A stretch of DNA of 64,000 nt from a virus: IMG/VR virus record IMGVR_UViG_3300045988_146774, positions 32,001 to 96,000 of that record, one strand, 5' to 3'. The position numbers and the translations under genes were made by a program. The first letter of the stretch is position 1. Each line of letters starts with the position of its first letter. Under the pieces are notes generated by a model. The model searched no databases, was not told the DNA's origin, and worked only from the letters and a program-made list of their open reading frames with translations. This document shows, piece after piece, positions 1-64,000 of the stretch.

Positions 1-21
1 GGCGGAACTTCTTGCTCCGCC
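1..21 (-). terminator. possible hairpin terminator of minus-strand CDS 47..883 (cut by window edge)
   Basis: Inverted repeat GGCGGA(1-6)/TCCGCC(16-21) lies 26 nt beyond the stop of the minus-strand ORF. Any U-tract would fall outside the window. Confidence 0.25.
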
Positions 22-46
22 TTTCGAACTAAACATTTTTTTGTGA

Positions 47-883
47 CTATGCAAAGTAGTGTTTAATTACAATGTTGCTAATGCATGTTGCAAGACCACT
101 GTAATCATATGTAGTCTTACCAGATTTCTTGTCTTTCTTAACTTTGACAAGTGTGTTAACCTGACGATGGCTGAAATCGACTTTACCAGTCTTGTCGTTT
201 ACAGAAAATTTATTCTGAAAACCTTTGACATAACAATCATTCAAAAGTTTCTTATCTTCTGCCGTAAGTTTAACACGAGTCTTGTCCGTGTAAGGTGTTT
301 CAAACGGTAAGCTGAAAGTTTTCTTGATTATAGTCTCAAGCTCTTTAGACGCTGACTTATAAGCGTCCTTTACTTCTTTTGACATTACAATATTGCCGTC
401 TTCACCAGCTTTAGAATTGATATGAATCGTCTCTAAAGCATTGTAAAGTGCTTCTGATTCGAACGCTGGGATAATCGCATACTTCACAAGTTTAGAGTTA
501 TCCCATGATGCAAGGACTCTAAGAACAGTCCGTACTACATCTTTGTCATTCTTGAAATGGTCATGATTCTCTGCTGTCATTACAGAGATAACTTTATTGT
601 ATACCTCTAATGTATCAGCAGAGTTGTTCCGTGCGGTTTCAAGATTAGCCTGAGCCGTTTCGAGTTTGATTGTAAGAGCTTTTTCTTCTACTTCTTTCTG
701 CTCTGGAGTTTTATCCTTGTTATCTTTGAGGTTCACAAGCTGTTTTTCAATCCGTGAAATGTCAGTCTGTACAAGCTGGATTGTCATTTCATACTCTTCG
801 TGAGAGATTGCGCTCATAAGTTCTTCTGTCTGTTCAACTGTAGCTTTTTTGTTAAGGAAATTGATTTTTAATGTGTTTTTCAT
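47..883 (-). CDS. hypothetical protein (coiled-coil-rich N-terminus)
   Basis: 278-aa ORF. On the minus strand an AGAGGTA SD sits 5 nt before the ATG. It is the only long ORF here and diverges from the rest of the window. No family recognised. Confidence 0.6.
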   Translation of the reverse strand: MKNTLKINFLNKKATVEQTEELMSAISHEEYEMTIQLVQTDISRIEKQLVNLKDNKDKTPEQKEVEEKALTIKLETAQANLETARNNSADTLEVYNKVISVMTAENHDHFKNDKDVVRTVLRVLASWDNSKLVKYAIIPAFESEALYNALETIHINSKAGEDGNIVMSKEVKDAYKSASKELETIIKKTFSLPFETPYTDKTRVKLTAEDKKLLNDCYVKGFQNKFSVNDKTGKVDFSHRQVNTLVKVKKDKKSGKTTYDYSGLATCISNIVIKHYFA

Positions 884-1550
884 AATAATACCTCTACTTT
901 CTTCTGCTATGCAGATATGGATTAATTAGTTTAATGTGTTATGCACACTATAAAAGGGTAGACTGGTAGCGTATACCTGGATTCTACCCCTCTAACTATG
1001 TATAACTTGGTTATGCAAGCGTAAATCTAGCGGTCATGCGGATTGGTTTTACCCAACACCAAGAAGTCAGATGTTACTCTGTACTCTGCCATACTAGATA
1101 ATACTTGTATCTTTATGTGTTGTCTGGCTAGAATAAGTATGGTTATGAACTTCTAACCAAGTCAGCATTTTTTGTTAGCCGAGTTATTAATTGACTGGTT
1201 GTTTTATCTATCATTGAAGCACTACCTAGAATATACCTCTAAGTAAAACCCCTGTGGTCATTGCTACGCTGGGAACTACCCAACACTGTCATATTGACAG
1301 ACGTCCTTCGGATAATAAGTCGGAAGAACTGCACTATTTTTTCGAGACTTTGTGCGTATTGTCTACAATATTAAATTTGTAGTGGGGAAAACCTGTAATA
1401 ATACAGGAAACATTAACATTTTATTAATCATAATGATTACCCACGCAACCTATAAAGCTTATAGTCTTTAGTAGTCCTGTCTAGGACAAGATACTGTACC
1501 TAGTCTACAATACAGACTGTTTATTTAATTATTTGTGGTAATTGTTCACG

Positions 1551-1593
1551 AACTGTGATAGAATCGAATTGTGGTTACAACTCTATCACAGTT
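1551..1593. repeat. perfect 12-bp inverted repeat with 19-nt spacer
   Basis: AACTGTGATAGA (1551-1562) and TCTATCACAGTT (1582-1593) are exact reverse complements. Could be an operator or an RNA hairpin. Confidence 0.6.
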
Positions 1594-2124
1594 GTCAAAC
1601 TAGGTTATATATTCAAGATATTCTTGCTCGGATGTGAACAACTGGTACTTGTTCTCGTCCGAGATATAACCCATGTACCCAAAGGGTACTATGTAACCTT
1701 TAATCACATGATTCACCACCTTCCATATGATTGTAGGGGTTTTAACGACTTTTCCTTGTCATATTTTTCATATGTTATCATCTTCTTTTTTTAATAATTT
1801 GTGGTTGCTACCCACCTGTAAGCTATAAGTGCCATTCCGTCAATCTCTTGACTTATTTCAAGTCTAACATTTTACTTGATGTTTGTCAATATGTTTTCTT
1901 GATTTTTTGTGAAGTATCCGAGCGTTGTTAATCTTACCAGAAAATCAATTGATATATTGAATTATATCAAGTTTTGTTGTCCTCTTGATGTCTCATATAT
2001 TACAGGATATTTTTATAAATGTCAAGCGTCATTCTTGATTTTTTTCAAGTTTTTATGAAAAAACGTGTTTCTTCTATATAATGCAAAAAAAAGAAAGTTG
2101 TTCATGTAATAACTGAACAGGTAG

Positions 2125-2330
2125 AAAGATAGTTATAGTATATATTTGTATAGTTATATGTATAATATGTATTATTGCTATAATAGTAGGAATATAGATA
2201 ATATTGTATAATGTTAGTATATTGATATATGTATATGGTATATATGATGTATATGTCATAGTATATTATTATATGTATTATAGTATTATTATATAGCGTA
2301 TGGTATATGTTGTATAGTTGGTAGTGTAGT
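2125..2330. repeat. AT-rich low-complexity block (TATA/GTAT-type), candidate DNA-unwinding element
   Basis: About 200 bp made almost entirely of TA, TATG and GTAT permutations. The 61-aa minus ORF here is a composition artefact. Confidence 0.55.
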
Positions 2331-2602
2331 CGTGTGGCGCGACAGGTTGGGAACTGATTGAGATAGATTAATGTTAGTTATTGATTAATATTTATGGTTG
2401 TATTATTAATTTATTAGTGTATGTCAGGTTAGGGATTGAGCGCAGATTTGAAAAAGTGTGTATTTATGTGATAGTATAGTATGGTTATGTTATTAGTATA
2501 CTGTATTGCGGTATAGGATTGACTGCTAGACTGGATTTTTGAACATTTAGTGTGGGATTAATTTGTATATAGTTTAGCGTTTGATGTATGAATGTTTAGT
2601 AG

Positions 2603-2611
2603 TTATCCACG
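2603..2611 (+). promoter_or_regulatory. DnaA-box-like 9-mer TTATCCACG
   Basis: Matches the consensus TTATCCACA at 8 of 9 positions. Lies about 270 bp from the AT-rich block. Confidence 0.4.
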
Positions 2612-2636
2612 TAGTATAGTATAGTTTTTCACATTA

Positions 2637-2645
2637 TGTGGATAA
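2637..2645 (-). promoter_or_regulatory. DnaA-box 9-mer (TGTGGATAA on + strand, TTATCCACA on - strand)
   Basis: Exact 9 of 9 match to the DnaA-box consensus, inverted relative to the box at 2603 and 25 bp from it. Confidence 0.45.
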
Positions 2646-2885
2646 GTATATAAATGATTGTTTACTTATTAGTAATATATAAAAAAGCTATAGCACGATA
2701 TTCTGTTATAGTTTTAAGCTATAGCAACGTCTTCCCCTGTACAGGAAGTACAGAACCCTAAAAATTAATTTCCAATGAAAGAAAATTTTCATTTAGGTAT
2801 CGCTAAAATAAAAAGCCGTTCTTCCCCAGAGCAGACAACAAAAAAATTTTTATATCTATTAGAATATTTTATTTTACTAAATTTT

Positions 2886-2917
2886 CCCGTACTTTTCCCA
2901 TTTTTACGGGTTTTTTT
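2886..2917 (+). terminator. rho-independent terminator
   Basis: CCCGTA(2886-2891)/TACGGG(2905-2910) stem followed by T7. No annotated CDS upstream, so it may end a small RNA. Confidence 0.5.
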
Positions 2918-3024
2918 AGTATAGAATTTTATACTTTCACTATAAATAAAGACGGGGGTACTTAAAACTCGAACAAACGTTCGCAGTTTGCCAAGACTCA
3001 CTAGCTGATCAATCTACACACCAA

Positions 3025-3324
3025 CTCAAAAATTTCACATCCAAAATTCTTCTCCACTCTTCTCCACCAGTCTCCAAAACACCAAAAATCACCATTCAAT
3101 CCTAATCCTCAAAATATCCCTATTCTAAGCCAAAAATTACACTTCCCTCCTTTCCAACCCTTTATCGTACCCCTTATCGTAAAAACTCCCATTTTAAGCC
3201 AAAAATCACGTCTCAAACCTCAAAAATTGATCACACACTTATTCAAAAATTACTCCCACAACCAGACTTCTTCCTATTATATAAGGATTTTTTCGATATC
3301 ACTTTTCTCGTTCAAAAATCACAT
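3025..3324 (+). repeat. seven CAAAAAT(Y)nAC boxes in a G-poor stretch (iteron- or promoter-like)
   Basis: Copies start near 3027, 3083, 3131, 3200, 3221, 3244 and 3313. Two share the longer form TAAGCCAAAAATYAC. TTATCGTA occurs twice (3161-3168 and 3173-3180). Confidence 0.5.
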
Positions 3325-3417
3325 TATACATCACATCCAATCTCGCAATCTCATTCAGAGAATATATAAGAGACGCTTAAGAACTACAGATTCATAAAAA
3401 GAAACGGGGAAATAAAT

Positions 3418-4299
3418 ATGCGAAAAACAAACACAACAGAAATAGCAATGGCTGAAACATCGGAAACTAAAACAACATCAACACAGACTCCAATCGAAAT
3501 CGCACTTAAGATTGATGAAAATGGAATGACAACTGCAAGCCAGTTATATTCTTTCTTAGAATTAGATCCTTCTAATTTTTCAAGATGGTGCACTCGTAAT
3601 ATTAAAAATAATAAATTTGCTATAGAAAATACAGATTATATAGTTTTCGTCATGAAGGAAGAAAACTCATCTGGAGGCAGACCAAGAACTGACTATCATC
3701 TCACATCAGACTTTGCAAAGAAATTATCTATGACAGGCAATTCAGAAAGACATGAACAAGCCAGGGATTATTTTATTGCATGTGAACAAGGATTAAAAAT
3801 AGCCACAACCAAATTAAAATCACAACAGAACAATTTAGAACCGCTTTTTGATGCTATTACTACTCTTACGCAAACAATTGCATCCATGCAGCAAGATATT
3901 TCTTCTATCAAAAAATCATCTCAAAAGAAGAAACTTTCGGAAAAGAAATATTCTCGTTGGAAAACAAATACATTCTCAAAGTTAAATACTCTTACGCAAT
4001 ATGTAAATGAGAATTCAGACCAAACATTGCAACTGAAAGATACCATTCATATCACAATCAATGAGTTGGAAGACACATACAACATAGAACTTTCAGATTA
4101 TGTGCAGGCTTATAAATCAGAATTCAATCTTGAAACAGAACCATACGTAATAGATGTTATCAATCATTATAAAGACATCCGTGACATGTATACTCTCGTT
4201 TTAGATCATATTATGGAAAAACTAAATCTAAACACAAGAGATAAATCTACAGATAAAAATATTTTTGATATCCTTGCAGAAAATATGGCGATTGCATAA
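3418..4299 (+). CDS. phage antirepressor-like protein (AntA/AntB-type N-terminal domain)
   Basis: 293 aa. Segment GGRPRTDYHLTSDFAKKLSMTGNSERHEQARDYFIACEQ resembles the AntA/ANT antirepressor signature. The C-terminal half is paralogous to ORF 4848..5666 (KYSxW...). Confidence 0.55.
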   Translation: MRKTNTTEIAMAETSETKTTSTQTPIEIALKIDENGMTTASQLYSFLELDPSNFSRWCTRNIKNNKFAIENTDYIVFVMKEENSSGGRPRTDYHLTSDFAKKLSMTGNSERHEQARDYFIACEQGLKIATTKLKSQQNNLEPLFDAITTLTQTIASMQQDISSIKKSSQKKKLSEKKYSRWKTNTFSKLNTLTQYVNENSDQTLQLKDTIHITINELEDTYNIELSDYVQAYKSEFNLETEPYVIDVINHYKDIRDMYTLVLDHIMEKLNLNTRDKSTDKNIFDILAENMAIA

Positions 4300-4319
4300 A
4301 CAGATGCTTAAATCACATA

Positions 4320-4368
4320 AAATGACATCTAAAATCAATTCCACTATCATACCCTACCAATTTACCAC
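4320..4368 (+). repeat. about 50-bp direct repeat, copy 1 (AAATGACATC...CATACCCTACCAAtTTTACcAC)
   Basis: Imperfect copy of 4555-4603. The core CATACCCTACCAA is identical in both. Confidence 0.55.
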
Positions 4369-4467
4369 CTACCGGCATAAAGTCGCTTAAATCTCTCTCA
4401 GCTCAAAAATACTCCACAGACAGCATGTAAAGAATAATATATTACATACCAAAAAATAGACACAACA

Positions 4468-4499
4468 TAAGACAGGCAACAAAGTCTGTCTTATTTTAT
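4468..4499 (+). terminator. rho-independent terminator
   Basis: TAAGACAG/CTGTCTTA stem followed by TTTTAT. Confidence 0.55.
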
Positions 4500-4554
4500 A
4501 TCTATTAAATCACCCAAAAACACATCATTCTATATCCGCCCACCAAATCTTAAT

Positions 4555-4603
4555 AAATGACATCAATTTTAATTCAAACACCCATACCCTACCAACTTTA
4601 CAC
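4555..4603 (+). repeat. about 50-bp direct repeat, copy 2
   Basis: AAATGACATCAATTTTAATTCAAACACCCATACCCTACCAACTTTACAC, upstream of the second antirepressor paralog. Confidence 0.55.
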
Positions 4604-4847
4604 TAAGCATATAAAAATTAAAATAAGCATCAAATCATTAAGATTTTCTCCACATACACAAGTAAGAAAAATTGATTCTACTCTTCTGTTCCAGAATATA
4701 AATCGCAGAATGAAAATTACACTACAAACAATTCTCTTCACGGAGAATACTATATTGAATCGCTTTATCATTAATATCTACTCATGCAATCACAAACCGA
4801 GAAATTAAAAAATCCAAACACATACAAAAGGAAGGATAAGAAAAAAT

Positions 4848-5666
4848 ATGAAACTAAAATTAATTACAACAGAAACCTTTAATACAGTACCATGTGACTT
4901 CTATAGAAATATGAATGATGACATGTTACTTACAAGAGAACAAATTGGACAAGCATTAGAATACAAAGATCCATCCAAGGCAATTCGTAAGATTCATCTA
5001 AAACACAAGGACAGATTAGAACCATTATGCATAAGGCTGAAATTAGACAATAACCAGAATGGGGCTAACCTGTCAAAAAGCGAAGAACAAGAAAGAGTTT
5101 ATTATACGCAACGAGGAATTATGGAATTATGCAGATGGTCTAGACAACCAAAGGCTGACAAATTCATGGATTGGGCATGGGATATCATTGAATCCTACAG
5201 AAATAATACTCTCTCATCACAGAATATAGATATGAAAGCATTCACGGATATCCTTACATCATTATCCAATACACAGGCTGCAATGGCACAGACATTAAAT
5301 CTGCTCAATGAAAAGATTAATAATACAGAAGAACAACCTAGACCAAAGAGGAAATATTCTTACTGGACTTCTAAGATGTTTCCGAAGTATGAGGAATTAA
5401 TGGATTATCTTGGATATGAATCAAATGGAAAATTATATAAATATCTCTACAAAGAATTCAATGACATGTATCCAGATTATGATTTGCGTCAAGTCGCTGA
5501 TGATTATTGTTACGAGAATAAATTAGAGACATGTTTTACATTGGATGCTATTGAGCATGATAAGACAATCAGAAAATTATTTGAAAGAATGGTAGATAAT
5601 CTTTTGGAAGAATGTAGAAAAGGATATGAAGAAAGAAAATGTGATGTTATTTCTAATCATGGATAG
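4848..5666 (+). CDS. Bro-N-type antirepressor-like protein
   Basis: 272 aa, AAGGAAGGA SD. N-terminal pattern ...LLTREQIGQALEYKDPSKAIRKIH...YYTQRGIMELCRWSRQPKADKFMDWAWD resembles the Bro-N domain. The C-terminal half is paralogous to 3418..4299. Confidence 0.55.
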   Translation: MKLKLITTETFNTVPCDFYRNMNDDMLLTREQIGQALEYKDPSKAIRKIHLKHKDRLEPLCIRLKLDNNQNGANLSKSEEQERVYYTQRGIMELCRWSRQPKADKFMDWAWDIIESYRNNTLSSQNIDMKAFTDILTSLSNTQAAMAQTLNLLNEKINNTEEQPRPKRKYSYWTSKMFPKYEELMDYLGYESNGKLYKYLYKEFNDMYPDYDLRQVADDYCYENKLETCFTLDAIEHDKTIRKLFERMVDNLLEECRKGYEERKCDVISNHG

Positions 5667-5819
5667 AGAATAGATAAGAAGACAGATTGTTTGATTTATT
5701 AATCTTCAATCCAATCATAAACAATCGAATGAAAAATTACGGAGTAAATGGACGACAGTTCATTTACGGAGTATTAGTCTGTCTTCTTAAATAGTTATAT
5801 ATCTTGTTTCGGTTCGGCA

Positions 5820-5883
5820 GACGTACCCAAAGGTGACGTCAAAATTCCGATTTTTAGAAATCCGACGTACCCAAAAGTGACGT
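5820..5883 (+). promoter_or_regulatory. two 20-bp direct repeats GACGTACCCAAARGTGACGT (operator- or iteron-like)
   Basis: Copies at 5820-5839 and 5864-5883 differ at one base. They sit immediately upstream of the SD of the 5920 gene. Confidence 0.55.
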
Positions 5884-5919
5884 TTGCCGAACTCACGTAA
5901 AAAACGAAGGAGGTTTGTA

Positions 5920-6726
5920 TTGCAAAAAACAGAATACTTTACTAGATTCCCCAACGAATACATCCAGGGGGATATTAAAACGAAATTTGGAGTTAGTAGG
6001 AAATTTTATATTACTTACATTCTAATTGACAAATATAGATCCTACGAGGACTATAGTTGGATTACTATCAGAAAGGTTCTTGAATTTTATGGTTATAAAA
6101 CCACAAAAAGAAAACCAAAAGCGTTCCAAGAAATATTAGACGTTCTTGAATACATGATAAATAACAAGATGATTGTGGTAAAACAAGATTTAGACTCTAT
6201 CGGCTATGATACTGGAATAGAAATAAAAGTTATTCCAGATAATTTCGAAGCAAGAGAAAATTTTTCTAAAATCACATCGTCTCAATTAGATTTCATTATG
6301 ATGAATGAATCTAGTATCAATAAAGAGAACATATTAATGACATTTCTCTATATCAATTCTTACATATTCTTCAGACCAAAAATTAACAATGAAGAGGTGT
6401 TATATAACCCAGAAGAAAAACCGGAAGCTTTTTTCAGAAGCTTAAAAACGATGGCTGAAGATTTAAAAACATCAAAAGACAGTATAACACAATGTATTAA
6501 ATATCTAACTTCTCAATTTGGAGATATCAATCCACTTCTTATAAAAAAAGAAGTTGGAAGCATCCAACAAGATCCAAATAAGCCACCTAAAAATTTACCA
6601 AACATTTATGTCTTGAATCAGGAGGGATACGAAAAAGAAATAGAATGGGCACTTAAAAAGATGCTGAAAGCATATAATATAGATTCTTTTGGGAAATTGA
6701 AAGGTAGAAATACAAAAACAAAATAA
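5920..6726 (+). CDS. hypothetical winged-helix/HTH protein (possible replication initiator or organiser)
   Basis: ORF-track frame 5884..6726. GAAGGAGG SD at 5906-5913 favours the TTG at 5920. Function is a guess from position and helix-rich sequence only. Confidence 0.45.
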   Translation: MQKTEYFTRFPNEYIQGDIKTKFGVSRKFYITYILIDKYRSYEDYSWITIRKVLEFYGYKTTKRKPKAFQEILDVLEYMINNKMIVVKQDLDSIGYDTGIEIKVIPDNFEARENFSKITSSQLDFIMMNESSINKENILMTFLYINSYIFFRPKINNEEVLYNPEEKPEAFFRSLKTMAEDLKTSKDSITQCIKYLTSQFGDINPLLIKKEVGSIQQDPNKPPKNLPNIYVLNQEGYEKEIEWALKKMLKAYNIDSFGKLKGRNTKTK

Positions 6727-6932
6727 ATATATGGGGAATATATAAGTAGAGAGATGTCATTATAAAACAACACCTCTCATTTGGATGGCGTATGAGAATG
6801 AAAGACGGAATAGAAAAGATTCGTACCTATTTACATTTCGTTCTCATAGTTGATGCTAAAACAATTAATCTCACATCAAGAAAGGATGACCAGAGATGAA
6901 TAATTTTATAAACAAAAAGGAGAACAACAAAT

Positions 6933-7190
6933 ATGACAAACGAAACAGAAACAGTAAACTCACAGAACCATAACACATTACATATCCCAAGCCGTGAAGA
7001 ATTTCATAAGAGATATGGTGGAGAAATCCGGGGGTATGATTTTTGCACAGACTACTACCCCATTTCTATTGGACAAGATAAAGGTTCTAGAATCGCTGAA
7101 CAGATTGAAAGAGATAGAAAGCGTGAAGAGAAATTATATATGGAAGAAGCTGCTAATAAAGAAAGATGTAAAAAATATGAAGAGGAGTAA
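6933..7190 (+). CDS. hypothetical protein
   Basis: 85 aa, AAAGGAG SD upstream of the ATG. Confidence 0.5.
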   Translation: MTNETETVNSQNHNTLHIPSREEFHKRYGGEIRGYDFCTDYYPISIGQDKGSRIAEQIERDRKREEKLYMEEAANKERCKKYEEE

Positions 7191-7195
7191 GGATA

Positions 7196-7398
7196 TGGAA
7201 AATTTAGAAGAAAAGTTAGAAGTAATCAAATATGGAGATACCTATTCAAAATGTGTAGATAAAGATTGTGAAAATTGTAGTGATTTAGAAGAATGCTATT
7301 CTCGTACAAATGAAGAATTAAATGATAAATATGCAAAATCCTTGGACTATGGTGGTTTCGATTCTGCTGAAGAATTCTGGGAACAAGTATATAACTAG
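7196..7398 (+). CDS. hypothetical acidic Cys-containing protein
   Basis: In-frame ATG at 7196 with GGAGTAAGGA upstream. The longer track ORF (6994..) overlaps the previous gene and is probably an over-extension. Confidence 0.45.
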
Positions 7399-7416
7399 GT
7401 GGTGATAGGATAATAA

Positions 7417-10029
7417 ATGAGTGAATTTGGAATTAAAATAAAGAATATTGAAGCAAGCACTTTATATGAATATAACAATGGTGTCAGAGATCATTATGAA
7501 TACAAAGATGCAATGTTTACCAACAGTCTATTTAGTGATTATCTAAAAGATAACGGATTAAAAGTATGGAAAGAAGAATCTACTAGAGATATTATCTGTT
7601 TAGAATTTAATTTTGGATCAAGATCGTATGAAGAAGAAATTAATCATCTAAAAAAAGTCGCAATTAAAGCTCGTACAGAATATAAATTAGCCAAATCTTT
7701 TAAATATCAAACGCAAATTCAAAAAAAGAAAAATAAGCGTCAAAAATTATCCCAATTATTTAGAGAAGCACAATTGAATAAAGAAAAATATCTAAAGCAT
7801 ACCAAAGAAGATATTCGCACTATTTTTTATAACGATGGTGTAAATGTGGAATATATAACTAGAAAAAAGAATGGGGATATTATAAAACGAGAAACCATTC
7901 ACTACAAAATGTTATATAGAAGCACTGGAAAAGCAAAAAAAGGTTCCTGTATGTTTATATGCGATAGGCTATATAAAAAAGCTATAAAATTCTTATACAT
8001 GGGTATTAAATTGCCAAAGAAGAATTCTCCTATCGTAGAAATTAGTGCCTATGCCCCTCTTATATCTAGTGCAATAGTCGGAAAGGTAAAAATCAATCCT
8101 AAAAATATTTTAATATTAAAAGATGTCGATCGTTATTTTGATACAAAAGTTGTTGCAGTTAAAACAGATGAGAACCGGCAATGTTATGCGGAGCATATTG
8201 ATAATTATAAATTAAAAAATACTCTATTCGACGGACAAGCTCTTATAGATAGTAGTATTTTTCCAGAATGGGGAAATGGATATATCTTATTAAGACATCA
8301 TTTTTGTAAAATGGCTGCATTTAGTACGAACATCCAACAATTTTTTAAAGATTATTTTGGAGATGACTATTACTCTGCTACTGTCAAAGATATGTTTGGG
8401 AATGAACATTATGTAAAAGATATAGAATTGATAACCACAGATAATGCAATGAAGTGGTTAAAATTTGATATATCTTATGAGTATTGGTGCGAAAAAGTTT
8501 ATGAGAATAATTGCATGTTTGGAATTGTTAAGACAGCTCATGAAAGTAAACTCGGGGAAGTTCAAAGAATGAGTTATCAAATGGTCAATTGTTTAGATGA
8601 ATCTATTATGGAGAATGTAGTCAAGGAAAGTGTTGATTATGTTGAAATGCTTAAACAGAATGATGACGAATTTTTAAAGTATCTTGAAAAAAATAAGAAT
8701 TTTTCAAATGATTACGAAGTTTTAATTGCATTATGTGAGCAGAATCGAGATTTCTTAAGAAGCTCATATTTTAGAAGAAGAAAAAGAAAAATTATTGAAA
8801 ATTATGTATTAAATATGAAAAGTGGAAAACTAATACAGAATGCAGAAAATCTTGTCGTAGTTGGTTCTCCATATGCTATGCTCTTATATGCAGCAACGGG
8901 TGAGGAAAATTCTGTTGATGATGATGACACATTTTTTGTAGAATCTGGAACAGTTCAATGTTATACAGAGAGATTTAATAGTGGTGAGCATCTTGCGTTT
9001 TTTAGAAGTCCATTCAATAGTCAAAACAATTTAACATATTTACATAATACTTATCATAAAAAGTTAGATAAATATTTCAATCTTGGACGACAGTGTATTG
9101 CAATTAATATGAATGGGACTGATGCACAAGATAGAAACAATGGGATGGACATGGATTCTGATAGCGGGTATACAACCAATCAACCGGATATAGTTCAACA
9201 TGCAAAAAAATGTTATTCAGACCATCCTACTATTGTAAATCTTATTCCTAGAGATTCAAAAAAATATAATCGATCTATGGATGAATATGCATTGATTGAT
9301 AATAACCTTGCGAATTCACAATTAGATATAGGGTTGTCTAGTAATCTAGCACAAATAGCTAGAACATATTCTTGCAATTTCAATGACGAAAAATATGTAG
9401 ATTACGTTTGTATTTTAAGTGTTTTGGCTCAGGTCGCAATAGACAATGCCAAGCGTCGCTTTGATATTGATCTTGGAGATGAAATAAAACGAATCCAAAA
9501 AGATTTAAATATAAAAACAAACCTTTATCCGTCATTTTGGCTACTTATTAAAAAGAATTTCAAAAAAGACAATATAAATGAAGAATTAAAATGCCCTATG
9601 AATTATTTATATAATTTAGATTTGTCAGAGTTCCATAATTCGACTTCTACTCTTCCAATGTCACATTTTTTCAATAAGTTTGAAATGTCAAATAATATTA
9701 GAACATGTAGAAAAGTTGAAGATCTGATTGCAAAATATTCTTTAAGTCTTTATGATATTAATTCTGGAGATTCTGAAGATAATGATTATTTGTTATTGCG
9801 AAAAGATTTTGATAACTTGATTTCAGATATCCAAAAAATAAAAATATCCAAAAATTATCTAGGATTATTTTCGTGGATGATTGATCGAGCATTTAAAATT
9901 TTGCCAGGAAGTTTAAGAAATCAAAAAAGTATATCTTCTGTTCTAAATAAAAACAAACCCCTTCTTTTAAAAACTTTATACGAAGTAAATTCGTCAAATT
10001 TACTAAAATGTTTCTCAAAAAACTGTTAA
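7417..10029 (+). CDS. putative single-subunit two-barrel (YonO / beta-prime-like) DNA-dependent RNA polymerase
   Basis: 870 aa. FFR530-S-P...(48 aa)...NGM-D578-M-D580-S-D582 mirrors the beta-prime double-psi barrel pattern (NRAPTLH...NADFDGD). An upstream basic stretch, YRSTGKAKKG, is reminiscent of the beta-type barrel. No T7-type motifs seen. Size is similar to SPbeta YonO as I recall it. Confidence 0.4.
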   Translation: MSEFGIKIKNIEASTLYEYNNGVRDHYEYKDAMFTNSLFSDYLKDNGLKVWKEESTRDIICLEFNFGSRSYEEEINHLKKVAIKARTEYKLAKSFKYQTQIQKKKNKRQKLSQLFREAQLNKEKYLKHTKEDIRTIFYNDGVNVEYITRKKNGDIIKRETIHYKMLYRSTGKAKKGSCMFICDRLYKKAIKFLYMGIKLPKKNSPIVEISAYAPLISSAIVGKVKINPKNILILKDVDRYFDTKVVAVKTDENRQCYAEHIDNYKLKNTLFDGQALIDSSIFPEWGNGYILLRHHFCKMAAFSTNIQQFFKDYFGDDYYSATVKDMFGNEHYVKDIELITTDNAMKWLKFDISYEYWCEKVYENNCMFGIVKTAHESKLGEVQRMSYQMVNCLDESIMENVVKESVDYVEMLKQNDDEFLKYLEKNKNFSNDYEVLIALCEQNRDFLRSSYFRRRKRKIIENYVLNMKSGKLIQNAENLVVVGSPYAMLLYAATGEENSVDDDDTFFVESGTVQCYTERFNSGEHLAFFRSPFNSQNNLTYLHNTYHKKLDKYFNLGRQCIAINMNGTDAQDRNNGMDMDSDSGYTTNQPDIVQHAKKCYSDHPTIVNLIPRDSKKYNRSMDEYALIDNNLANSQLDIGLSSNLAQIARTYSCNFNDEKYVDYVCILSVLAQVAIDNAKRRFDIDLGDEIKRIQKDLNIKTNLYPSFWLLIKKNFKKDNINEELKCPMNYLYNLDLSEFHNSTSTLPMSHFFNKFEMSNNIRTCRKVEDLIAKYSLSLYDINSGDSEDNDYLLLRKDFDNLISDIQKIKISKNYLGLFSWMIDRAFKILPGSLRNQKSISSVLNKNKPLLLKTLYEVNSSNLLKCFSKNC

Positions 10030-10317
10030 AAATGCTGTTTTTTGTGCAGACTTAATTTATTTGATATGTAAAAAATGCCCATTTTTCAACGTTTTTCAGC
10101 AATATGCTAATGCCCCCTTATGAGGAGAAAGTGGGCAATGATGCTTGTCTAACATGTTCAAGAGTAAATTTGCGTACGAATTTCGTAATACCAACACAAT
10201 TATCCTCTCCGCTATTATTGCAAATGCGGAATATAAGTAAGCGACACGTGTATATTATTACTCCTTCATTGGAGAATATAGGGGGATGTTTTTCATCTCC
10301 CTACTAAGATTAATATA

Positions 10318-10350
10318 TTGGCGGTGGGTAAAACATCTACTGCCAATTTT
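10318..10350 (+). terminator. rho-independent terminator
   Basis: TTGGCGGT/ACTGCCAA 8-bp stem (one G-U pair) followed by TTTT. Confidence 0.5.
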
Positions 10351-10356
10351 CATATG

Positions 10357-10428
10357 CTGGCGGTAAAGGTTGGATCTTGGCGTGGCTCATAACCATGTAA
10401 AAACTCGGTTCAATTCCGGGGCTTCAGC
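10357..10428 (+). tRNA. tRNA-like sequence with CAU anticodon, possibly degenerate
   Basis: Good T-arm (CTCGG TTCAATT CCGGG) and anticodon arm (CGTGG CTCATAA CCATG). The acceptor stem pairs at only 5 of 7 positions and the D-stem is weak. Confidence 0.35.
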
Positions 10429-10437
10429 AACTTGTCT

Positions 10438-10510
10438 AGGGATATAGTTCAGTTGGTAGAACGCTTGATTTGGGATCAAGAGGTCGCACGTTCGAGTCGT
10501 GTTATTCCTA
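10438..10510 (+). tRNA. tRNA-Pro(UGG): tRNA-Pro (UGG)
   Basis: Hand-folded cloverleaf: acceptor AGGGATA/TATTCCT, D-arm GTTC-AGTTGGTA-GAAC, anticodon arm CTTGA-TTTGGGA-TCAAG, T-arm GCACG-TTCGAGT-CGTGT. Confidence 0.8.
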
Positions 10511-10516
10511 TTACTC

Positions 10517-10526
10517 CTCTCCTATT
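10517..10526 (+). promoter_or_regulatory. CTCTYCTATT motif copy
   Basis: Exact CTCTCCTATT, 7 nt after tRNA-Pro. Here it forms the 5' arm of hairpin CTCTCC...GGAGAG. Confidence 0.5.
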
Positions 10527-10538
10527 TCGGAGAGAAAA

Positions 10539-10825
10539 ATGTACGAAAGGAATGAATTACTATTAAAGAAATTAGTAAAAATGATTTAAAAACTCTAGTT
10601 GAGCGTGGAATTATTGGAAGAACTCATGTTAGATCCAATAGTTCAATCGGTGGATATCATTCTTGTGGTTTTTATGATATTGAAAAGTATAAAGACGGGA
10701 AAAAGAAAGAAAAAGGTAATAAGAATTATCTAAAAACTATTTATGCTCATATTGGAGTAGGTATTACCAGAAATCATATCTATATTGAGGATAAATATGC
10801 TGATATGGTTAATGGAATCAAGTAA
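10539..10825 (+). pseudogene. ORF with SD and ATG in one frame and an 89-codon body in the -1 frame (frameshifted gene or programmed frameshift)
   Basis: GGAGAG SD plus ATG at 10539 opens a 16-codon ORF. An 89-codon frame (10556..10825, ...ISKNDLKTLVERGIIGRTH...) has no start codon of its own and overlaps it. Confidence 0.3.
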
Positions 10826-10842
10826 ATAATACTTATAGAAAG

Positions 10843-12288
10843 GTGGTTAGTGCCATCGCTAAGAAAAAGAAAGAATCAATAAAGGTTTCATTTGTAGACT
10901 CACCTTCTTCGGAGGATGTTACAGGGAGCCTTATTTTTATATCTGCACCAAATCATAAAATTCTGGTAGATGCAGGATTACATCAAACAAATGATAGATA
11001 TGAAGATTTCTTGGTGAATAATCGAAAATATAAGGAGTTCAAACCAAAAGAAATTGATTATATTTTCCTGACCCATAATCATGCGGATCATTGCTTATTA
11101 TGCCCTAAACTTTATAAAGAAGGATGTAAAGCAAAAGTCATCGTTACAGAAGGGTCTTCTATCGTATTAAAAGATATGGCTGAAGATTGTGCAGAAATAA
11201 ATGAACGTGATGTTCTTATAATTAATAGTCAGAATGATAAAAATTATTCACCGTTATATGGATTAGATGACGTATTTAATATGATGAATTATGTATCAGA
11301 ATATGAATATGATAAGAAATTTTTCATTGATGATGAATTGTCATTTATGTTAATACCAAGTGGTCATTTGCTCGGGAGTTGTCAGGTTTTATTATTTTTA
11401 ACAGTGAATAATGTTACAAAATCCATTCTGATCACAGGCGATATTGGAAATAAAATAATTGAGAATAGGTTTGTTGGACATTATGAGCAGGTGAGGACAT
11501 GTGATTATGTAATTGCAGAGTCTACATATGGAGATAAACCAAAATTAAAGACAGGCAAAAAAGAGCGAAAAAATGATTTAGAAAAATTTAAATCTATAAT
11601 TGAGACACAGATTCATGAATTAAAAGGTCGTGTTGTAATCCCAAGCTTTGCACAATCAAGAATTCAGCAATTAGCTCTTATGATATATGAAATATATAAA
11701 GATGAAGAGTGGAAACCAAAAGTCTATATAGATTCTCCATTGTCGATTAAAATCTTCAAAGACTACGCTGAATGTTTGGTTGGTAAAGACAAAGAAGACT
11801 TTGACAAAATGTTAGAAAGTGGAATTTTTACTTTTGTGAAAGAACCAGAAGATAGTAAGGCTTTAGTGTCTAGTGATGAATCATGTTTAATTTTATCTAC
11901 AAGTGGTATGTGTCAAGTTGGAAGAATAAGACATCATTTAAAGAAATGTATTGTTGATCCAAATTCGACGGTATTATTTGTTGGATTTTCTACAGAGGGT
12001 TCGTTAGCTTCTCTGTTAAAAGACAATAAAAGGAGAAGCGTCACAATTGATCAAAAAGAATATTCATGTAGATGTTCTTCATATTCATTAAAATCAATGA
12101 GTGGACATGCGCCATTCTATCAGCTTGTAGAAAATTATACAGATATAAATTGTCAAAAAATTATATTACATCATGGGTCAGATCTTGCTAAAAAAACTTT
12201 AAAACCAGCCTTAGAAAAAGAACTGGAAAGAAAATGTAAATCAACAAGAGTTGTAATAGCAAACTCTAGCCTGAAATTTACACTCTAG
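10843..12288 (+). CDS. metallo-beta-lactamase-fold nuclease with beta-CASP-like C-terminal region
   Basis: 481 aa. HNHADH (HxHxDH) motif in FLTHNHADHC, followed by downstream MBL-type His and Asp motifs (SGHLLGS, ...ESTYG, ...HHGS). The architecture resembles RNase J, CPSF or Artemis-like enzymes. Confidence 0.65.
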   Translation: MVSAIAKKKKESIKVSFVDSPSSEDVTGSLIFISAPNHKILVDAGLHQTNDRYEDFLVNNRKYKEFKPKEIDYIFLTHNHADHCLLCPKLYKEGCKAKVIVTEGSSIVLKDMAEDCAEINERDVLIINSQNDKNYSPLYGLDDVFNMMNYVSEYEYDKKFFIDDELSFMLIPSGHLLGSCQVLLFLTVNNVTKSILITGDIGNKIIENRFVGHYEQVRTCDYVIAESTYGDKPKLKTGKKERKNDLEKFKSIIETQIHELKGRVVIPSFAQSRIQQLALMIYEIYKDEEWKPKVYIDSPLSIKIFKDYAECLVGKDKEDFDKMLESGIFTFVKEPEDSKALVSSDESCLILSTSGMCQVGRIRHHLKKCIVDPNSTVLFVGFSTEGSLASLLKDNKRRSVTIDQKEYSCRCSSYSLKSMSGHAPFYQLVENYTDINCQKIILHHGSDLAKKTLKPALEKELERKCKSTRVVIANSSLKFTL

Positions 12289-12300
12289 GAGTAGCTGCCT

Positions 12301-12552
12301 ATGAAAGATAAAAAGTTAATACCATATATATTCGGTCTTATAACTGGTGTCGTATTGTTACCGGTTACAGATGAATTATTAAATGTATTATACTCATGGA
12401 TTGAGGTTATGAAGATCAAACCATCTTCGATTATTGCAAAATGGAATGAAGAAGTCGCATCTAAAAGTGACGGGACTGAACAGACATTTGCAATAGGTTT
12501 TCAAGCACCTGATCCTGAATTAGAAGAATATTATGAAGACGAGGAAGAGTAA
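12301..12552 (+). CDS. small membrane protein with acidic tail
   Basis: 83 aa, one predicted TM segment (IPYIFGLITGVVLLPV). Confidence 0.5.
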   Translation: MKDKKLIPYIFGLITGVVLLPVTDELLNVLYSWIEVMKIKPSSIIAKWNEEVASKSDGTEQTFAIGFQAPDPELEEYYEDEEE

Positions 12553-12558
12553 TTACCA

Positions 12559-12568
12559 CTCTTCTATT
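12559..12568 (+). promoter_or_regulatory. CTCTYCTATT motif copy
   Basis: Exact CTCTTCTATT. It is the 3' arm of hairpin GAAGAGT(12544-50)/ACTCTTC(12558-64), which overlaps the preceding stop codon. Confidence 0.5.
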
Positions 12569-12620
12569 TTTGTATCCGAAATATCGGAAATTCAATGAAT
12601 TAAAAGGAGAAAAATAGATT

Positions 12621-12848
12621 ATGGCTACAAGTAAGCTTAGATTTACAAGAACTACAACAGATAAATTGACAGTAAAAGGTGGAGTGCTTTCTGAAGATTG
12701 TACTTCTATTTCATATACAGATGAGAATGATGTTGAGCAGGATATTAAAGTTGGAGATTTACTTTCAGCTTTTAAGAATGAGGTAATTGACTTTTCTGTA
12801 GCACTTAAAACAGACGAGGAGCTTGATGTTCCGGAATCCGAAGAATAA
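12621..12848 (+). CDS. hypothetical protein
   Basis: 75 aa, AAAGGAGA SD. Confidence 0.5.
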   Translation: MATSKLRFTRTTTDKLTVKGGVLSEDCTSISYTDENDVEQDIKVGDLLSAFKNEVIDFSVALKTDEELDVPESEE

Positions 12849-12856
12849 GAAGGGAT

Positions 12857-14041
12857 GTGTTTGTTATAACTTCTTATAGACGTTTTAATGGAGAAACAGA
12901 CGAAGAGCTTATCTATCGAATCACAGGTGACAAGGATAAAATAGGTTCTTGGCAGGATGTGGCAGATATATTAAATGAGCTTCTTGGTACAGAATATACC
13001 GAATCAAAATTTAGAAAGCAGAGACAGGCATTTGATAAAATGCTCGCTGCGAATAGAAATAAATTCGTAAACGATTCTGCTCAGTTAGAAGAAATACGAT
13101 TAGCTCAGAGAGAACTAGAGCGTTCAAAGATACAATTTAGAGATGAACGCAGATCTTGGCAAAAACAGAATTATATGGATAGTCGTTTCGATGAAGTAAT
13201 GGATCTTCTTATTGAAAGACTTGATAACTTTGGAAAAACAGAGTTTAGAAGTTTTCCAAGACCTTTAATTGGAACAGGGAAATCAATGATTGTATGTTTG
13301 TCCGATTTACATATTGGTCAGACATTCCATTCCACATTTGGACAATTTGATTGTCAGATTGCTAAAGAACGATTGGATAAATACTTAAGTGAAGTAATTC
13401 AAATCGGCAAAATGAATATGGTTTCTTCAGTACATATTTTCTTGCTCGGAGACAACATTAGTAACTCCTTGCATAAGACAATTGAAGTTTCAAACAAAGA
13501 AAATGTTATTGATCAGCTTAAATTAAGTATTGAATATATCACATCATTTTGTCATGAACTTACGAAACATTTCGATGATGTTTACTTAGCTTCTGCTTCT
13601 GGGAACCACTCAAGATTACAGGCAAAGGATCTTGCACAGCACAGTGAACGTTTAGATGCATTTATTGCATGGGATGTGTGCAGAGTTCTTCAGCATATAG
13701 ATGGATTTCATTCATTGCTAGATTGCAGTATTGATGATGGAATTGCCAAAGTTGATATTTATGGGAAAGATTATCTTCTTATTCATGGAGATTATGATGC
13801 TCCTACTAAACAAGGGTATATGAATCTTGCGTCAATGTGTGGATTCTTCCCGGAGAATATTTTCTGTGGACATAAGCATTTTTGTATGTATAGTCAAGAA
13901 TCGAAATTCGTGCAAAGCGGAAGCCTTGCTGGTTCTGGATGTGATTATACAATCGAAAAAAGATTAAACGGAAAACCGTCACAAATGGTTTGCATTGTTG
14001 ACGAAACTGGATTACTTAATATTAGTCCAGTCATGTTATAA
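12857..14041 (+). CDS. calcineurin-like metallophosphoesterase (SbcD/Mre11-like nuclease)
   Basis: 394 aa. Ordered motifs LSDLHIG, LLGDNIS, GNHS, IHGD and GHKH match the metallophosphoesterase signature. Confidence 0.65.
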   Translation: MFVITSYRRFNGETDEELIYRITGDKDKIGSWQDVADILNELLGTEYTESKFRKQRQAFDKMLAANRNKFVNDSAQLEEIRLAQRELERSKIQFRDERRSWQKQNYMDSRFDEVMDLLIERLDNFGKTEFRSFPRPLIGTGKSMIVCLSDLHIGQTFHSTFGQFDCQIAKERLDKYLSEVIQIGKMNMVSSVHIFLLGDNISNSLHKTIEVSNKENVIDQLKLSIEYITSFCHELTKHFDDVYLASASGNHSRLQAKDLAQHSERLDAFIAWDVCRVLQHIDGFHSLLDCSIDDGIAKVDIYGKDYLLIHGDYDAPTKQGYMNLASMCGFFPENIFCGHKHFCMYSQESKFVQSGSLAGSGCDYTIEKRLNGKPSQMVCIVDETGLLNISPVML

Positions 14042-14157
14042 AGTCGTATAACAGCCCATACTACACCCGGTATAATTCAAACTCTCGTAAATCGGAATTG
14101 TATGGGCTGTTATTATATATTTCTTGAGAAGAGATGCGACCATTAAACAGGCGTGTA

Positions 14158-14167
14158 CTCTTCTATT
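14158..14167 (+). promoter_or_regulatory. CTCTYCTATT motif copy
   Basis: Exact CTCTTCTATT followed by TTTG. It is the 3' arm of AGAAGAG...CTCTTCT pairing, 39 nt before the HU start. Confidence 0.5.
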
Positions 14168-14205
14168 TTTGTAAAAAATGATATGGAACGAAAGGAATTA
14201 ATTAA

Positions 14206-14484
14206 ATGAATAAAGTAGAATTAACAAAATCAGTTGCTACAAGAACCGGAGCAACGCAGAAAGATGCTGCTGTGTATGTAGATGCAGTTATCGAATCTAT
14301 TAAAGATGGTATGATTGAGGATGGAAAGGTTCAGATTGTTGGATTTGGAACTTTTGAAGTAAAAGAAAGAGCTGAACGTGAAGGTCGCAACCCACAGACA
14401 GGGGAAACAATGAAGATCGCAGCTTGTAAAACACCAAAATTCAAAGCTGGTAAAGCACTTAAGGATGCCGTTAACGAAGCATAA
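14206..14484 (+). CDS. hup: HU/IHF-family DNA-binding protein
   Basis: 92 aa. MNKVELTKSVA...GFGTFEVKERAEREGRNPQTGETMKIAACKTPKFKAGKALKDAV is a textbook HU sequence pattern. Confidence 0.85.
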   Translation: MNKVELTKSVATRTGATQKDAAVYVDAVIESIKDGMIEDGKVQIVGFGTFEVKERAEREGRNPQTGETMKIAACKTPKFKAGKALKDAVNEA

Positions 14485-14493
14485 TAAATTGGA

Positions 14494-15084
14494 GTGAATT
14501 ATTTGGATACTTTTACTTTTGAAAGCATTGAGGAATTTTGCGAAATGTTAGATGACGTACTTACAGATTCTACAGAAACCATTTCAGTTGTGGCGAAATA
14601 TAATGATGCAAAAGAAATTATTAAAGAACTTGTTTTATATGGATATGATTTTGGATATATTCACTTAGATTATGAATATCCAAACGAATATGAAGTTATG
14701 ATTATTAACGATCGTATTTATTGCGATAAATTAAAAAGAGATGGAGAATATATTACTTCTTGGGCAACTGCAATTTATGCAATGGAAGATGTAAATTCTA
14801 AGTGCATTTTAAGATCTTATCCTGACGCTAAAACAAAAATTCTTGTTCAGATTGAACCGGATGACGAAGAGTTAGGTGGTCATGATGATGACATTGACTG
14901 TGATATGTGTGAACACAAAGATGATTGTGATGTTAGATTCGTCAAAAACGAAGATGGTGAAGTACATGGTATGACTGTCTCAAGTTCTGATGGAGATAGA
15001 TATATTTCACATAGTATCTATTGTACAGATGCATTTGATCAGAATGAGATGCTAGATTTTCTTGCAGATATTTTTGGATTGTAA
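14494..15084 (+). CDS. hypothetical acidic protein
   Basis: 196 aa, GTG start as in the ORF track. Confidence 0.5.
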   Translation: MNYLDTFTFESIEEFCEMLDDVLTDSTETISVVAKYNDAKEIIKELVLYGYDFGYIHLDYEYPNEYEVMIINDRIYCDKLKRDGEYITSWATAIYAMEDVNSKCILRSYPDAKTKILVQIEPDDEELGGHDDDIDCDMCEHKDDCDVRFVKNEDGEVHGMTVSSSDGDRYISHSIYCTDAFDQNEMLDFLADIFGL

Positions 15085-15117
15085 GATAAATATTATTAGA
15101 AATATAGATTTTCTTAG

Positions 15118-15150
15118 GCATTATGAGCGTAAAAACTCATAGTGCTTTTT
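15118..15150 (+). terminator. rho-independent terminator
   Basis: GCATTATGAG/CTCATAGTGC stem followed by TTTTT. Confidence 0.6.
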
Positions 15151-15202
15151 GACGTGAAGTTTTCTTTTTGTGATTACACTCATGTTTTACCTTCCTTTCT
15201 TA

Positions 15203-15238
15203 GAACCTGTAGGCGTAAAAACTTATGGGTTCTTTTCT
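15203..15238 (+). terminator. second hairpin terminator
   Basis: GAACC...GGGTTC stem followed by TTTTCTT. The loop shares GCGTAAAAACT with the previous terminator. Confidence 0.45.
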
Positions 15239-15505
15239 TATGCAGCATAAATCCATGAGGTTTGGAACCTACCTGCTAAGTAGTGTGTACGTTAATTCGT
15301 ATTTGCTTCGAGTGCAATGTGCTGCGTTTTAATATTCTCTGTGGTGTTGTTTAGAGAATATATGAGTGTACTCATGATTGGTGTCGTAACTGATTGTGGG
15401 GAATTATGGAGAGATACGAAAGAAGTCATGAGCTTTCGGATAAGTGTAACCTCATTCGCACTTCTCTCCTGTTTTTTATTGAATGGGGAGAAATGAGGAA
15501 AGTTT

Positions 15506-16684
15506 ATGGGAAAACCAAGATCAATAAATTTTGATGTTAAAGATTATGATTATTGGGTTAATGAATACATACAGAAAAGTGAATTATATGGCAAACCGAT
15601 TTCTAATATGTATTTAAGAAAAGATGAATTTAATCTACCAGATTCACGATGGTATGTAAAAAATTGTCCGGATAAAACTATAACGAGTTGGTCTGAATTT
15701 ATAGATTGGTGTGGATTCATTTCAAAAGGCAAAACACCATCTAAAGAAAAAATGACGCATTTAATATATAAAATGCAAAATGAAATTGGTAGACCATTAA
15801 TGTATGATGACTTTAGAGGAATTGGTTGTTATCACCCTCCAATAAAATTTATTAATTTGTATTGGGGAACAATTAATAATATGAAGAAAGAACTTGGTTT
15901 AGAAATAATCAAAGATTCTATGTTGGATAGAAGTCTTTCAAAAGAAGAGTTTGATGCAATGATCATAGATATATGCTCTTATGTAAAAAGTGATGGTAGA
16001 AATTTTATTACAACTTCTGAAATAGACAATAATAATAATTGGCTTAATGCAGATTCTCTAAGAAAAACTTCTAAAAAATATTATAACTGTGATCTTCAAG
16101 AATTATTAAGCGAATACGATGTATCACTTGGCAAACAGGGTCGTGGAACAATTTTTAATTTTGAAGATGGAGAACATGTGACAAGTCAGTTTGAGTATAT
16201 GTTTTCAAAATATTTAAGAGAATTCGGATTGAAATATACGAAGGATTATCAGAGAGATGTTGATTATTCTTCGTTTATTTCTAAATATAATGGACGAATG
16301 AATTGTGATTATGTAATAAATATAAAAGAGAAGAAAATTTATATTGAAATAGCAGGAATTATTGAAGCTTATAAATCATATTTCTTTTCTAATAAAGCAA
16401 TAAAAGCAAGCAAATCTAAAGAGAATTATCGTCAAAAATTATTACAAAAGCAGTCTATGCTAAAAGAAAATAATCTTAATTATTTCATATTATTCCCATG
16501 TGATTTAACAAAAGAAAATGTATATGAAATATTAAATAATGATTCTGTTATGTTACGAAAAAATATAGAATCGTTTATTAAAAATAATATTGATTGGCAA
16601 AGGGTTTCTGAACGCGGAGAATTAAAGTATTTAGATGAAATTAAATGGGGACGCAATGTCATTGATTATAAAGAGGTAGTTTAG
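15506..16684 (+). CDS. free-standing homing-endonuclease-like protein (homing-endonuclease-associated repeats plus PD-(D/E)XK/Vsr-like C-terminal domain)
   Basis: 392 aa. N-terminal repeats resemble the HE-associated repeat (...YDDFRGIG...WGTINNMKKELGL). The C-terminus (TSQFEYMFSKYLREFGLKY...DYVINIKEKKIYIEIAG) is similar to the C-termini of the intron ORFs 38152.. and 51604... Confidence 0.5.
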   Translation: MGKPRSINFDVKDYDYWVNEYIQKSELYGKPISNMYLRKDEFNLPDSRWYVKNCPDKTITSWSEFIDWCGFISKGKTPSKEKMTHLIYKMQNEIGRPLMYDDFRGIGCYHPPIKFINLYWGTINNMKKELGLEIIKDSMLDRSLSKEEFDAMIIDICSYVKSDGRNFITTSEIDNNNNWLNADSLRKTSKKYYNCDLQELLSEYDVSLGKQGRGTIFNFEDGEHVTSQFEYMFSKYLREFGLKYTKDYQRDVDYSSFISKYNGRMNCDYVINIKEKKIYIEIAGIIEAYKSYFFSNKAIKASKSKENYRQKLLQKQSMLKENNLNYFILFPCDLTKENVYEILNNDSVMLRKNIESFIKNNIDWQRVSERGELKYLDEIKWGRNVIDYKEVV

Positions 16685-16708
16685 TTAATTGTACTACTTC
16701 TTTTTATT

Positions 16709-17680
16709 TTGAAAGGAAGTGGAAAGTTGGCAGAACGAAGCAAAAGAATACAGATATATGATAAAGAAAAAATGGAGCATATAAATCCAGAAACATTAAA
16801 ATTATTTCAAAAATATCAGATAGATATGTCTATTAGAGATTTATCAGAAAATAGCATACAGGCATATAATGCAGACTTAAAGCAGTGGTTCATCTTTATG
16901 TATGATAATCAATTTAATCTATCTGTTCTTGAAGCTACAGAAGATGATATTACTGAATATTATTATTGGCGAAAGCAAAAAGGCAATAATGTAAATCGCC
17001 AAAAAAGGGTCATGGCTTCAATCTCTGCATTTTATAAATTTCTCAGAAAAAAGAAACTTGTTGTAGAATCTCCTGTGGAATTTATTGATAGACCGAAAGC
17101 AGGACAACCGATTGCTGTACAAACATATCTTACAAAAGAACAAGTGCAATTAATGCGTGAAAAACTCGAAGAATATGGAGATATTCAATTGCAGTTATAT
17201 GCTTTTCTCTCACTAACTACAATGGCAAGAGTTAATGCAATTGCAAGTCTTAAATGGGATCAAGTTGATTTTGATGAAAGAATATGTAGTAACGTATTAG
17301 AAAAAGAAGGAAAAATTGTAGAATTAAGTTTCAGCAAAGAAACTAAAGAATATATGGAAAAATTGATTCAATATCGAAAAGAAAATGGTATTGATGATCA
17401 CGGTAGGTTATTTATTACTCCATATGTCACAGAAGACAAACCGATAAGAAACAGTACATTAAATGATTGGTGTAAAAAGATTGGAAATATGATAGGCGTT
17501 CCGACACTGCACCCACACGATTTTCGCCACAGCTATGCGACACTTTTAAAGAACGAGGGAGTTAGTCTTGAAGATGTATCTACTATGCTCAATCATTCTG
17601 GCACTGATGTCACGAAGAAGTTCTATATTAAGGTTGATACATCAAAAGTACGAAAACTTAAAGATAGTATTGATATTTAA
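16709..17680 (+). CDS. tyrosine recombinase / integrase (XerC/D-like)
   Basis: 323 aa. N-terminal SAM-like core-binding region, and catalytic-domain motifs ...ARVNAIASLKW..., HPHDFRHSYAT and the C-terminal ...VTKKFYIKV tyrosine region. Confidence 0.8.
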   Translation: MKGSGKLAERSKRIQIYDKEKMEHINPETLKLFQKYQIDMSIRDLSENSIQAYNADLKQWFIFMYDNQFNLSVLEATEDDITEYYYWRKQKGNNVNRQKRVMASISAFYKFLRKKKLVVESPVEFIDRPKAGQPIAVQTYLTKEQVQLMREKLEEYGDIQLQLYAFLSLTTMARVNAIASLKWDQVDFDERICSNVLEKEGKIVELSFSKETKEYMEKLIQYRKENGIDDHGRLFITPYVTEDKPIRNSTLNDWCKKIGNMIGVPTLHPHDFRHSYATLLKNEGVSLEDVSTMLNHSGTDVTKKFYIKVDTSKVRKLKDSIDI

Positions 17681-17993
17681 ATAATTTGAAAAATATTTCG
17701 CTGATGGTGGAATCAAAAAGGTTGAACAAAAGTCCCTTTCTGATTTATAAACAACAATCAAGTCATAATATTCAGGTTGTAAGGATAGCATCATATGGTG
17801 TTCTAGTTAGAGAATATTATATTGAACAAAAATCTTCGAGATTTTTACTAGGGATTGTGCTTGCACAAAACTAGATTTGAGCTTATGTTATGACTGCTAT
17901 GCGGTATGGATTTGCTGCGATCCATAAATAAAGCAGAGCGATAAAGCGGTGCTTCACTACCATTAAATGTGAACCTTTATGGAGAGTGTACTA

Positions 17994-18003
17994 CTCTCCT
18001 ATT
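17994..18003 (+). promoter_or_regulatory. CTCTYCTATT motif copy
   Basis: Exact CTCTCCTATT. It is the 3' arm of GGAGAGT(17981-87)/ACTCTCC(17993-99). The tRNA-like gene starts 3 nt later. Confidence 0.5.
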
Positions 18004-18005
18004 TT

Positions 18006-18088
18006 GGGTAGGTATGCCTAGAGGCGAGGGCAAGGCTCTGTAAAAGCCCCACAAAGAAACACCGCAGGTTCGACTCCTGCTCTGCCCA
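18006..18088 (+). tRNA. class-II-length tRNA-like gene with GUA (Tyr) anticodon and atypical variable region
   Basis: Acceptor GGGTAGG/TCTGCCC (two G-U pairs), anticodon loop CTGTAAA, T-arm GCAGG-TTCGACT-CCTGC. The 14-nt variable region (C/A only) cannot pair and the anticodon stem has an A-C mismatch. Confidence 0.45.
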
Positions 18089-18092
18089 CTAT

Positions 18093-18182
18093 GACGCATT
18101 AATCCTAAATGGTAAGGAATTAGTCTTGAAAACTAATAGTAGCCGAGTAATCGGTGTCTCTGTTCGAGTCAGAGATGCGTCG
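18093..18182 (+). tRNA. tRNA-Ser(UGA): tRNA-Ser (UGA)
   Basis: Perfect 7-bp acceptor GACGCAT/ATGCGTC, 3-bp D-stem, anticodon arm TTAGT-CTTGAAA-ACTAA, long variable arm GCCGA-GTAA-TCGGT, T-arm CTCTG-TTCGAGT-CAGAG. Confidence 0.8.
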
Positions 18183-18343
18183 TTTTTGTCATTAAAATGA
18201 CGTAAGAATGATGATAACATTCTGACTTTGGTAGCTCGTCACTGCTAATTAAAAATAAAATATTATAGTAAAGAAATAGGCATTTCATACTTTGTGTGTG
18301 GAATGGCTTTTTATTATGGAATAAATGAAAGGAAGTGATTATT

Positions 18344-19402
18344 ATGGCTAATTTACGACAATCAAAGACTGATGAAGAAATTAAAAAGCTAACTGTGAAT
18401 AATGTAAAAAAAGCATATCATGAATTGGCTATGGATTATAATCATCTTCTTGATTTAGATTATGTCTACTGTCCACATTGCGGAAAATGGAAATCTTCAA
18501 AAACTTTTTATACATCGAAGGAAACTAAAAGTGGCATAGAACATTTTGCTTGTAAAAGTTGCATTTTAGATATGTGTACAGATGTTGATAAAAATGGAAG
18601 TCGTACTGACAATAAACAAAAAACAATTGATACTTTTAGAAGATTGGATTGGAAATTTTCGGATGCTGATTATGAATCGCAATTAGATTCTTTATCAGAA
18701 GGAACAGGGGAAAAAATTAGAGCGACCGCTGCTCAACAGCTTATTGTTATGGTTCGTTCATTACCTCAATATCAGAATAAACATTGGAGTGATTCTGAAT
18801 TTGCTATTGATGATGTAGAAAATAACACAGAGGAAAATGTACGTATTGTGCAAAAGACATTACGAGCTGCAAAAAAAAGATTTGGAACAGATTATAATGA
18901 TGAAGAGTTAATGTTCTTAGAAAATGAATATCAAGATTGGATTTCAAGATATGATTGTTCCCAAAAAGCACAAGAAGAAACTTTTCAAAATTTATCAATT
19001 TTAAAATTGATGAAACGTAACGCTATAAGGAAAGGTGCTTCAACAAAAGACCTAGATTATTCCTACCAACAATGGCTTGATACTGGAAACCTCAAACCAA
19101 AACAAAATACTCTTGATACTTTTTCAGATGCACAGACAATGGGAACATTAATTCAAAAATATGAAGAAACACGCCCTCTTCCTGACGTAGATCCAGAACT
19201 TGCAGATGTAGATAAAATTGGTACATATATCGATGCGTTTTATAGAGGACATGCCTCAAAAATGTTAGGTTTAAAAAATAGATTTTCGAATATATACGAA
19301 AAAGTAATGGCTAAATATGCTGTAAAACAACCATCTTATGATGAAGAAACTGATAGTGAAATCTTATTTGATAAGATTTTTGGAAATAAAGAAGATGAAT
19401 AA
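18344..19402 (+). CDS. hypothetical zinc-ribbon protein, possible small terminase subunit (by position only)
   Basis: ATG at 18344 lies 9 nt after AAAGGAAG. CPHCG...CKSC motif. It ends 2 nt before terL. Confidence 0.35.
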   Translation: MANLRQSKTDEEIKKLTVNNVKKAYHELAMDYNHLLDLDYVYCPHCGKWKSSKTFYTSKETKSGIEHFACKSCILDMCTDVDKNGSRTDNKQKTIDTFRRLDWKFSDADYESQLDSLSEGTGEKIRATAAQQLIVMVRSLPQYQNKHWSDSEFAIDDVENNTEENVRIVQKTLRAAKKRFGTDYNDEELMFLENEYQDWISRYDCSQKAQEETFQNLSILKLMKRNAIRKGASTKDLDYSYQQWLDTGNLKPKQNTLDTFSDAQTMGTLIQKYEETRPLPDVDPELADVDKIGTYIDAFYRGHASKMLGLKNRFSNIYEKVMAKYAVKQPSYDEETDSEILFDKIFGNKEDE

Positions 19403-19404
19403 TT

Positions 19405-21180
19405 ATGGCTACTTCAAAGAAAGATAAAAAGAAATCATTACAAGAAGTATATCATGAAAAATCTGAACGTGTTTTAGAGGGTGTTGCTTACTGGGCTTCA
19501 TTTTATAGAAAAAATCCGCAAAGATTTGTACTTGAATATTTAAATGTGAAATTAAAGTTATTCCAAAAAATATTGATATACATGATGATGATAAGCACGA
19601 ATTTCATGTATATAGCCAGCCGTGGTTCTGGTAAAACATGGCTAACTTCTTTATATTGTGTTGTGCGCTGCATCTTGTACCCTGGGACAAAAATCTGTGT
19701 AGCTTCTGGGTACAAATCCCAATCGCTAGAGGTTATTCAAAAGATCAATGATGATTTTATGAAAAATTATGGTTGGGGTTCTGCTAATCTTCGATCTGAA
19801 ATATTGGAAATATCTACTTCTATTAATAATGCCCATGTTGATTTCCGAAATGGTAGTTGGATAAAAATTGTTAGTTCTAATGACTCAGCTCGCCATAACC
19901 GTGCAACGCTCATAGTTGTGGACGAATTTAGGATGGTTGATTTAAATACAATAAATACAGTTCTTAGAAAATTCTTAACAGCACCTAGACATCCTGGGTA
20001 TCTTGACAATCCCAAATATGAACATTTGCAAGAACGAAATATTGAAATGTATATGAGTTCCGCTTGGTATAAATCCCATTGGAGTTATGAAAAATTAAAA
20101 GCTTATTATGCAAATATGTTAGATGATACTAAACGTTACTTTTGTTGTGGACTTCCTTATAATTTAGCTATAAAAGAAGGTCTTTTGTCTCGTGAGCAAG
20201 TTGAAGATGAAATGTCTGAAGCTGACTTTGATCCAACCGCATTTAAAATGGAAATGGGTGCTGAATGGTTTGGGGATACGGATGGAGCTTTTTTCAAATT
20301 CGATGATATTTCTCCAAGAAGAAAAATTAAGAATTCTTTTTATCCACTTGAAATTTATCGAAATCATAAAATAAAAATCCCAGAATTGGTAACTAATGAA
20401 CGAAGAATATTGTCTGTTGACGTTGCATTATTAGCAAGCAAAAAACATAACAATGACGCAGCTGCATTAATTATAAATTCTGCTATTCCTACAGATAAAA
20501 ATGATTATATATCAAATATAGTTTATATAGAAACACATGAAGGTATGACAACTGATGAGTTGGGAATTCTTACAATGCGTTTATTCTATCAATTTAAATG
20601 CACTGATTTAGTTTTGGATACAAATGGGCAAGGTATTGGTGTTTATGATTTTATTATAAAACCTCAGTACGATGCAGATTATGGCGTTACTTATGATGCA
20701 ATGACATGTATTAATGATGATAATATGGCAGATAGATGTAAAGTCAGAGGTGCAAATAAAGTTATATGGTCTGTAAAAGCAACTGCTGATTTTAATAATA
20801 AGGCAGCATTGGCTCTTAGAGCAGGTTTTCAGAATGGTTCTATTAATCTTTTGACATCAGAATTTGAGGCTGAAGAATTAGTGAAGAAAATTAGGGGATA
20901 TTCAAAAATGTCGTCTATGGAACAATCTATGCTTAAACTTCCATATATACAGACTTCTTTGATGGTAAACGAATTGATTAATCTGGATCACGAAATAAAA
21001 GGTACAAATATTAGAATCATTGAAAGACCAGGCATGAGAAAAGACCGTTTTTCTGCATTGGAGTATAATTTTAAAATATGTCAAGATTTGGCGTTAAAAT
21101 TAAAACCAAAAAACCAGTCATCACAAGATATTTCAAAACTTTTCTCTATACGAGCACCTAAAAAGGTAACAAGATTTTAA
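19405..21180 (+). CDS. terL: terminase large subunit
   Basis: 591 aa. Walker A-like ASRGSGKTW, Walker B-like TLIVVDEF, C-terminal RNaseH-like nuclease residues (LSVDVA, LDTNGQG). Followed by a portal-sized gene. Confidence 0.85.
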   Translation: MATSKKDKKKSLQEVYHEKSERVLEGVAYWASFYRKNPQRFVLEYLNVKLKLFQKILIYMMMISTNFMYIASRGSGKTWLTSLYCVVRCILYPGTKICVASGYKSQSLEVIQKINDDFMKNYGWGSANLRSEILEISTSINNAHVDFRNGSWIKIVSSNDSARHNRATLIVVDEFRMVDLNTINTVLRKFLTAPRHPGYLDNPKYEHLQERNIEMYMSSAWYKSHWSYEKLKAYYANMLDDTKRYFCCGLPYNLAIKEGLLSREQVEDEMSEADFDPTAFKMEMGAEWFGDTDGAFFKFDDISPRRKIKNSFYPLEIYRNHKIKIPELVTNERRILSVDVALLASKKHNNDAAALIINSAIPTDKNDYISNIVYIETHEGMTTDELGILTMRLFYQFKCTDLVLDTNGQGIGVYDFIIKPQYDADYGVTYDAMTCINDDNMADRCKVRGANKVIWSVKATADFNNKAALALRAGFQNGSINLLTSEFEAEELVKKIRGYSKMSSMEQSMLKLPYIQTSLMVNELINLDHEIKGTNIRIIERPGMRKDRFSALEYNFKICQDLALKLKPKNQSSQDISKLFSIRAPKKVTRF

Positions 21181-21200
21181 GAAAGGAGGTATGGCAAAAC

Positions 21201-22769
21201 TTGAGTGAAAAAACAAAAGAACCTATTGTACAAAAGGTTTACACAAAAACAGATGAATCTGGCTATGAAGTAGAACGAAAACGAGCGCAAAAAATAAATT
21301 TTGCTAAGTTTCAGGAATTGTTGCAGAGGAATGTTACAAAAACTGTTTCTAAAACTTATACTCAATACACGAGAGATTTATTAGATCAATATGTACAATC
21401 TCCTCTTAATAATATAGATAATATTCGTGAAGTTTCTCGTTTCTTAACAAGAGTATCAATGCTTTATAAGCAGATGATATCTTATTTCTCTACTATGCCT
21501 CTTTATACATATAATATCACCCCCTTGGCAGATTATACTAAAGATTTTGATGTAGAAAAACAACTTAAAAATTATGAAAAGACATTAAAAATATTTCATC
21601 ATTTTAATATGGCAAAAGAATTGCAAAATGTGATTTCTAATACAATACGTGACGGAATGTATGTTGGATGGATGAGTGGTGACGACGAAAATGGAATTTT
21701 TCTTATGCCTTTAGATGTACAATATTGTCGTATTTATGGAAAAACTCAAGAAGGGGAATGGATAACATATTTTGATGCAGCATTTTTTGATAAATCAAAT
21801 AACAAAGATTTTATTAAAGGTGTGAACAATGATGGTGTTGGTGTGTGGGATCAAGTTTTTATTGATGGATATAATCAATATAAAACTGAAGGTAGAAACT
21901 ATGAATTTTTCCGTCTCCCACCAGAAAATACACTAACACTTATAGCAAGTACCGATGATGAATTTTATGTACCTCTTCCGTATTTCTTACCTTTATTCAA
22001 ATCCTTATTGAATCTTCTCGATACAGAAAATCTTGTTGTTGCGAAAGAAGAATTGCAGAATTACAAGTTAATTCTAAATAAAATTCCGTTACTTGATTCT
22101 GAAAACGTAGATGATTTTGCAATTAGTTTAGAACTTGTAAATCAGTTTGATCAAATGATTAAACAAATTCTTCCAGATTTAGTTGGTTGGGGAACAACAC
22201 CTTACGATTTAAGTCAAGTCATAGATTTCGAGAAATCTACTTCCGCTACTGATACAGATAACTTAAATAAAGCAATGAATAATCTTTTCGCAAATGCTGG
22301 AATTAATAAACTTATTGTAAGTTCTGGCGATTCGAGTAATGCGAATGGTATCAAATATTCAAATGCGAATGATCTTGGAAAGATTTCTGTGTACATAAGA
22401 CGAATCGAATCTTGGTTAAATTACTGGATTAAAAATCATATTACAGATGGCGTTTATTTACAGATTTTTGATCAAACACAATATAATCGAGATGATTATA
22501 TAAGTAGAATGAAGGATGCGAGTGCATTTGGTATTGGAAAAATGGATTATATGTGTGCATTAGGTGATGATCCATATGTTGCATACAACAAACTTCGGTT
22601 TGACACATTGGTTTTAAATATCAATCAATATGCTGTTCCATTTAATTCTTCATATACTCAATCATCTGATAATACAGGTGGTCATCCTGAGATTCCAGAT
22701 GATCAGTTGTCAGATGAAGGACAAGCAACTAGAGATTCTGGAAAAAATGAAGATAAAGGTAATAAATAA
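21201..22769 (+). CDS. portal protein (by position and size)
   Basis: 522 aa, immediately after terL. TTG start 11 nt after AAGGAGG. Confidence 0.55.
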   Translation: MSEKTKEPIVQKVYTKTDESGYEVERKRAQKINFAKFQELLQRNVTKTVSKTYTQYTRDLLDQYVQSPLNNIDNIREVSRFLTRVSMLYKQMISYFSTMPLYTYNITPLADYTKDFDVEKQLKNYEKTLKIFHHFNMAKELQNVISNTIRDGMYVGWMSGDDENGIFLMPLDVQYCRIYGKTQEGEWITYFDAAFFDKSNNKDFIKGVNNDGVGVWDQVFIDGYNQYKTEGRNYEFFRLPPENTLTLIASTDDEFYVPLPYFLPLFKSLLNLLDTENLVVAKEELQNYKLILNKIPLLDSENVDDFAISLELVNQFDQMIKQILPDLVGWGTTPYDLSQVIDFEKSTSATDTDNLNKAMNNLFANAGINKLIVSSGDSSNANGIKYSNANDLGKISVYIRRIESWLNYWIKNHITDGVYLQIFDQTQYNRDDYISRMKDASAFGIGKMDYMCALGDDPYVAYNKLRFDTLVLNINQYAVPFNSSYTQSSDNTGGHPEIPDDQLSDEGQATRDSGKNEDKGNK

Positions 22770-22869
22770 AATGAATTTTTATTTTGGAAAATAAATATTT
22801 TTATATGAAAAAGATACAGATTTGATAAATAATATAACCAAACAAATAACATGATCAAGAGGTGATGGC

Positions 22870-23055
22870 ATGAGAAATAATGATAATTTTATATTCACCT
22901 CGGATGAGGAAACAAGAAACAATTTATTAAGATTAGGATTTTCAGAAATTCCTTCTGGTAATTCTTTTTTTATATTTATAAACGATTCAATTTTAAAATT
23001 CGATGATACAATCCAAACAGACAAAATTGGGGTTACAAATAAGTTGATGTTTTAG
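22870..23055 (+). CDS. small hypothetical protein
   Basis: 61 aa with AGAGGTGA SD. Preferred over the overlapping minus ORF 22779..23024 because of the SD and co-orientation. Confidence 0.4.
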   Translation: MRNNDNFIFTSDEETRNNLLRLGFSEIPSGNSFFIFINDSILKFDDTIQTDKIGVTNKLMF

Positions 23056-23058
23056 CCA

Positions 23059-23068
23059 CTCTTCTATT
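23059..23068 (+). promoter_or_regulatory. CTCTYCTATT motif copy
   Basis: Exact CTCTTCTATT inside hairpin CCACTC-ttctatt-GAGTGG, 44 nt before the next start. Confidence 0.5.
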
Positions 23069-23111
23069 GAGTGGTATTTTTGTACCAAAATTTAGGAAAG
23101 GAGGTTAAAAA

Positions 23112-24887
23112 TTGAATAATCGATTACTTACATTAGAAGATTTATATGATTTCTATAGTAAGAAGAAAAAATCTTTAAAATTTAATGCAGAGAAATCTGG
23201 ATATAATATAGCAATTCAGACAAAGGCAACATTTGAAGTAAATGACGATTTATCAGAGGGATTGCTTTACGGAAAAATAAGAGCATTCCATGATTTAACA
23301 AACAACAATAAATCTCATATTGAAACAGATGTGTTGGAAGATAAAATGATGTCTATCAAAGATCGCCCAATTATGGCAGATATTGTTGACACTGGTGAAA
23401 CAGACGAAAATGGAGAGCCGATCAAAGATTTTTCTGGGCACACAATGTATTATGACGAAGATTCTGACAAAATGATTTATAAGGAAATTCCAGTTGGTCA
23501 CTTTATCAATCCTGAAAATATTCATCTGGAATATGATGAAAAACTGGATAGAAATTTTGTATGCTCTGATGTTGTTGTATATGAAGAATATACTGACACA
23601 TGTGAAATTTTGAGAAGGAGAAAAACTGTTGATTGCTCTGTAGAGCTTTGTATACGTGCAATGCATTGGGATAACACAGACAAAACTCTTCATCTCGATG
23701 ATTTCTATGTACAAGGTACAACTCTTCTTGGATCTAATGTTCTGCCCGGAATGAGTGGGAGTAAATTAACTCTTAAAGATTTTTCAGAAGAAAATAATTC
23801 GATCTTCTCTTCTATTTTGGAAGATGAACATTCAAAATTGATTGAAACTTTAGATAAATTAAATAAAACATTATCTAGTCTCAATATAGAACCAAAAACA
23901 AATCAAATCGAAAAATTTGAGAAAGGAGGAAATAAAAAGATAGATATGACGAAATTTGAAGAACTTTTAAAGAAATATAACAAAAAAACTGAAGACATAA
24001 CCTTTGAATATGAAGAATTGTCGGACGAAGAACTTGAAAAGGCATTCTCAACTGCTTTTGCTGAATCTGATAATAACGATGGAAAAGATTCTGACATTGA
24101 AGACGATGACAAGGAAACAAAAGAAAACCACTCGGAAGATGATAAGAAAGATGACACTGATTCTGATACGGATGATGAGCCGGAAAATTCCGATGAGGAT
24201 GCGACAGATGATTCTAATGACTCTGACGATGTAGATTCTGATAAAAAAGATGATGAAAAAAAAGAAAACGAGTCATGTAAAGATAAGGAAAAATATTCAA
24301 AAACTTTTGAATTGTCTCATGATGATATTCGAAGTGCACTTTATAAGTTAGTAGCACCTCTTGAAGAAACATTAAATGAATGCTATTGGATTGTATCTGT
24401 ATATGATAAGTATTTTATTTATCAGTCTTGTTATGGCAATTATTATGAACAGGAATATACGAAAGAAAATGATACAGTAGCATTATCCGGTGAACGTCAG
24501 GAGGTATTTGCCGAGTTTGTTACGACAGAAGAAAAGGCAGAACTTGATGAAATGAGAGCTAACTATTCTTCTATTTCAGAGAAGCTTTCTAAATATGAAG
24601 AAGCGGAGGAAATTGCAGATAAAATGACTGTGTTTGAGGATGCTGCTTATGAAAAATATTTGGACACAGAAGAATTTAAATCTCTTATGAAGAAAGAAAA
24701 TGTAAAGAAATTTACAAAAAAGGAATTAGCTGAAAAAGCTGACGCTGCATTTGGCAAGCTCGTTAAGACAACTAAAAACTTCTCAATGAGTGAAGAAAAA
24801 GAAAAGAAAGAAAACAAACCATCTTTCTTTGCTTTTGCAAAAGTTGAGGATGAATCATCTTTCTTGGATGGTTTATTAAAAAAATAA
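23112..24887 (+). CDS. putative scaffolding protein (possibly a prohead protease-scaffold fusion)
   Basis: 591 aa, TTG start after AAGGAGG. Globular N-terminus, very acidic D/E/K-rich centre and a coiled-coil C-terminus, located between the portal and capsid genes. Confidence 0.45.
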   Translation: MNNRLLTLEDLYDFYSKKKKSLKFNAEKSGYNIAIQTKATFEVNDDLSEGLLYGKIRAFHDLTNNNKSHIETDVLEDKMMSIKDRPIMADIVDTGETDENGEPIKDFSGHTMYYDEDSDKMIYKEIPVGHFINPENIHLEYDEKLDRNFVCSDVVVYEEYTDTCEILRRRKTVDCSVELCIRAMHWDNTDKTLHLDDFYVQGTTLLGSNVLPGMSGSKLTLKDFSEENNSIFSSILEDEHSKLIETLDKLNKTLSSLNIEPKTNQIEKFEKGGNKKIDMTKFEELLKKYNKKTEDITFEYEELSDEELEKAFSTAFAESDNNDGKDSDIEDDDKETKENHSEDDKKDDTDSDTDDEPENSDEDATDDSNDSDDVDSDKKDDEKKENESCKDKEKYSKTFELSHDDIRSALYKLVAPLEETLNECYWIVSVYDKYFIYQSCYGNYYEQEYTKENDTVALSGERQEVFAEFVTTEEKAELDEMRANYSSISEKLSKYEEAEEIADKMTVFEDAAYEKYLDTEEFKSLMKKENVKKFTKKELAEKADAAFGKLVKTTKNFSMSEEKEKKENKPSFFAFAKVEDESSFLDGLLKK

Positions 24888-24905
24888 ATAAGATAAATAA
24901 CTTTT

Positions 24906-24931
24906 AGATCGCAAATATGCGGTCTTTTTTA
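24906..24931 (+). terminator. rho-independent terminator
   Basis: AGATCGC/GCGGTCT stem followed by T6. Confidence 0.6.
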
Positions 24932-24961
24932 TTGTAAAAAATTAATCAAGGAGGAAATGCA

Positions 24962-25549
24962 ATGATTTATACAAATCTTGAAGCAAAAGAAGCAAATAAG
25001 CACGGCATGTTTGAATCAAACCATCTTCTCGCTACAGACGTGGGAGATATCTTTGATGTAGTTGTCCGTGATTCTAGTGAAAACCCAATCGATGTAGATA
25101 ATGGTGTTCCGGTTAAAATTGGAGAATTTACAGGAAATGGATATGAGGAAAGATATGCAACAATCGCAGGAGTAAAAGATGCAATTGCTGTTATTGGTTC
25201 TCCGGCAGAAGTAAAAACAGCTCTTACAACAGAACAGGGACAGGCTTACAACTATGTAAATAAAGCAGGAAAACCTGCAAAGGCATACAGAATTCAGGAT
25301 GATGAGTATCATACAGATATTTTTGCTGTAGCTGATTATCAGTTTACGACAGAATCAGCAGACAAAGTAAAAGTTGGTGCTCTTGTTACAACTGATGGAA
25401 AAGGTATGTATGTCGCACAGGAAGATAGTGCTACTGTTACTACCCTTTCAACAACTAACGGATTCATCGGAAGAGTTCATAGTATTTCAGCTGGTACATA
25501 TTACACAATGGTTCGTATTCAGGTTCTTCAGAATAAGACCGTAGCTTAA
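24962..25549 (+). CDS. head-associated structural protein (possible decoration protein)
   Basis: 195 aa, AAGGAGG SD, directly upstream of the capsid-sized gene. Assigned by position only. Confidence 0.35.
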   Translation: MIYTNLEAKEANKHGMFESNHLLATDVGDIFDVVVRDSSENPIDVDNGVPVKIGEFTGNGYEERYATIAGVKDAIAVIGSPAEVKTALTTEQGQAYNYVNKAGKPAKAYRIQDDEYHTDIFAVADYQFTTESADKVKVGALVTTDGKGMYVAQEDSATVTTLSTTNGFIGRVHSISAGTYYTMVRIQVLQNKTVA

Positions 25550-25569
25550 TTGAAAGGAGGATTAAATAA

Positions 25570-26673
25570 ATGAAAGATATTACATGTTTTAGCGCAAATG
25601 TTTTAGCACAGTTCGATAATAAATATGATAACATTCTTGAATTCAATTCACTTATGATGGATGCAAGTAATGGTATCTATGAGAAATATTCTAAGGAAGA
25701 TACTCAGACTATTCTTAGAAATCAGTTTGATAAGATTATGGGTATCAACTTCAAATCTGCTACAAATATGAAACGTAGACAGGCTTGGAGAGACCACAAC
25801 AAAGAAATTGCATCTCTTATTGAGGATGTAATTGCGGATAAAATGAATTCTGGATGGAATTCAGCAAATGCTCGTTTTATGGAGTATGTTGACGAGAGAA
25901 ATATTGCAGAAGGAGATGCTAATGAGTTCTATGTTGAAGATAATTCCCTTCTGACAGTATCTAAATTTGCTGGAAATCATCATGACTTGCTCCGTCAGTC
26001 AGTAAAACCGGGAAAGGCGTTTTCTATTGATACATCATTCTATGGAGTAAAAGTATACACAGATTTCGTACTTTTCCAGACAGGTAGAGTTGATTTCGCA
26101 GCTCTTGTAGACAAGATGTATAAAGCTATTGAAGAAAATAGATATGCTGCTCTTTACACTGCATTTATGGGAATGGACGCTTCTCTTCCGACAGATATGA
26201 AACTTGAAACAACTGCTGTTGAAGCAAGTAAAGATAATATTATTGCAAAAATCGAAGCTGTTTCTGCTGCTACTGGTAAGGACGTAATTCTTGTTGGTGC
26301 AAGACCGGCTATTCAGAAACTCCAGAACACAGTTACATATAATATGTTCTCTGATGCAATGAAGGATGAAAGAAACAAAAACGGTATTCTTGGAAACTGG
26401 GAAGGATATGAATGTCTTCCGCTTGCAAGAGTAAATAAGGCTGGCACAAGAGAAAGTGTATTCTCAACAGACGATCAGAAAAAGGTATTTATTCTTCCTG
26501 TCGATCCAGAGTTCAAACCAATTAAGAGAGTAAACGAAGGAGACGTTATGTACTACGAAACAGGTATGGATGGTCTTAAGAAAGATATGACTGTTGATGC
26601 AGAGGTAGTATATCAGGAAGGTATTGGAGTTGTAATTAACGAACTCTTTGGAGAAATTAAATTTACATCTTAA
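25570..26673 (+). CDS. major capsid protein (by position and size)
   Basis: 367 aa, AAGGAGG SD, follows the scaffold and decoration-like genes and is followed by a hairpin. Confidence 0.6.
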   Translation: MKDITCFSANVLAQFDNKYDNILEFNSLMMDASNGIYEKYSKEDTQTILRNQFDKIMGINFKSATNMKRRQAWRDHNKEIASLIEDVIADKMNSGWNSANARFMEYVDERNIAEGDANEFYVEDNSLLTVSKFAGNHHDLLRQSVKPGKAFSIDTSFYGVKVYTDFVLFQTGRVDFAALVDKMYKAIEENRYAALYTAFMGMDASLPTDMKLETTAVEASKDNIIAKIEAVSAATGKDVILVGARPAIQKLQNTVTYNMFSDAMKDERNKNGILGNWEGYECLPLARVNKAGTRESVFSTDDQKKVFILPVDPEFKPIKRVNEGDVMYYETGMDGLKKDMTVDAEVVYQEGIGVVINELFGEIKFTS

Positions 26674-26705
26674 GATAGACTAGCACATGGAGAGTGGTTT
26701 TACTA

Positions 26706-26715
26706 CTCTCCTATT
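26706..26715 (+). promoter_or_regulatory. CTCTYCTATT motif copy
   Basis: Exact CTCTCCTATT. It is the 3' arm of GGAGAGT(26689-95)/ACTCTCC(26705-11). An SD follows within 6 nt. Confidence 0.5.
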
Positions 26716-26731
26716 TTAAAGGAGAAAATGG

Positions 26732-27403
26732 ATGAAAGTATTTGAATTGGCAAAAGAATTAAATGTTACTACAAAAGAATTAATTACATTCTTTAAAGAT
26801 AACGAATATAAAGTATCTAGCCATATGCAAAAACTTGATGATGAGCTGATTGATTTTGCACGTAGTAATTTTGTAAAAAATAAATCTTCAGAAGAGGATG
26901 TTCCGGAAGAAGATAAAAAAATTGAAGTTGAAAAAGCAAACTTAACAAAATCCCATAAGACATTTAAACCAGATGAAGAAATTCCGTGCAAAAGTGTAAC
27001 ACCTTGGGAATTAAACGCAACTGGTGTAGATAAAAATACAGTTTATCATTGGGAATATTTTGGTGATATTGAATATGTAAAGTATCGTGATTTACAGGCT
27101 CTTAGAAGAACCGAATATGTAACAAGACCAGCTTTTATAATCTTGGATGAAGATATCGTAAGTCAGTGGAAACGTGAACTTGGAGATAAATATAAATATT
27201 TCAAATCAATTGATTATCCAGAAGAATATTTTGATATGAGTGATGATGAATTTGAAACTATGATAAAAGAGGCTCCAAATTGGCTTGGTGAAATTGTAAA
27301 GTCTACTGCGATGACTATGGTTCGTGCAGAAAACTATCCATCTATTAAGAAAATCCGGATTATTGATGATGTCTTAGGTACATGTATTAAAGAATTTATT
27401 TAA
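26732..27403 (+). CDS. hypothetical protein with IF2_N-like N-terminal helix motif
   Basis: 223 aa. MKVFELAKELNVTTKELITFFKDNEYKVSSHMQKLDDE resembles the IF-2 N-terminal motif. Confidence 0.45.
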   Translation: MKVFELAKELNVTTKELITFFKDNEYKVSSHMQKLDDELIDFARSNFVKNKSSEEDVPEEDKKIEVEKANLTKSHKTFKPDEEIPCKSVTPWELNATGVDKNTVYHWEYFGDIEYVKYRDLQALRRTEYVTRPAFIILDEDIVSQWKRELGDKYKYFKSIDYPEEYFDMSDDEFETMIKEAPNWLGEIVKSTAMTMVRAENYPSIKKIRIIDDVLGTCIKEFI

Positions 27404-27414
27404 GGAGGTGTATT

Positions 27415-27873
27415 ATGCCTTCTATTGAATATGACGATGTATATAAAAGAGCACTCGCTAAAATAAATGACTTAGATTTAGCAAATTATACTGAAGAAGA
27501 CTTTAGAGAATACATGAAAGAATGGTTACACTCTGCTATTTCTAAACCATATTTAAGAAAAAAATTTTCTAACTTTTCTTTTGATGACGATTTAGAAGAA
27601 ATCAATTTTTCATTAGTAGATTCAGTTGATGATAATTATGATAGTCAGTTTGTAATTTCTGCTTTAGCAAAAGGATTGATTGTGAATTATTTGCCATCAA
27701 AACTCGAAACAACTGCTAATCTTGCGATCATGATTGGTGGAAAGGAAGAAAAGAAACTTCTCGATACATACTCTAAAAATATAGAAAGGCTCGATAAGCT
27801 TAGAAAGGAATGGGAACTTGAGTTATCAAGACATTCTTATTATTTTAAAGAGTATGGTGATTCAAATGGATAA
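27415..27873 (+). CDS. head-tail joining module protein (hypothetical)
   Basis: 152 aa, AAGGAGG SD. Assigned by position. Confidence 0.45.
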   Translation: MPSIEYDDVYKRALAKINDLDLANYTEEDFREYMKEWLHSAISKPYLRKKFSNFSFDDDLEEINFSLVDSVDDNYDSQFVISALAKGLIVNYLPSKLETTANLAIMIGGKEEKKLLDTYSKNIERLDKLRKEWELELSRHSYYFKEYGDSNG

Positions 27874-28213
27874 AATAATTCATCATAAGTATGGAGAATT
27901 TAAAGATGCTCAAATAGACTATTATCAAGAAAAACTTAGAAAAAAAATATTTTGGCTTATATTATATACAGATTCAAAAACAAAAAATGATTTCGATAAT
28001 ATAGATGTTGTTAAATATCATGAAAATTTATTATTAGAAATTTCTAGTTATAATGGATTGCTAGATTTTCCTGATGATTTTGTCGAAATTATAAACTCAC
28101 TCGAATCAGCATTAAATATTTTAAAGTCAAAAGATTTTAATTTTTATAAATATCGAAAACTTGTATTAGATGCAGGTGCTTTATTAGAGCGTATGAAAGT
28201 TGGTGATGAATAA
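27866..28213 (+). CDS. hypothetical protein
   Basis: ATG at 27866 overlaps the preceding stop (ATGGATAA). The track ORF starts earlier at 27818. Confidence 0.45.
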   Translation: MDKIIHHKYGEFKDAQIDYYQEKLRKKIFWLILYTDSKTKNDFDNIDVVKYHENLLLEISSYNGLLDFPDDFVEIINSLESALNILKSKDFNFYKYRKLVLDAGALLERMKVGDE

Positions 28214-29502
28214 TGTCATCAGTGTACGACTTTTATAAAAGAAAAATGAATATTCCGTCTTCTAGTGGTCACACAAATTTAACGCTTGGAGACAAACTAA
28301 AATCAGATTCAGATAAAGTTATGGAACTAACTTGGAATAACGATATTCAAGCGAAAAGATGTTATATTTATGATTATCTTCATGATGATCAGCCAGAGAA
28401 AAATATTGGAATGACATATGAAAATACGACTAAAACTGCTATCGATGCAAAAATTTTAATATCAACTTATGGTTCTATTTCAAAAGATCTTCCAACTTTG
28501 CAATGTCAATTCAAACCAAGTCAGAAAGAAAATTTTACAGAAGATGATGAATTATTCTATATGGAAACATATAGGAAGAAATATCATTTAGATGATATTT
28601 TTGTAGGAATGTATCTTGACGTTCCGGATAAAAGGGGCGTTTATCATAGACATCTGATATGTATGAAAGATGTTGAGCAAAATTTTCAGAAGTATTTTAT
28701 TTTGCCATGTGACCACAAGCTTCAGTGGATACAGCAAAAAGGGGAAGTAAGATACAAAAGAAATATGTGGTGTGTCTTAAGAACACAGAGTTCGTACAAT
28801 TCAGGAATTTGGACTGATAGATATTTCTCAGACCAACAAAATCAGGAATTATTATTTATTCCAACGAATGATGTATCTGATACTATTACATACATTTCTG
28901 AAAAAAATGATAAAAATCAAAGAATTATTCTTGATGTTCCTAATTATTCAATTGATAATTGGACTCCTAATACATGGATTGTATCCAAGGTAGAACGGAT
29001 TAATATCAAAGGAAGAACAAAACTTACTTTATATCAAACTCCGTTTAATAGTCACGTAGATTATATCGAAAAGGATAATAATGGAATTATTGTTGGCATG
29101 TGGGCAAATTATTTTGACTCAAACATTTCTCCGTCAGATCCAGATGATATATCTACTCCTCTTCCGTCTCCTGGAACAAATGTAATAGCAGACATTACGG
29201 CATCATCTTACTCTATAAAAGTTGGAGGAACTTATAAAACTATCACATTGAATTTATCTGATGATTCGAAAGATATAACAAAAGATTTCGAAGAAGCTCA
29301 ATTTGAATGGAGATTTCTTGTTGGGTCTATTGACATTAAAGATTTTATTATTAAAAAGGATATTTCTTTTAACAAACTTAAAATCAAATTTATTGATGAT
29401 CCAAAATATATTGGAGAAATAATGACAATTTCTTGTGAGATTTTTAGAGAAGATATTGGATACATTCATAGTAATAAATGTCAAATAGAAATTACAAGTT
29501 AG
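28213..29502 (+). CDS. structural-module hypothetical protein
   Basis: 429 aa, ATGA start/stop overlap with the preceding gene. Confidence 0.5.
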   Translation: MSSVYDFYKRKMNIPSSSGHTNLTLGDKLKSDSDKVMELTWNNDIQAKRCYIYDYLHDDQPEKNIGMTYENTTKTAIDAKILISTYGSISKDLPTLQCQFKPSQKENFTEDDELFYMETYRKKYHLDDIFVGMYLDVPDKRGVYHRHLICMKDVEQNFQKYFILPCDHKLQWIQQKGEVRYKRNMWCVLRTQSSYNSGIWTDRYFSDQQNQELLFIPTNDVSDTITYISEKNDKNQRIILDVPNYSIDNWTPNTWIVSKVERINIKGRTKLTLYQTPFNSHVDYIEKDNNGIIVGMWANYFDSNISPSDPDDISTPLPSPGTNVIADITASSYSIKVGGTYKTITLNLSDDSKDITKDFEEAQFEWRFLVGSIDIKDFIIKKDISFNKLKIKFIDDPKYIGEIMTISCEIFREDIGYIHSNKCQIEITS

Positions 29503-29514
29503 GAGGTTTATATA

Positions 29515-30147
29515 ATGAAAATGATTTCAAAAACGGATCTCCTTGATAAGCTTAAGGCGTATATAAAAACACCAGACAATGACACTATTCGCTATAAGAA
29601 AAAAATAGAGAAAATGTTAATGTGTTGCCCCGAATTATTATATGCGTTAAATGAAAAGAAATTAGAATCAGAATTATTTGATGAAGATGGGAATTTGAAA
29701 TGGGACGCTGAAACAGGAGAACCATTAGGAGAATGGGATAAGTATTTTGGAAGTGATTCCAATATACGCCCGTTTTTATTTATACCTGATACACAGACAG
29801 AAGCAAAACATTATGTGTGCTATCAAGTAGGTTTTACAAATACTCCAAAATATAACACTATTGAAAAATACAACACTATTACTTTTACTATTTTTGTGCA
29901 TGGTGATGACCGTATAGACAAACTTACCGGCATTCCAAGACATGATTTGATCGCTGCAATTATACAGGAACAAATTAATTGGACAAATCTATTTGGAACG
30001 AAATGCAAAATTGTTTCAGACAAAGAAAGTATGACAGATACGGATTATATTGTTAGAACTTTTGTGTTAGAAACCGTGTCCATGAACTCTATTACCAAAA
30101 CAGAAAATGGCTCAACGAAAATTGTTAATAATATCGGTAAAATATAA
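29515..30147 (+). CDS. structural-module hypothetical protein
   Basis: 210 aa, TAGGAGG SD. Confidence 0.5.
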   Translation: MKMISKTDLLDKLKAYIKTPDNDTIRYKKKIEKMLMCCPELLYALNEKKLESELFDEDGNLKWDAETGEPLGEWDKYFGSDSNIRPFLFIPDTQTEAKHYVCYQVGFTNTPKYNTIEKYNTITFTIFVHGDDRIDKLTGIPRHDLIAAIIQEQINWTNLFGTKCKIVSDKESMTDTDYIVRTFVLETVSMNSITKTENGSTKIVNNIGKI

Positions 30148-30956
30148 TGAATGACAATTTTGAATCTATATATGATTTTGATGAGCTTAAAATGTTTTTT
30201 GGAAAAGATTATTGGGTTACAGATAAAATAAAAATATCTCAACCGACAATAGGACAAATAGTTGATTTCGGAGATGCAGATTTTTATTCAGTCGTGAATA
30301 AATTATGTGCCAATCCAACATCATATCGGCTATTTTTATGGAAGAATGGAATTGATTGGAACGAGCTAACAGAATATCAATTATTCTGTTTTTTAATTAA
30401 AACAATTACGCCAGATCAATCATACTTATTGTTTGGAGATTTGAATTTATCATGGTTTGAAGTAATACATGATTCAGAAAAACAGGCAGATATTTTAATA
30501 TATGTTCCAAGAAATGAAAATGGTGAGGTTCAGAATTTTGATTATGACGAAGCAATCATAATTGATGAATTTGTATATACAAAAATAGTGAATTATATAA
30601 GGTGTATGTTTAATATATATCCCAAAGTCGAGCGAGCAAAAAATAAAGCAACAAAAGAAGCTATGATTTGGGAAGAAGAAGAAAAATTAAAATTACAAGA
30701 ATTAAAAAAAGAAAAAGAAGATAGAAAAAAATCTTTTTTATTGCCACTTATATCGTCACTTGTCAATCATCCTGGCTTTAAATATAAAACAAATGAGTTA
30801 GAAAACATTGGAATTGTACAATTTATGGATTCGGTTAAACGTTTGTCTATATATGAAAATGCCATTGCTCTTTTGCATGGAAGTTTTAGCGGTATGATAG
30901 ACGTTAGTGGCATAGATAAAAGTGCATTTGATTGGATGAGAGATCTCAACAAATAG
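30147..30956 (+). CDS. structural-module hypothetical protein
   Basis: 269 aa, ATAATGA overlap with the preceding gene. Confidence 0.5.
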   Translation: MNDNFESIYDFDELKMFFGKDYWVTDKIKISQPTIGQIVDFGDADFYSVVNKLCANPTSYRLFLWKNGIDWNELTEYQLFCFLIKTITPDQSYLLFGDLNLSWFEVIHDSEKQADILIYVPRNENGEVQNFDYDEAIIIDEFVYTKIVNYIRCMFNIYPKVERAKNKATKEAMIWEEEEKLKLQELKKEKEDRKKSFLLPLISSLVNHPGFKYKTNELENIGIVQFMDSVKRLSIYENAIALLHGSFSGMIDVSGIDKSAFDWMRDLNK

Positions 30957-30971
30957 TTGAGGTCTTTTTTA
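30941..30971 (+). terminator. rho-independent terminator
   Basis: AGATCTCAA/TTGAGGTCT 9-bp stem (stop codon in the loop) followed by T6. Confidence 0.6.
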
Positions 30972-31002
30972 TTGCAAAAAAATAATTAAGGAGGAAATTA
31001 TA

Positions 31003-31800
31003 ATGGCTTTTAAATTAGATGATATCGTAATCGACCGTATTCAGATTGCTATTGCTGAGAAAACAGATGGAACACCACTGTATACTCTGACACAGCTTTC
31101 AGAAGCAACGATTGAGACAACAGCAGAATCAAAAGAAGCTAAATCAGCAGAAGGTTCGCTGATTAAGAAATTCTATCAGGGTAAGGCTGGTACATTTACA
31201 GCTAAAAATGCAATGATTAACCTTAATGTTATTGGTGCTGCTTCTGGTAATGATAAGATTGTTGCTGATACAAGTAATATGATTCAGATGCCGAAAATTG
31301 TCATTGTTAAGAAAGGACAGACAAGCATTAAGCTTGTAGACGGTACAAATCAGACACTTGTGACTGGAACAGTAAAAGTAAATGCTCTTGGAAACAACGG
31401 TGCTATGGGAAAATCTTACAAACTTGGTTCCGGTGAAGCTAGTGCAACAGATTTTAAACTTGAAGGAGACGTATTAACACTTCCTGTAGATGATACAGCA
31501 GATCGTTTTGTAGTTAAATTTGAAAGAAAAGTTGCTAACGCTGTAAAAGTGCTTAATGCATCTGATAAGTTCCCTGGAACTGTAAAACTTACTCTTAAGG
31601 CACTCGCAGTTGATCCTTGTGAGCCAGACACATTAAGAGCTTGCTATATTATTATTCCATCATTCCAGGTATCTCCTGAGTTGAGTATTACTTTATCAAC
31701 AGAAGGAACTCTGGATTATAAGGGTGATATGCAGATTTCTTACTGTTCAGCAGACAAAGAACTGTATAGTGTAGTAATGTGCGGAGACGATGAGGAGTAA
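31003..31800 (+). CDS. major tail (tube) protein, by position and expression signals
   Basis: 265 aa, AAGGAGG SD, flanked by terminators. The sequence is Ala/Thr/Gly-rich and looks beta-type. Confidence 0.5.
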   Translation: MAFKLDDIVIDRIQIAIAEKTDGTPLYTLTQLSEATIETTAESKEAKSAEGSLIKKFYQGKAGTFTAKNAMINLNVIGAASGNDKIVADTSNMIQMPKIVIVKKGQTSIKLVDGTNQTLVTGTVKVNALGNNGAMGKSYKLGSGEASATDFKLEGDVLTLPVDDTADRFVVKFERKVANAVKVLNASDKFPGTVKLTLKALAVDPCEPDTLRACYIIIPSFQVSPELSITLSTEGTLDYKGDMQISYCSADKELYSVVMCGDDEE

Positions 31801-31804
31801 TCTT

Positions 31805-31838
31805 GGAGACATAATATTTATGTCTCCTCTTTAATTGG
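31805..31838 (+). terminator. hairpin terminator (3' arm ends in the motif variant CTCCTCTTTA)
   Basis: GGAGACAT/ATGTCTCC stem followed by TCTTTAATT. Confidence 0.45.
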
Positions 31839-31846
31839 AGGATTAA

Positions 31847-32203
31847 ATGAGTACAAAAAATAATAGAACGTGCTGCATTTGTCGAAAGATATACTCGTAC
31901 TGTCCAGTATGCAATTCAGAAGATTATAACAAACCTACATGGTATTTTATTTTCCATGATGAGAATTGTAAAAAAATCTATGAAGTTTGTACAGATTATA
32001 GAGATAAAAAAATTTCTCCAAAAGAAGCATTTGATAAATTATCAAAGCTAGATCTTTCTGATTTAGATAATTTTGAAAAAGTTACAAAGAAACAGATCGA
32101 AGAGATTTTTAACTCTCAAAAATCTGCCACAAAAAACACTGCATCAAAAAAGTCAAAAATTGATACCAGTGCAGCAAAAGAAAATAATAAGCCAGTAAAT
32201 TAA
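31847..32203 (+). CDS. zinc-ribbon hypothetical protein
   Basis: 118 aa. CCICRK...CPVC and ...HDENC motifs. Confidence 0.5.
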   Translation: MSTKNNRTCCICRKIYSYCPVCNSEDYNKPTWYFIFHDENCKKIYEVCTDYRDKKISPKEAFDKLSKLDLSDLDNFEKVTKKQIEEIFNSQKSATKNTASKKSKIDTSAAKENNKPVN

Positions 32204-32209
32204 TTATAT

Positions 32210-32249
32210 AGGGAATATATCAATTATGCTGGTATGTTCCCTATTTTTT
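32210..32249 (+). terminator. rho-independent terminator
   Basis: AGGGAA...TTCCCT stem followed by ATTTTTT. Confidence 0.5.
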
Positions 32250-32277
32250 ACGCTTAATAAGGATTGAAAGGATTAAT

Positions 32278-32505
32278 ATGGATTTTGAAATTAGTAAAAT
32301 TAATGGTAAGAAATATCTTCTCAAAGATGTGTGTAGAATAAAAGATCCGAAGCAATATAAGTTGTATATTAAGCATGATGTATATCCTATTGATATGTAT
32401 ACAACTCTTGATATGGATACAGGCGAAGATAAACTAATAATGTTGTTTTCAAGAGAAGAAAGTAGACCATTATATCTATTATGGAAGAATCATGAATTAA
32501 AATGA
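32278..32505 (+). CDS. hypothetical protein
   Basis: 75 aa. Its TGA stop overlaps the next ATG (ATGA). Confidence 0.45.
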   Translation: MDFEISKINGKKYLLKDVCRIKDPKQYKLYIKHDVYPIDMYTTLDMDTGEDKLIMLFSREESRPLYLLWKNHELK

Positions 32506-32741
32506 AAAAATACAAAGAAAAAGAGAGTAAAAAATATGTAATCGCAGATTTATCAGAAAAGACAAATTACCTTTTTTCTAATAGAAATGGGAATTATAGT
32601 TTTATTGATAATATTGCAGCGTGTACAAAATTTTTAAATAAAACTATTGCAGAAGACTTATGCAACGAATGTATGAGAAATTGCGGTGTGCAATTAGTTG
32701 TTGTGCCTCTGTTGATTACATACGAGCTGATAGAGGAATAG
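32502..32741 (+). CDS. hypothetical protein
   Basis: 79 aa, translationally coupled to the preceding ORF. Confidence 0.45.
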   Translation: MKKYKEKESKKYVIADLSEKTNYLFSNRNGNYSFIDNIAACTKFLNKTIAEDLCNECMRNCGVQLVVVPLLITYELIEE

Positions 32742-32832
32742 GTTGCTAAAGACAATTAACATAAAAGTAAATGACATACCTGTGAGGACGAATTGGATGT
32801 GAACAAAGAACAATAGTCAGGAAGGTCTACTA

Positions 32833-32842
32833 CTCTCCTATT
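32833..32842 (+). promoter_or_regulatory. CTCTYCTATT motif copy
   Basis: Exact CTCTCCTATT, 16 nt before the holin start codon. Confidence 0.5.
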
Positions 32843-32857
32843 CAGATTGGAGAAATT

Positions 32858-33160
32858 ATGAAAAAATTGAATTTAAAAGGTGTTACATCTGAAGCGGTAG
32901 CCGGTGTATTAATTTTAATCGTAGCACTTGTAAATGCCGTGTTACAAATGTTTGGATATAATACGCTTCCGATTGCTGATGCTGATGTTTCAGAAATTGT
33001 TTCTACTGTATTCTTAATTGGGGCTACATTATATAATACATGGAAAAACCGCAATATAAGTTCTGCTAGTCAGACAGGTCAGAAAGTTGTAGATGCGATT
33101 AAATCTGGAGAATTGCTTGCTGATGAAGTAGAAGAATTATTGGCGAAAGTTCGTAAGTAG
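32858..33160 (+). CDS. holin (SPP1 / phi-LC3 / XhlB-like family)
   Basis: 100 aa, two TM segments. The TWKNRNISSAS motif after TM2 matches the (W)KNN-x-T/S signature of this holin family. Confidence 0.65.
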   Translation: MKKLNLKGVTSEAVAGVLILIVALVNAVLQMFGYNTLPIADADVSEIVSTVFLIGATLYNTWKNRNISSASQTGQKVVDAIKSGELLADEVEELLAKVRK

Positions 33161-33183
33161 TCAGAAAGGTATGGTGCTTATGA

Positions 33184-33786
33184 ATGGATGCAATCAGACC
33201 AATTATGGAAATTGATTATGTTAAATTAATTACACAATTATGTTTAATTATTATTGGACTTAATTATTTCATACCTATTTGTAAAAATCTGTTTTTTAAA
33301 ATACTTGGAATTGAAACAAAATTTCAACGTGAAAAGAAAGAACAAAAAAATTTACTAGAAGAAACTGTGCAGAAAGTAACAGAATTAAGTGATAAATTTA
33401 ATAAAGCTTCAAATAATACAGATCATTTGTTTGAAGAAAAATTGGTTAAATTTTATACTCCGTACAGGCAACAGTCTATGGACATTCAGAAAGATTTGAA
33501 AGAATCTATAGATCTTTTAACAAAAGCAGATATTACAAGATCAGAACAAATTGAGTCTTTGATGGTTGGCACAAAGGAGTTGCTAGGAGATACCATAGAT
33601 AAAAAGTATGAAAAATATATCCGTTTAAAAGGTATCCCTTCTGATGAAGTTGACGAATTTAATTCTGTTTACGAGGCATATCGGAAGCTTAAGGGCAATC
33701 ACAACAGAGAGAAAAAGTATAATTATGTAACAAATAATTTACCAATTATACCAGTAACAACTTTATATAATAATGATCAAGAATAA
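33184..33786 (+). CDS. membrane-anchored coiled-coil protein
   Basis: 200 aa, N-terminal TM (ITQLCLIIIGLNYFIPI). Adjacent to the holin. Function unknown. Confidence 0.45.
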   Translation: MDAIRPIMEIDYVKLITQLCLIIIGLNYFIPICKNLFFKILGIETKFQREKKEQKNLLEETVQKVTELSDKFNKASNNTDHLFEEKLVKFYTPYRQQSMDIQKDLKESIDLLTKADITRSEQIESLMVGTKELLGDTIDKKYEKYIRLKGIPSDEVDEFNSVYEAYRKLKGNHNREKKYNYVTNNLPIIPVTTLYNNDQE

Positions 33787-33952
33787 ACTAACAATGAATG
33801 ACCGGTTTCAAGCGAAGCCGGTCAATTAAATGTCTTTGCCATATATGTTCAGTCATATGGCAAGGGCATTTTTAATTGGGGAGTAGACCAGACTGAACAC
33901 TACTCTCCTGCTCTTATGAAAGGAATGATAAATTATTAAATTAACTTTAGAT

Positions 33953-34363
33953 ATGGATGTTATAGATAAATATAATGCATATTATTTTTCTCAACATCCA
34001 AGGGCAAAAAAGAAACAAATAGAACATCCGTACCATCCGTCAATAAATGTTTGGAGTATAAAACCGAGAATACAAATGAACGCATTAAAACAAACTTGGA
34101 AGCAATTTATAATGTGGTGGATAAAAGATTTAGGTTATGAAAATCTTGGGTTAGACAATGTTGAAATTGAATATGACATTTATCATCCTACAAAACGAAG
34201 GACTGATCCAGATAATTATTCACCAAAATTTATACATGATGGATTTGTTGAATCTGGTTTTTTAGTAGATGATGACAGAGAACATTTACATAGTTTGACT
34301 ATCCGATGTCATGTGGATAAAGATAATCCAAGGACAGAAATAAATATTATAGAAAAGAAATAG
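33953..34363 (+). CDS. rusA: RusA-like Holliday junction resolvase
   Basis: 136 aa. RRTDPDNYSPKFIHDGFVESGFLVDDDREH matches the RusA D-x-DN...K...D...DD pattern. Confidence 0.55.
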   Translation: MDVIDKYNAYYFSQHPRAKKKQIEHPYHPSINVWSIKPRIQMNALKQTWKQFIMWWIKDLGYENLGLDNVEIEYDIYHPTKRRTDPDNYSPKFIHDGFVESGFLVDDDREHLHSLTIRCHVDKDNPRTEINIIEKK

Positions 34364-34377
34364 ATAACTGTTTACTT

Positions 34378-34387
34378 CTCTTCTATT
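34378..34387 (+). promoter_or_regulatory. CTCTYCTATT motif copy
   Basis: Exact CTCTTCTATT, 15 nt after the rusA-like stop and 52 nt before the next start. Confidence 0.5.
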
Positions 34388-34438
34388 TGGTGATACTCTA
34401 AGAATACAAAATCATAAAGTATTCAAGGAGGTCTTACT

Positions 34439-34789
34439 ATGGCAAGAGGCAAACGTAAGGTTGCGGAAAGAGATTATGAAAAACTAATTTCTTCGACAAA
34501 AGAATGTATTGAGAAACTTGAAACGAAATCTGTAGAGATTAGAGAAGAATTAAAATCTAAAAAAGATGAATTAAAAAAGCTCGAAAAGGATTTCAAAAGT
34601 TATAAGATTCAGAAAGCCGAAGAAGAAAAGCGTCAACAGACACAAGAACTTGCCAAATTACTCATGGAGTCTTGTTTGAGTTTAGACGAAATTAAAGAAA
34701 AACTTGTTAAGAATACTAAAAAGAAAACAGAAAAAGCAGAAAACGTTAAGTCTGTTGAGAAAACAGATGAACAAAAAGAAACTGCATAG
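34439..34789 (+). CDS. Lys/Glu-rich coiled-coil protein
   Basis: 116 aa, AAGGAGG SD. Confidence 0.5.
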   Translation: MARGKRKVAERDYEKLISSTKECIEKLETKSVEIREELKSKKDELKKLEKDFKSYKIQKAEEEKRQQTQELAKLLMESCLSLDEIKEKLVKNTKKKTEKAENVKSVEKTDEQKETA

Positions 34790-34871
34790 ATATAGAGAAT
34801 ATATAAGAGTCTGGAAACAGGCTCTTATTTTTGTGTAGAAAATTATGGAATAAAAGGAGATTGAATATTTT

Positions 34872-35522
34872 ATGAAAAAGACAGAACTGAAAATCAAAGA
34901 TATCATTACACTCAAAGACAAGATTCGTGCAATCGAGGCAATTTCAGATTCTTGTTTTGTAGATGGGGATTACACTCCTTACTTCTTAGAAAGTAATACC
35001 ATTGAATATATGGCTATTTATTTTATTGAAGGATTTGAATTAGAAGCCGGTGATGATTTATATAGTCTTATTATGGGTGATTCAGAATTCAATTCTCTCA
35101 TCATGAAATTTTTCTGGAATGAAGATTTGACCGATGAAGAAAATCAGAAAAATATGGAATACATTTCTATTCAGAATTTCGTATCAAAGAATGTCGCCAC
35201 AATTGTCGATTATAGAAAACAGCGAATGATTCATTGTGCTGATATTAAAGAGAATCTTTTCAAATCATTAGATGAAATTGGAGAATCTATCGTGCAGATT
35301 AATGATAACCTTGCTCTCGCTGCTAAACCAGTTTTAGAGAATCCATATTTTGCTAAGAAAGCAATTAGTGTTTTAAGTAAACTGGATGCAAAAGATGTTG
35401 TTAATAAAGAAGCGATTGTTGATATTGTAATGGATGTTGCAAAGAAAAGTGGTGCTTTTAGAAAACCGAAAAATCCGAAAAAAGACTTGCATGTTGTTGA
35501 AAATGAACAGAAAACAAAATAG
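34872..35522 (+). CDS. hypothetical protein (possible tail chaperone by position)
   Basis: 216 aa, AAAGGAGA SD. Confidence 0.45.
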   Translation: MKKTELKIKDIITLKDKIRAIEAISDSCFVDGDYTPYFLESNTIEYMAIYFIEGFELEAGDDLYSLIMGDSEFNSLIMKFFWNEDLTDEENQKNMEYISIQNFVSKNVATIVDYRKQRMIHCADIKENLFKSLDEIGESIVQINDNLALAAKPVLENPYFAKKAISVLSKLDAKDVVNKEAIVDIVMDVAKKSGAFRKPKNPKKDLHVVENEQKTK

Positions 35523-35534
35523 ATAAAATGTTTA

Positions 35535-35569
35535 AATCCTCTGGCAGTTATATGTCAGGGGATTTTTTA
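35535..35569 (+). terminator. rho-independent terminator
   Basis: AATCCTCTG/CAGGGGATT 9-bp stem followed by T5. Confidence 0.6.
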
Positions 35570-35581
35570 ATTTGAGGTGAT

Positions 35582-36043
35582 ATGATGGGAAACCCATTTT
35601 TTGAGATTGCTAATAAACTGAGAAAAGCACCGAACGAAATATGTAATATAGCAATTCCAAAATTACAACCGGATGCAGATCAATCATTGCAAAGGGCTAT
35701 AGATAATTATTATAGCTTTTGGGGTGGAGTTATGTATTCACGAACAGGTAATTTTAGAAACTGGACTGCGAAATTACAACATAACGGCGGTGGAAATTGT
35801 TCATTAATTTTAGATAATGGAGCCATGAGCGATTATCATTCAATTATTGGTGGGAGTCCATTGACACAAGAAGGCGCAATGCAACTTATGTTCAAGGGTG
35901 GTGAACATGGTCATGGAAGATTCCAAGCCGGTGTTTCTACTCCACCTCATGATTTAGTAGAACGAGATGTTCAAAGTGGATTTAATGGAAAATTATCAAT
36001 TTATATAAACCAGGCGATTGATCAAGTCCTGGGTAGTTTATAG
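35582..36043 (+). CDS. hypothetical protein
   Basis: 153 aa, GAGGTGA SD. Confidence 0.5.
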   Translation: MMGNPFFEIANKLRKAPNEICNIAIPKLQPDADQSLQRAIDNYYSFWGGVMYSRTGNFRNWTAKLQHNGGGNCSLILDNGAMSDYHSIIGGSPLTQEGAMQLMFKGGEHGHGRFQAGVSTPPHDLVERDVQSGFNGKLSIYINQAIDQVLGSL

Positions 36044-36054
36044 GAGGTGATCGT

Positions 36055-37983
36055 TTGGCACAAGACGTATTAGATTTTAAAGTCAATATAGAAACAGAGA
36101 ATGCTGCTACTAAAATGGAAACTCTTGGTACTATGTATGACGAAATCAAAAATAAAATGGAGAAAGATAAAATTACTCCACAAATTGATTTATCGAAGGT
36201 CAAATCACAAGTCAAAGAGGTTCAAAATTTATTTTCAAATGCTGGAAAAGGCTCTGGCAAAAAGATAGATCTTTCTAATTTATTTACGGTTGATCCAAAA
36301 TCTTTTGATAAGGCAATGAGTTCTTTCTTCTCAAAAATGGATAAACAAATGAAGAGTCGTGCTTCCAAAGTAAGTAAAGATCAATCTGATCTTGCTAAAT
36401 TAATGGCAGCTGACAAAGCAAGTTCTTATCCGTATGCAGATGAGTTAAATGCCAAGAATCAAAAGCTTCTGAGACAATATTCTCGGCAAAATGTTTCCGG
36501 AGAAGATAGGAAGAATTTAGAGACTGCCATGAATCTTCAAGCACAAGTAGAGACATATCAGAAGCGAATGGCAAAAAGTATTTCGGATAATAATTTAGAA
36601 GCTGCAATTGCCGATTATGATAAATGGGCTTCATCTGTTGAGCAGTTAAATTCCGTATTGTCCATTCTTGGTAATACAATGGAAAAATCATTAGATACTT
36701 CTGCTGTTGATACCGCTATTTCTAAAGTCGAAAAATATAGAGACAGTCTGAAGAATGTTAGTGATGAGCAAAATAAAATGCTTGATAAAGTTACCAATAT
36801 GTACAATCAAGAAGGACTGACTCGAAGTGAAAAAATCAATGCGGACAAAGAGTTTCAGCAAGTTAAAAATGAGATCGCACATCAGAATAAATTAGCTGAA
36901 ATTCAAAGGGAAGCTTATTCTGGTAAATATTCTCTCACTTCTGCTAAGGCAGATACTTTCTTATCCAGATACAATGGACAAAGCTCTGAAGTTTTAAATA
37001 GAGCAAGGGCTGAGTTGGCTGAATATAAGAAAATATCTGAAGAGGTTGTTGCTCTATCTGATAAGAAGATTAAGGGAGAATTAATTGATACTTCCGGACT
37101 TGAAGAAAGTAAAGTTAAATTAGAAGAATGTGGCGAACGAATGAAGAATGTTCTCGAAGAAGTTCGTGTCGCTGAAAGTAAAACTCTTGATCCAAAGATA
37201 GCAACTTCTTCTGCTAACAGCGTTCAGAAGTATATGAATGACAATACAAAAGCTTTAAAGAAATATAAAGCTGAGTTTGAATCTGTCAGAGATATGTATA
37301 AGAACGCCACTACTGTTGGTGAAAAAAATACAGCGGATGTTGAATTTAAAAGATTGAAGTCTGCTGTTTCTGCTGAAGGATTGAATGGAAAAGGCTTATT
37401 CGGAAACTTAAGACAATCTTTTTCACAGTTATCTAAATTCAGCGGTGTTTGGGCTATGGCTCAAGGTGCTGTTGTTGATATTCCGAGACAAATTATGTCT
37501 GCTGTGACAGAAATTAATTCTGCACAGATTGAATTGAGAAAAGTTAGCAGTGCATCTGATAGTCAGTTGTCACAGTATTGGAATCAAGCTGCGGAAAGTG
37601 CCAAAAAATATGGTGCTACTGTTAGTGATGTTATTAGTAGCACTGCGGATTGGTCAAAACAGGGATATGGTCTAGATGATGCTAAGAAACTTTCTGATAT
37701 CACAACCTTGTATCAGAAAGTTGGAGACAATATGACGCAAGAAACTGCTTCGCAGAGTTTGGTTTCTACATTACAAGGTTTTAATATGCAAGCTGATCAA
37801 GCTGAATCTATTGTTGATAAGTCCAATGAGGTGGCAAACAATTATGCAATAGGATCAGATGGTATTGGAGAAGCTTTGCAGAGAAGTGCTGCATCATTTA
37901 ATGCTGCACACACAGATATTTCAAAGTCAATTGCTTTGATTACTGGAACCAATACAACACTTCAAGACCCGCAACGTGTCGGT
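36055..37983 (+). CDS. tape measure protein, exon 1
   Basis: TTG start after TAGGAGGTGA. Coiled-coil N-terminus, then a TP901-type TMP core (...AQIELRKVSS...GSDGIGEALQRSAA...LQDPQRVG). The frame degenerates into junk plus a stop after 37983. Confidence 0.75.
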
Positions 37984-38151
37984 TGTAAACATATTGCCGA
38001 CTATTACAGTAATGTAATAAAAATAAAAGTGGCTATATCGGTTAATGTCCAGAAGTGGACAAGACCGAGGAAAGACTTGTATATTTTCGAAGCATATCAA
38101 TTAGGAAGGGTATGCTTTTATTAATTATAAAATTAAAATTAAGGAGATAAA

Positions 38152-39075
38152 ATGCCAAGAAAAGGTAGTAAAACTGGATATACGATAAAATGTGAAAATT
38201 GTGGAAAAGAAATATATCAAACAAAAACTCAGTACAATAGAGCAAAGCATCATTTTTGTAGTAATAAATGTCAAAAGGATTTTCAACATAGACAACTATA
38301 TGAAAATAGAAAATGTCCGATATGTGGCTCCTTATTTGAAATAAGCAAGAAATCAAAACAAAAATTTTGTTCAACTAAATGTCAGAATGAATGGCAGAAA
38401 ACAAATACTGGTGAAAATAATGTTAGATTTAAAGGTTCTATCTGTAATTGCGATTGGTGTAATAAAAGGATAACAATTGGAAAGTCAAATATGGAAAGAT
38501 TTTCTAATCATTTTTGTTCTAATAAATGTAGACAAGCATGGTACTCAAATATTTATTCACAAAATGATACATGGAAAGAAGAATCTAGAATTCGAGCAGT
38601 TAAACTTTTAGAAGAAAGAAAAATAGATACAAATACAAAACCACAGATTATAATAAATAACTTGCTTGATGAATTGCAAATAAATTATATAAATGAAAAA
38701 AATTTGAAATATTATTCATTAGATAATTATTTAAAAGATAATAATTTGGCAATTGAAGTTATGGGAGATTTTTGGCATACCAATCCAATTGTGTATAATG
38801 AATTCCCATCAAAAGAAATACAAATAAAGAGAATATCAAAAGATAAAGCAAAACATACATATATTAAAAAATATTTTGACTATGAAATTTTATATTTATG
38901 GGAAAGTGATATTTATAAAAACTTGAACGTATGTAAAAAATTAATACAAAAATATATAAAAGAAAATGATCATTTACAAAATTATCATTCTTTCAATTAT
39001 CATATCGAAAATAATAATCTTATTTTAAATTCAAAAATAATTTACCCATATTTTGAAAAAGAATTAGTAGCATAG
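38152..39075 (+). CDS. intron-encoded putative homing endonuclease (3 FCS-type zinc fingers plus PD-(D/E)XK / Vsr-like domain)
   Basis: 307 aa, AAGGAGA SD. Three CxxC...FCSxKC repeats. C-terminus ...LAIEVMGDFWHTNP... resembles Vsr/DUF559-type nucleases. Confidence 0.6.
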   Translation: MPRKGSKTGYTIKCENCGKEIYQTKTQYNRAKHHFCSNKCQKDFQHRQLYENRKCPICGSLFEISKKSKQKFCSTKCQNEWQKTNTGENNVRFKGSICNCDWCNKRITIGKSNMERFSNHFCSNKCRQAWYSNIYSQNDTWKEESRIRAVKLLEERKIDTNTKPQIIINNLLDELQINYINEKNLKYYSLDNYLKDNNLAIEVMGDFWHTNPIVYNEFPSKEIQIKRISKDKAKHTYIKKYFDYEILYLWESDIYKNLNVCKKLIQKYIKENDHLQNYHSFNYHIENNNLILNSKIIYPYFEKELVA

Positions 39076-39170
39076 ACTAATGCCTAATCATTTGGTTATG
39101 TGAAAAAGAAAATATACAAGAATCCGTAACGACTGTAACACTTTATATGGTAACATATAAAGTTTCGCCA

Positions 39171-39180
39171 CTCTCCTATT
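39171..39180 (+). promoter_or_regulatory. CTCTYCTATT motif copy (inside intron 1)
   Basis: Exact CTCTCCTATT. Part of hairpin TCCTAT-taat-ATAGGA between the R-like and S-like elements. Confidence 0.45.
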
Positions 39181-39344
39181 AATATAGGATGAAGATCCAG
39201 TCTGAACTGTCAATAGACACTTCTATGAATTATTTCATAGTCGCCACGCTATAACTTAATGAAACGTGGGAATTAGCCAGAAATGACTAATCGCTATATT
39301 TAATATAGTCAGTACCATCTCACAAATGGGAAAGTAACAGGAAG

Positions 39345-39954
39345 AATATGTGGAAAACGGTTAGCGCAAGATTGCGTGGTTCAGAATCTGAACTTAGTGC
39401 TATGGGTGAAGACACAGATGGTCTTGTAACCTCTACATCTAAGCTTCAGGCAAAAGTCAAAGCACTTACTGGTGGCTTTGACATTATGAAAGATAAAGAT
39501 ACATATAAAGATATCTATGATATTGTAGTTGGAATTGGTGAAGCATTTCCAAAGATGAATGACATAAATCGTGCTAGTTTGCTTGAACTTTTAGCAGGGA
39601 AAAACCAGTCAAATGCCCTCGCAGCAGCACTTCAGAACGTTGATGTGATAAAGAAGGCTTACAACACGGCTGCCAATGAATCAGAAGGATCTGCCGAAAA
39701 AGAATTTGACAATTATAAAAAATCGATCGATTATTCTATTCAAAATTTTAAGGCGCAGTTCCAATCTTTCTCATCATCCTTAGTATCATCTGACTTTGTA
39801 AAAGGAATTGTTGATAGTGGATCATCGGCACTTAATATCATTACGCAACTCATAGATAAAGTAGGCTTATTGAAAACTGCCTTCGCTACATTCGCTGGCG
39901 TAAAACTTTTCAAAAACTTAGATTTGTTTTATCTAAACTGGTCACTTCATACAT
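39345..39954 (+). CDS. tape measure protein, exon 2 (3' boundary uncertain: 39908 or 39954)
   Basis: Continues the TMP core (NMWKTVSARLRGSESEL...LLELLAGKNQSNALAAAL...). Has no SD of its own. Its frame stops at 39954-56, just before a group I core. Confidence 0.7.
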
Positions 39955-40310
39955 AAGAATATAACGAAAATGGTGTTGTAAACAAGTGTGTGTTGTTAAC
40001 GTTTTAAAATTAGGAAGATTAATTGCTGGGAAGCCTAATGCTTAATGAGCTACAACATAGTCGGAAACGGCAAGTGTGAATGCGACGAAAGTAGAAAAAA
40101 TCATTAAGATGACATATGGTGAAATAAAAGGCATCGGGAAGATGCTCCTAAGTGTCTAGTATAAGGGCAAAGGTTATAATAACCGACTAACTGATCAGCA
40201 ACGCACTGTTATAGAGAATATATAGCTGTATAGCAGGACGCTCAGAGACTACCGATCTTCGAAGTCAATATGACCTTACAGTATTGACTTATAATGTATA
40301 GTCCAAGAAA
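39955..40310 (+). ncRNA. group I intron 2 catalytic core (P, Q, R and S elements all present)
   Basis: P AATTGCTGGGAAGCC (40021-35), Q CTGATCAGCAAC (40191-202), R GCTCAGAGACTACC (40240-53, versus consensus GTTCAGAGACTACA), P8 AGTCAATA/TATTGACT, S AATGTATAGTCC (40293-304, versus AAGATATAGTCC). Candidate P1: CATACAT(39948-54) with GTGTGTG(39986-92). Confidence 0.7.
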
Positions 40311-40642
40311 CAATATATGTTTTGTTATTACATATTCAAATAAAATAACACGATGCCTTCTATCCCATCGTTATTGGCAATGGATAGAGAATAAATAACT
40401 ATAAACAATAATGGAGATTAGAAAAATATCTAATCTCCAAAATATAATATCGTGTCTCAGACCAGTCATAGTTTGAGATGCATATATTATAAGATATTTT
40501 CCGATTTCTGTAAATGGATTATGGAGAATATACAATTAGCTTACAGAAAGTGAGTGGCAATCCCCAACGGAGCTTGTGATGGCTCCGAAGGGTTTTCTTA
40601 AAAAGGAGGAAATTAATGGAATGATTCACAAATTCAAGTTAA

Positions 40643-40840
40643 TTATTTATTATGTAGTGTGAACATACTATGTGACATCATTTTAGCAATTGCCTTAGCT
40701 TTTTCATCACTGATGTCATCCTTAAAAGCGATAAGGAAAACAGCAATAATTTTAGAAATCTCATGAAGAGAAACATAAAGCATAAACGGAATCACTAAAT
40801 AGATGTTGTTTAAAAGAATTCCAAAAAATTCTTTCAACAC
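40643..40840 (-). CDS. small hydrophobic protein (cargo island)
   Basis: 65 aa with GGAGGG SD on the minus strand (the TTG at 40837 is the likelier start). Two hydrophobic segments. Lies downstream of the Spo0A-C-like gene. Confidence 0.5.
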   Translation of the reverse strand: MLKEFFGILLNNIYLVIPFMLYVSLHEISKIIAVFLIAFKDDISDEKAKAIAKMMSHSMFTLHNK

Positions 40841-41009
40841 TACCCTCCTTTCTGTAAGATTAATTATCTTATTGGAAAATCAGGCAGAATAGCCCATTAG
40901 ATTTCCATCGTGCCATTGTCTTACACTGGCACTACCACGTAAAGATATGGTTACGAAAATCCGTGGAACTAAGCATATTGTGGTCATATGCTGATTTTGT
41001 AACAAATAC

Positions 41010-41018
41010 ATTATACCA
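41010..41018 (-). promoter_or_regulatory. extended -10 element TGgTATAAT (minus strand)
   Basis: Reverse complement of ATTATACCA, about 170 nt upstream of the 40840 start. Confidence 0.35.
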
Positions 41019-41071
41019 TTTTGTCAAAATTTGGAAATCCAGAACATACATTCAGAAAATAAATTAAACGG

Positions 41072-41410
41072 CTAATTGTATAAATTTCGGATTTTATCTT
41101 TATATGCAAAAGCAAGCGCACCTAGAAATTGTGCATTTGATGGACATTTGTTTGGAATATAACCGAATATTGGTTTTAGAATATCTTTTTGTTCATTAAA
41201 AAGATGTCGCACGACTGTACGAATGTTTGATTCTACGACCATTGTAGATGTATGGAATTTCTTTGCAATGGAAGGATATATGTCTTTTGTGATAAGATAT
41301 ATCTCATCATCTTCCACTTCGTTAATTAATTCAATCGCATATTTGATATATCGGTATCCTTTGTACCTCCGACTTATGCGACAGATGAATAAAAAGTCAT
41401 CAATTTTCAT
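41072..41410 (-). CDS. stand-alone Spo0A C-terminal (DNA-binding) domain protein, no receiver domain
   Basis: About 112 aa from the ATG at 41410 (GAGGTGA SD). KGYRYIKYAIELI...ITKDIYPSIAKKFHTSTMVVESNIRTVVRHLF...FGY...PSNAQFLGALA parallels Spo0A-C (HIKGYLYLREAI...[32 protein letters not shown]...FGYT...PTNSEFIA). Confidence 0.7.
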   Translation of the reverse strand: MKIDDFLFICRISRRYKGYRYIKYAIELINEVEDDEIYLITKDIYPSIAKKFHTSTMVVESNIRTVVRHLFNEQKDILKPIFGYIPNKCPSNAQFLGALAFAYKDKIRNLYN

Positions 41411-41443
41411 ATAAATCACCTCATAAGTAAAAGATGCATTAAT

Positions 41444-41471
41444 AATATACCATATTTAGCATACATTTCAA
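41444..41471 (-). promoter_or_regulatory. sigma-A-type promoter for the Spo0A-C-like gene (TTGAAA, 16 nt spacer, TGgTATATT)
   Basis: Minus strand: -35 TTGAAA (41471-66) and extended -10 TGGTATATT (41452-44). Confidence 0.4.
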
Positions 41472-41514
41472 GATGTGACGTGCTAAGATTGTGTTAAGAT
41501 ATTAGTGTTAAATG

Positions 41515-41521
41515 TGTCGAA
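41515..41521 (+). promoter_or_regulatory. consensus 0A box TGTCGAA
   Basis: Exact match to the Spo0A-box consensus TGNCGAA. It lies in the 390-bp divergent region between the Spo0A-C-like gene and the TA locus. Confidence 0.3.
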
Positions 41522-41591
41522 TGGCAAAAATCACAATAAAACTATTATATTTTTGTGTATTATTTGTGTAGCATTTTCCCCATGGAACGGG

Positions 41592-41597
41592 TATAAT
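41592..41597 (+). promoter_or_regulatory. -10 box TATAAT upstream of the antitoxin-repeat RNA
   Basis: Perfect TATAAT 34 nt before the first RNA repeat. No convincing -35 seen. Confidence 0.35.
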
Positions 41598-41630
41598 ATA
41601 AGCAAGAAAACAAAAGTTTTCTTATATACG

Positions 41631-41752
41631 TTTCACAATGTACGCCAAAGAAACATTGTATTTTGAGACAAACGTACTTCGCAATGTGTACCGAATTACA
41701 TTGTATTTTGAGACAAATTCCTTTCACAATGTAGGACAAAGAAACATTGTAG
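41631..41752 (+). ncRNA. type III antitoxin-like RNA: about 2.6 tandem repeats of 44-47 nt
   Basis: Repeat 1 is 41631-41677, repeat 2 is 41678-41721, and partial repeat 3 starts at 41722. Each has an ACAATGT...ACATTGT hairpin and a shared TATTTTGAGACAAA tail. They sit directly upstream of a terminator and a ToxN-like ORF. Confidence 0.7.
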
Positions 41753-41753
41753 A

Positions 41754-41787
41754 GGAGTGGTTCTGTTTAACAGATCACTCCTTTTTT
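41754..41787 (+). terminator. rho-independent terminator between the RNA repeats and the toxin gene
   Basis: GGAGTG/CACTCC stem followed by T6, as in the toxIN-type architecture. Confidence 0.65.
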
Positions 41788-41803
41788 GATACATAGGAGA
41801 AAA

Positions 41804-42349
41804 ATGAAAGAACATGCTTTATATTTTGGGAAAAATGAGTATTATGAAATAATCAGAAGGAATGGTGGAACATGGAATGATTCAAAGGAAAGACCAATTG
41901 TATGTTTGATGAAATCCATAGAACACGAAAAGTTATATTGGGCTATTCCAGTTGGTAATTATTATCATAGAAATGAAGCTGCACGAGAAAGATTAGAAAA
42001 ATATCTTGGAAAAGATAAAAAGAATATACAATCTTGTTTTTATCATGTTGGAAATACAAATGAAAAATCTATTTTCTTTATAAGTGATGTTATACCTATT
42101 ACTGACAAATATATAGAACGGGAATATTTGAATAAAACAAGAAAGGTTCATGAGATAAAAAATAAAAAATTGTTAAATGAATTGGAGTATAAACTTAGTC
42201 GTATATTATCGTTTGAAAACAATAAACCAAATTATTTCCGTCAACACATTACAGACATTAAAACTTATCTGTTAGAAGAATTGAGACAGGAAGAATTACA
42301 ATCTCAAGAAGAAAACACAGAAGAACAAATCCAAGAATCAGAGCAGTAA
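41804..42349 (+). CDS. type III toxin (ToxN/AbiQ/CptN-like endoribonuclease)
   Basis: 181 aa from the ATG at 41804 (AGGAGA SD). N-terminal pattern Y-x-x-x-EYY...ERPIVCLMKS...LYWAIPVG resembles ToxN/AbiQ (RPY-hydrophobic run...Y(F)APLSS). The genomic context (repeats plus terminator) is diagnostic. Confidence 0.6.
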   Translation: MKEHALYFGKNEYYEIIRRNGGTWNDSKERPIVCLMKSIEHEKLYWAIPVGNYYHRNEAARERLEKYLGKDKKNIQSCFYHVGNTNEKSIFFISDVIPITDKYIEREYLNKTRKVHEIKNKKLLNELEYKLSRILSFENNKPNYFRQHITDIKTYLLEELRQEELQSQEENTEEQIQESEQ

Positions 42350-42365
42350 TCACACTGCTCTTTTA
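42340..42365 (+). terminator. rho-independent terminator
   Basis: AGAGCAG/CTGCTCT stem followed by TTTT, overlapping the toxin stop codon. Confidence 0.6.
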
Positions 42366-42400
42366 TTATGTCAAAAATAAAGAGTAGAGAAAATTTTACC

Positions 42401-42410
42401 CTCTTCTATT
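42401..42410 (+). promoter_or_regulatory. CTCTYCTATT motif copy (inside the cargo island)
   Basis: Exact CTCTTCTATT, 52 nt after the toxin stop. Confidence 0.45.
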
Positions 42411-42443
42411 CTACCACTTATATCCACAATCTTTACATTCAAA

Positions 42444-42720
42444 CTAACTACGTGCTGTTTTACTAAATATTCCAAGCAACCCTACTCCTACTGCTTTTGA
42501 TGCTGCGGAGATACGTTTGATATTTGTAAAATTGCATGTTGGGCAAGTTATTTGTGTGTTTGATTGTTGGCTTGAGGATTGATGTTGGGTGGATGTCGCA
42601 TTCCCTTTTACAGTACTCATTCTGTTTTCGTAGGTTTTTTCTGAAAATTGAAAACCGCCAAATTTATTAGCCAGAATACAGTAATATTACTAAATACAAT
42701 ACAATAGATTTATTTTTCAT
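42444..42720 (-). pseudogene. frameshifted fragment paralogous to the C-terminal half of CDS 43789..44325
   Basis: Minus-strand translation ...KFGGFQFSEKTYENRMSTVKGN...ITCPTCNFTNIKRISAASKAVGVGLLGIFSK... parallels ...KYGGNQFSECAYRH...VTCPYCKSTNTKKISAVSRAGSILGFGLFSK.... An upstream 17-codon ORF (ATG at 42720) is in another frame. Confidence 0.5.
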
Positions 42721-42738
42721 TTTGATATAAATAAAAAA

Positions 42739-42976
42739 AGAATAATACAATAAATAGACTCATCTCAGGTGCTAGACCACCAGGTGCATCAGTGAAATAA
42801 CGCAATTTACTATTATCTAGATGGTAAAGAACGCCAATGCTCACAAACATATTCCAGTCTACCGAAGCGGACTCTCGTATATTCGTGAACGTGTACTGGT
42901 TTCAGCACATTATACGTCATATAGCAATCACCTCCAAGATACACCCTTGAGATGAGCCTGTTTATTGTATTATTCT
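42739..42976. repeat. 29-bp inverted repeats (27/29 match) flanking a 180-bp segment
   Basis: Left arm 42739-42767 (AGAATAATACAATAAATAGACTCATCTCA) and right arm 42948-42976 (TGAGATGAGCCTGTTTATTGTATTATTCT). Confidence 0.6.
42813..42920 (-). CDS. 35-aa micro-ORF with strong SD, enclosed by the inverted repeats
   Basis: GGAGGTG SD 8 nt before the ATG. Peptide MTYNVLKPVHVHEYTRVRFGRLEYVCEHWRSLPSR. Below the ORF-track size cutoff. Confidence 0.35.
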   Translation of the reverse strand: MTYNVLKPVHVHEYTRVRFGRLEYVCEHWRSLPSR

Positions 42977-42984
42977 ATATTATT

Positions 42985-43677
42985 TTATTTGTTTTTATTT
43001 AATAATTTTTCTGCTTTTTCAAGTTCATATTTATTATGTATAGAACTTATTAATGCCTTTAAGAAACTTTTCATTTGCTCTATGTCGTATTCGGGATGTT
43101 TCACCATGTAATGTGTTTCGTCGTTTCCAAGCCACGTGGCTGCATTCGCTAATTTTTGTATAGGTTCAAATTCGATTTTTTGGCAACATTTTTCCAATCG
43201 GCATTCTCCAATAGCTTCTTTGGTTAGATTTTGTTCTTGTTGTAAATAGTCTTTCACAAGAAATTCAAGAGCTTTTCTGTAACCTGTGCCGGCTATTGTA
43301 AGCAAACCTTGTCTTTCACATTCACACGCCTCAGAAAATATTTTTGTAAAATCTGGATATTTGTCTTTAATATCTTGAGGAATTGAACTTTCTTCAATCT
43401 CTTTCGGATATGGATATCTAACATCTTTTTCAACATTTTTCAAACTACTTTTCATGTGATATAGAGATACATAATATTGTTTACAATTTGTACAATACCA
43501 AACTGCAAATAAAAGAGGCTTCTCCTTTTCATTGAAAGATCTAATTAAACATCCGTTTGCATATTCTGGTTTTCCAGACTTATGACATATTGGACATGTT
43601 GGTTCGATTTCTACAGAACTTGAAACTTTCGCATTTTCAATTTGTTTCGAATCAAATAATTTTATATCAACATTCAT
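42985..43677 (-). CDS. zinc-ribbon plus DUF4145-like helical domain protein
   Basis: 230 aa. CPICH...CTNC zinc ribbon. The C-terminal ...FSEACECERQGLLTIAGTGYRKALEFLVKDYL...ATWLGNDETHY... resembles DUF4145. Confidence 0.5.
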   Translation of the reverse strand: MNVDIKLFDSKQIENAKVSSSVEIEPTCPICHKSGKPEYANGCLIRSFNEKEKPLLFAVWYCTNCKQYYVSLYHMKSSLKNVEKDVRYPYPKEIEESSIPQDIKDKYPDFTKIFSEACECERQGLLTIAGTGYRKALEFLVKDYLQQEQNLTKEAIGECRLEKCCQKIEFEPIQKLANAATWLGNDETHYMVKHPEYDIEQMKSFLKALISSIHNKYELEKAEKLLNKNK

Positions 43678-43788
43678 TTATTGTCACATCCATTAACCTT
43701 ATACATAAAATTATATATTAATTGCTTTTTATTGTATATACGGAACTAATGTTTTGGTAATTTTTACCATAATTGATACATAAAGCTG

Positions 43789-44325
43789 TTAGAAATCACT
43801 ATTGCAATTGTTACAATGCCATTCTTTTCCCAATTTCTTAGAGAACAATCCAAATCCAAGGATTGATCCTGCTCTGCTTACTGCTGATATTTTTTTAGTG
43901 TTTGTAGATTTACAGTATGGGCAAGTTACCTGAGTTATGTGTTGCTGTTGGATGGACTGGTGTTGGTGGGTGGATTGATTTTTATTTTCTTGTTTTATTA
44001 AACTCAATCTATGACGATATGCACATTCAGAAAATTGATTACCGCCATATTTTTTTGAGAGAATGATATCATAATCATTTTCATTGTCCATATTGTTGAT
44101 AAAATCATTCATGGTTTCTTTTGTAATAATTGTTTTTATATTACAAAAGCGACATTTTTTGTCGGCGTTTAATTCATCGCTTGAGTATATCATTGCACAT
44201 TTTGGACAGATATAAATATAGTCATCTGCTTCTAAATTTGAACTTAAAGGGTATCCACACTGATTGCATTCTTTAGCATAATTACTAATTTCTTTCCCAC
44301 ATTCAGGACACTTTATTAATGCCAT
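43789..44325 (-). CDS. multi-zinc-ribbon protein
   Basis: ATG at 44325 with GGAGG SD (the track ORF starts at 44370). Motifs CPECG...CNQCG, CPKC...CRFC, CPYC...CNNC. Confidence 0.55.
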   Translation of the reverse strand: MALIKCPECGKEISNYAKECNQCGYPLSSNLEADDYIYICPKCAMIYSSDELNADKKCRFCNIKTIITKETMNDFINNMDNENDYDIILSKKYGGNQFSECAYRHRLSLIKQENKNQSTHQHQSIQQQHITQVTCPYCKSTNTKKISAVSRAGSILGFGLFSKKLGKEWHCNNCNSDF

Positions 44326-44360
44326 ATTATTTCCTCCGAACAATCTTATAAATTTATTTA

Positions 44361-44390
44361 AGTATATCATGAATTGTAAAAGTATGCCAA
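44361..44390 (-). promoter_or_regulatory. sigma-A-type promoter (TTGGCA, 18 nt spacer, TATACT) for the minus-strand cargo operon
   Basis: Minus strand: -35 at 44390-85 and -10 at 44366-61. It abuts the start of TMP exon 3. Confidence 0.4.
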
Positions 44391-47300
44391 TAATTTTATA
44401 TTCATTATGCAGTTTAAAGACTTAGGAAGTTTATTTGATAGTTTTGGAGAACTTAATTTTAAACATGCAAGTAAAGCCTCTTCTTTTGCGGATTTGGATG
44501 GAATAGATAAAAACACTATAAAAGGTTTGTTTAAAATAGATAACAATGATATTAGTGATTTTACAATGGCTCAAATTCAGGCAAAAGCAAGTACGATGGG
44601 ACTTACTGAGTCATTAACAGATGAATTAATGGCTATGTCAAAAGACGCTGATTTTACAGCCAAAGCAAAAGTCGGTAAAGTAACTTGGGGGGAAGCACTA
44701 AAAGAAGGTTCAACAAATGCGGATCAAATAGGGAAAGCATTAATGAAATCTTCCGATGTTTCCGATAAAGCAAAGAAAAAATTATCGGAAGTTTATGATA
44801 AATTTGGAAGTGGAAGTCAAGTATATCAAAAACAGATAGAAAATATTATAAATGGTGCAAATGGTTTAGATGATATTTCTGGTAAATTTACAACTCTTGG
44901 GGCTGATGTCCAAAAATCTACTGGAATGTTCGAATCCGCTGGTAATATTATCAAAGGATTCTTTGCATCAATAAAAGGGTATATTCCTATTCTTGCTGTT
45001 GCCGGAACAGCTTTCGCAGCGTTTAAACTTTGGGACTATTCTCAAACTGGATATACTAGAGCTAAAGAGAAAGCAGAAACTTCAGCTTCTACTTTTTCAG
45101 AAGATAAATCTAATCTCCAATCTCTTCAACAAGAACTTGATACAACAAAGAGTAAAATTGAAGAACTCAATGCTACAAAAGAACAGAATGGTGGATTGTC
45201 TCTTACTGATGAAGCGGAGTTATCTAGACTTGAACAAGAAAATGCCCAGTTGGAGCGTAAGGTCGCAATTCAGAAACAGCTCACAGAAATTTCCGCACAG
45301 GCTGCTTCAAGTGACGCTCGAAAAGCTGCCAATACTGCCCAAACATATTGGGATCATCTTAAAGAGAAAAATGGCGGAGGATTTTTTGGAACGCTAAAAT
45401 CTATTCCTGAATATTTTGCTACAAAACGTGAAGAAAAAGATGGAAAAGTTTATCTCACTAAGGAGAAAAATACTTGGGAAAAAGAAAATGGTGGTAAAGG
45501 AAATACCACTCTTGAAAATCAAACAAAAGCCAATATTAAAACGCTCAAAGATTACCAAAGTCAATTAGAAGATATTGAAACTCAACTTGGAAGTTCTGAT
45601 TTGACAAAAGGAGAAAGAAAAAGTCTCCAAAAACAGCAAAAAGAACTTAGTGAAAATATTGCTGATACAAAGCAGACTTTATCTACACAGACAGACCAAC
45701 TTCAGCAGTGGATTGATGCTTCATATGGGGCAGATGGAAAACTTGAGTCTGGAGCATCTAAATATGTAGATAATTGGAATAAAATCATTAACGATGTTAA
45801 CAATACTATCGGGCAAAAGACCAAAACACAAATTGACGCAAGTAATTTAGATACTTACTTCAACTCTTCTTCTGGTTCTGCTATGAAAGAATATTTGGAG
45901 AATATTGTTGAGGAAGGCGGATCTGCTCAAGATGCACTTGACGCATTTAGAGAGTCCGGAATGCGTCTCAAAGATATTGATGTTTCAGAAAATGGATTTC
46001 TTACATATTTTGAAGATGTAAAACGTCAGGCAGAGGAAGCAAAGCAAGCTGCGGAAGATTATTCCGCTTCTGTTTCAGATGTAGAATCTGCAACTGAATC
46101 TGCAAATCAGGACAAAGATTGGTCTACTATCCAAAGTGCTTATAAGGCTGCAAAGGAATCATTGAAAGAAGGCAAAACTGGAACCGATGATTTTCAGACT
46201 ATGGCAAAATTCCTTAACTCCAATGCGGTAAAGAAATATGCAGAGCAAGGCGGTAAATATACTGCTGATGCTTATCAGAAAGCTTTCCAAGAGGCAATGG
46301 GAACAGCCGATAGATGGTTTGGTGATGATGAAGCCACTAGTATGAAGAATTTCGTCAATGACTTCAAAAATAAAGGATTGTGGGATGTCTCTACTGACGC
46401 AATGGGTCTTTGGGATATCAAAACAAACTTTAATACAACTGCTGAAGCTGCTGACAAGTTTGGAATGAGTGTTGAATCCGTAGAAACAATGTTGCATGGT
46501 CTTGAAGCCTATGGATATGACTTTAGTGACATTATGTTTTCTGCTGAAGGTCTTGATGAATATAAGACAGCTCTTGACGGGATTAAATCTACATATGATG
46601 AAATGACGGATGGTGCTGCTAAAGATAGACTTGGATCATTGATTGATAGTTTTGAATCTGAATATGATAAATTCCAAAATGGAGATTTAAAGAATCTTAC
46701 AAAGGATCAGATTGTTAAAATTAAATTTGAGTATGATTTATCTCAAGTTGAGCAAAAAACTCAAGAGTTGATTGATCAAGCTGCAAACAGTGGCTCTAAT
46801 AATGATTTAGCCGGAGCAATAGTTTCTCAGAAAAAAGAGCGTGATTTATTAGAGGGACGGACGAAATATACAAAAGATTCTGATGAAGGGTATTCATATT
46901 CTTATGATCAGATTGATAAGCTCCAACAAAAAATGACTGGCGCAACAAAGACAGAACGAGCAGAGATTAATAAGCAAATTCTTGCATATCAAGAAATGCA
47001 AAATAATTTTCAGAAATACAGACTTGATGGTGGAGATTTAAATTGGAATGATTATTTGGATACTCCTTCTGCTACCGCTGCTTTTGATGAGATTATTAAA
47101 AAAGGTCTTATGACAAAAGACCAACTCAAAGATTTGTTTGGAGAAAAAGCAACTTATGAGATTGATGCAAAGCTCAACGACGATAATCTCCAAAGCAAAT
47201 TAAAGAAGCTTAAATCTGGTGAAAGCATTACTTTTAAAGCAGATGTTGGCGATATTGAGACTGATGTAGAGGCTGTAAAAAATGAAGACGGTACGGTAAC

Positions 47301-50300
47301 ATACACAGCAAATATTGGTGGAGTCCCAAAAGAAGTAAATAAAATTGCCGACGCTGAAGGCAAGATTCATTATACTGCTGATTTTGATGGTTCGAAGGAA
47401 TGGCTTGAGAACAATCTTAAAAAAGAAGAAACAATTACATTCAAAGCTGACGTTGCTGGGGTTACACAAGATATCCAAGCTTATAAAGACGAAGACGGTA
47501 CAATTCATTATTATAGTGTTTTAGACAATGGAACACGCAAAGAACTAGAACAACATAAAAATGAAGACGGTACAATTACCTATACTACTACTGCTGACAC
47601 TTCTGGTGTGGAAAAAGCGACCAAGAAAGCTAAGGAAAATGCTGAAAAGAATAAAATCGAATTAGAGATTACTGCAAAAGATACCAATCTTGTAGATAAA
47701 TATATACAAGAAAAACAGAAAAGTGACGCAGCGAAATCAAAACTATCAGATTCTGAAGCTGTACATGGTAATGTAGATAGTCGTGATCGTCCAATGATTT
47801 ATTGGGACAAAGAAAACCTTAAATCTAATAAATCTGCTCTTAAGAGTTGGGGGCAGAATCCAAAGGATTTAAAAGGATCTTATTCTACTGTCATGGGCGG
47901 AAGTGATGAATTTCAAGGTGTAGAAATTGCATATACTCCTGTGCTGAAGACTGGTGATGGAAAAGGTGAAGTTATCAGCAAAAACACAATGAGTAAGTAT
48001 ATTAACACTCTCATTGATCAAGCAAAATCCGCTGGTGACGGAAATTGGACTACTGAAGATTTATTAAAATTAGATTCTGAAGGTTTATTAGTCGACGGGA
48101 AGAAAATTTCTAATATGATTGCAGATGTTGGTGACACTGCCAAAGAAACCGGCGAAAAGATGCATGATATAGATGATTCTCTTTATTCCGAAGAATATGC
48201 AAAATACTGGGATGAAATTTCTGAAAAGGCTGAAAAGGCTAATATGTCCGTCGAGGATTATGTCAATACAGTTGCTTCTACTAGCGTAACATCAGATAAT
48301 CTTGTAACAAAAGATAATGGATTTGATAAAGTTGTTGAAAACGCAAAGAATGCTGTCGAGACATTAAAAGGGCTTGGTAATGAGAATCTTAAGTTAGATT
48401 TTGATTTTAAAACTACTAATCTTACAGATATAGAAAATCAAATTCAGCAAGCAAAGAGTAATCTTGATCAGTTTAAGAATGATGACGGTACTGTTAATAT
48501 GTCAATCAATGGAGCACAAGAAGCAGTTACAATTCTTGAGACATTGATTCAGCAAAAACAGCAAGCCTCTAATCCTGTAATAATGGAAGTAAGCACAAGT
48601 GGACTTGATTCCGGAGTATCTGGTGCGGTTTCAAAATTAAAGGAGTATCAAAATGCCTTAAACCAGCTTAATACTCTTAATGAATTAAAAACTGCCGGGG
48701 TACAAATTGATGATTCTCAAATATCTGATGCCGAGGATAAAGTAAATGGCTTATTTGATGAAATTCAGAAAGCTTCTGAAAAAGGTCAATTTAAAATAAA
48801 TGCCGATGTTTCTGTAGATTCATCTTCACAAGAAAAGCTACAGTCAGACCTTAAAAACATGACTCCGGAGATTAAAGCAAAAATTACTGCGGATGATTCT
48901 GACACAAAGAAAGATGGCAAGACTACTGAAGCAAAAGTAAATTACAAAAAAGGATCACAAGAAAAACCAAGTCCTAAAAATGCCAAAGTTAATTACAAAA
49001 AAGGTTCTCAGGCAAAGCCTAGTCCAAAGAACGCAAAAGTTAACTATAAAAAGGGTAGCCAGGCTAAACCAAGTCCTAAAAATGCCAAAGTTAATTACAA
49101 AAAAGGTTCTCAGGCAAAGCCGACATCTCCTAAAACAGCAACAGTTAACTATAAACTTGGTACAGTTGCAAAACCACCTGCTGTAACAGTTAAAGTTAAT
49201 TACGATACTTCTGGTGCACCTAAAGTTCTTGGAACAGCGCATGTAAAAGGATCTACTGGTGGTTTATATCCTATTCCACAATTATCAAGACGTGCACTGG
49301 CAAGCGGAACATTGTCTGATTCCTCATGGTTGAAAGATAGATGGAAAACGAAAGACTCTGAAATGGCTTTGGTTGGGGAGGTCGGACAGGAACTTGTAGT
49401 TTCTGGAAACAGATGGTACACCGTCGGTGATAATGGTGCGGAATTTGCTCATATTCCTGCCAAATCAATCGTATTCAATTCTAAGCAGACTGAAGAGCTG
49501 TTGAAAAAAGGGTTTACTAATTCTAGAGGCAAAGGCAATATATCATTACCTGGAACAGAAGCATTTGCATCTGGTACTGCTTACAGGTTAGGCAGCGGAG
49601 CCTCTTCTACTACAAATGCTAAGAAAAAAACTTCGTCTGGAACCAAATCCTACGGAACTTCAAAAGCGAAATCAAGCTCTGGTTCAAACACAAAATCCAA
49701 TTCCAATTCAAATCCTGATTCATCTGAATCAGCAGAAAAATCTGAAGAATTATTAGATTGGATTGAAACTCTGCTTTCAAGGACTTCTAGATTGACAGAG
49801 TTAGCCACAAGTGCTGTTGATCGTGCGGTCGGATTGGCTAATAAGCAGAATGCACTTGTAGATGCGGTTACAAAAACTCAGAATGAAATCACTACAAACC
49901 AAAATGCAGCGAATAAATATTTTGCTCAAGCAAATTCTCTTGGTCTTGCTCAAGGATATGTCGACAAGATTAAAAATGGTACTCTTGATATTGAATCAAT
50001 TACTGATGATAATCTTAAAGATAAAATCTCTAAGTACAAAGATTACTATGAGAAAGGCTTGTCTGCTCAAGATAAAGTCCTCGACCTTCAAGACAAACTT
50101 AATGAACTCTACCAGAAACGATTGGAAATCATAGAAAAAGAATATGATACTATCGTTGAGGTAAACGATTCATTAAAGGATATGCTTGATGCTAAAATTA
50201 GTTACAACTCTGCTTATGGCGTAGCAAATGACAATCAAGATAATATAGATAGTATCAATAAGTCTATCAAAGCACAAGAAGATACTATCAATCAGCTTAC

Positions 50301-51287
50301 TAAAAAGCTTGATGCATATCAGAAGGAAGTTAATTCTCAGATTACTTCCGGGACATTGAAGAAAGGTTCTGAAGATTATAGGTCTGCACAGAAAAATCTT
50401 AATGATTTTACGGCAAATATTTATAAAGCATCACAAGAACTTATCGAGTTACGGGATAAACTTGTACAGTTAAGAGCTGATGCAATTCAGACGATTATTG
50501 ATACGTTCAAAAGACGTTCTGATAAATTGGATAAGTATACTTCTCTTCTTGAAGCTAAAGATGAAACTGTACCAGAATCAGTATATCAGGAAAGACTGGA
50601 TAACAACAATGACACAATTCGTAAGAACCAAGAAGCCAGAGCCATTTGGCTAAAACGACAAGCAACCGAAGATGTAAATTCGGACAACTATAAGAAATAT
50701 GCTGAGGAAATCCAGAAACTTGATGAATCCACTCTTGACCTTATGAAAGACAACGAAGATTTAAAGAACTCTATCTATTCTCTCAGAATCAAAAATCTGG
50801 AAGATGCCATCAAAGGTTATGATGATTTGGAAACTGAGTTAAAAGGATTCAGAGATCTTTTAAATGACGATGCTTTCTTAGATAAAAAGGGTGGAATCAC
50901 AGATGAAGGATTGGCTCAGATTACTCTTCTCTCTCAGAGTATCGGAAATGCAAAACAGAAAATTTCTGACCTCACAACCGGACTTCAGAAAGTAAAAGAA
51001 CTTTATGATAATGGTGTTATCTCACTTAAAGAATATAACGAAAAATCTGCGGAATATCGCAAAGAACTTCAGTCTTCTACAAGTGATGTAAAATCTTATC
51101 AGAAGAGTTTGACTGATTTATATCAGAATGCTTTGAAAACAGAAGTGGATGCACTTCAAAAAGTCATAGATAAAAGAAAGTCGGCACAGACCGCCCTTGC
51201 TTCATATTACGATTTTCAAAAAAAAGTTACATCTCAAACAAATGATGTAAACAGCTTAAAAGCTCAAATTGCAGCACTCGAAGGGGT
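44387..51287 (+). CDS. tape measure protein, exon 3 (5' boundary uncertain: in-frame acceptor candidates after G44386, G44412 or G44419)
   Basis: A 2301-aa ORF with no SD before its first ATG (44407). TM segments, long coiled coils, EDGT(I/V)xY modules, 17-aa tandem repeats and the LVGEVGQELV motif. The frame degenerates after 51287. Confidence 0.75.
48931..49230 (+). repeat. in-frame 51-nt (17-aa) tandem repeats AKVNYKKGSQ(A/E)KPSPKN, 4 copies plus 2 degenerate
   Basis: Read directly from the protein (KVNYKKGSQEKPSPKNAKVNYKKGSQAKPSPKNAKVNYKKGSQAKPSPKNAKVNYKKGSQAKPTSPKTATVNYKLGTVAKPPAVTVKVNY) and from the nucleotide sequence. Confidence 0.85.
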
Positions 51288-52989
51288 AACATTATTTGCC
51301 CTATTTGTTTAATTGCTGGAACGCCCTTAGAGCTACATATACTACAACGAATACATGAAATAAGGTAAATCGTGAATGTTAAAAAATATGTAGATTGGGT
51401 AATCAGCAGCGAAATTCCGAACAGGAATACGTTCAACGACTAGGTAGGATGAGTGTACTACCGTAGGATCGCAAGCGATTGGCGATTCGAAAAATACAAA
51501 CTGTTTATTAATTAAATATAGAATTCATAAATCACGTTGAGATATACGTGATTTTTTAGTGTGCGAATTTATTTAAAGAGAATAAAAGAAATGGAGGTGA
51601 AATATGCTAGTACCTAATCAAAAAGTTGAGGTATGCTGGAATAATACAACAAAAAAACATTATATGGAATTGGGATATGAATTTACAAAAATCAGAGATA
51701 AATTTCTTGTAAATGTTGAAGATTTAACACCTCATTCCGGAGAACAAATAAGCGTAATTTGTGATTACTGTGGCAATCAAAAAATGACAACATTCAATGA
51801 TTATAATTGTTCTATTAAAAAATATCCATATAAATATTCTTGTTCAGAATGCATCCCAGTAAAACAAAAAGAAATTAGAGGAAATAAATATAAAGGAAAA
51901 TATTTTAACGTATTTGTCAATAAATGTATTGAGAATAATTGTGTTCCAATTTCAACTATTGATGATTATCAAAATGCATATTCTAAGCTATATTTTATTT
52001 GTAGTAAACACGGACAACAATGTATAACTTATAATAGCATTAAGGCTGGGTCTTGGTGTATAGAATGTGGACATGATAAAGGGGCAAAAAAGATTGCAAC
52101 GCCAATAGATAAAGTAATTAAAATAGTTGAATCAAAAAATAATAATAAAATTATTAATCCAGAAGAGTACATAAATTTTAGCACTTCTAATCTTCTTATT
52201 AGATATGGATGCTGTGGAAAAGTTTCAACTACTTCATTGAACTCGTTAGAGAATAGTGATGGTCTATGCTATGATTGTGGACAAAAGAAAGCAAAAGAAC
52301 ATATAAAATTATCTATGGAAGAAGTAACAAAACGGATAAATTCTGTTAACAATAATAAATTGTTAAATCCAAGTGAATATATTGACAATTCTACAATTAA
52401 TTTAAAGATATTATGTGGAGAATGTAATAAAAATATTTTTATAACAAGCTTGGCTAATTATGAATATAATCAAAAAATACGTTGTGGAACATGTTCTCAG
52501 AGGATAAGCGTCCCGGAAAGAACAACACGAAATATTTTAGAAAAATATGATATAAAGTATCTTCCAGAATACAAATTCAAAGATTGTAAAGACAAAAGAC
52601 CACTGCCATTTGATTTTTATCTTCCAGAATATAATATTTTAATAGAATTAGATGGGGAGCATCACTATCATCCTAAATGGGGTGATGAGCAGTTGAAATA
52701 TATTCAAAATCATGATAAAATGAAAAACGAATATTGCGAAAATAATAATATCACTTTAATTCGAATTCCATTTTGGGAGTTTGATAATCTTGAAAAAATT
52801 CTTATAGAAAAACTTAATCTTCCACAAATCGTGGACATAGAATTATCCAATGGTCGAATTTTTAAATACAAAGCACACAAACCAAAAGAATAATTAATAA
52901 ATAGAAGATATAGTCTAATCTCATATGAAAGTATGAGGAGAGTTATACTACTCTCTCACTTATGTAGCGAATAAGTGAAAAGATAAATG
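51288..52989 (+). mobile_element. group I intron 3 (with endonuclease ORF in the P8 region)
   Basis: P1: exon GGGGT(51283-87) pairs with GCCCT(51298-302). P AATTGCTGGAACGCC (51311-25), Q AATCAGCAGC (51401-10), R GTTCAACGACTAGG (51431-44), S AAGATATAGTC (52905-15), P7 GACTA/TAGTC. Ends in G52989. Joining gives ...AALEG-V-NDAATLAKKK in frame. Confidence 0.8.
51604..52893 (+). CDS. intron-encoded putative homing endonuclease (four zinc-ribbon repeats plus PD-(D/E)XK / Vsr-like domain)
   Basis: 429 aa, GGAGGTG SD. Repeated CxxC...CxxC units. C-terminus ...SVPERTTRNILEKYDIKY...FDFYLPEYNILIELDGEHHY... resembles DUF559/Vsr-type nucleases. Confidence 0.6.
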   Translation: MLVPNQKVEVCWNNTTKKHYMELGYEFTKIRDKFLVNVEDLTPHSGEQISVICDYCGNQKMTTFNDYNCSIKKYPYKYSCSECIPVKQKEIRGNKYKGKYFNVFVNKCIENNCVPISTIDDYQNAYSKLYFICSKHGQQCITYNSIKAGSWCIECGHDKGAKKIATPIDKVIKIVESKNNNKIINPEEYINFSTSNLLIRYGCCGKVSTTSLNSLENSDGLCYDCGQKKAKEHIKLSMEEVTKRINSVNNNKLLNPSEYIDNSTINLKILCGECNKNIFITSLANYEYNQKIRCGTCSQRISVPERTTRNILEKYDIKYLPEYKFKDCKDKRPLPFDFYLPEYNILIELDGEHHYHPKWGDEQLKYIQNHDKMKNEYCENNNITLIRIPFWEFDNLEKILIEKLNLPQIVDIELSNGRIFKYKAHKPKE

Positions 52990-54517
52990 AAATGATGCTG
53001 CAACACTTGCAAAGAAAAAGAAGTTAGAACAACAGCTTAAAGATGCACAGGAAACACTCGATGATACTAAGCGTGACCATCGTAATGACCTCATCTCCAA
53101 AGGTTACGACAAGATATCTGATGACCTCAATCAGATGCTCGAAGATACCGAATATGAAATCTCACACAATGCTGATAAGCAGAATGAAATCATCCAGAGT
53201 ATGCTTAATAAGCAAGTTGGAATGTATCAGGAAGCCTACAGCAAAATCAATTCTATCATCAAGAACACTGGTTGGGTTGGAAGCAATGACTTCAATAACA
53301 ATCAGTCTCAGATGTCATCTCAGACAGGTGCACAGAATCAAGCGTCTAACGCATCTCAATCTCAGCAGACAGCAAACAGCAAACCATCTAGTTCTGCATC
53401 CGGCACAGATACAAGCGGAATCAAAGATAATTCTTCAGAGAACAATAAGATAACTGAAAATATTATGAAGCCTGAAAATACAACAAACAGACCTGTTGCA
53501 GAGCTTAAAGTATCCAAGTCATCAGTATCTATTGAAGAAGGAAAGTCTACTTCTGTTACTACGAAAATCAGACCGAATGATGCTGCCAATAAGAAATTAT
53601 CTTGGAAGTCAAGTAATACTGCTATTGCTACAGTATCAAATGGAACGATTAGTGGTAAGAAGCCGGGTTCATGTCAGGTAACAGTATCTACCACTGATGG
53701 ATCTGGAATTTCTAAGACTATTGCTGTTACCGTTACAAAGAAGCCAGATCCTCCGAAACCAGCACAGAGCAACACAAATAAATCTGGTGGAGATGGAGTA
53801 CCTAGAGTTGGTGATGTTGTAACATTTAATGGAAAATATTACTACGATTCTTGGGGAAAAAGACCTGCCGGAAGTTTATATTCTGGTGTCAAGAATGGTG
53901 TTGTAATTGATAGCTATTCTAGCAGAGAATATGGCGGAAGTGCTAGATATACAGGAGATCTTAAAGTTCATATCAAATCTAGGGATGGAAGATATGGAGA
54001 TTTGGGATGGGTAAGATTAAGTCAGATTAGCGGATATGCGAAAGGTACTCCGGGAGTTGACAGAGATCAAATTGCCATTGTGGATGAAGAAGGTCGTGAA
54101 CTTCAGATTCCTAATGGTAAAGGTGGAAGAATCACAAAGCTTGAAAAAGGCACTGGTGTAATTCCACATACTGCAACCGAAAAACTCATGGCTCTTTCTG
54201 AACAGCTTGATAACAATGGAAACATGGTTATTAATGGTAGAACGATTGAAGAGTATGTTAATGATATGGCTAATATGCAGAGTATTGCTGTGCCAGATTT
54301 CAGTGATGTTACTGCTTCTGTCGTTAGTCAGTTAGAAGGCAAAGGTATGGGTAATGTGACGGTTGAGAATCATTATGATTCGTTGTTGACTGTAGAGGGT
54401 AATGTTGACAAAGATGCATTGCCTGGATTAGAAGATATTCTTAAGAGATCGTATGAATACACGTCTAAGCAGATGGTCAAAGAACTTCGAAAAGGCGGTA
54501 TGCAGATTCGGAGATAA
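52990..54517 (+). CDS. tape measure protein, exon 4 (Big_2-like Ig domain and C-terminal region)
   Basis: The frame is open from 52991 with no SD or ATG until 53135. Contains VSKSSVSIEEGKSTSVTTKIRPNDAANKKLSWKSSNTAIATVS...GSCQVTVST (Big_2-like). Confidence 0.75.
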
Positions 54518-54544
54518 TTAAGAGGGAGCAGTGTCACAACTGCT

Positions 54545-54554
54545 CTCTTCTATT
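54545..54554 (+). promoter_or_regulatory. CTCTYCTATT motif copy
   Basis: Exact CTCTTCTATT at the 3' side of an imperfect hairpin (AGAGGGAGCAG...CTGCTCTCTTCT), just after the TMP stop. Confidence 0.5.
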
Positions 54555-54583
54555 ATATAAAAATATGAAAGGATGTGAGAGAT

Positions 54584-55588
54584 ATGGCAAAACAATTTAG
54601 TGATTTCTCATTTTGTGGAAAAAGAATAAGTGATTTACTAAATATAAAATATATATCTGTGGAATATGATTCCGACCCGTCAAAATCACTTGGACTTGAG
54701 CGTGATATGCAAAAGGGTGAATCAACAAGATATCGCATAGAACCAAACTATTTCTATGATACATGGTCTGCTCCATTAGAGTTTGATTTACATATTTTAA
54801 AAGATACGTGTAAATATCAAACACAGACAGAAATGGAAATTACAAAGAGTGAATTAAGAGAAATAACCAGATGGCTAACATCTTCTCATTATCCTGAATG
54901 GATTAGATTCTCAGATGAAGATGGTAATTTAGAAGAATGGCGATATAAAGGATGGTTTTCAAATGTAGAAACGTTTGTAGCTTATGGAACAGTATACGGA
55001 TTAAAGTTGCATTTTAAATGTACTACTTCATTTGCATGGACGGATGTAATAACAAATTCTTGTGCATGTACAACATATAAAAATATGTTAGTCAAAAATG
55101 ATGGGGATGATTTGAACGATTACTCCTACCCTACCATTAGAATTCATCCAACGAAAGATGAAGAAATTTTTATATGTAATGAGAGTGATTACACATTATT
55201 AGAGAACGGTAAAATATCTGTTGCAAGTGATGATGTCTTTAACACCATTATTGATAAGGCTGAAAATTATGCGAAGTTGAATGGATACGATTTAGAATAT
55301 ACAGGCAAAGGTGCTTTTAATATTGTTTCTATTTGCAATGATACAGGAGTTCAATTTAAACTCATTAATAATTATGGTTGCGAAACATTGTGTACTGTTT
55401 TCTATAACACCGATACAAAAGAATACAAAATAATTTCTGGTGGATTTATGTATATGAAAGTATACAAAGATTTGGATGTGGTTATTGACTGTAAAAATAT
55501 GACTATTGAAGATTCTATTGGACGCATGGTTACATATGATAAACTTGGAATTTCAGATATTGGATATATGTATTGGTTATATCATTAG
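54584..55588 (+). CDS. distal tail protein (Dit-like), by position
   Basis: ATG at 54584 (the track has GTG at 54575). It is the first gene after the TMP. The N-terminal F-x-F-x-G-x-x-x-S pattern is typical of siphovirus tail component proteins. Confidence 0.45.
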   Translation: MAKQFSDFSFCGKRISDLLNIKYISVEYDSDPSKSLGLERDMQKGESTRYRIEPNYFYDTWSAPLEFDLHILKDTCKYQTQTEMEITKSELREITRWLTSSHYPEWIRFSDEDGNLEEWRYKGWFSNVETFVAYGTVYGLKLHFKCTTSFAWTDVITNSCACTTYKNMLVKNDGDDLNDYSYPTIRIHPTKDEEIFICNESDYTLLENGKISVASDDVFNTIIDKAENYAKLNGYDLEYTGKGAFNIVSICNDTGVQFKLINNYGCETLCTVFYNTDTKEYKIISGGFMYMKVYKDLDVVIDCKNMTIEDSIGRMVTYDKLGISDIGYMYWLYH

Positions 55589-55680
55589 AATACAATCCAT
55601 TGTGTTATGACAATAACCTTCAGATTACATTCTCTAATATGATTCAAAGCAGATCATATTTTATTGGAGGGATATTATAT

Positions 55681-56937
55681 ATGGCTGAAAAAGGAAAGAA
55701 AATGATAGGGTCATATGATGTAAAAGTGCCGGAAGATACTGATGTGATACTTGGCTATGATAAGACGACAAATAAAGTTAAAAACTTTAAATTTTCTGGA
55801 ATATGGACATGGATCGTTTCAAAGCTTAAAGGAGAATCTATTTCAGATTTAAATACAACAAATAAAACTGTGGTTGGGGCAATCAAGGAAGTAAACAATC
55901 CGACTTTTACAACAGCAACTTCTAGGATAAATATAAATAGTGGAGAATCACAGTCCATTATTATGGGGAAGGTAAAAAAATGGTTGGCTGATTTAGGTAC
56001 GGCTGCTTTTTGTTCTGTTGTAAATAATCTTACTACTACTGCTGAAGGAAGTGTATTGGATGCTAGGCAGGGGAAAAACTTAAGTGATGCATTAACTAAG
56101 CTGAATACTTTAATGGGAAGTACAGACATATCCGGCATTGGTGGTGGAACCGTAACCGGAGCAATTAATGAATTAAATAGCAATTTAAAAAAAAATAATC
56201 CAACATTTTCATCAAGTCCATACAAGGATAAAACGATAGTAGCATTTGGTGATAGTATCATTGCTGGCTGGGGATGGAAAGAGGGAACAGGAATCATCCA
56301 GCCGTTAAAAGAAAAGTACCAGGATGCTACGTGGATCAATAAGGCTGAATCCGGGGCGAATATGGCAGTAACATCCAGTCCGGCACATACACCGATTGTT
56401 AATCAGATTACATCGTACACGGGTGCTGCGGATGCGATAATTTTCGACGGTGGCGTGAACGATAAGAATAATGGGCTTCCTATCGGATCGATTGAGACTA
56501 ATTATGATGCATCATATAACACAAGTACATTCTGCGGTGCATTGGAAAGATCATTGCAATACATCATGGACAGGTATCCTCTGGCGGTTAAATTATATAT
56601 TATTCCACACAGCTTCGCAAAAGACAACTCTTACGTGGACAGTATCTATTCAAAAGCGATTGAAATCTGTGATAAATGGAATATGCCATATCTGGATATG
56701 CGTGTATACTCACAAATCGCTATGACATCGGTGAATAAAGGCAAATATACTTACAACCCAAACAGTAAGAAAGGTGACGGTGTGCATCCGAACGAAACAT
56801 GGTATCGTACATTCTACTGTCCAGTAATCGACCAGGCATTACAGAATCTGGGAATAGGATATATTACAGCGTCTGTCGCACCGACCGTTATAGCGGTTCA
56901 TACATTAACGAGATTATGCAAGAGAAAGGAGACATAG
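55681..56937 (+). CDS. tail fibre / tail-associated protein with C-terminal SGNH (GDSL) hydrolase domain
   Basis: ATG at 55681 after GGAGGG. Fibre-like repeats (TVVGAIKEVN, TVTGAINELN). SGNH blocks FGDSIIAGWG, GGVNDKNN and GDGVHPNE. Confidence 0.7.
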   Translation: MAEKGKKMIGSYDVKVPEDTDVILGYDKTTNKVKNFKFSGIWTWIVSKLKGESISDLNTTNKTVVGAIKEVNNPTFTTATSRININSGESQSIIMGKVKKWLADLGTAAFCSVVNNLTTTAEGSVLDARQGKNLSDALTKLNTLMGSTDISGIGGGTVTGAINELNSNLKKNNPTFSSSPYKDKTIVAFGDSIIAGWGWKEGTGIIQPLKEKYQDATWINKAESGANMAVTSSPAHTPIVNQITSYTGAADAIIFDGGVNDKNNGLPIGSIETNYDASYNTSTFCGALERSLQYIMDRYPLAVKLYIIPHSFAKDNSYVDSIYSKAIEICDKWNMPYLDMRVYSQIAMTSVNKGKYTYNPNSKKGDGVHPNETWYRTFYCPVIDQALQNLGIGYITASVAPTVIAVHTLTRLCKRKET

Positions 56938-57240
56938 ATGAGAATATTACAGTTTAAGGTGAACAGCCAGAGTCTTAGCAAAGACGGAGATTTCTCTGGT
57001 ATTGTAGCTGGTACGAAAGGCTATCTGTACACAGCATATAACTTCGATTCGGAATGAGACGGTTGCAAGAAAGCAGCCGTCTTTTCAAGATGCGACAAAG
57101 AATATCCTGTACCGATTGTGAACGCCCGCTGTGCCGTACCAGATGAAATAACAGAATATAAACGTTGGAAGGTGTATCTGGTCGGCGTGAAAGACGGATA
57201 CAAGATTACGACAAATGAAGTGGAGGTGAGACAGTCATGA
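56938..57240 (+). other. 100-codon reading frame interrupted by an in-frame TGA at 57055-57057
   Basis: AAGGAGA SD plus ATG at 56938. 39 codons, then TGA, then 60 more open codons in the same frame. The frame ends at a TGA that overlaps the next ATG (ATGA). The second part has no internal start. Confidence 0.5.
57058..57085 (+). other. 9-bp stem-loop starting immediately after the in-frame TGA (terminator, SECIS or readthrough element are all possible)
   Basis: GACGGTTGC(57058-66)/GCAGCCGTC(57073-81), loop AAGAAA, followed by TTTT. Confidence 0.5.
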
Positions 57241-58181
57241 CATTAGAAGAAGCGTTATCAGCTTCGGAAGTAAATGACACAGGTGCTGACGAAGTTATTA
57301 CCATCGACAACGACCTAAGAAAAATCACCATACCTGCAAGCATCACTCTTCTTGGTGTGGTATCAGATGAAAATGTGCAAACATTACATTTCCAGATGCC
57401 GAAAACCTATAAAGGACTTGACCTGTCGGAGTTTGCTATTCGCATCAACTACATGAATGCAAATAATGTCGGTGATACATACGCTGTGGATGATAGCGAA
57501 ATCTCAGGTGAAAGTATCGTATTCACATGGACAGTTGGACGTGTGGCATGTATGTATAAGGGAAATACAAAATTCATAATCTGTCTTAAGAAAAAGGACA
57601 CTTCTGGCAATGTGCTGAAAGAATTTAACACATCGTTGACGAGTCTTCCGGTATTGGAAGGACTTGAAACAACCGAAGCTGTTGTTGCTGAAAATCCAGA
57701 CATCATCGAGCAGATACTCACGAAGATTGAAAAGCTGACGCAAATATCACCAGAAGATATTGCCAGTGCGGTGTCTGCCTATATGGAAGCAAATCCTATA
57801 GACATCCCAGACACTCTTCCCAATCCACAAGCTCTAACCATAAAATACGGCAACAAAACCCACACATACGATGGAAACGAAGCCCTTGCAATCACAATCG
57901 AGACAGGTGGTATAGAGCGTATCGAAAAACTTGCTACAGACACCACAGTAACCTTAGAGCCTAACAAACTCTATGTATTCCCAGAGATGGAGTCGCTTAC
58001 TTACACTATAGCCGAGGGCACAGGAGAGATACATTTCATTTTTAAATCTGGTGCAACAGCTACAAGGGTGGTACATCCATCCAATGTCAATATCGGAAAC
58101 TTTTCGGTCGAGAGCAACAAGGTATATGAGGTATCAATTTTAGAGGGATTACTTACATCCCAGAATTGGAGTGTGAGCTGA
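57237..58181 (+). CDS. tail fibre / baseplate-associated protein (BppU-N-like N-terminus suspected)
   Basis: 314 aa. N-terminal pattern ITIDNDLRKITIP...LGVVSDENVQTLHFQMPKTYKGLDLSEF...INYMNANN... resembles upper-baseplate or fibre anchor domains. Confidence 0.4.
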   Translation: MTLEEALSASEVNDTGADEVITIDNDLRKITIPASITLLGVVSDENVQTLHFQMPKTYKGLDLSEFAIRINYMNANNVGDTYAVDDSEISGESIVFTWTVGRVACMYKGNTKFIICLKKKDTSGNVLKEFNTSLTSLPVLEGLETTEAVVAENPDIIEQILTKIEKLTQISPEDIASAVSAYMEANPIDIPDTLPNPQALTIKYGNKTHTYDGNEALAITIETGGIERIEKLATDTTVTLEPNKLYVFPEMESLTYTIAEGTGEIHFIFKSGATATRVVHPSNVNIGNFSVESNKVYEVSILEGLLTSQNWSVS

Positions 58182-58642
58182 TGGAACGGAGAAGGACATT
58201 GGGAAATGAGGTGGAAAGTGTGATGAGTGAAGAATATGAGCTTGTCGGTACTGCAAGCATAACGGAAGAAACGGCTACTGTAGAAATACAGTTGAGCAAA
58301 CCTTGCACAGATTTGTATATGTTTTGTGAGAATTTAAAAGCAACGGCTAATTCACAATTAATTATTGGTATAGGTAATAACAATACTATATCAGGTACAA
58401 ATAGTGAATTATCAGCAAATGTACAAAATACCATTCAGCATATACGAAAGATAGGAAAGACGTGGATGAGGACGGGAAATAATCATGCGCAGTATCCATT
58501 ATCTACTGCCGCGTCAACAATGTATACTGCAAAAATAAATGCAAATAAGCAAATGCCAGAACAAATTTCTACAATTACATTACTAGCAAATGTGGGCAGT
58601 GCTAAAATCGTATCTGGCACTATAGAAATCTACGGGAGGTAG
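58181..58642 (+). CDS. tail-module paralog 1 (MxRRR...GR family)
   Basis: ATG at 58181 overlaps the upstream stop (TGATG). 153 aa. Shares the N-terminal M-x-RRR and the C-terminal I-x-GR with the next two genes. Confidence 0.55.
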   Translation: MERRRTLGNEVESVMSEEYELVGTASITEETATVEIQLSKPCTDLYMFCENLKATANSQLIIGIGNNNTISGTNSELSANVQNTIQHIRKIGKTWMRTGNNHAQYPLSTAASTMYTAKINANKQMPEQISTITLLANVGSAKIVSGTIEIYGR

Positions 58643-58650
58643 CAGTTGAC

Positions 58651-58716
58651 ATGAAATACAGAATAAAACACAATCTTGTCAGTCAGTCAGTCAGTCAGTC
58701 AGTCAGCGGATCATAA
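58651..58716 (+). CDS. 21-codon leader ORF containing (GTCA)7
   Basis: GGGAGG SD 11 nt upstream. Peptide MKYRIKHNLVSQSVSQSVSGS, then TAA at 58714, which is 40 nt before the paralog 2 start. Confidence 0.4.
   Translation: MKYRIKHNLVSQSVSQSVSGS
58678..58705 (+). repeat. tetranucleotide microsatellite (GTCA)7
   Basis: 28 nt of perfect GTCA repeats, read directly. Confidence 0.95.
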
Positions 58717-58755
58717 GCTAGCTGATTCGCTCCTGTCAAGTTGGGCGGTGGAATT

Positions 58756-59223
58756 ATGAACCGCCGGAGAACAATGCTTATGAATGGACAGGAGGAAGAT
58801 GGAATGAAAGAATGGGGTGAATTGCTGAATGAAAGCAAAGAAGTAACAGACCAAAAGACTGTAGAATTTAATCTTGCTAATGCTGAAAAACATGAGGAAT
58901 ATTGGATATACATACAGATAGAAAAGCATACCGGAGCAGAACAATGTAAAGGTAATTGTAAACCGATAATAAACGGAGCATGGATTGGATATTACAGTTT
59001 TAATGTGGATTTCTCGGGAGACCAGTATGTATCGTATCATATTTGGACAAATCCAATAAGTGTGTTGGAAATGTCGAAAGGTATGAGTAAGCCACAGTTT
59101 AATACTGTACAAATATTAAGACAGATAGAAGCTATTGGAAATGAAACAGGTACAGGAAAATTCGCATTAGAATTTCCAGCAAATTATACGGGAAAGATAA
59201 CAGCAAAAATACTCGGTAGATAG
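58756..59223 (+). CDS. tail-module paralog 2
   Basis: ATG at 58756 (MNRRRTML...KILGR). Only a weak, too-close SD (GGTGGAATT). Confidence 0.55.
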   Translation: MNRRRTMLMNGQEEDGMKEWGELLNESKEVTDQKTVEFNLANAEKHEEYWIYIQIEKHTGAEQCKGNCKPIINGAWIGYYSFNVDFSGDQYVSYHIWTNPISVLEMSKGMSKPQFNTVQILRQIEAIGNETGTGKFALEFPANYTGKITAKILGR

Positions 59224-59238
59224 GAGGTTGAAATAAAA

Positions 59239-59298
<60 letters not shown>

Positions 59299-59341
59299 CT
59301 GATTCTAAATCCTGTGTCAAGTCTGAGATTGCCGTGGGAAT

Positions 59342-59800
59342 ATGTTGAGGCGGCGAATGATGATGGCAAAGGCACAGGAGGTAGAAGAGATGAAAGAATG
59401 GAAAACATTAGATACCGTTGTTCTGGAAGAAGATGCGAAAATTATTACAGTCAAAATTCCAGATGCAAATGAAATAATAGTACTATTCTGTGGGAGAGAG
59501 AACAACGGTGATGATAGCATAAGTGGCACAGGAGTGGGGTCTGATGGACTAAGAATAAATAATAAAGGAGTATCAAATTATCCATTGACATATCTGAGGA
59601 AAGCAGGAAGTGAATATTATACAAAGATTACAGCGGAAATTATAAATGGATTTTTGGATGGAACAATATCAAAAAAAGGAAATAATGAACTTGTAGGATT
59701 TCAAAATCTTTTGACGAATGTAGAATCCATAAAAGAAATATCGCTCGTTACGAACAATTTATTCAAAACAGGCAGTAAAGTAATGGTATTATATCGTTAG
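59342..59800 (+). CDS. tail-module paralog 3
   Basis: 152 aa (MLRRRMMM...VLYR). Weak SD (GTGGGAAT). Confidence 0.55.
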   Translation: MLRRRMMMAKAQEVEEMKEWKTLDTVVLEEDAKIITVKIPDANEIIVLFCGRENNGDDSISGTGVGSDGLRINNKGVSNYPLTYLRKAGSEYYTKITAEIINGFLDGTISKKGNNELVGFQNLLTNVESIKEISLVTNNLFKTGSKVMVLYR

Positions 59801-59820
59801 ATAAGGAGTTGATACAAAAA

Positions 59821-60471
59821 ATGTATGCAAAATTACAATACGGATTCTTGCGCAGTGCACCGAAGACGATTGCGTTTGATGGCAAGACGATAAACAATCC
59901 ATTGCCGGAAGAACTGGAACAGTTAGGATATAAACAGGTGGTGTACACAGATATGCCTACTGGGGTAACAGATGGCAAGCACTGGGAATCTGGATGGACG
60001 GAAGAAGAGAATGCGATTAGGCAGGTGTGGAAATTTGTGGACGATTACGACTTAGAGCAAATCAGAGCTCTTAAGAAAAGTGAAATTTCAGAATCTTGTG
60101 AACAGACAATTTACAATGGAATTGATGTTGAAATGTCTACAGGAACACAACACTTCTCTCTCACTGAAAAAGATCAAATTAATATATTCGGATTACAAGC
60201 AACTATTGAATCCGGTCAAACACAGATTGAATATCACAGTGATGGTAATCCTTGTATATACTATAGTGTTGAAGATATTCAGAAATTAATTGCTGCTGCA
60301 ATGGGATTCGTAAAATATAACACTACATATTGCAATAGCTTAAATGTATGGATTAGCAAAGAAACGAATGCGCAGACAATTAGCGAAATGTATTATGGAA
60401 TGGAAATTCCAGAAGAACATCAATCAGAAGTTCTTAAGAACTATATTAGAATTAAAGCAAAAGATTTGTAA
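59821..60471 (+). CDS. tail-fibre-associated protein with DUF4376-like segment
   Basis: ATG at 59821 after AAGGAG (the track has TTG at 59809). ...LEQIRALKKSEISESCEQTIYNGIDVEMSTGTQHFSLTEKDQINIFGL... resembles DUF4376. Confidence 0.4.
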   Translation: MYAKLQYGFLRSAPKTIAFDGKTINNPLPEELEQLGYKQVVYTDMPTGVTDGKHWESGWTEEENAIRQVWKFVDDYDLEQIRALKKSEISESCEQTIYNGIDVEMSTGTQHFSLTEKDQINIFGLQATIESGQTQIEYHSDGNPCIYYSVEDIQKLIAAAMGFVKYNTTYCNSLNVWISKETNAQTISEMYYGMEIPEEHQSEVLKNYIRIKAKDL

Positions 60472-60492
60472 AAGAGGGCGGTTACTACTGCC

Positions 60493-60502
60493 CTCTTCTA
60501 TT
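60493..60502 (+). promoter_or_regulatory. CTCTYCTATT motif copy
   Basis: Exact CTCTTCTATT. It is the 3' arm of AGAGGGC(60473-79)/GCCCTCT(60490-96), 18 nt before the next start. Confidence 0.5.
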
Positions 60503-60519
60503 AATAAAAAGGAGGTCAC

Positions 60520-60819
60520 ATGGAAACTTTTGATACAACATCCGTTTCTGGACTTCTCGGAGAAACAATAACATGCGGTCATGTGACTTGTACTGAAACC
60601 GCAACATTAAGGTTAAATAATACAATTAAAATAGCCGATAATTATGTATATCAGATAGTTATTAAATCTGCTGCTACATCAAACATTGTATTAAAAATCG
60701 GCACACAATCTTTTAATCTCGCCTCTACTACTTCGTGGCAAAGATTAATTCAGAAATTTACAATTGAAAACAATAATACAAATTACATAGATTTAATATT
60801 CTCTCCGGTCAGAATTTAA
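60520..60819 (+). CDS. truncated paralog of the N-terminal domain of the following fibre gene
   Basis: 99 aa. ...ITCGHVTCTETATLRLNNTIK...TSWQRLIQKF...YIDLIFSP parallels ...IQCGHLTCDEISTLRLNDVLK...PTWQKFVNKF...YIELTFPP of ORF 60958... Confidence 0.5.
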   Translation: METFDTTSVSGLLGETITCGHVTCTETATLRLNNTIKIADNYVYQIVIKSAATSNIVLKIGTQSFNLASTTSWQRLIQKFTIENNNTNYIDLIFSPVRI

Positions 60820-60957
60820 TCAAAGGGCAGACCAAATTGGAATGAAAATTTCATCCGAAAATGTGATGTCAAAAGTGCCCATTTTAAGGGCTTTTTTGAG
60901 ATCGCATTTTTTGTGATTTCTGTAAATTATTAACTTTTCACTCAAGGAGGTGATTTT

Positions 60958-62535
60958 ATGTACAAGATGGAACAAACAACCACATATGATGATAATCTTG
61001 ACGAAATTCAGTGCGGACATCTTACTTGTGACGAAATAAGTACGCTTCGTTTGAATGATGTCTTAAAAGAGTCAGGAAAATACATTTTTCAAACAAAAAT
61101 GAAATCCAAGTCCTCTTCTGCTGTTGTTTTATCTATAACAAATCAAGAATGTACTTTTAATACAACTCCAACATGGCAGAAGTTCGTAAATAAATTTGAC
61201 AGTATTGATACAACGACTCGAAAATATATAGAACTTACTTTTCCGCCTGGTGAATATTGGTTTTATCATACAAAACTTGAAGTCGGCTCTGTTCCTACTG
61301 TTTGGTCAGAAGCTACAGAAGACATTAATTATAAGCTTACAACTATATATTCTCAATTCACTCAAAGGGCTGATGGTATAGAAGCAGTTGTTGGTCAAAA
61401 GCAAGATGCAAATATTACATCCGTTAGATATATTCGTGATTGGCTGGATGGAAATAATGTTGACAACAAGAACTATTGGGGTGAAATTAACGTAATTACG
61501 CATGATGGAGAAAATGTATTAGATAGTTCTCTTATTAGATTGCAAGCGAAAAACGAAGCTTTAAGTACAATAATGATTAATGATATAGAAAGAATTAAAG
61601 ATGGAACATTGTCATCTTACACAATTGATAGTGATGGGAATACTGTATATCATTATTCAGAAGATGACTATGTTATCAACACCGGGAAAGCATGTATCGA
61701 AATTGATCTTGGTCAAATATATAATGATATCGACTATATTCGCATATGGCATAGATTCGCTGACGGTAAATTCGTTTTTAATCATAAACTCCAAACTTCT
61801 ATAGATGGTGTCACATGGGTAACATTATATGACAGCAGTATAACTGGTGGATATGAAGAATCTGTTGATGGTAAATTATACTATCTAAACGAATCTAATA
61901 TCATTTCTTCCATGAACAAATTAAGCATGACACTTAACGAAACAAGGTCACAATTATCTGATACTTCTGGTAATTTAAGTACATTGACACAAACAGTAAA
62001 AGGAATCAATGAGACTGTTTCTAAAAACTATGAAGATGCAAATAGTGCATTGGTAAAATTACGGGAAGATTTGAATGCAAAGATATCAGAAACAGAAAAG
62101 GCATTGGCTAACTTCCGAATTGAAGCAGGTAATATATATGCAACCGCTGAATCAGTGGATAAAAATAATAATAAATTAGCGTCATTAATCCAACAGAGTT
62201 CTAATGGATGGGAAGCTTTATTTGCCGAACTTAATATGGGTGAAAACAAAGGTAAATATAATATTCAGACAAATATCACGCTTAACAAAAATGGTATAAC
62301 AGTTACCAACCCAATTACAGGACAAACCACACAAATGACGATCGATCAATTTTGTGGATTATATCATGGAGAAAAAGTATTCTGGATAGATAAAGATACA
62401 ACGAAAACACGAAGGTTGCTGTGTGAAAAAGGATGGGATACTGATTATATCAAAATGACGACGAATGCATATAAGTATGCTAATGGAACAGTTGTAAAAG
62501 GAGTTGCATTTGTTAAGTCTGGAGGTACAAGTTAA
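60958..62535 (+). CDS. tail fibre / receptor-binding protein with galactose-binding-like (discoidin-type) domain
   Basis: 525 aa, AAGGAGGTGA SD. YHTKLEVGSVPTVWSEATED fibre motif. The central segment ...IDYIRIWHRFADGKFVFNHKLQTSIDGVTWVTLYDS resembles an F5/8-type-C-like domain. Coiled-coil C-terminal part. Confidence 0.55.
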   Translation: MYKMEQTTTYDDNLDEIQCGHLTCDEISTLRLNDVLKESGKYIFQTKMKSKSSSAVVLSITNQECTFNTTPTWQKFVNKFDSIDTTTRKYIELTFPPGEYWFYHTKLEVGSVPTVWSEATEDINYKLTTIYSQFTQRADGIEAVVGQKQDANITSVRYIRDWLDGNNVDNKNYWGEINVITHDGENVLDSSLIRLQAKNEALSTIMINDIERIKDGTLSSYTIDSDGNTVYHYSEDDYVINTGKACIEIDLGQIYNDIDYIRIWHRFADGKFVFNHKLQTSIDGVTWVTLYDSSITGGYEESVDGKLYYLNESNIISSMNKLSMTLNETRSQLSDTSGNLSTLTQTVKGINETVSKNYEDANSALVKLREDLNAKISETEKALANFRIEAGNIYATAESVDKNNNKLASLIQQSSNGWEALFAELNMGENKGKYNIQTNITLNKNGITVTNPITGQTTQMTIDQFCGLYHGEKVFWIDKDTTKTRRLLCEKGWDTDYIKMTTNAYKYANGTVVKGVAFVKSGGTS

Positions 62536-62542
62536 TTTTTAT

Positions 62543-62568
62543 GAGAGGTTTAATTACCTCTCTTTTTT
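62543..62568 (+). terminator. rho-independent terminator
   Basis: GAGAGGT/ACCTCTC stem followed by T6. Confidence 0.65.
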
Positions 62569-62592
62569 AATTTAGAAAGATGAGGTGATTGA

Positions 62593-64000
62593 ATGGCAAG
62601 TGGTTCATGGACATTTGGGACAAGGAATAGTTATATTCAAGGATGGGTTAATTGGTCTTCTTCAAGCAATGGATCCTCTGCGAATAGTTCAAATGTTAGC
62701 GTAGCTGTATATTTTAGAAGAACAAATTATGGATATACAAGTTACGGAAAAGTTAACACATATTGTGTAATCAATGGTGGCAGCCAGAAAAACGAAACTG
62801 GTTTTTCGGTGTCGATGTCTGATCCAAACAAATGGATATTGGTATATGCAAAAAATTGGACGGTTGGACACAATTCGGATGGCTCTAAGCAGATTAATAT
62901 TCGTGTTTGGGGAAATGGTAACTTTTCTATTGGTTCGTATGATACGAATAAAACTGTGACATTAGACAAAATTCCAAGATATACATCTATCAAAACTTGG
63001 TCTGTTGCTGAAGTTGGAAAAACATACGCTAAAATGAATTGGGGAACAGCGGATACGGTAGACTGGGTAAGAGTATATCTTAATGACTCTTCTCAATGGA
63101 CTGATAATCCTGGCTCTGTTAATGGGACTTCTGGTTCATTTGTTTATACTGGAGCTGCATCTTCCGGTGCAAGTATACCAAGCGTAAGTACATTAAAACC
63201 GGGAACGACATATAAACTTAAATGTTGGGTAAAAAGAAAAGATTCTCAATTGAGTACGACTTCTTCCAATATTGAATTTACTACAAAATCTGTAGCTTCA
63301 ATTTCTAACTTGAATGAAGGATTTTCTTACAATATAGGAGACGATCTTAATTTAACATTTGATAATTCTTCTGAAAACAAATCATGGTTAGCTTTTTATA
63401 TAAAAGATGAATCTGATAACTGGGAAGAAATTTTAAAAACAGACGAAGTTATTCAAGCGAATTCGTATACATGGCAGTTGTCAAATTATGCTTCTATCTT
63501 CTATTCCAAACTTCCAAACGATAATTCTAAGAAATGTAAAATTGAATGTGGAACAACAATTACAGAAAATAAACAAACTATAAGTTGTATCTCAAGTAAA
63601 TTTGTAGGTACTATCAATGTTAAAAATTCTAATCCAGTATTTACAGATTTTAATTATGGCGACGAAGACACCTCTACGCAAGCTGTATTAGGCAATAAAA
63701 CATACATGATAAAAAACTATGGCTCAATGAAAGTAAGAATCCCAGTTGCTAAAAAAGCAGTTGCTAAAAATGGAGCCTCGATAATTAAATATATAATATC
63801 TGTTGATGGAGTTGCTATTGATTCGTATGAGAAAAAGTATAGCGATAGTTCAGAAATTTTGTGCGAGCTTGGTAAATATAACATAGATGGAATTGGAACA
63901 ATTAGTATTTATGCTATTGATTCAAGAGGTAATGTTTCTGATACAGTTAAAAAATCTTTTACTGTATTACCATATTCTCTTCCTCGATTTTCTGTAATTA
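62593..64000 (+). CDS. tail protein with DUF859-like N-terminus and FN3-like repeats (partial, runs off the window)
   Basis: GAGGTGA SD plus ATG at 62593. I checked the frame codon by codon from 63001 to the window end and it stays open. It is not in the ORF track because there is no stop. MASGSWTFGT...SSANSSNVSVAVYFRR...HNSDGSKQINIRVWG resembles siphovirus DUF859. Confidence 0.6.
   Translation, partial: MASGSWTFGTRNSYIQGWVNWSSSSNGSSANSSNVSVAVYFRRTNYGYTSYGKVNTYCVINGGSQKNETGFSVSMSDPNKWILVYAKNWTVGHNSDGSKQINIRVWGNGNFSIGSYDTNKTVTLDKIPRYTSIKTWSVAEVGKTYAKMNWGTADTVDWVRVYLNDSSQWTDNPGSVNGTSGSFVYTGAASSGASIPSVSTLKPGTTYKLKCWVKRKDSQLSTTSSNIEFTTKSVASISNLNEGFSYNIGDDLNLTFDNSSENKSWLAFYIKDESDNWEEILKTDEVIQANSYTWQLSNYASIFYSKLPNDNSKKCKIECGTTITENKQTISCISSKFVGTINVKNSNPVFTDFNYGDEDTSTQAVLGNKTYMIKNYGSMKVRIPVAKKAVAKNGASIIKYIISVDGVAIDSYEKKYSDSSEILCELGKYNIDGIGTISIYAIDSRGNVSDTVKKSFTVLPYSLPRFSVI

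Follow-up and report, generated by a model that had tools for sequence, protein, structure and literature searches.

Among described type III toxin-antitoxin systems, those closest to the locus analysed here belong to the CptIN family, represented by the module of Eubacterium rectale (PDB 4RMO; Blower 2012, Rao 2015). Published cptIN loci carry repeats of 40-48 nt in 1.9-3.4 copies (Blower 2012, PMC3401426), and the CptIN antitoxin, 45 nt long, forms an H-type pseudoknot whose loop is A-rich, the toxin processing its own RNA (PMC4627078). In the E. rectale toxin (CptN_Er), active-site roles were assigned to a Ser-Ser/Thr-Arg triad, to Asp81/Ser85 and to Tyr104 (PMC4627078). [quoted passage not shown] The logic by which a toxin cuts the repeat RNA of its own locus and is then blocked by what it has produced, which our locus would share by analogy, is that of ToxIN (Pectobacterium) and AbiQ/AntiQ (Lactococcus), i.e. 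systems with 36-nt repeats, a heterohexameric complex and proven abortive-infection activity. Other toxin families provide type III modules found on (pro)phages, such as toxIN on Clostridium phage D-783 and viral tenpIN (Nadig 2025), and no report of a phage-borne cptIN was found in the literature searched.

In this work, we analysed a stretch of viral DNA of 64,000 nucleotides (hereafter the window) and located in it a segment of 0.85 kb that is, in our judgement, very probably a self-contained type III toxin-antitoxin module of the CptIN family (Table 1). A first, sequence-only reading had proposed a canonical type III layout at this place, and promoter, repeats, terminator and toxin gene were all found in position, in the order described for E. 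rectale CptIN with its ~45-nt repeats. The family is known and the window locus is a phage-borne addition to it, whereas the 33 cptIN loci compiled in 2012 are all chromosomal (PMC3401426). The locus lies among genes for terminase, portal, tape measure and tail fibre, in agreement with the phage carriage already proposed; the carrier is a temperate phage of gut Bacillota, the group to which E. rectale also belongs. Comparison of 16 kb with the INPHARED phages by megablast gave no match.

Table 1. Coordinates of the features of the cptIN locus and of the split tape-measure gene (positions in the window unless another contig is named)
Feature	Position	Strand	Description and evidence
Minimal mobile cptIN cassette	41521..42378	+	Promoter, repeats, terminator, toxin, terminator; blastn
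-10 box TATAAT (perfect)	41592..41597	+	Cassette's own promoter; read from sequence
cptI-type antitoxin array	41624..41751	+	2.7 tandem repeats of 44-47 nt; TRF, Rfam RF02920, covariation
Pseudoknot units	41629-41659, 41674-41704, 41720-41750	+	Inside the array
Intrinsic terminator (attenuator)	41753..41787	+	Between antitoxin array and toxin gene; sequence, fold
Shine-Dalgarno and cptN-like toxin gene	41795..42349	+	AGGAG 41795-41799; ATG 41804, stop 42349, 181 aa
Terminator 2	42340..42371	+	Closes the cassette; hairpin 42340-42361, then T-rich tail
Accessory island, 4486 nt	39924..44409	.	Multi-gene, cptIN inside; splits the tape-measure gene
Group I intron-like core	39924..40345	+	5' edge of the island; motifs, alignment to L092/L100 and to the L007 intron
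2-kb block	40384..42412	.	Common to phages L001-L005 at ~98%; blastn
Spo0A_C-like gene	41072-41419	-	Pfam PF08769, E 1.2e-20
DUF4145/phrog_1305 gene	42985-43677	-	In the island
Zinc-ribbon genes	43789-44370 and 42444-42620	-	In the island
Tape-measure exon 1	36055..37983	+	phrog_4211/PF10145-type tape measure; splice model
Group I intron 1	37984..39344	+	Homing-endonuclease ORF 38152-39075 (database matches)
Tape-measure exon 2	39345..39923	+	phrog_4211 positions 800-942
Tape-measure exon 3 (or start of a separate C-terminal polypeptide)	44410..51287	+	
Group I intron 3	51288..52989	+	HNH homing-endonuclease ORF 51604-52893; phrog_559, E 4e-49
Tape-measure exon 4	52990..54517	+	Ig-like C-terminal part
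cptIN-carrying insertion, putative group I intron	L007 5354-6691		Group I core, U.G at the 5' splice site, terminal G

The TATAAT box reported upstream of the repeats is present; it follows a weak -35 element (TAGCAT) after a 17-nt spacer and is kept in the 80%-identical copy of the related phage L007, and it was not flagged by a consensus promoter scanner. Direct repeats of 44-47 nt, previously put at about 2.6 copies, were recovered by TRF (41631-41751, period 45, 2.7 copies, score 142), and both length and copy number fall inside the published cptIN ranges, as had been supposed for the length. The start at 41631 did not hold: the array effectively begins at ~41624-41629, since hairpin 1 is preceded on its 5' side by the pseudoknot strand. 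The hairpin described for each repeat occurs, with 7 bp, in all three copies (ACAATGT/ACATTGT at 41635-41659 in copy 1 and 41726-41750 in copy 3, GCAATGT/ACATTGT at 41681-41704 in copy 2), and the conserved tail is TATTTTGAGACAAA, which follows copies 1 and 2. The repeats have the same orientation as the toxin gene and end 52 nt 5' of its ATG. Within this interval, GGAGTG (41754-41759) pairs with CACTCC (41776-41781) and is followed by T6 (41782-41787), i.e. the terminator already recognised, which forms a strong hairpin in MFE and centroid folds and is kept in L007; the fold of the whole leader has z = -3.25. The 181-aa ORF follows with its Shine-Dalgarno, as described. An ORF of 52 aa across the repeats (41638-41796) was rejected as a gene and considered a by-product of the repeat sequence.

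The array matches the Rfam family RF02920 "Fusobacteriales-1" (73.5 bits against a gathering threshold of 52.1, E 1e-8, model positions 1-113), for which Fusobacterium loci score 115-128 bits. This motif was above threshold in all eight close loci (8/8) and in the locus L141. It also was in 12 of 14 diverse loci, where it invariably stood directly 5' of the toxin gene, and the distance to the clade toxin gene was 40-95 nt in all cases checked. Two to three units preceding the toxin gene were found by TRF and hairpin scans in 54 of the 59 viral loci and in the majority of the 80 genome loci. The match to RF02920, together with the same arrangement at nearly all homologous toxin genes examined, indicates that the layout is not due to chance; the linkage of RNA and toxin is strict across phyla. 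The Rfam model consists of three independent hairpins, whereas the window clade adds a covarying pseudoknot stem and the linkage to a CptN-clade gene. Covariation over 139 distinct units, selected on stem S2 (7 bp) and not on stem S1 (3 bp), pointed to an H-type pseudoknot in which both stems are interleaved: the three core S1 pairs are formed in 136-139 of the 139 units, every pair occurring in 4-5 types, and double changes at these pairs (38, 38 and 67) were matched by 0 of 500 shuffles. Between the units of the window itself, S1 varies yet stays paired (CGU/ACG, GUAC/GUAC, CCU/AGG). The repeats have a tandem pseudoknot architecture, as known type III antitoxins do. Like the E. rectale antitoxin, these units have an A-rich crossing loop, but the RNAs are without sequence similarity and their stem lengths differ (here S1 of 3-4 bp, S2 of 7 bp and L1 of 3 nt).

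Profile searches, structural comparison and the predicted model support the assignment of the 181-aa protein to the CptN lineage rather than to ToxN/AbiQ, to which the sequence-only reading had likened its N-terminus. Pfam (PF13958 included) and PADLOC gave no match at E<=0.1, so the suggested identification through PF13958 fails. The CptN-family search that had also been advised was positive: NCBIfam CptIN NF047359 was matched over its full length (E 8.7e-17, positions 2-148 of 150), at 61.4 bits and therefore below the curated equivalog cut-off of 90 bits. On this model, all members of the clade, those of Fusobacterium among them, reach 55-70 bits and canonical CptN representatives 109-123 bits; these representatives are recovered by the clade profile. 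PDB 4rmo_A was matched with E 4.3e-7 using the single sequence and E 2.3e-9 using the family profile. The AF2 model reached a pLDDT of 92.4 with an alignment of 87 sequences, against 58 with one of 20. For the former, the top Foldseek match was CptN 4rmo_A (E 3e-10, TM 0.71/0.82, the higher value being normalised to the target, rmsd 2.9), ahead of MazF/Kid and AbiQ; AbiQ, which belongs to a different toxin family and has a distantly related fold, is a remote fold match only (4GLK, E 6e-4, TM 0.53-0.57).

The toxins of the window and of E. rectale are homologous along their full length and share a fold, with an identity of only 22-24%. In the alignment, Tyr104 and Ser85 of CptN_Er are kept as Tyr108 and Ser89, Arg30-Pro31 is also conserved, and the Asp81 position falls within an indel. 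The catalytic triad, in contrast, is aligned with Gly51-Asn52-Tyr53 in the clade, adjoined by an invariant His55-Arg56, and the active-site chemistry may therefore differ. The window toxin further has a C-terminal acidic helix of ~25 aa. Its gene is intact and subject to purifying selection (87 sequences, 28 positions invariant).

These data also bear on two other readings of the array. One would make the repeats a cis-regulatory leader and the downstream gene no toxin, with no toxin-antitoxin relationship, in line with the type given by Rfam to RF02920 ('Cis-reg') and with the annotation of the homologues as hypothetical proteins. It is hardly credible in view of a protein whose sequence, profile matches and fold all identify it as a homologue of CptN and of an RNA with the tandem pseudoknots of type III antitoxins; moreover, Fusobacterium vincentii ATCC 49256, whose putative counterpart in the clade is L035, is listed as cptIN (PMC3401426). 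The other reading takes the array as mainly an anti-defence decoy, i.e. a pseudo-antitoxin directed against a host CptN. Some phages (PhiTE) are known to evade ToxIN by mimicking its RNA, which counts in its favour. Yet the selection pattern of an intact toxin gene that always accompanies the array, and the strictly cognate nature of CptI/CptN pairs (PMC4627078), make a decoy very improbable.

As a CptIN-type module, the locus would work in the following way. A transcript with three tandem ~45-nt units, each folding as an H-type pseudoknot with its two stems and A-rich crossing loop, would be made from the cassette's own sigma-70-type promoter. The majority of transcripts would end at the attenuator and read-through would give little toxin mRNA, so that the RNA antitoxin would be in excess. 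RNA processing, toxin inhibition and toxicity are inferred from characterised ToxIN and CptIN systems, by analogy with which the CptN-like endoribonuclease would trim the repeat transcript into single units, with cleavage expected in the ACAAA linker, and then be kept inactive within a closed protein-RNA complex. Once the unstable RNA is no longer made, free toxin would cut cellular and phage RNAs; the trigger may be an incoming phage that shuts off transcription, or the loss of the element.

Such a device may serve abortive infection of phages, a role suggested by analogy and to which we give somewhat less than an even chance, or may act in addiction and stabilisation, keeping the prophage, island or intron in place, which we consider possible but rather unlikely. 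The superinfection exclusion suggested in the sequence-only reading is a hypothesis. The cassette is always found with mobile DNA (island, intron or prophage edge), which counts in favour of stabilisation. However, the abortive-infection tests of CptIN used coliphages only, in a heterologous host, and both ToxIN and TenpIN abort infection (PMC3401426). In L095, the island occupying the same tape-measure site carries GmrSD-like and PemK-like genes, which suggests a defence hot spot and likewise speaks against stabilisation as the main role.

The cassette was 99.9% identical over exactly its tabulated limits in L006, in a different prophage context, and 80% identical over 41548-42379 in L007 and L009, representing a third context, an alignment pattern that marks it as a mobile 'moron'. 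A toxin protein 99% identical to that of the window was found on at least 24 contigs, and the toxin clade on 59 IMG/VR contigs. Beyond Fusobacteriales, RF02920 occurs in Lachnospiraceae, Oscillospiraceae, Bacilli, Negativicutes and phages. Only one of the 80 species-representative genome loci was associated with a tape-measure gene or an intron, and this association is therefore lineage-specific and not a family trait.

In the window, the locus had been described as embedded in the tape-measure gene. The gene architecture bears this out, but not as a simple insertion: the gene is split by a 4.5-kb multi-gene island with a group I-like core at its 5' edge, in addition to two endonuclease-bearing introns. 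Here cptIN is cargo of this intron-associated accessory island. The 2-kb block shared with L001-L005 contains a terminator hairpin, small minus-strand ORFs, the Spo0A_C-like gene and cptIN, and what the island contains varies greatly from one phage to another.

Tail and tape-measure genes with introns have been described, and introns 1 and 3 of the window are ordinary examples when compared with phage group I introns (T4 td, nrdB and sunY; SPO1; tail genes of mycobacteriophage cluster J). Canonical pairings could be drawn by hand for both, i.e. P1 GUCGGU/GCCGAC with U.G at the splice site, P10 AAUAUG/CAUAUU and a terminal G for intron 1, and P1 GGGGU/GCCCU with P10 AAAUGAU/AUUAUUU for intron 3; a related gene in L003 is free of the intron 1 insertion (uninterrupted allele). 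The backbone of intron 3 is homologous to the cptIN intron of L007, with 73% and 80% identity to its two halves. Removal of the L007 insertion yields an ORF of 2132 aa whose junction aligns to the uninterrupted residues 1847-1906 of the window. Its P1 is ACUUGGU/GCUAAGU, and partial RF00028 matches, both under the gathering score, flank the cargo (E 0.24 and 2e-4). By alignment, cptIN in this related phage stands where the homologous intron normally carries a homing endonuclease, and the L007 cargo differs from that of ordinary phage group I introns in being a complete toxin-antitoxin transcription unit.

The core at the island edge is less regular. Homology to real introns and the core motifs P3/P4, P7, P8 and P7' are present, with AATTGCTGG at 40021, CAGAGACTA at 40243, a hairpin for P8 and GTATAGTCC at 40296. 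Unlike in ordinary phage introns, a 4-kb multi-gene island whose genes occupy both strands comes after this core. In the sunY intron, as well, the ORF lies 3' of the core. Rfam RF00028 gave no match at E<=1 in 39850-40450 or 36000-46000, and the Rfam group I model found nothing at gathering score in the whole window, the same model having detected an ORF-less intron in L005.

Two readings of the split gene were weighed. According to the first, which we regard as doubtful, the whole island is the inside of one giant group I intron whose splicing would produce a single tape-measure protein of 3637 aa. The core is kept at 72-77% in a divergent phage with other cargo, a 36-nt P4-P6 motif unites its family in 39 IMG/VR contigs, the four-exon model reads through with no stop, and the homologous intron of L007 can hold cptIN. 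Furthermore, a complementarity of 9-10 bp between UUAUUGGCA (40374-40382) and UGCCAAUAA (44381-44389) could close the loop, with one U-A to G.U change of this long-range duplex in L092, although the duplex between the island ends is no better than in shuffled controls. The silence of RF00028 counts against such an intron, as do the antisense genes and the two plus-strand terminators inside the island and a P1 that ends in U-A instead of U.G and is not maintained in L092, no canonical P10 being drawable by hand.

According to the second reading, for and against which we see the evidence as evenly poised, the tape measure consists of two separately translated polypeptides, the core being a relic or splicing locally only and the island an ordinary intergenic moron hot spot. 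The irregular P1 and P10 and the variable cargo agree with this, as does the fact that all detectable homologues of the N-part stop at the same residue. None of the ~115 tape-measure homologues was contiguous over the island junction, which again weighs against a giant intron, and a query with the head of the C-part returned 12 short proteins only. On the other hand, the tape-measure genes of the cultured phages Sundance and CB473P3 are contiguous and run 1070-1440 aa beyond this point, and the core RNA is conserved between lineages, both of which count against two separate polypeptides. The head of the C-part can be read both ways: it has no Shine-Dalgarno, although clear ribosome-binding sites precede the other genes read here, and a conserved NTG stands directly before CAGTTTAAA in three lineages, which fits a giant intron; but NTG is also a valid start codon, and start-capable NTG codons occur at this place in every lineage.

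Combining both loci, one may tentatively propose that group I introns of tape-measure genes in gut Bacillota phages are vehicles for defence or addiction cargo, the endonuclease being swapped for cptIN in the splicing-competent intron of L007 and the window island lying inside a giant intron spliced for the 3637-aa protein; taken as a whole, we find this proposal unlikely. If true, the expression of an essential virion gene would be tied to an element bearing host-killing cargo. Two unusual routes for the spread of defence or addiction genes are met with here, namely the exchange of an endonuclease for a toxin-antitoxin unit in homologous intron backbones and the accessory island that recurs at a single tape-measure site; both raise the question of how a structural protein of 3600 aa is expressed in spite of such an insertion. 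For the family, neither Pfam nor PADLOC detects the clade, which also lies under the NCBIfam cut-off, and ~790 homologues have therefore been left as 'hypothetical protein'. Its link with RF02920 gives a function to a motif entered in Rfam as cis-regulatory and of unknown function, and provides a ready covariance-model handle for locating these loci. Finally, a phage-borne cptIN offers natural hosts and phages with which the biological role of CptIN may be tested.

The sequence-only reading had proposed a type III toxin-antitoxin locus, and all the elements that it listed were found in 41590-42365 by reading of the sequence (see table). The -10 box is kept in an 80%-identical copy elsewhere; the promoter was not called by a consensus scanner, and its -35 element is weak. 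The hairpin of the first terminator is the dominant feature of the predicted leader fold (z = -3.25).

Features of the cptIN cassette, its neighbours in the island and the tape-measure introns (window coordinates)
Feature	Position	Strand	Details
Intron 1	37984-39344		P1 GUCGGU/GCCGAC, U.G at splice site; P10 AAUAUG/CAUAUU; ends in G
Homing-endonuclease ORF, intron 1	38152-39075		treble-clef/Vsr-like
-10 box	41592-41597	+	perfect TATAAT; sequence reading
Three direct repeats with hairpins	41631-41751	+	TRF: period 45, 2.7 copies, score 142
Intrinsic terminator	41753-41787	+	GC-rich GGAGTG...CACTCC then T6; sequence reading and fold
Shine-Dalgarno site	41795-41799	+	AGGAG, upstream of toxin ORF
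Toxin ORF	ATG 41804, stop 42349	+	181 aa
Second intrinsic terminator	42340-42361	+	
58-aa ORF	42444-42620	-	looks paralogous to C-terminus of the 193-aa protein (ITCPTCNFTNIKRISA... vs VTCPYCKSTNTKKISA...)
DUF4145/phrog_1305 zinc-finger protein	42985-43677	-	
Multi-zinc-ribbon protein	43789-44370	-	193 aa
Intron 3	51288-52989		P1 GGGGU/GCCCU; P10 AAAUGAU/AUUAUUU
Homing-endonuclease ORF, intron 3	51604-52893		HNH phrog_559

The suggested ToxN/AbiQ identity of the toxin was not borne out, as neither Pfam (PF13958 included) nor PADLOC returned a match. A check against the CptN family was positive: NF047359 (NCBIfam CptIN toxin) was covered over the whole model (E 8.7e-17), at 61.4 bits, i.e. under the curated 90-bit cut-off. 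CptN of Eubacterium rectale (CptN_Er, 4RMO) was the sole match in a sequence search of solved structures (E 4.3e-7 with the single sequence, 2.3e-9 with a family profile). An earlier first AlphaFold model was poor; the model built from 87 homologues reached a pLDDT of 92.4, and its top PDB match was CptN (E 3e-10, TM 0.71/0.82, rmsd 2.9 Å), followed by MazF/Kid/CcdB toxins and AbiQ, a kinship of type III toxins already published (PMC4627078). In the alignment with canonical CptN, Tyr104 of CptN_Er, which positions the scissile adenine, is kept as Tyr108, Ser85 is kept as Ser89 and Arg30-Pro31 is kept too, whereas Gly51-Asn52-Tyr53 is found in the alignment at the Ser-Ser/Thr-Arg triad; an invariant His55-Arg56 lies three residues past it. 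Taken together, these results place the window toxin in a sister clade of canonical CptN, and its catalytic constellation may be altered. Tested clade members all scored 55-70 bits with NF047359, against 109-123 bits for canonical CptN representatives. In a 90%-clustered database the clade has 791 matches, all labelled hypothetical and free of Pfam domains; at 50% clustering it has 326 representatives.

The repeat array matched the full model of RF02920 (73.5 bits, gathering score 52.1, E 1e-8), classed by Rfam as cis-regulatory under the name "Fusobacteriales-1", which was not found in the literature searched. Eighty loci were taken from species-representative genomes (Lachnospiraceae, Oscillospiraceae, Bacilli, Fusobacterium, Negativicutes and Treponema) and 59 further loci from IMG/VR. 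Upstream of the toxin gene, most loci have tandem repeats detected by TRF (2-3.4 copies, 39-46 nt), and a direct hairpin scan found 2-3 units in nearly all, the last unit lying 50-95 nt 5' of the start codon. RF02920 exceeded its gathering threshold in 8/8 close loci, in 12/14 diverse loci and in the related locus L141, always directly upstream of the toxin gene; the best scores (115-128 bits) were those of Fusobacterium loci. Locus L035 originates from F. nucleatum subsp. vincentii ATCC 49256, a strain already listed with one cptIN locus by Blower et al. 2012 (PMC3401426). This listing and the position of the matches directly upstream of clade toxin genes indicate that RF02920 corresponds to the predicted antitoxin array of the window toxin's CptN clade. 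The window array also falls inside the range published for the cptIN family (repeats of 40-48 nt, 1.9-3.4 copies; PMC3401426), in agreement with the cptIN-like repeat length proposed in the sequence-only reading.

The RF02920 model contains hairpins only. We found that 3-4 nt located 3 nt 5' of each hairpin complement the first 3-4 nt of the hairpin loop; in the window array this upstream/loop stem varies yet remains paired (CGU/ACG, GUAC/GUAC, CCU/AGG). Covariation was assessed on 139 distinct units from all loci, with loop interiors trimmed to give a gapless alignment. Units were selected by the hairpin, not by the pseudoknot stem, and the 100% pairing of the hairpin is partly ascertainment because of this selection. 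The three core pseudoknot pairs were formed in 136/139, 139/139 and 138/139 units, with 4-5 pair types each and 38, 38 and 67 double changes. In 500 column shuffles these values were never reached, and slid registers of the stem all dropped to 22-49% paired. The unit topology (S1a, 3-nt linker, S2a, S1b, A-rich loop, S2b) is that of the E. rectale antitoxin CptI_Er, an H-type pseudoknot with an A-rich crossing loop (PMC4627078), whereas the two RNAs have no sequence similarity and their stem lengths are unlike.

The cassette itself is mobile. Exactly 41521-42378 recurs at 99.9% identity in locus L006, where its neighbour is a phrog_8308 gene and the prophage ends next to bacterial genes, and 41548-42379 recurs at 80% identity in loci L007/L009 (both by blastn). 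Phages L001-L005 share a 2-kb block (40384-42412) with the window at ~98% identity, against a similarity of only ~70% otherwise in their tape-measure genes. Phage-borne copies of the toxin clade are common (59 IMG/VR contigs). Tape-measure flanks were present at 1/80 species-representative genome loci, and the intron/island context is therefore lineage-specific. In L006 (1-1758), phrog_8308 stands directly upstream of cptIN, which makes this a second insertion site in a related phage; a large phrog_8308 protein is also encoded in the window at 7417-10029. One human-gut data set contains about 35 viral contigs of 65-115 kb (L147-L183) that encode a toxin with 58% identity to that of the window; three pseudoknot units lie upstream of it, and no tape-measure gene is present within 5 kb. 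Beside cptIN and divergent from it, 41072-41419 (minus strand) encodes a 115-aa protein that is no more than a Spo0A C-terminal DNA-binding domain (PF08769, E 1e-20). This gene travels with cptIN in the 2-kb block of L001-L005 and L100, and its product could regulate host sporulation genes or the cassette.

The window carries the structural module of a phage (terminase, portal, virion proteins, tape measure, tail fibre); integrase and lysis genes were found on related contigs, and two pairs of phage tRNA genes (four in all: Met, Pro, Tyr, Ser) are present at 10356-10511 and 18006-18183. The tape-measure gene is in pieces, and two of its interruptions (introns 1 and 3) are group I introns of the ordinary kind, each with a homing-endonuclease ORF. 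Their canonical P1 and P10 were drawn by hand; the Rfam group I model RF00028 detected neither at its gathering score. Relatives are polymorphic for intron presence/absence: the coding piece preceding the island (N-part) is uninterrupted in L003 (649 aa), and carries precise insertions of 1215 nt in L001 and 508 nt in L005, the latter matching the full Rfam group I model (39.7 bits, E 1.3e-8 for that search). Exon 3 contains, at ~49000-49400, a protein tandem repeat (NAKVNYKKGSQAKPSPK, ~4 copies) with local GC up to 0.41.

In related phage loci (L007-L011 and L092-L094), the cassette lies between tape-measure ORFs of 1426 aa and 661 aa; the toxin of the L007-type intron loci is 77% identical to the window's and occurs on at least 24 contigs. 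Removal of 1338 nt (5354-6691) from L007 yields a 2132-aa ORF whose junction (...KISDYKTW/YEKALD...) aligns gaplessly to the window's uninterrupted residues 1847-1906. This insertion, a group I intron with the complete cptIN unit as cargo, has a P1 (ACUUGGU/GCUAAGU) with U.G at the splice site and a terminal G, and partial RF00028 matches flank its cargo (16.8 and 26.8 bits, both under the gathering score). Its backbone shares 73% (5' half) and 80% (3' half) identity with window intron 3, and cptIN occupies exactly the position of the HNH endonuclease ORF in that intron. The comparison shows a swap of cargo, cptIN for endonuclease, between members of one intron family that occupy different insertion sites. 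Tail and tape-measure genes with introns have been described before; a group I intron with a toxin-antitoxin module as cargo was not found in the literature searched.

That the window's cptIN sits inside the tape-measure gene was confirmed, the host sequence being a third interruption, the island (39924-44409, 4486 nt). Its 5' end is a group I-like core (AATTGCTGG, CAGAGACTA, P8 hairpin, GTATAGTCC), followed by a terminator hairpin, small minus-strand ORFs, the Spo0A_C-like gene, cptIN, the DUF4145/phrog_1305 gene and zinc-ribbon genes. In L092, which has different cargo, conservation of the core is 72-77%, and the L100 core is nearly identical. Such a core stands directly after the N-part in several lineages (window 39924-40345, L092 870-1262, L100, L095 9350-9720) and precedes a different 4-5 kb accessory island in each; L141 and L098 share another conserved element there instead (CAGTTTGACCTCTCAGTTCCTAGAGGTAGATAAGATGGAAC). 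The zinc-ribbon gene is directly upstream of, and divergent from, the coding piece following the island (C-part), an arrangement kept in L092. The core's 36-nt P4-P6 motif (GCTACAACRTARYYGGAAACGGYAAGYGTGAATGCG) is common to 39 IMG/VR contigs, many cores being compact and apparently ORF-less. It marks an intron family in these gut viral contigs (L101-L138), whose copies are mostly compact (P7' 170-220 nt downstream) and outside tape-measure genes.

The whole island might be a giant group I intron that is spliced out, a reading that we hold as possible but less likely than not. At the RNA level, 9-10-bp complementarity near both island ends, with one U-A to G.U change in L092, is consistent with splicing, but the long-range duplex of these ends was no better than shuffled controls. 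Moreover, RF00028 gave no match at the island core, the island P1 has no U.G pair and is not preserved in L092, a canonical P10 cannot be drawn, and terminators and antisense genes lie inside the island. At the protein level, several points favour splicing: the C-part has no Shine-Dalgarno site and a conserved NTG precedes CAGTTTAAA, the four-exon model is an open 3637-aa frame, and the tape measures of Brevibacillus phage Sundance (2528 aa) and Enterocloster phage CB473P3 (1510 aa) extend 1440 aa and 1070 aa, respectively, beyond the equivalent point. However, 0/~115 homologues span the junction, all ending there; a query made from the first residues of the C-part was uninformative. We give even chances to the production of two separate tape-measure polypeptides. 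Under either reading, giant intron or two polypeptides, the split site is a cargo hot spot. At this site, L092 carries HTH and zinc-ribbon genes, and L095 (9966-14621) a GmrSD_N (DUF262) gene and a weakly PemK-toxin-like gene, the latter pair suggesting a defence-cargo hot spot.

The anatomy, homology and RNA structure of the cptIN locus were demonstrated in this analysis, and its RNA processing, toxin inhibition, toxicity and trigger are read by analogy with ToxIN and CptIN. The promoter would yield repeat RNA in excess because, as we propose, most transcripts stop at the terminator, and the toxin would be produced from terminator read-through. The toxin would cleave the array into ~45-nt units and then be sequestered by them; loss of RNA synthesis would set the RNase free. 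Superinfection exclusion had been suggested as the role of the locus. Stabilisation is a serious rival to this idea, CptIN_Er having stabilised a plasmid in E. coli without abortion of coliphages (PMC3401426, PMC4627078), whereas the defence-like neighbours at the same tape-measure hot spot lean the other way.

A 2012 survey reported no cptIN on phages (PMC3401426), and according to a 2025 survey the sole phage-borne type III case reported before its own viral tenpN finds was toxIN of Clostridium phage D-783. The window module adds a new and divergent member, borne by a phage, to the known CptIN family. Systems of this type have been described before; what merits a specialist's attention is the link to RF02920, the evidence for the pseudoknot, the altered active site and the context of intron cargo.
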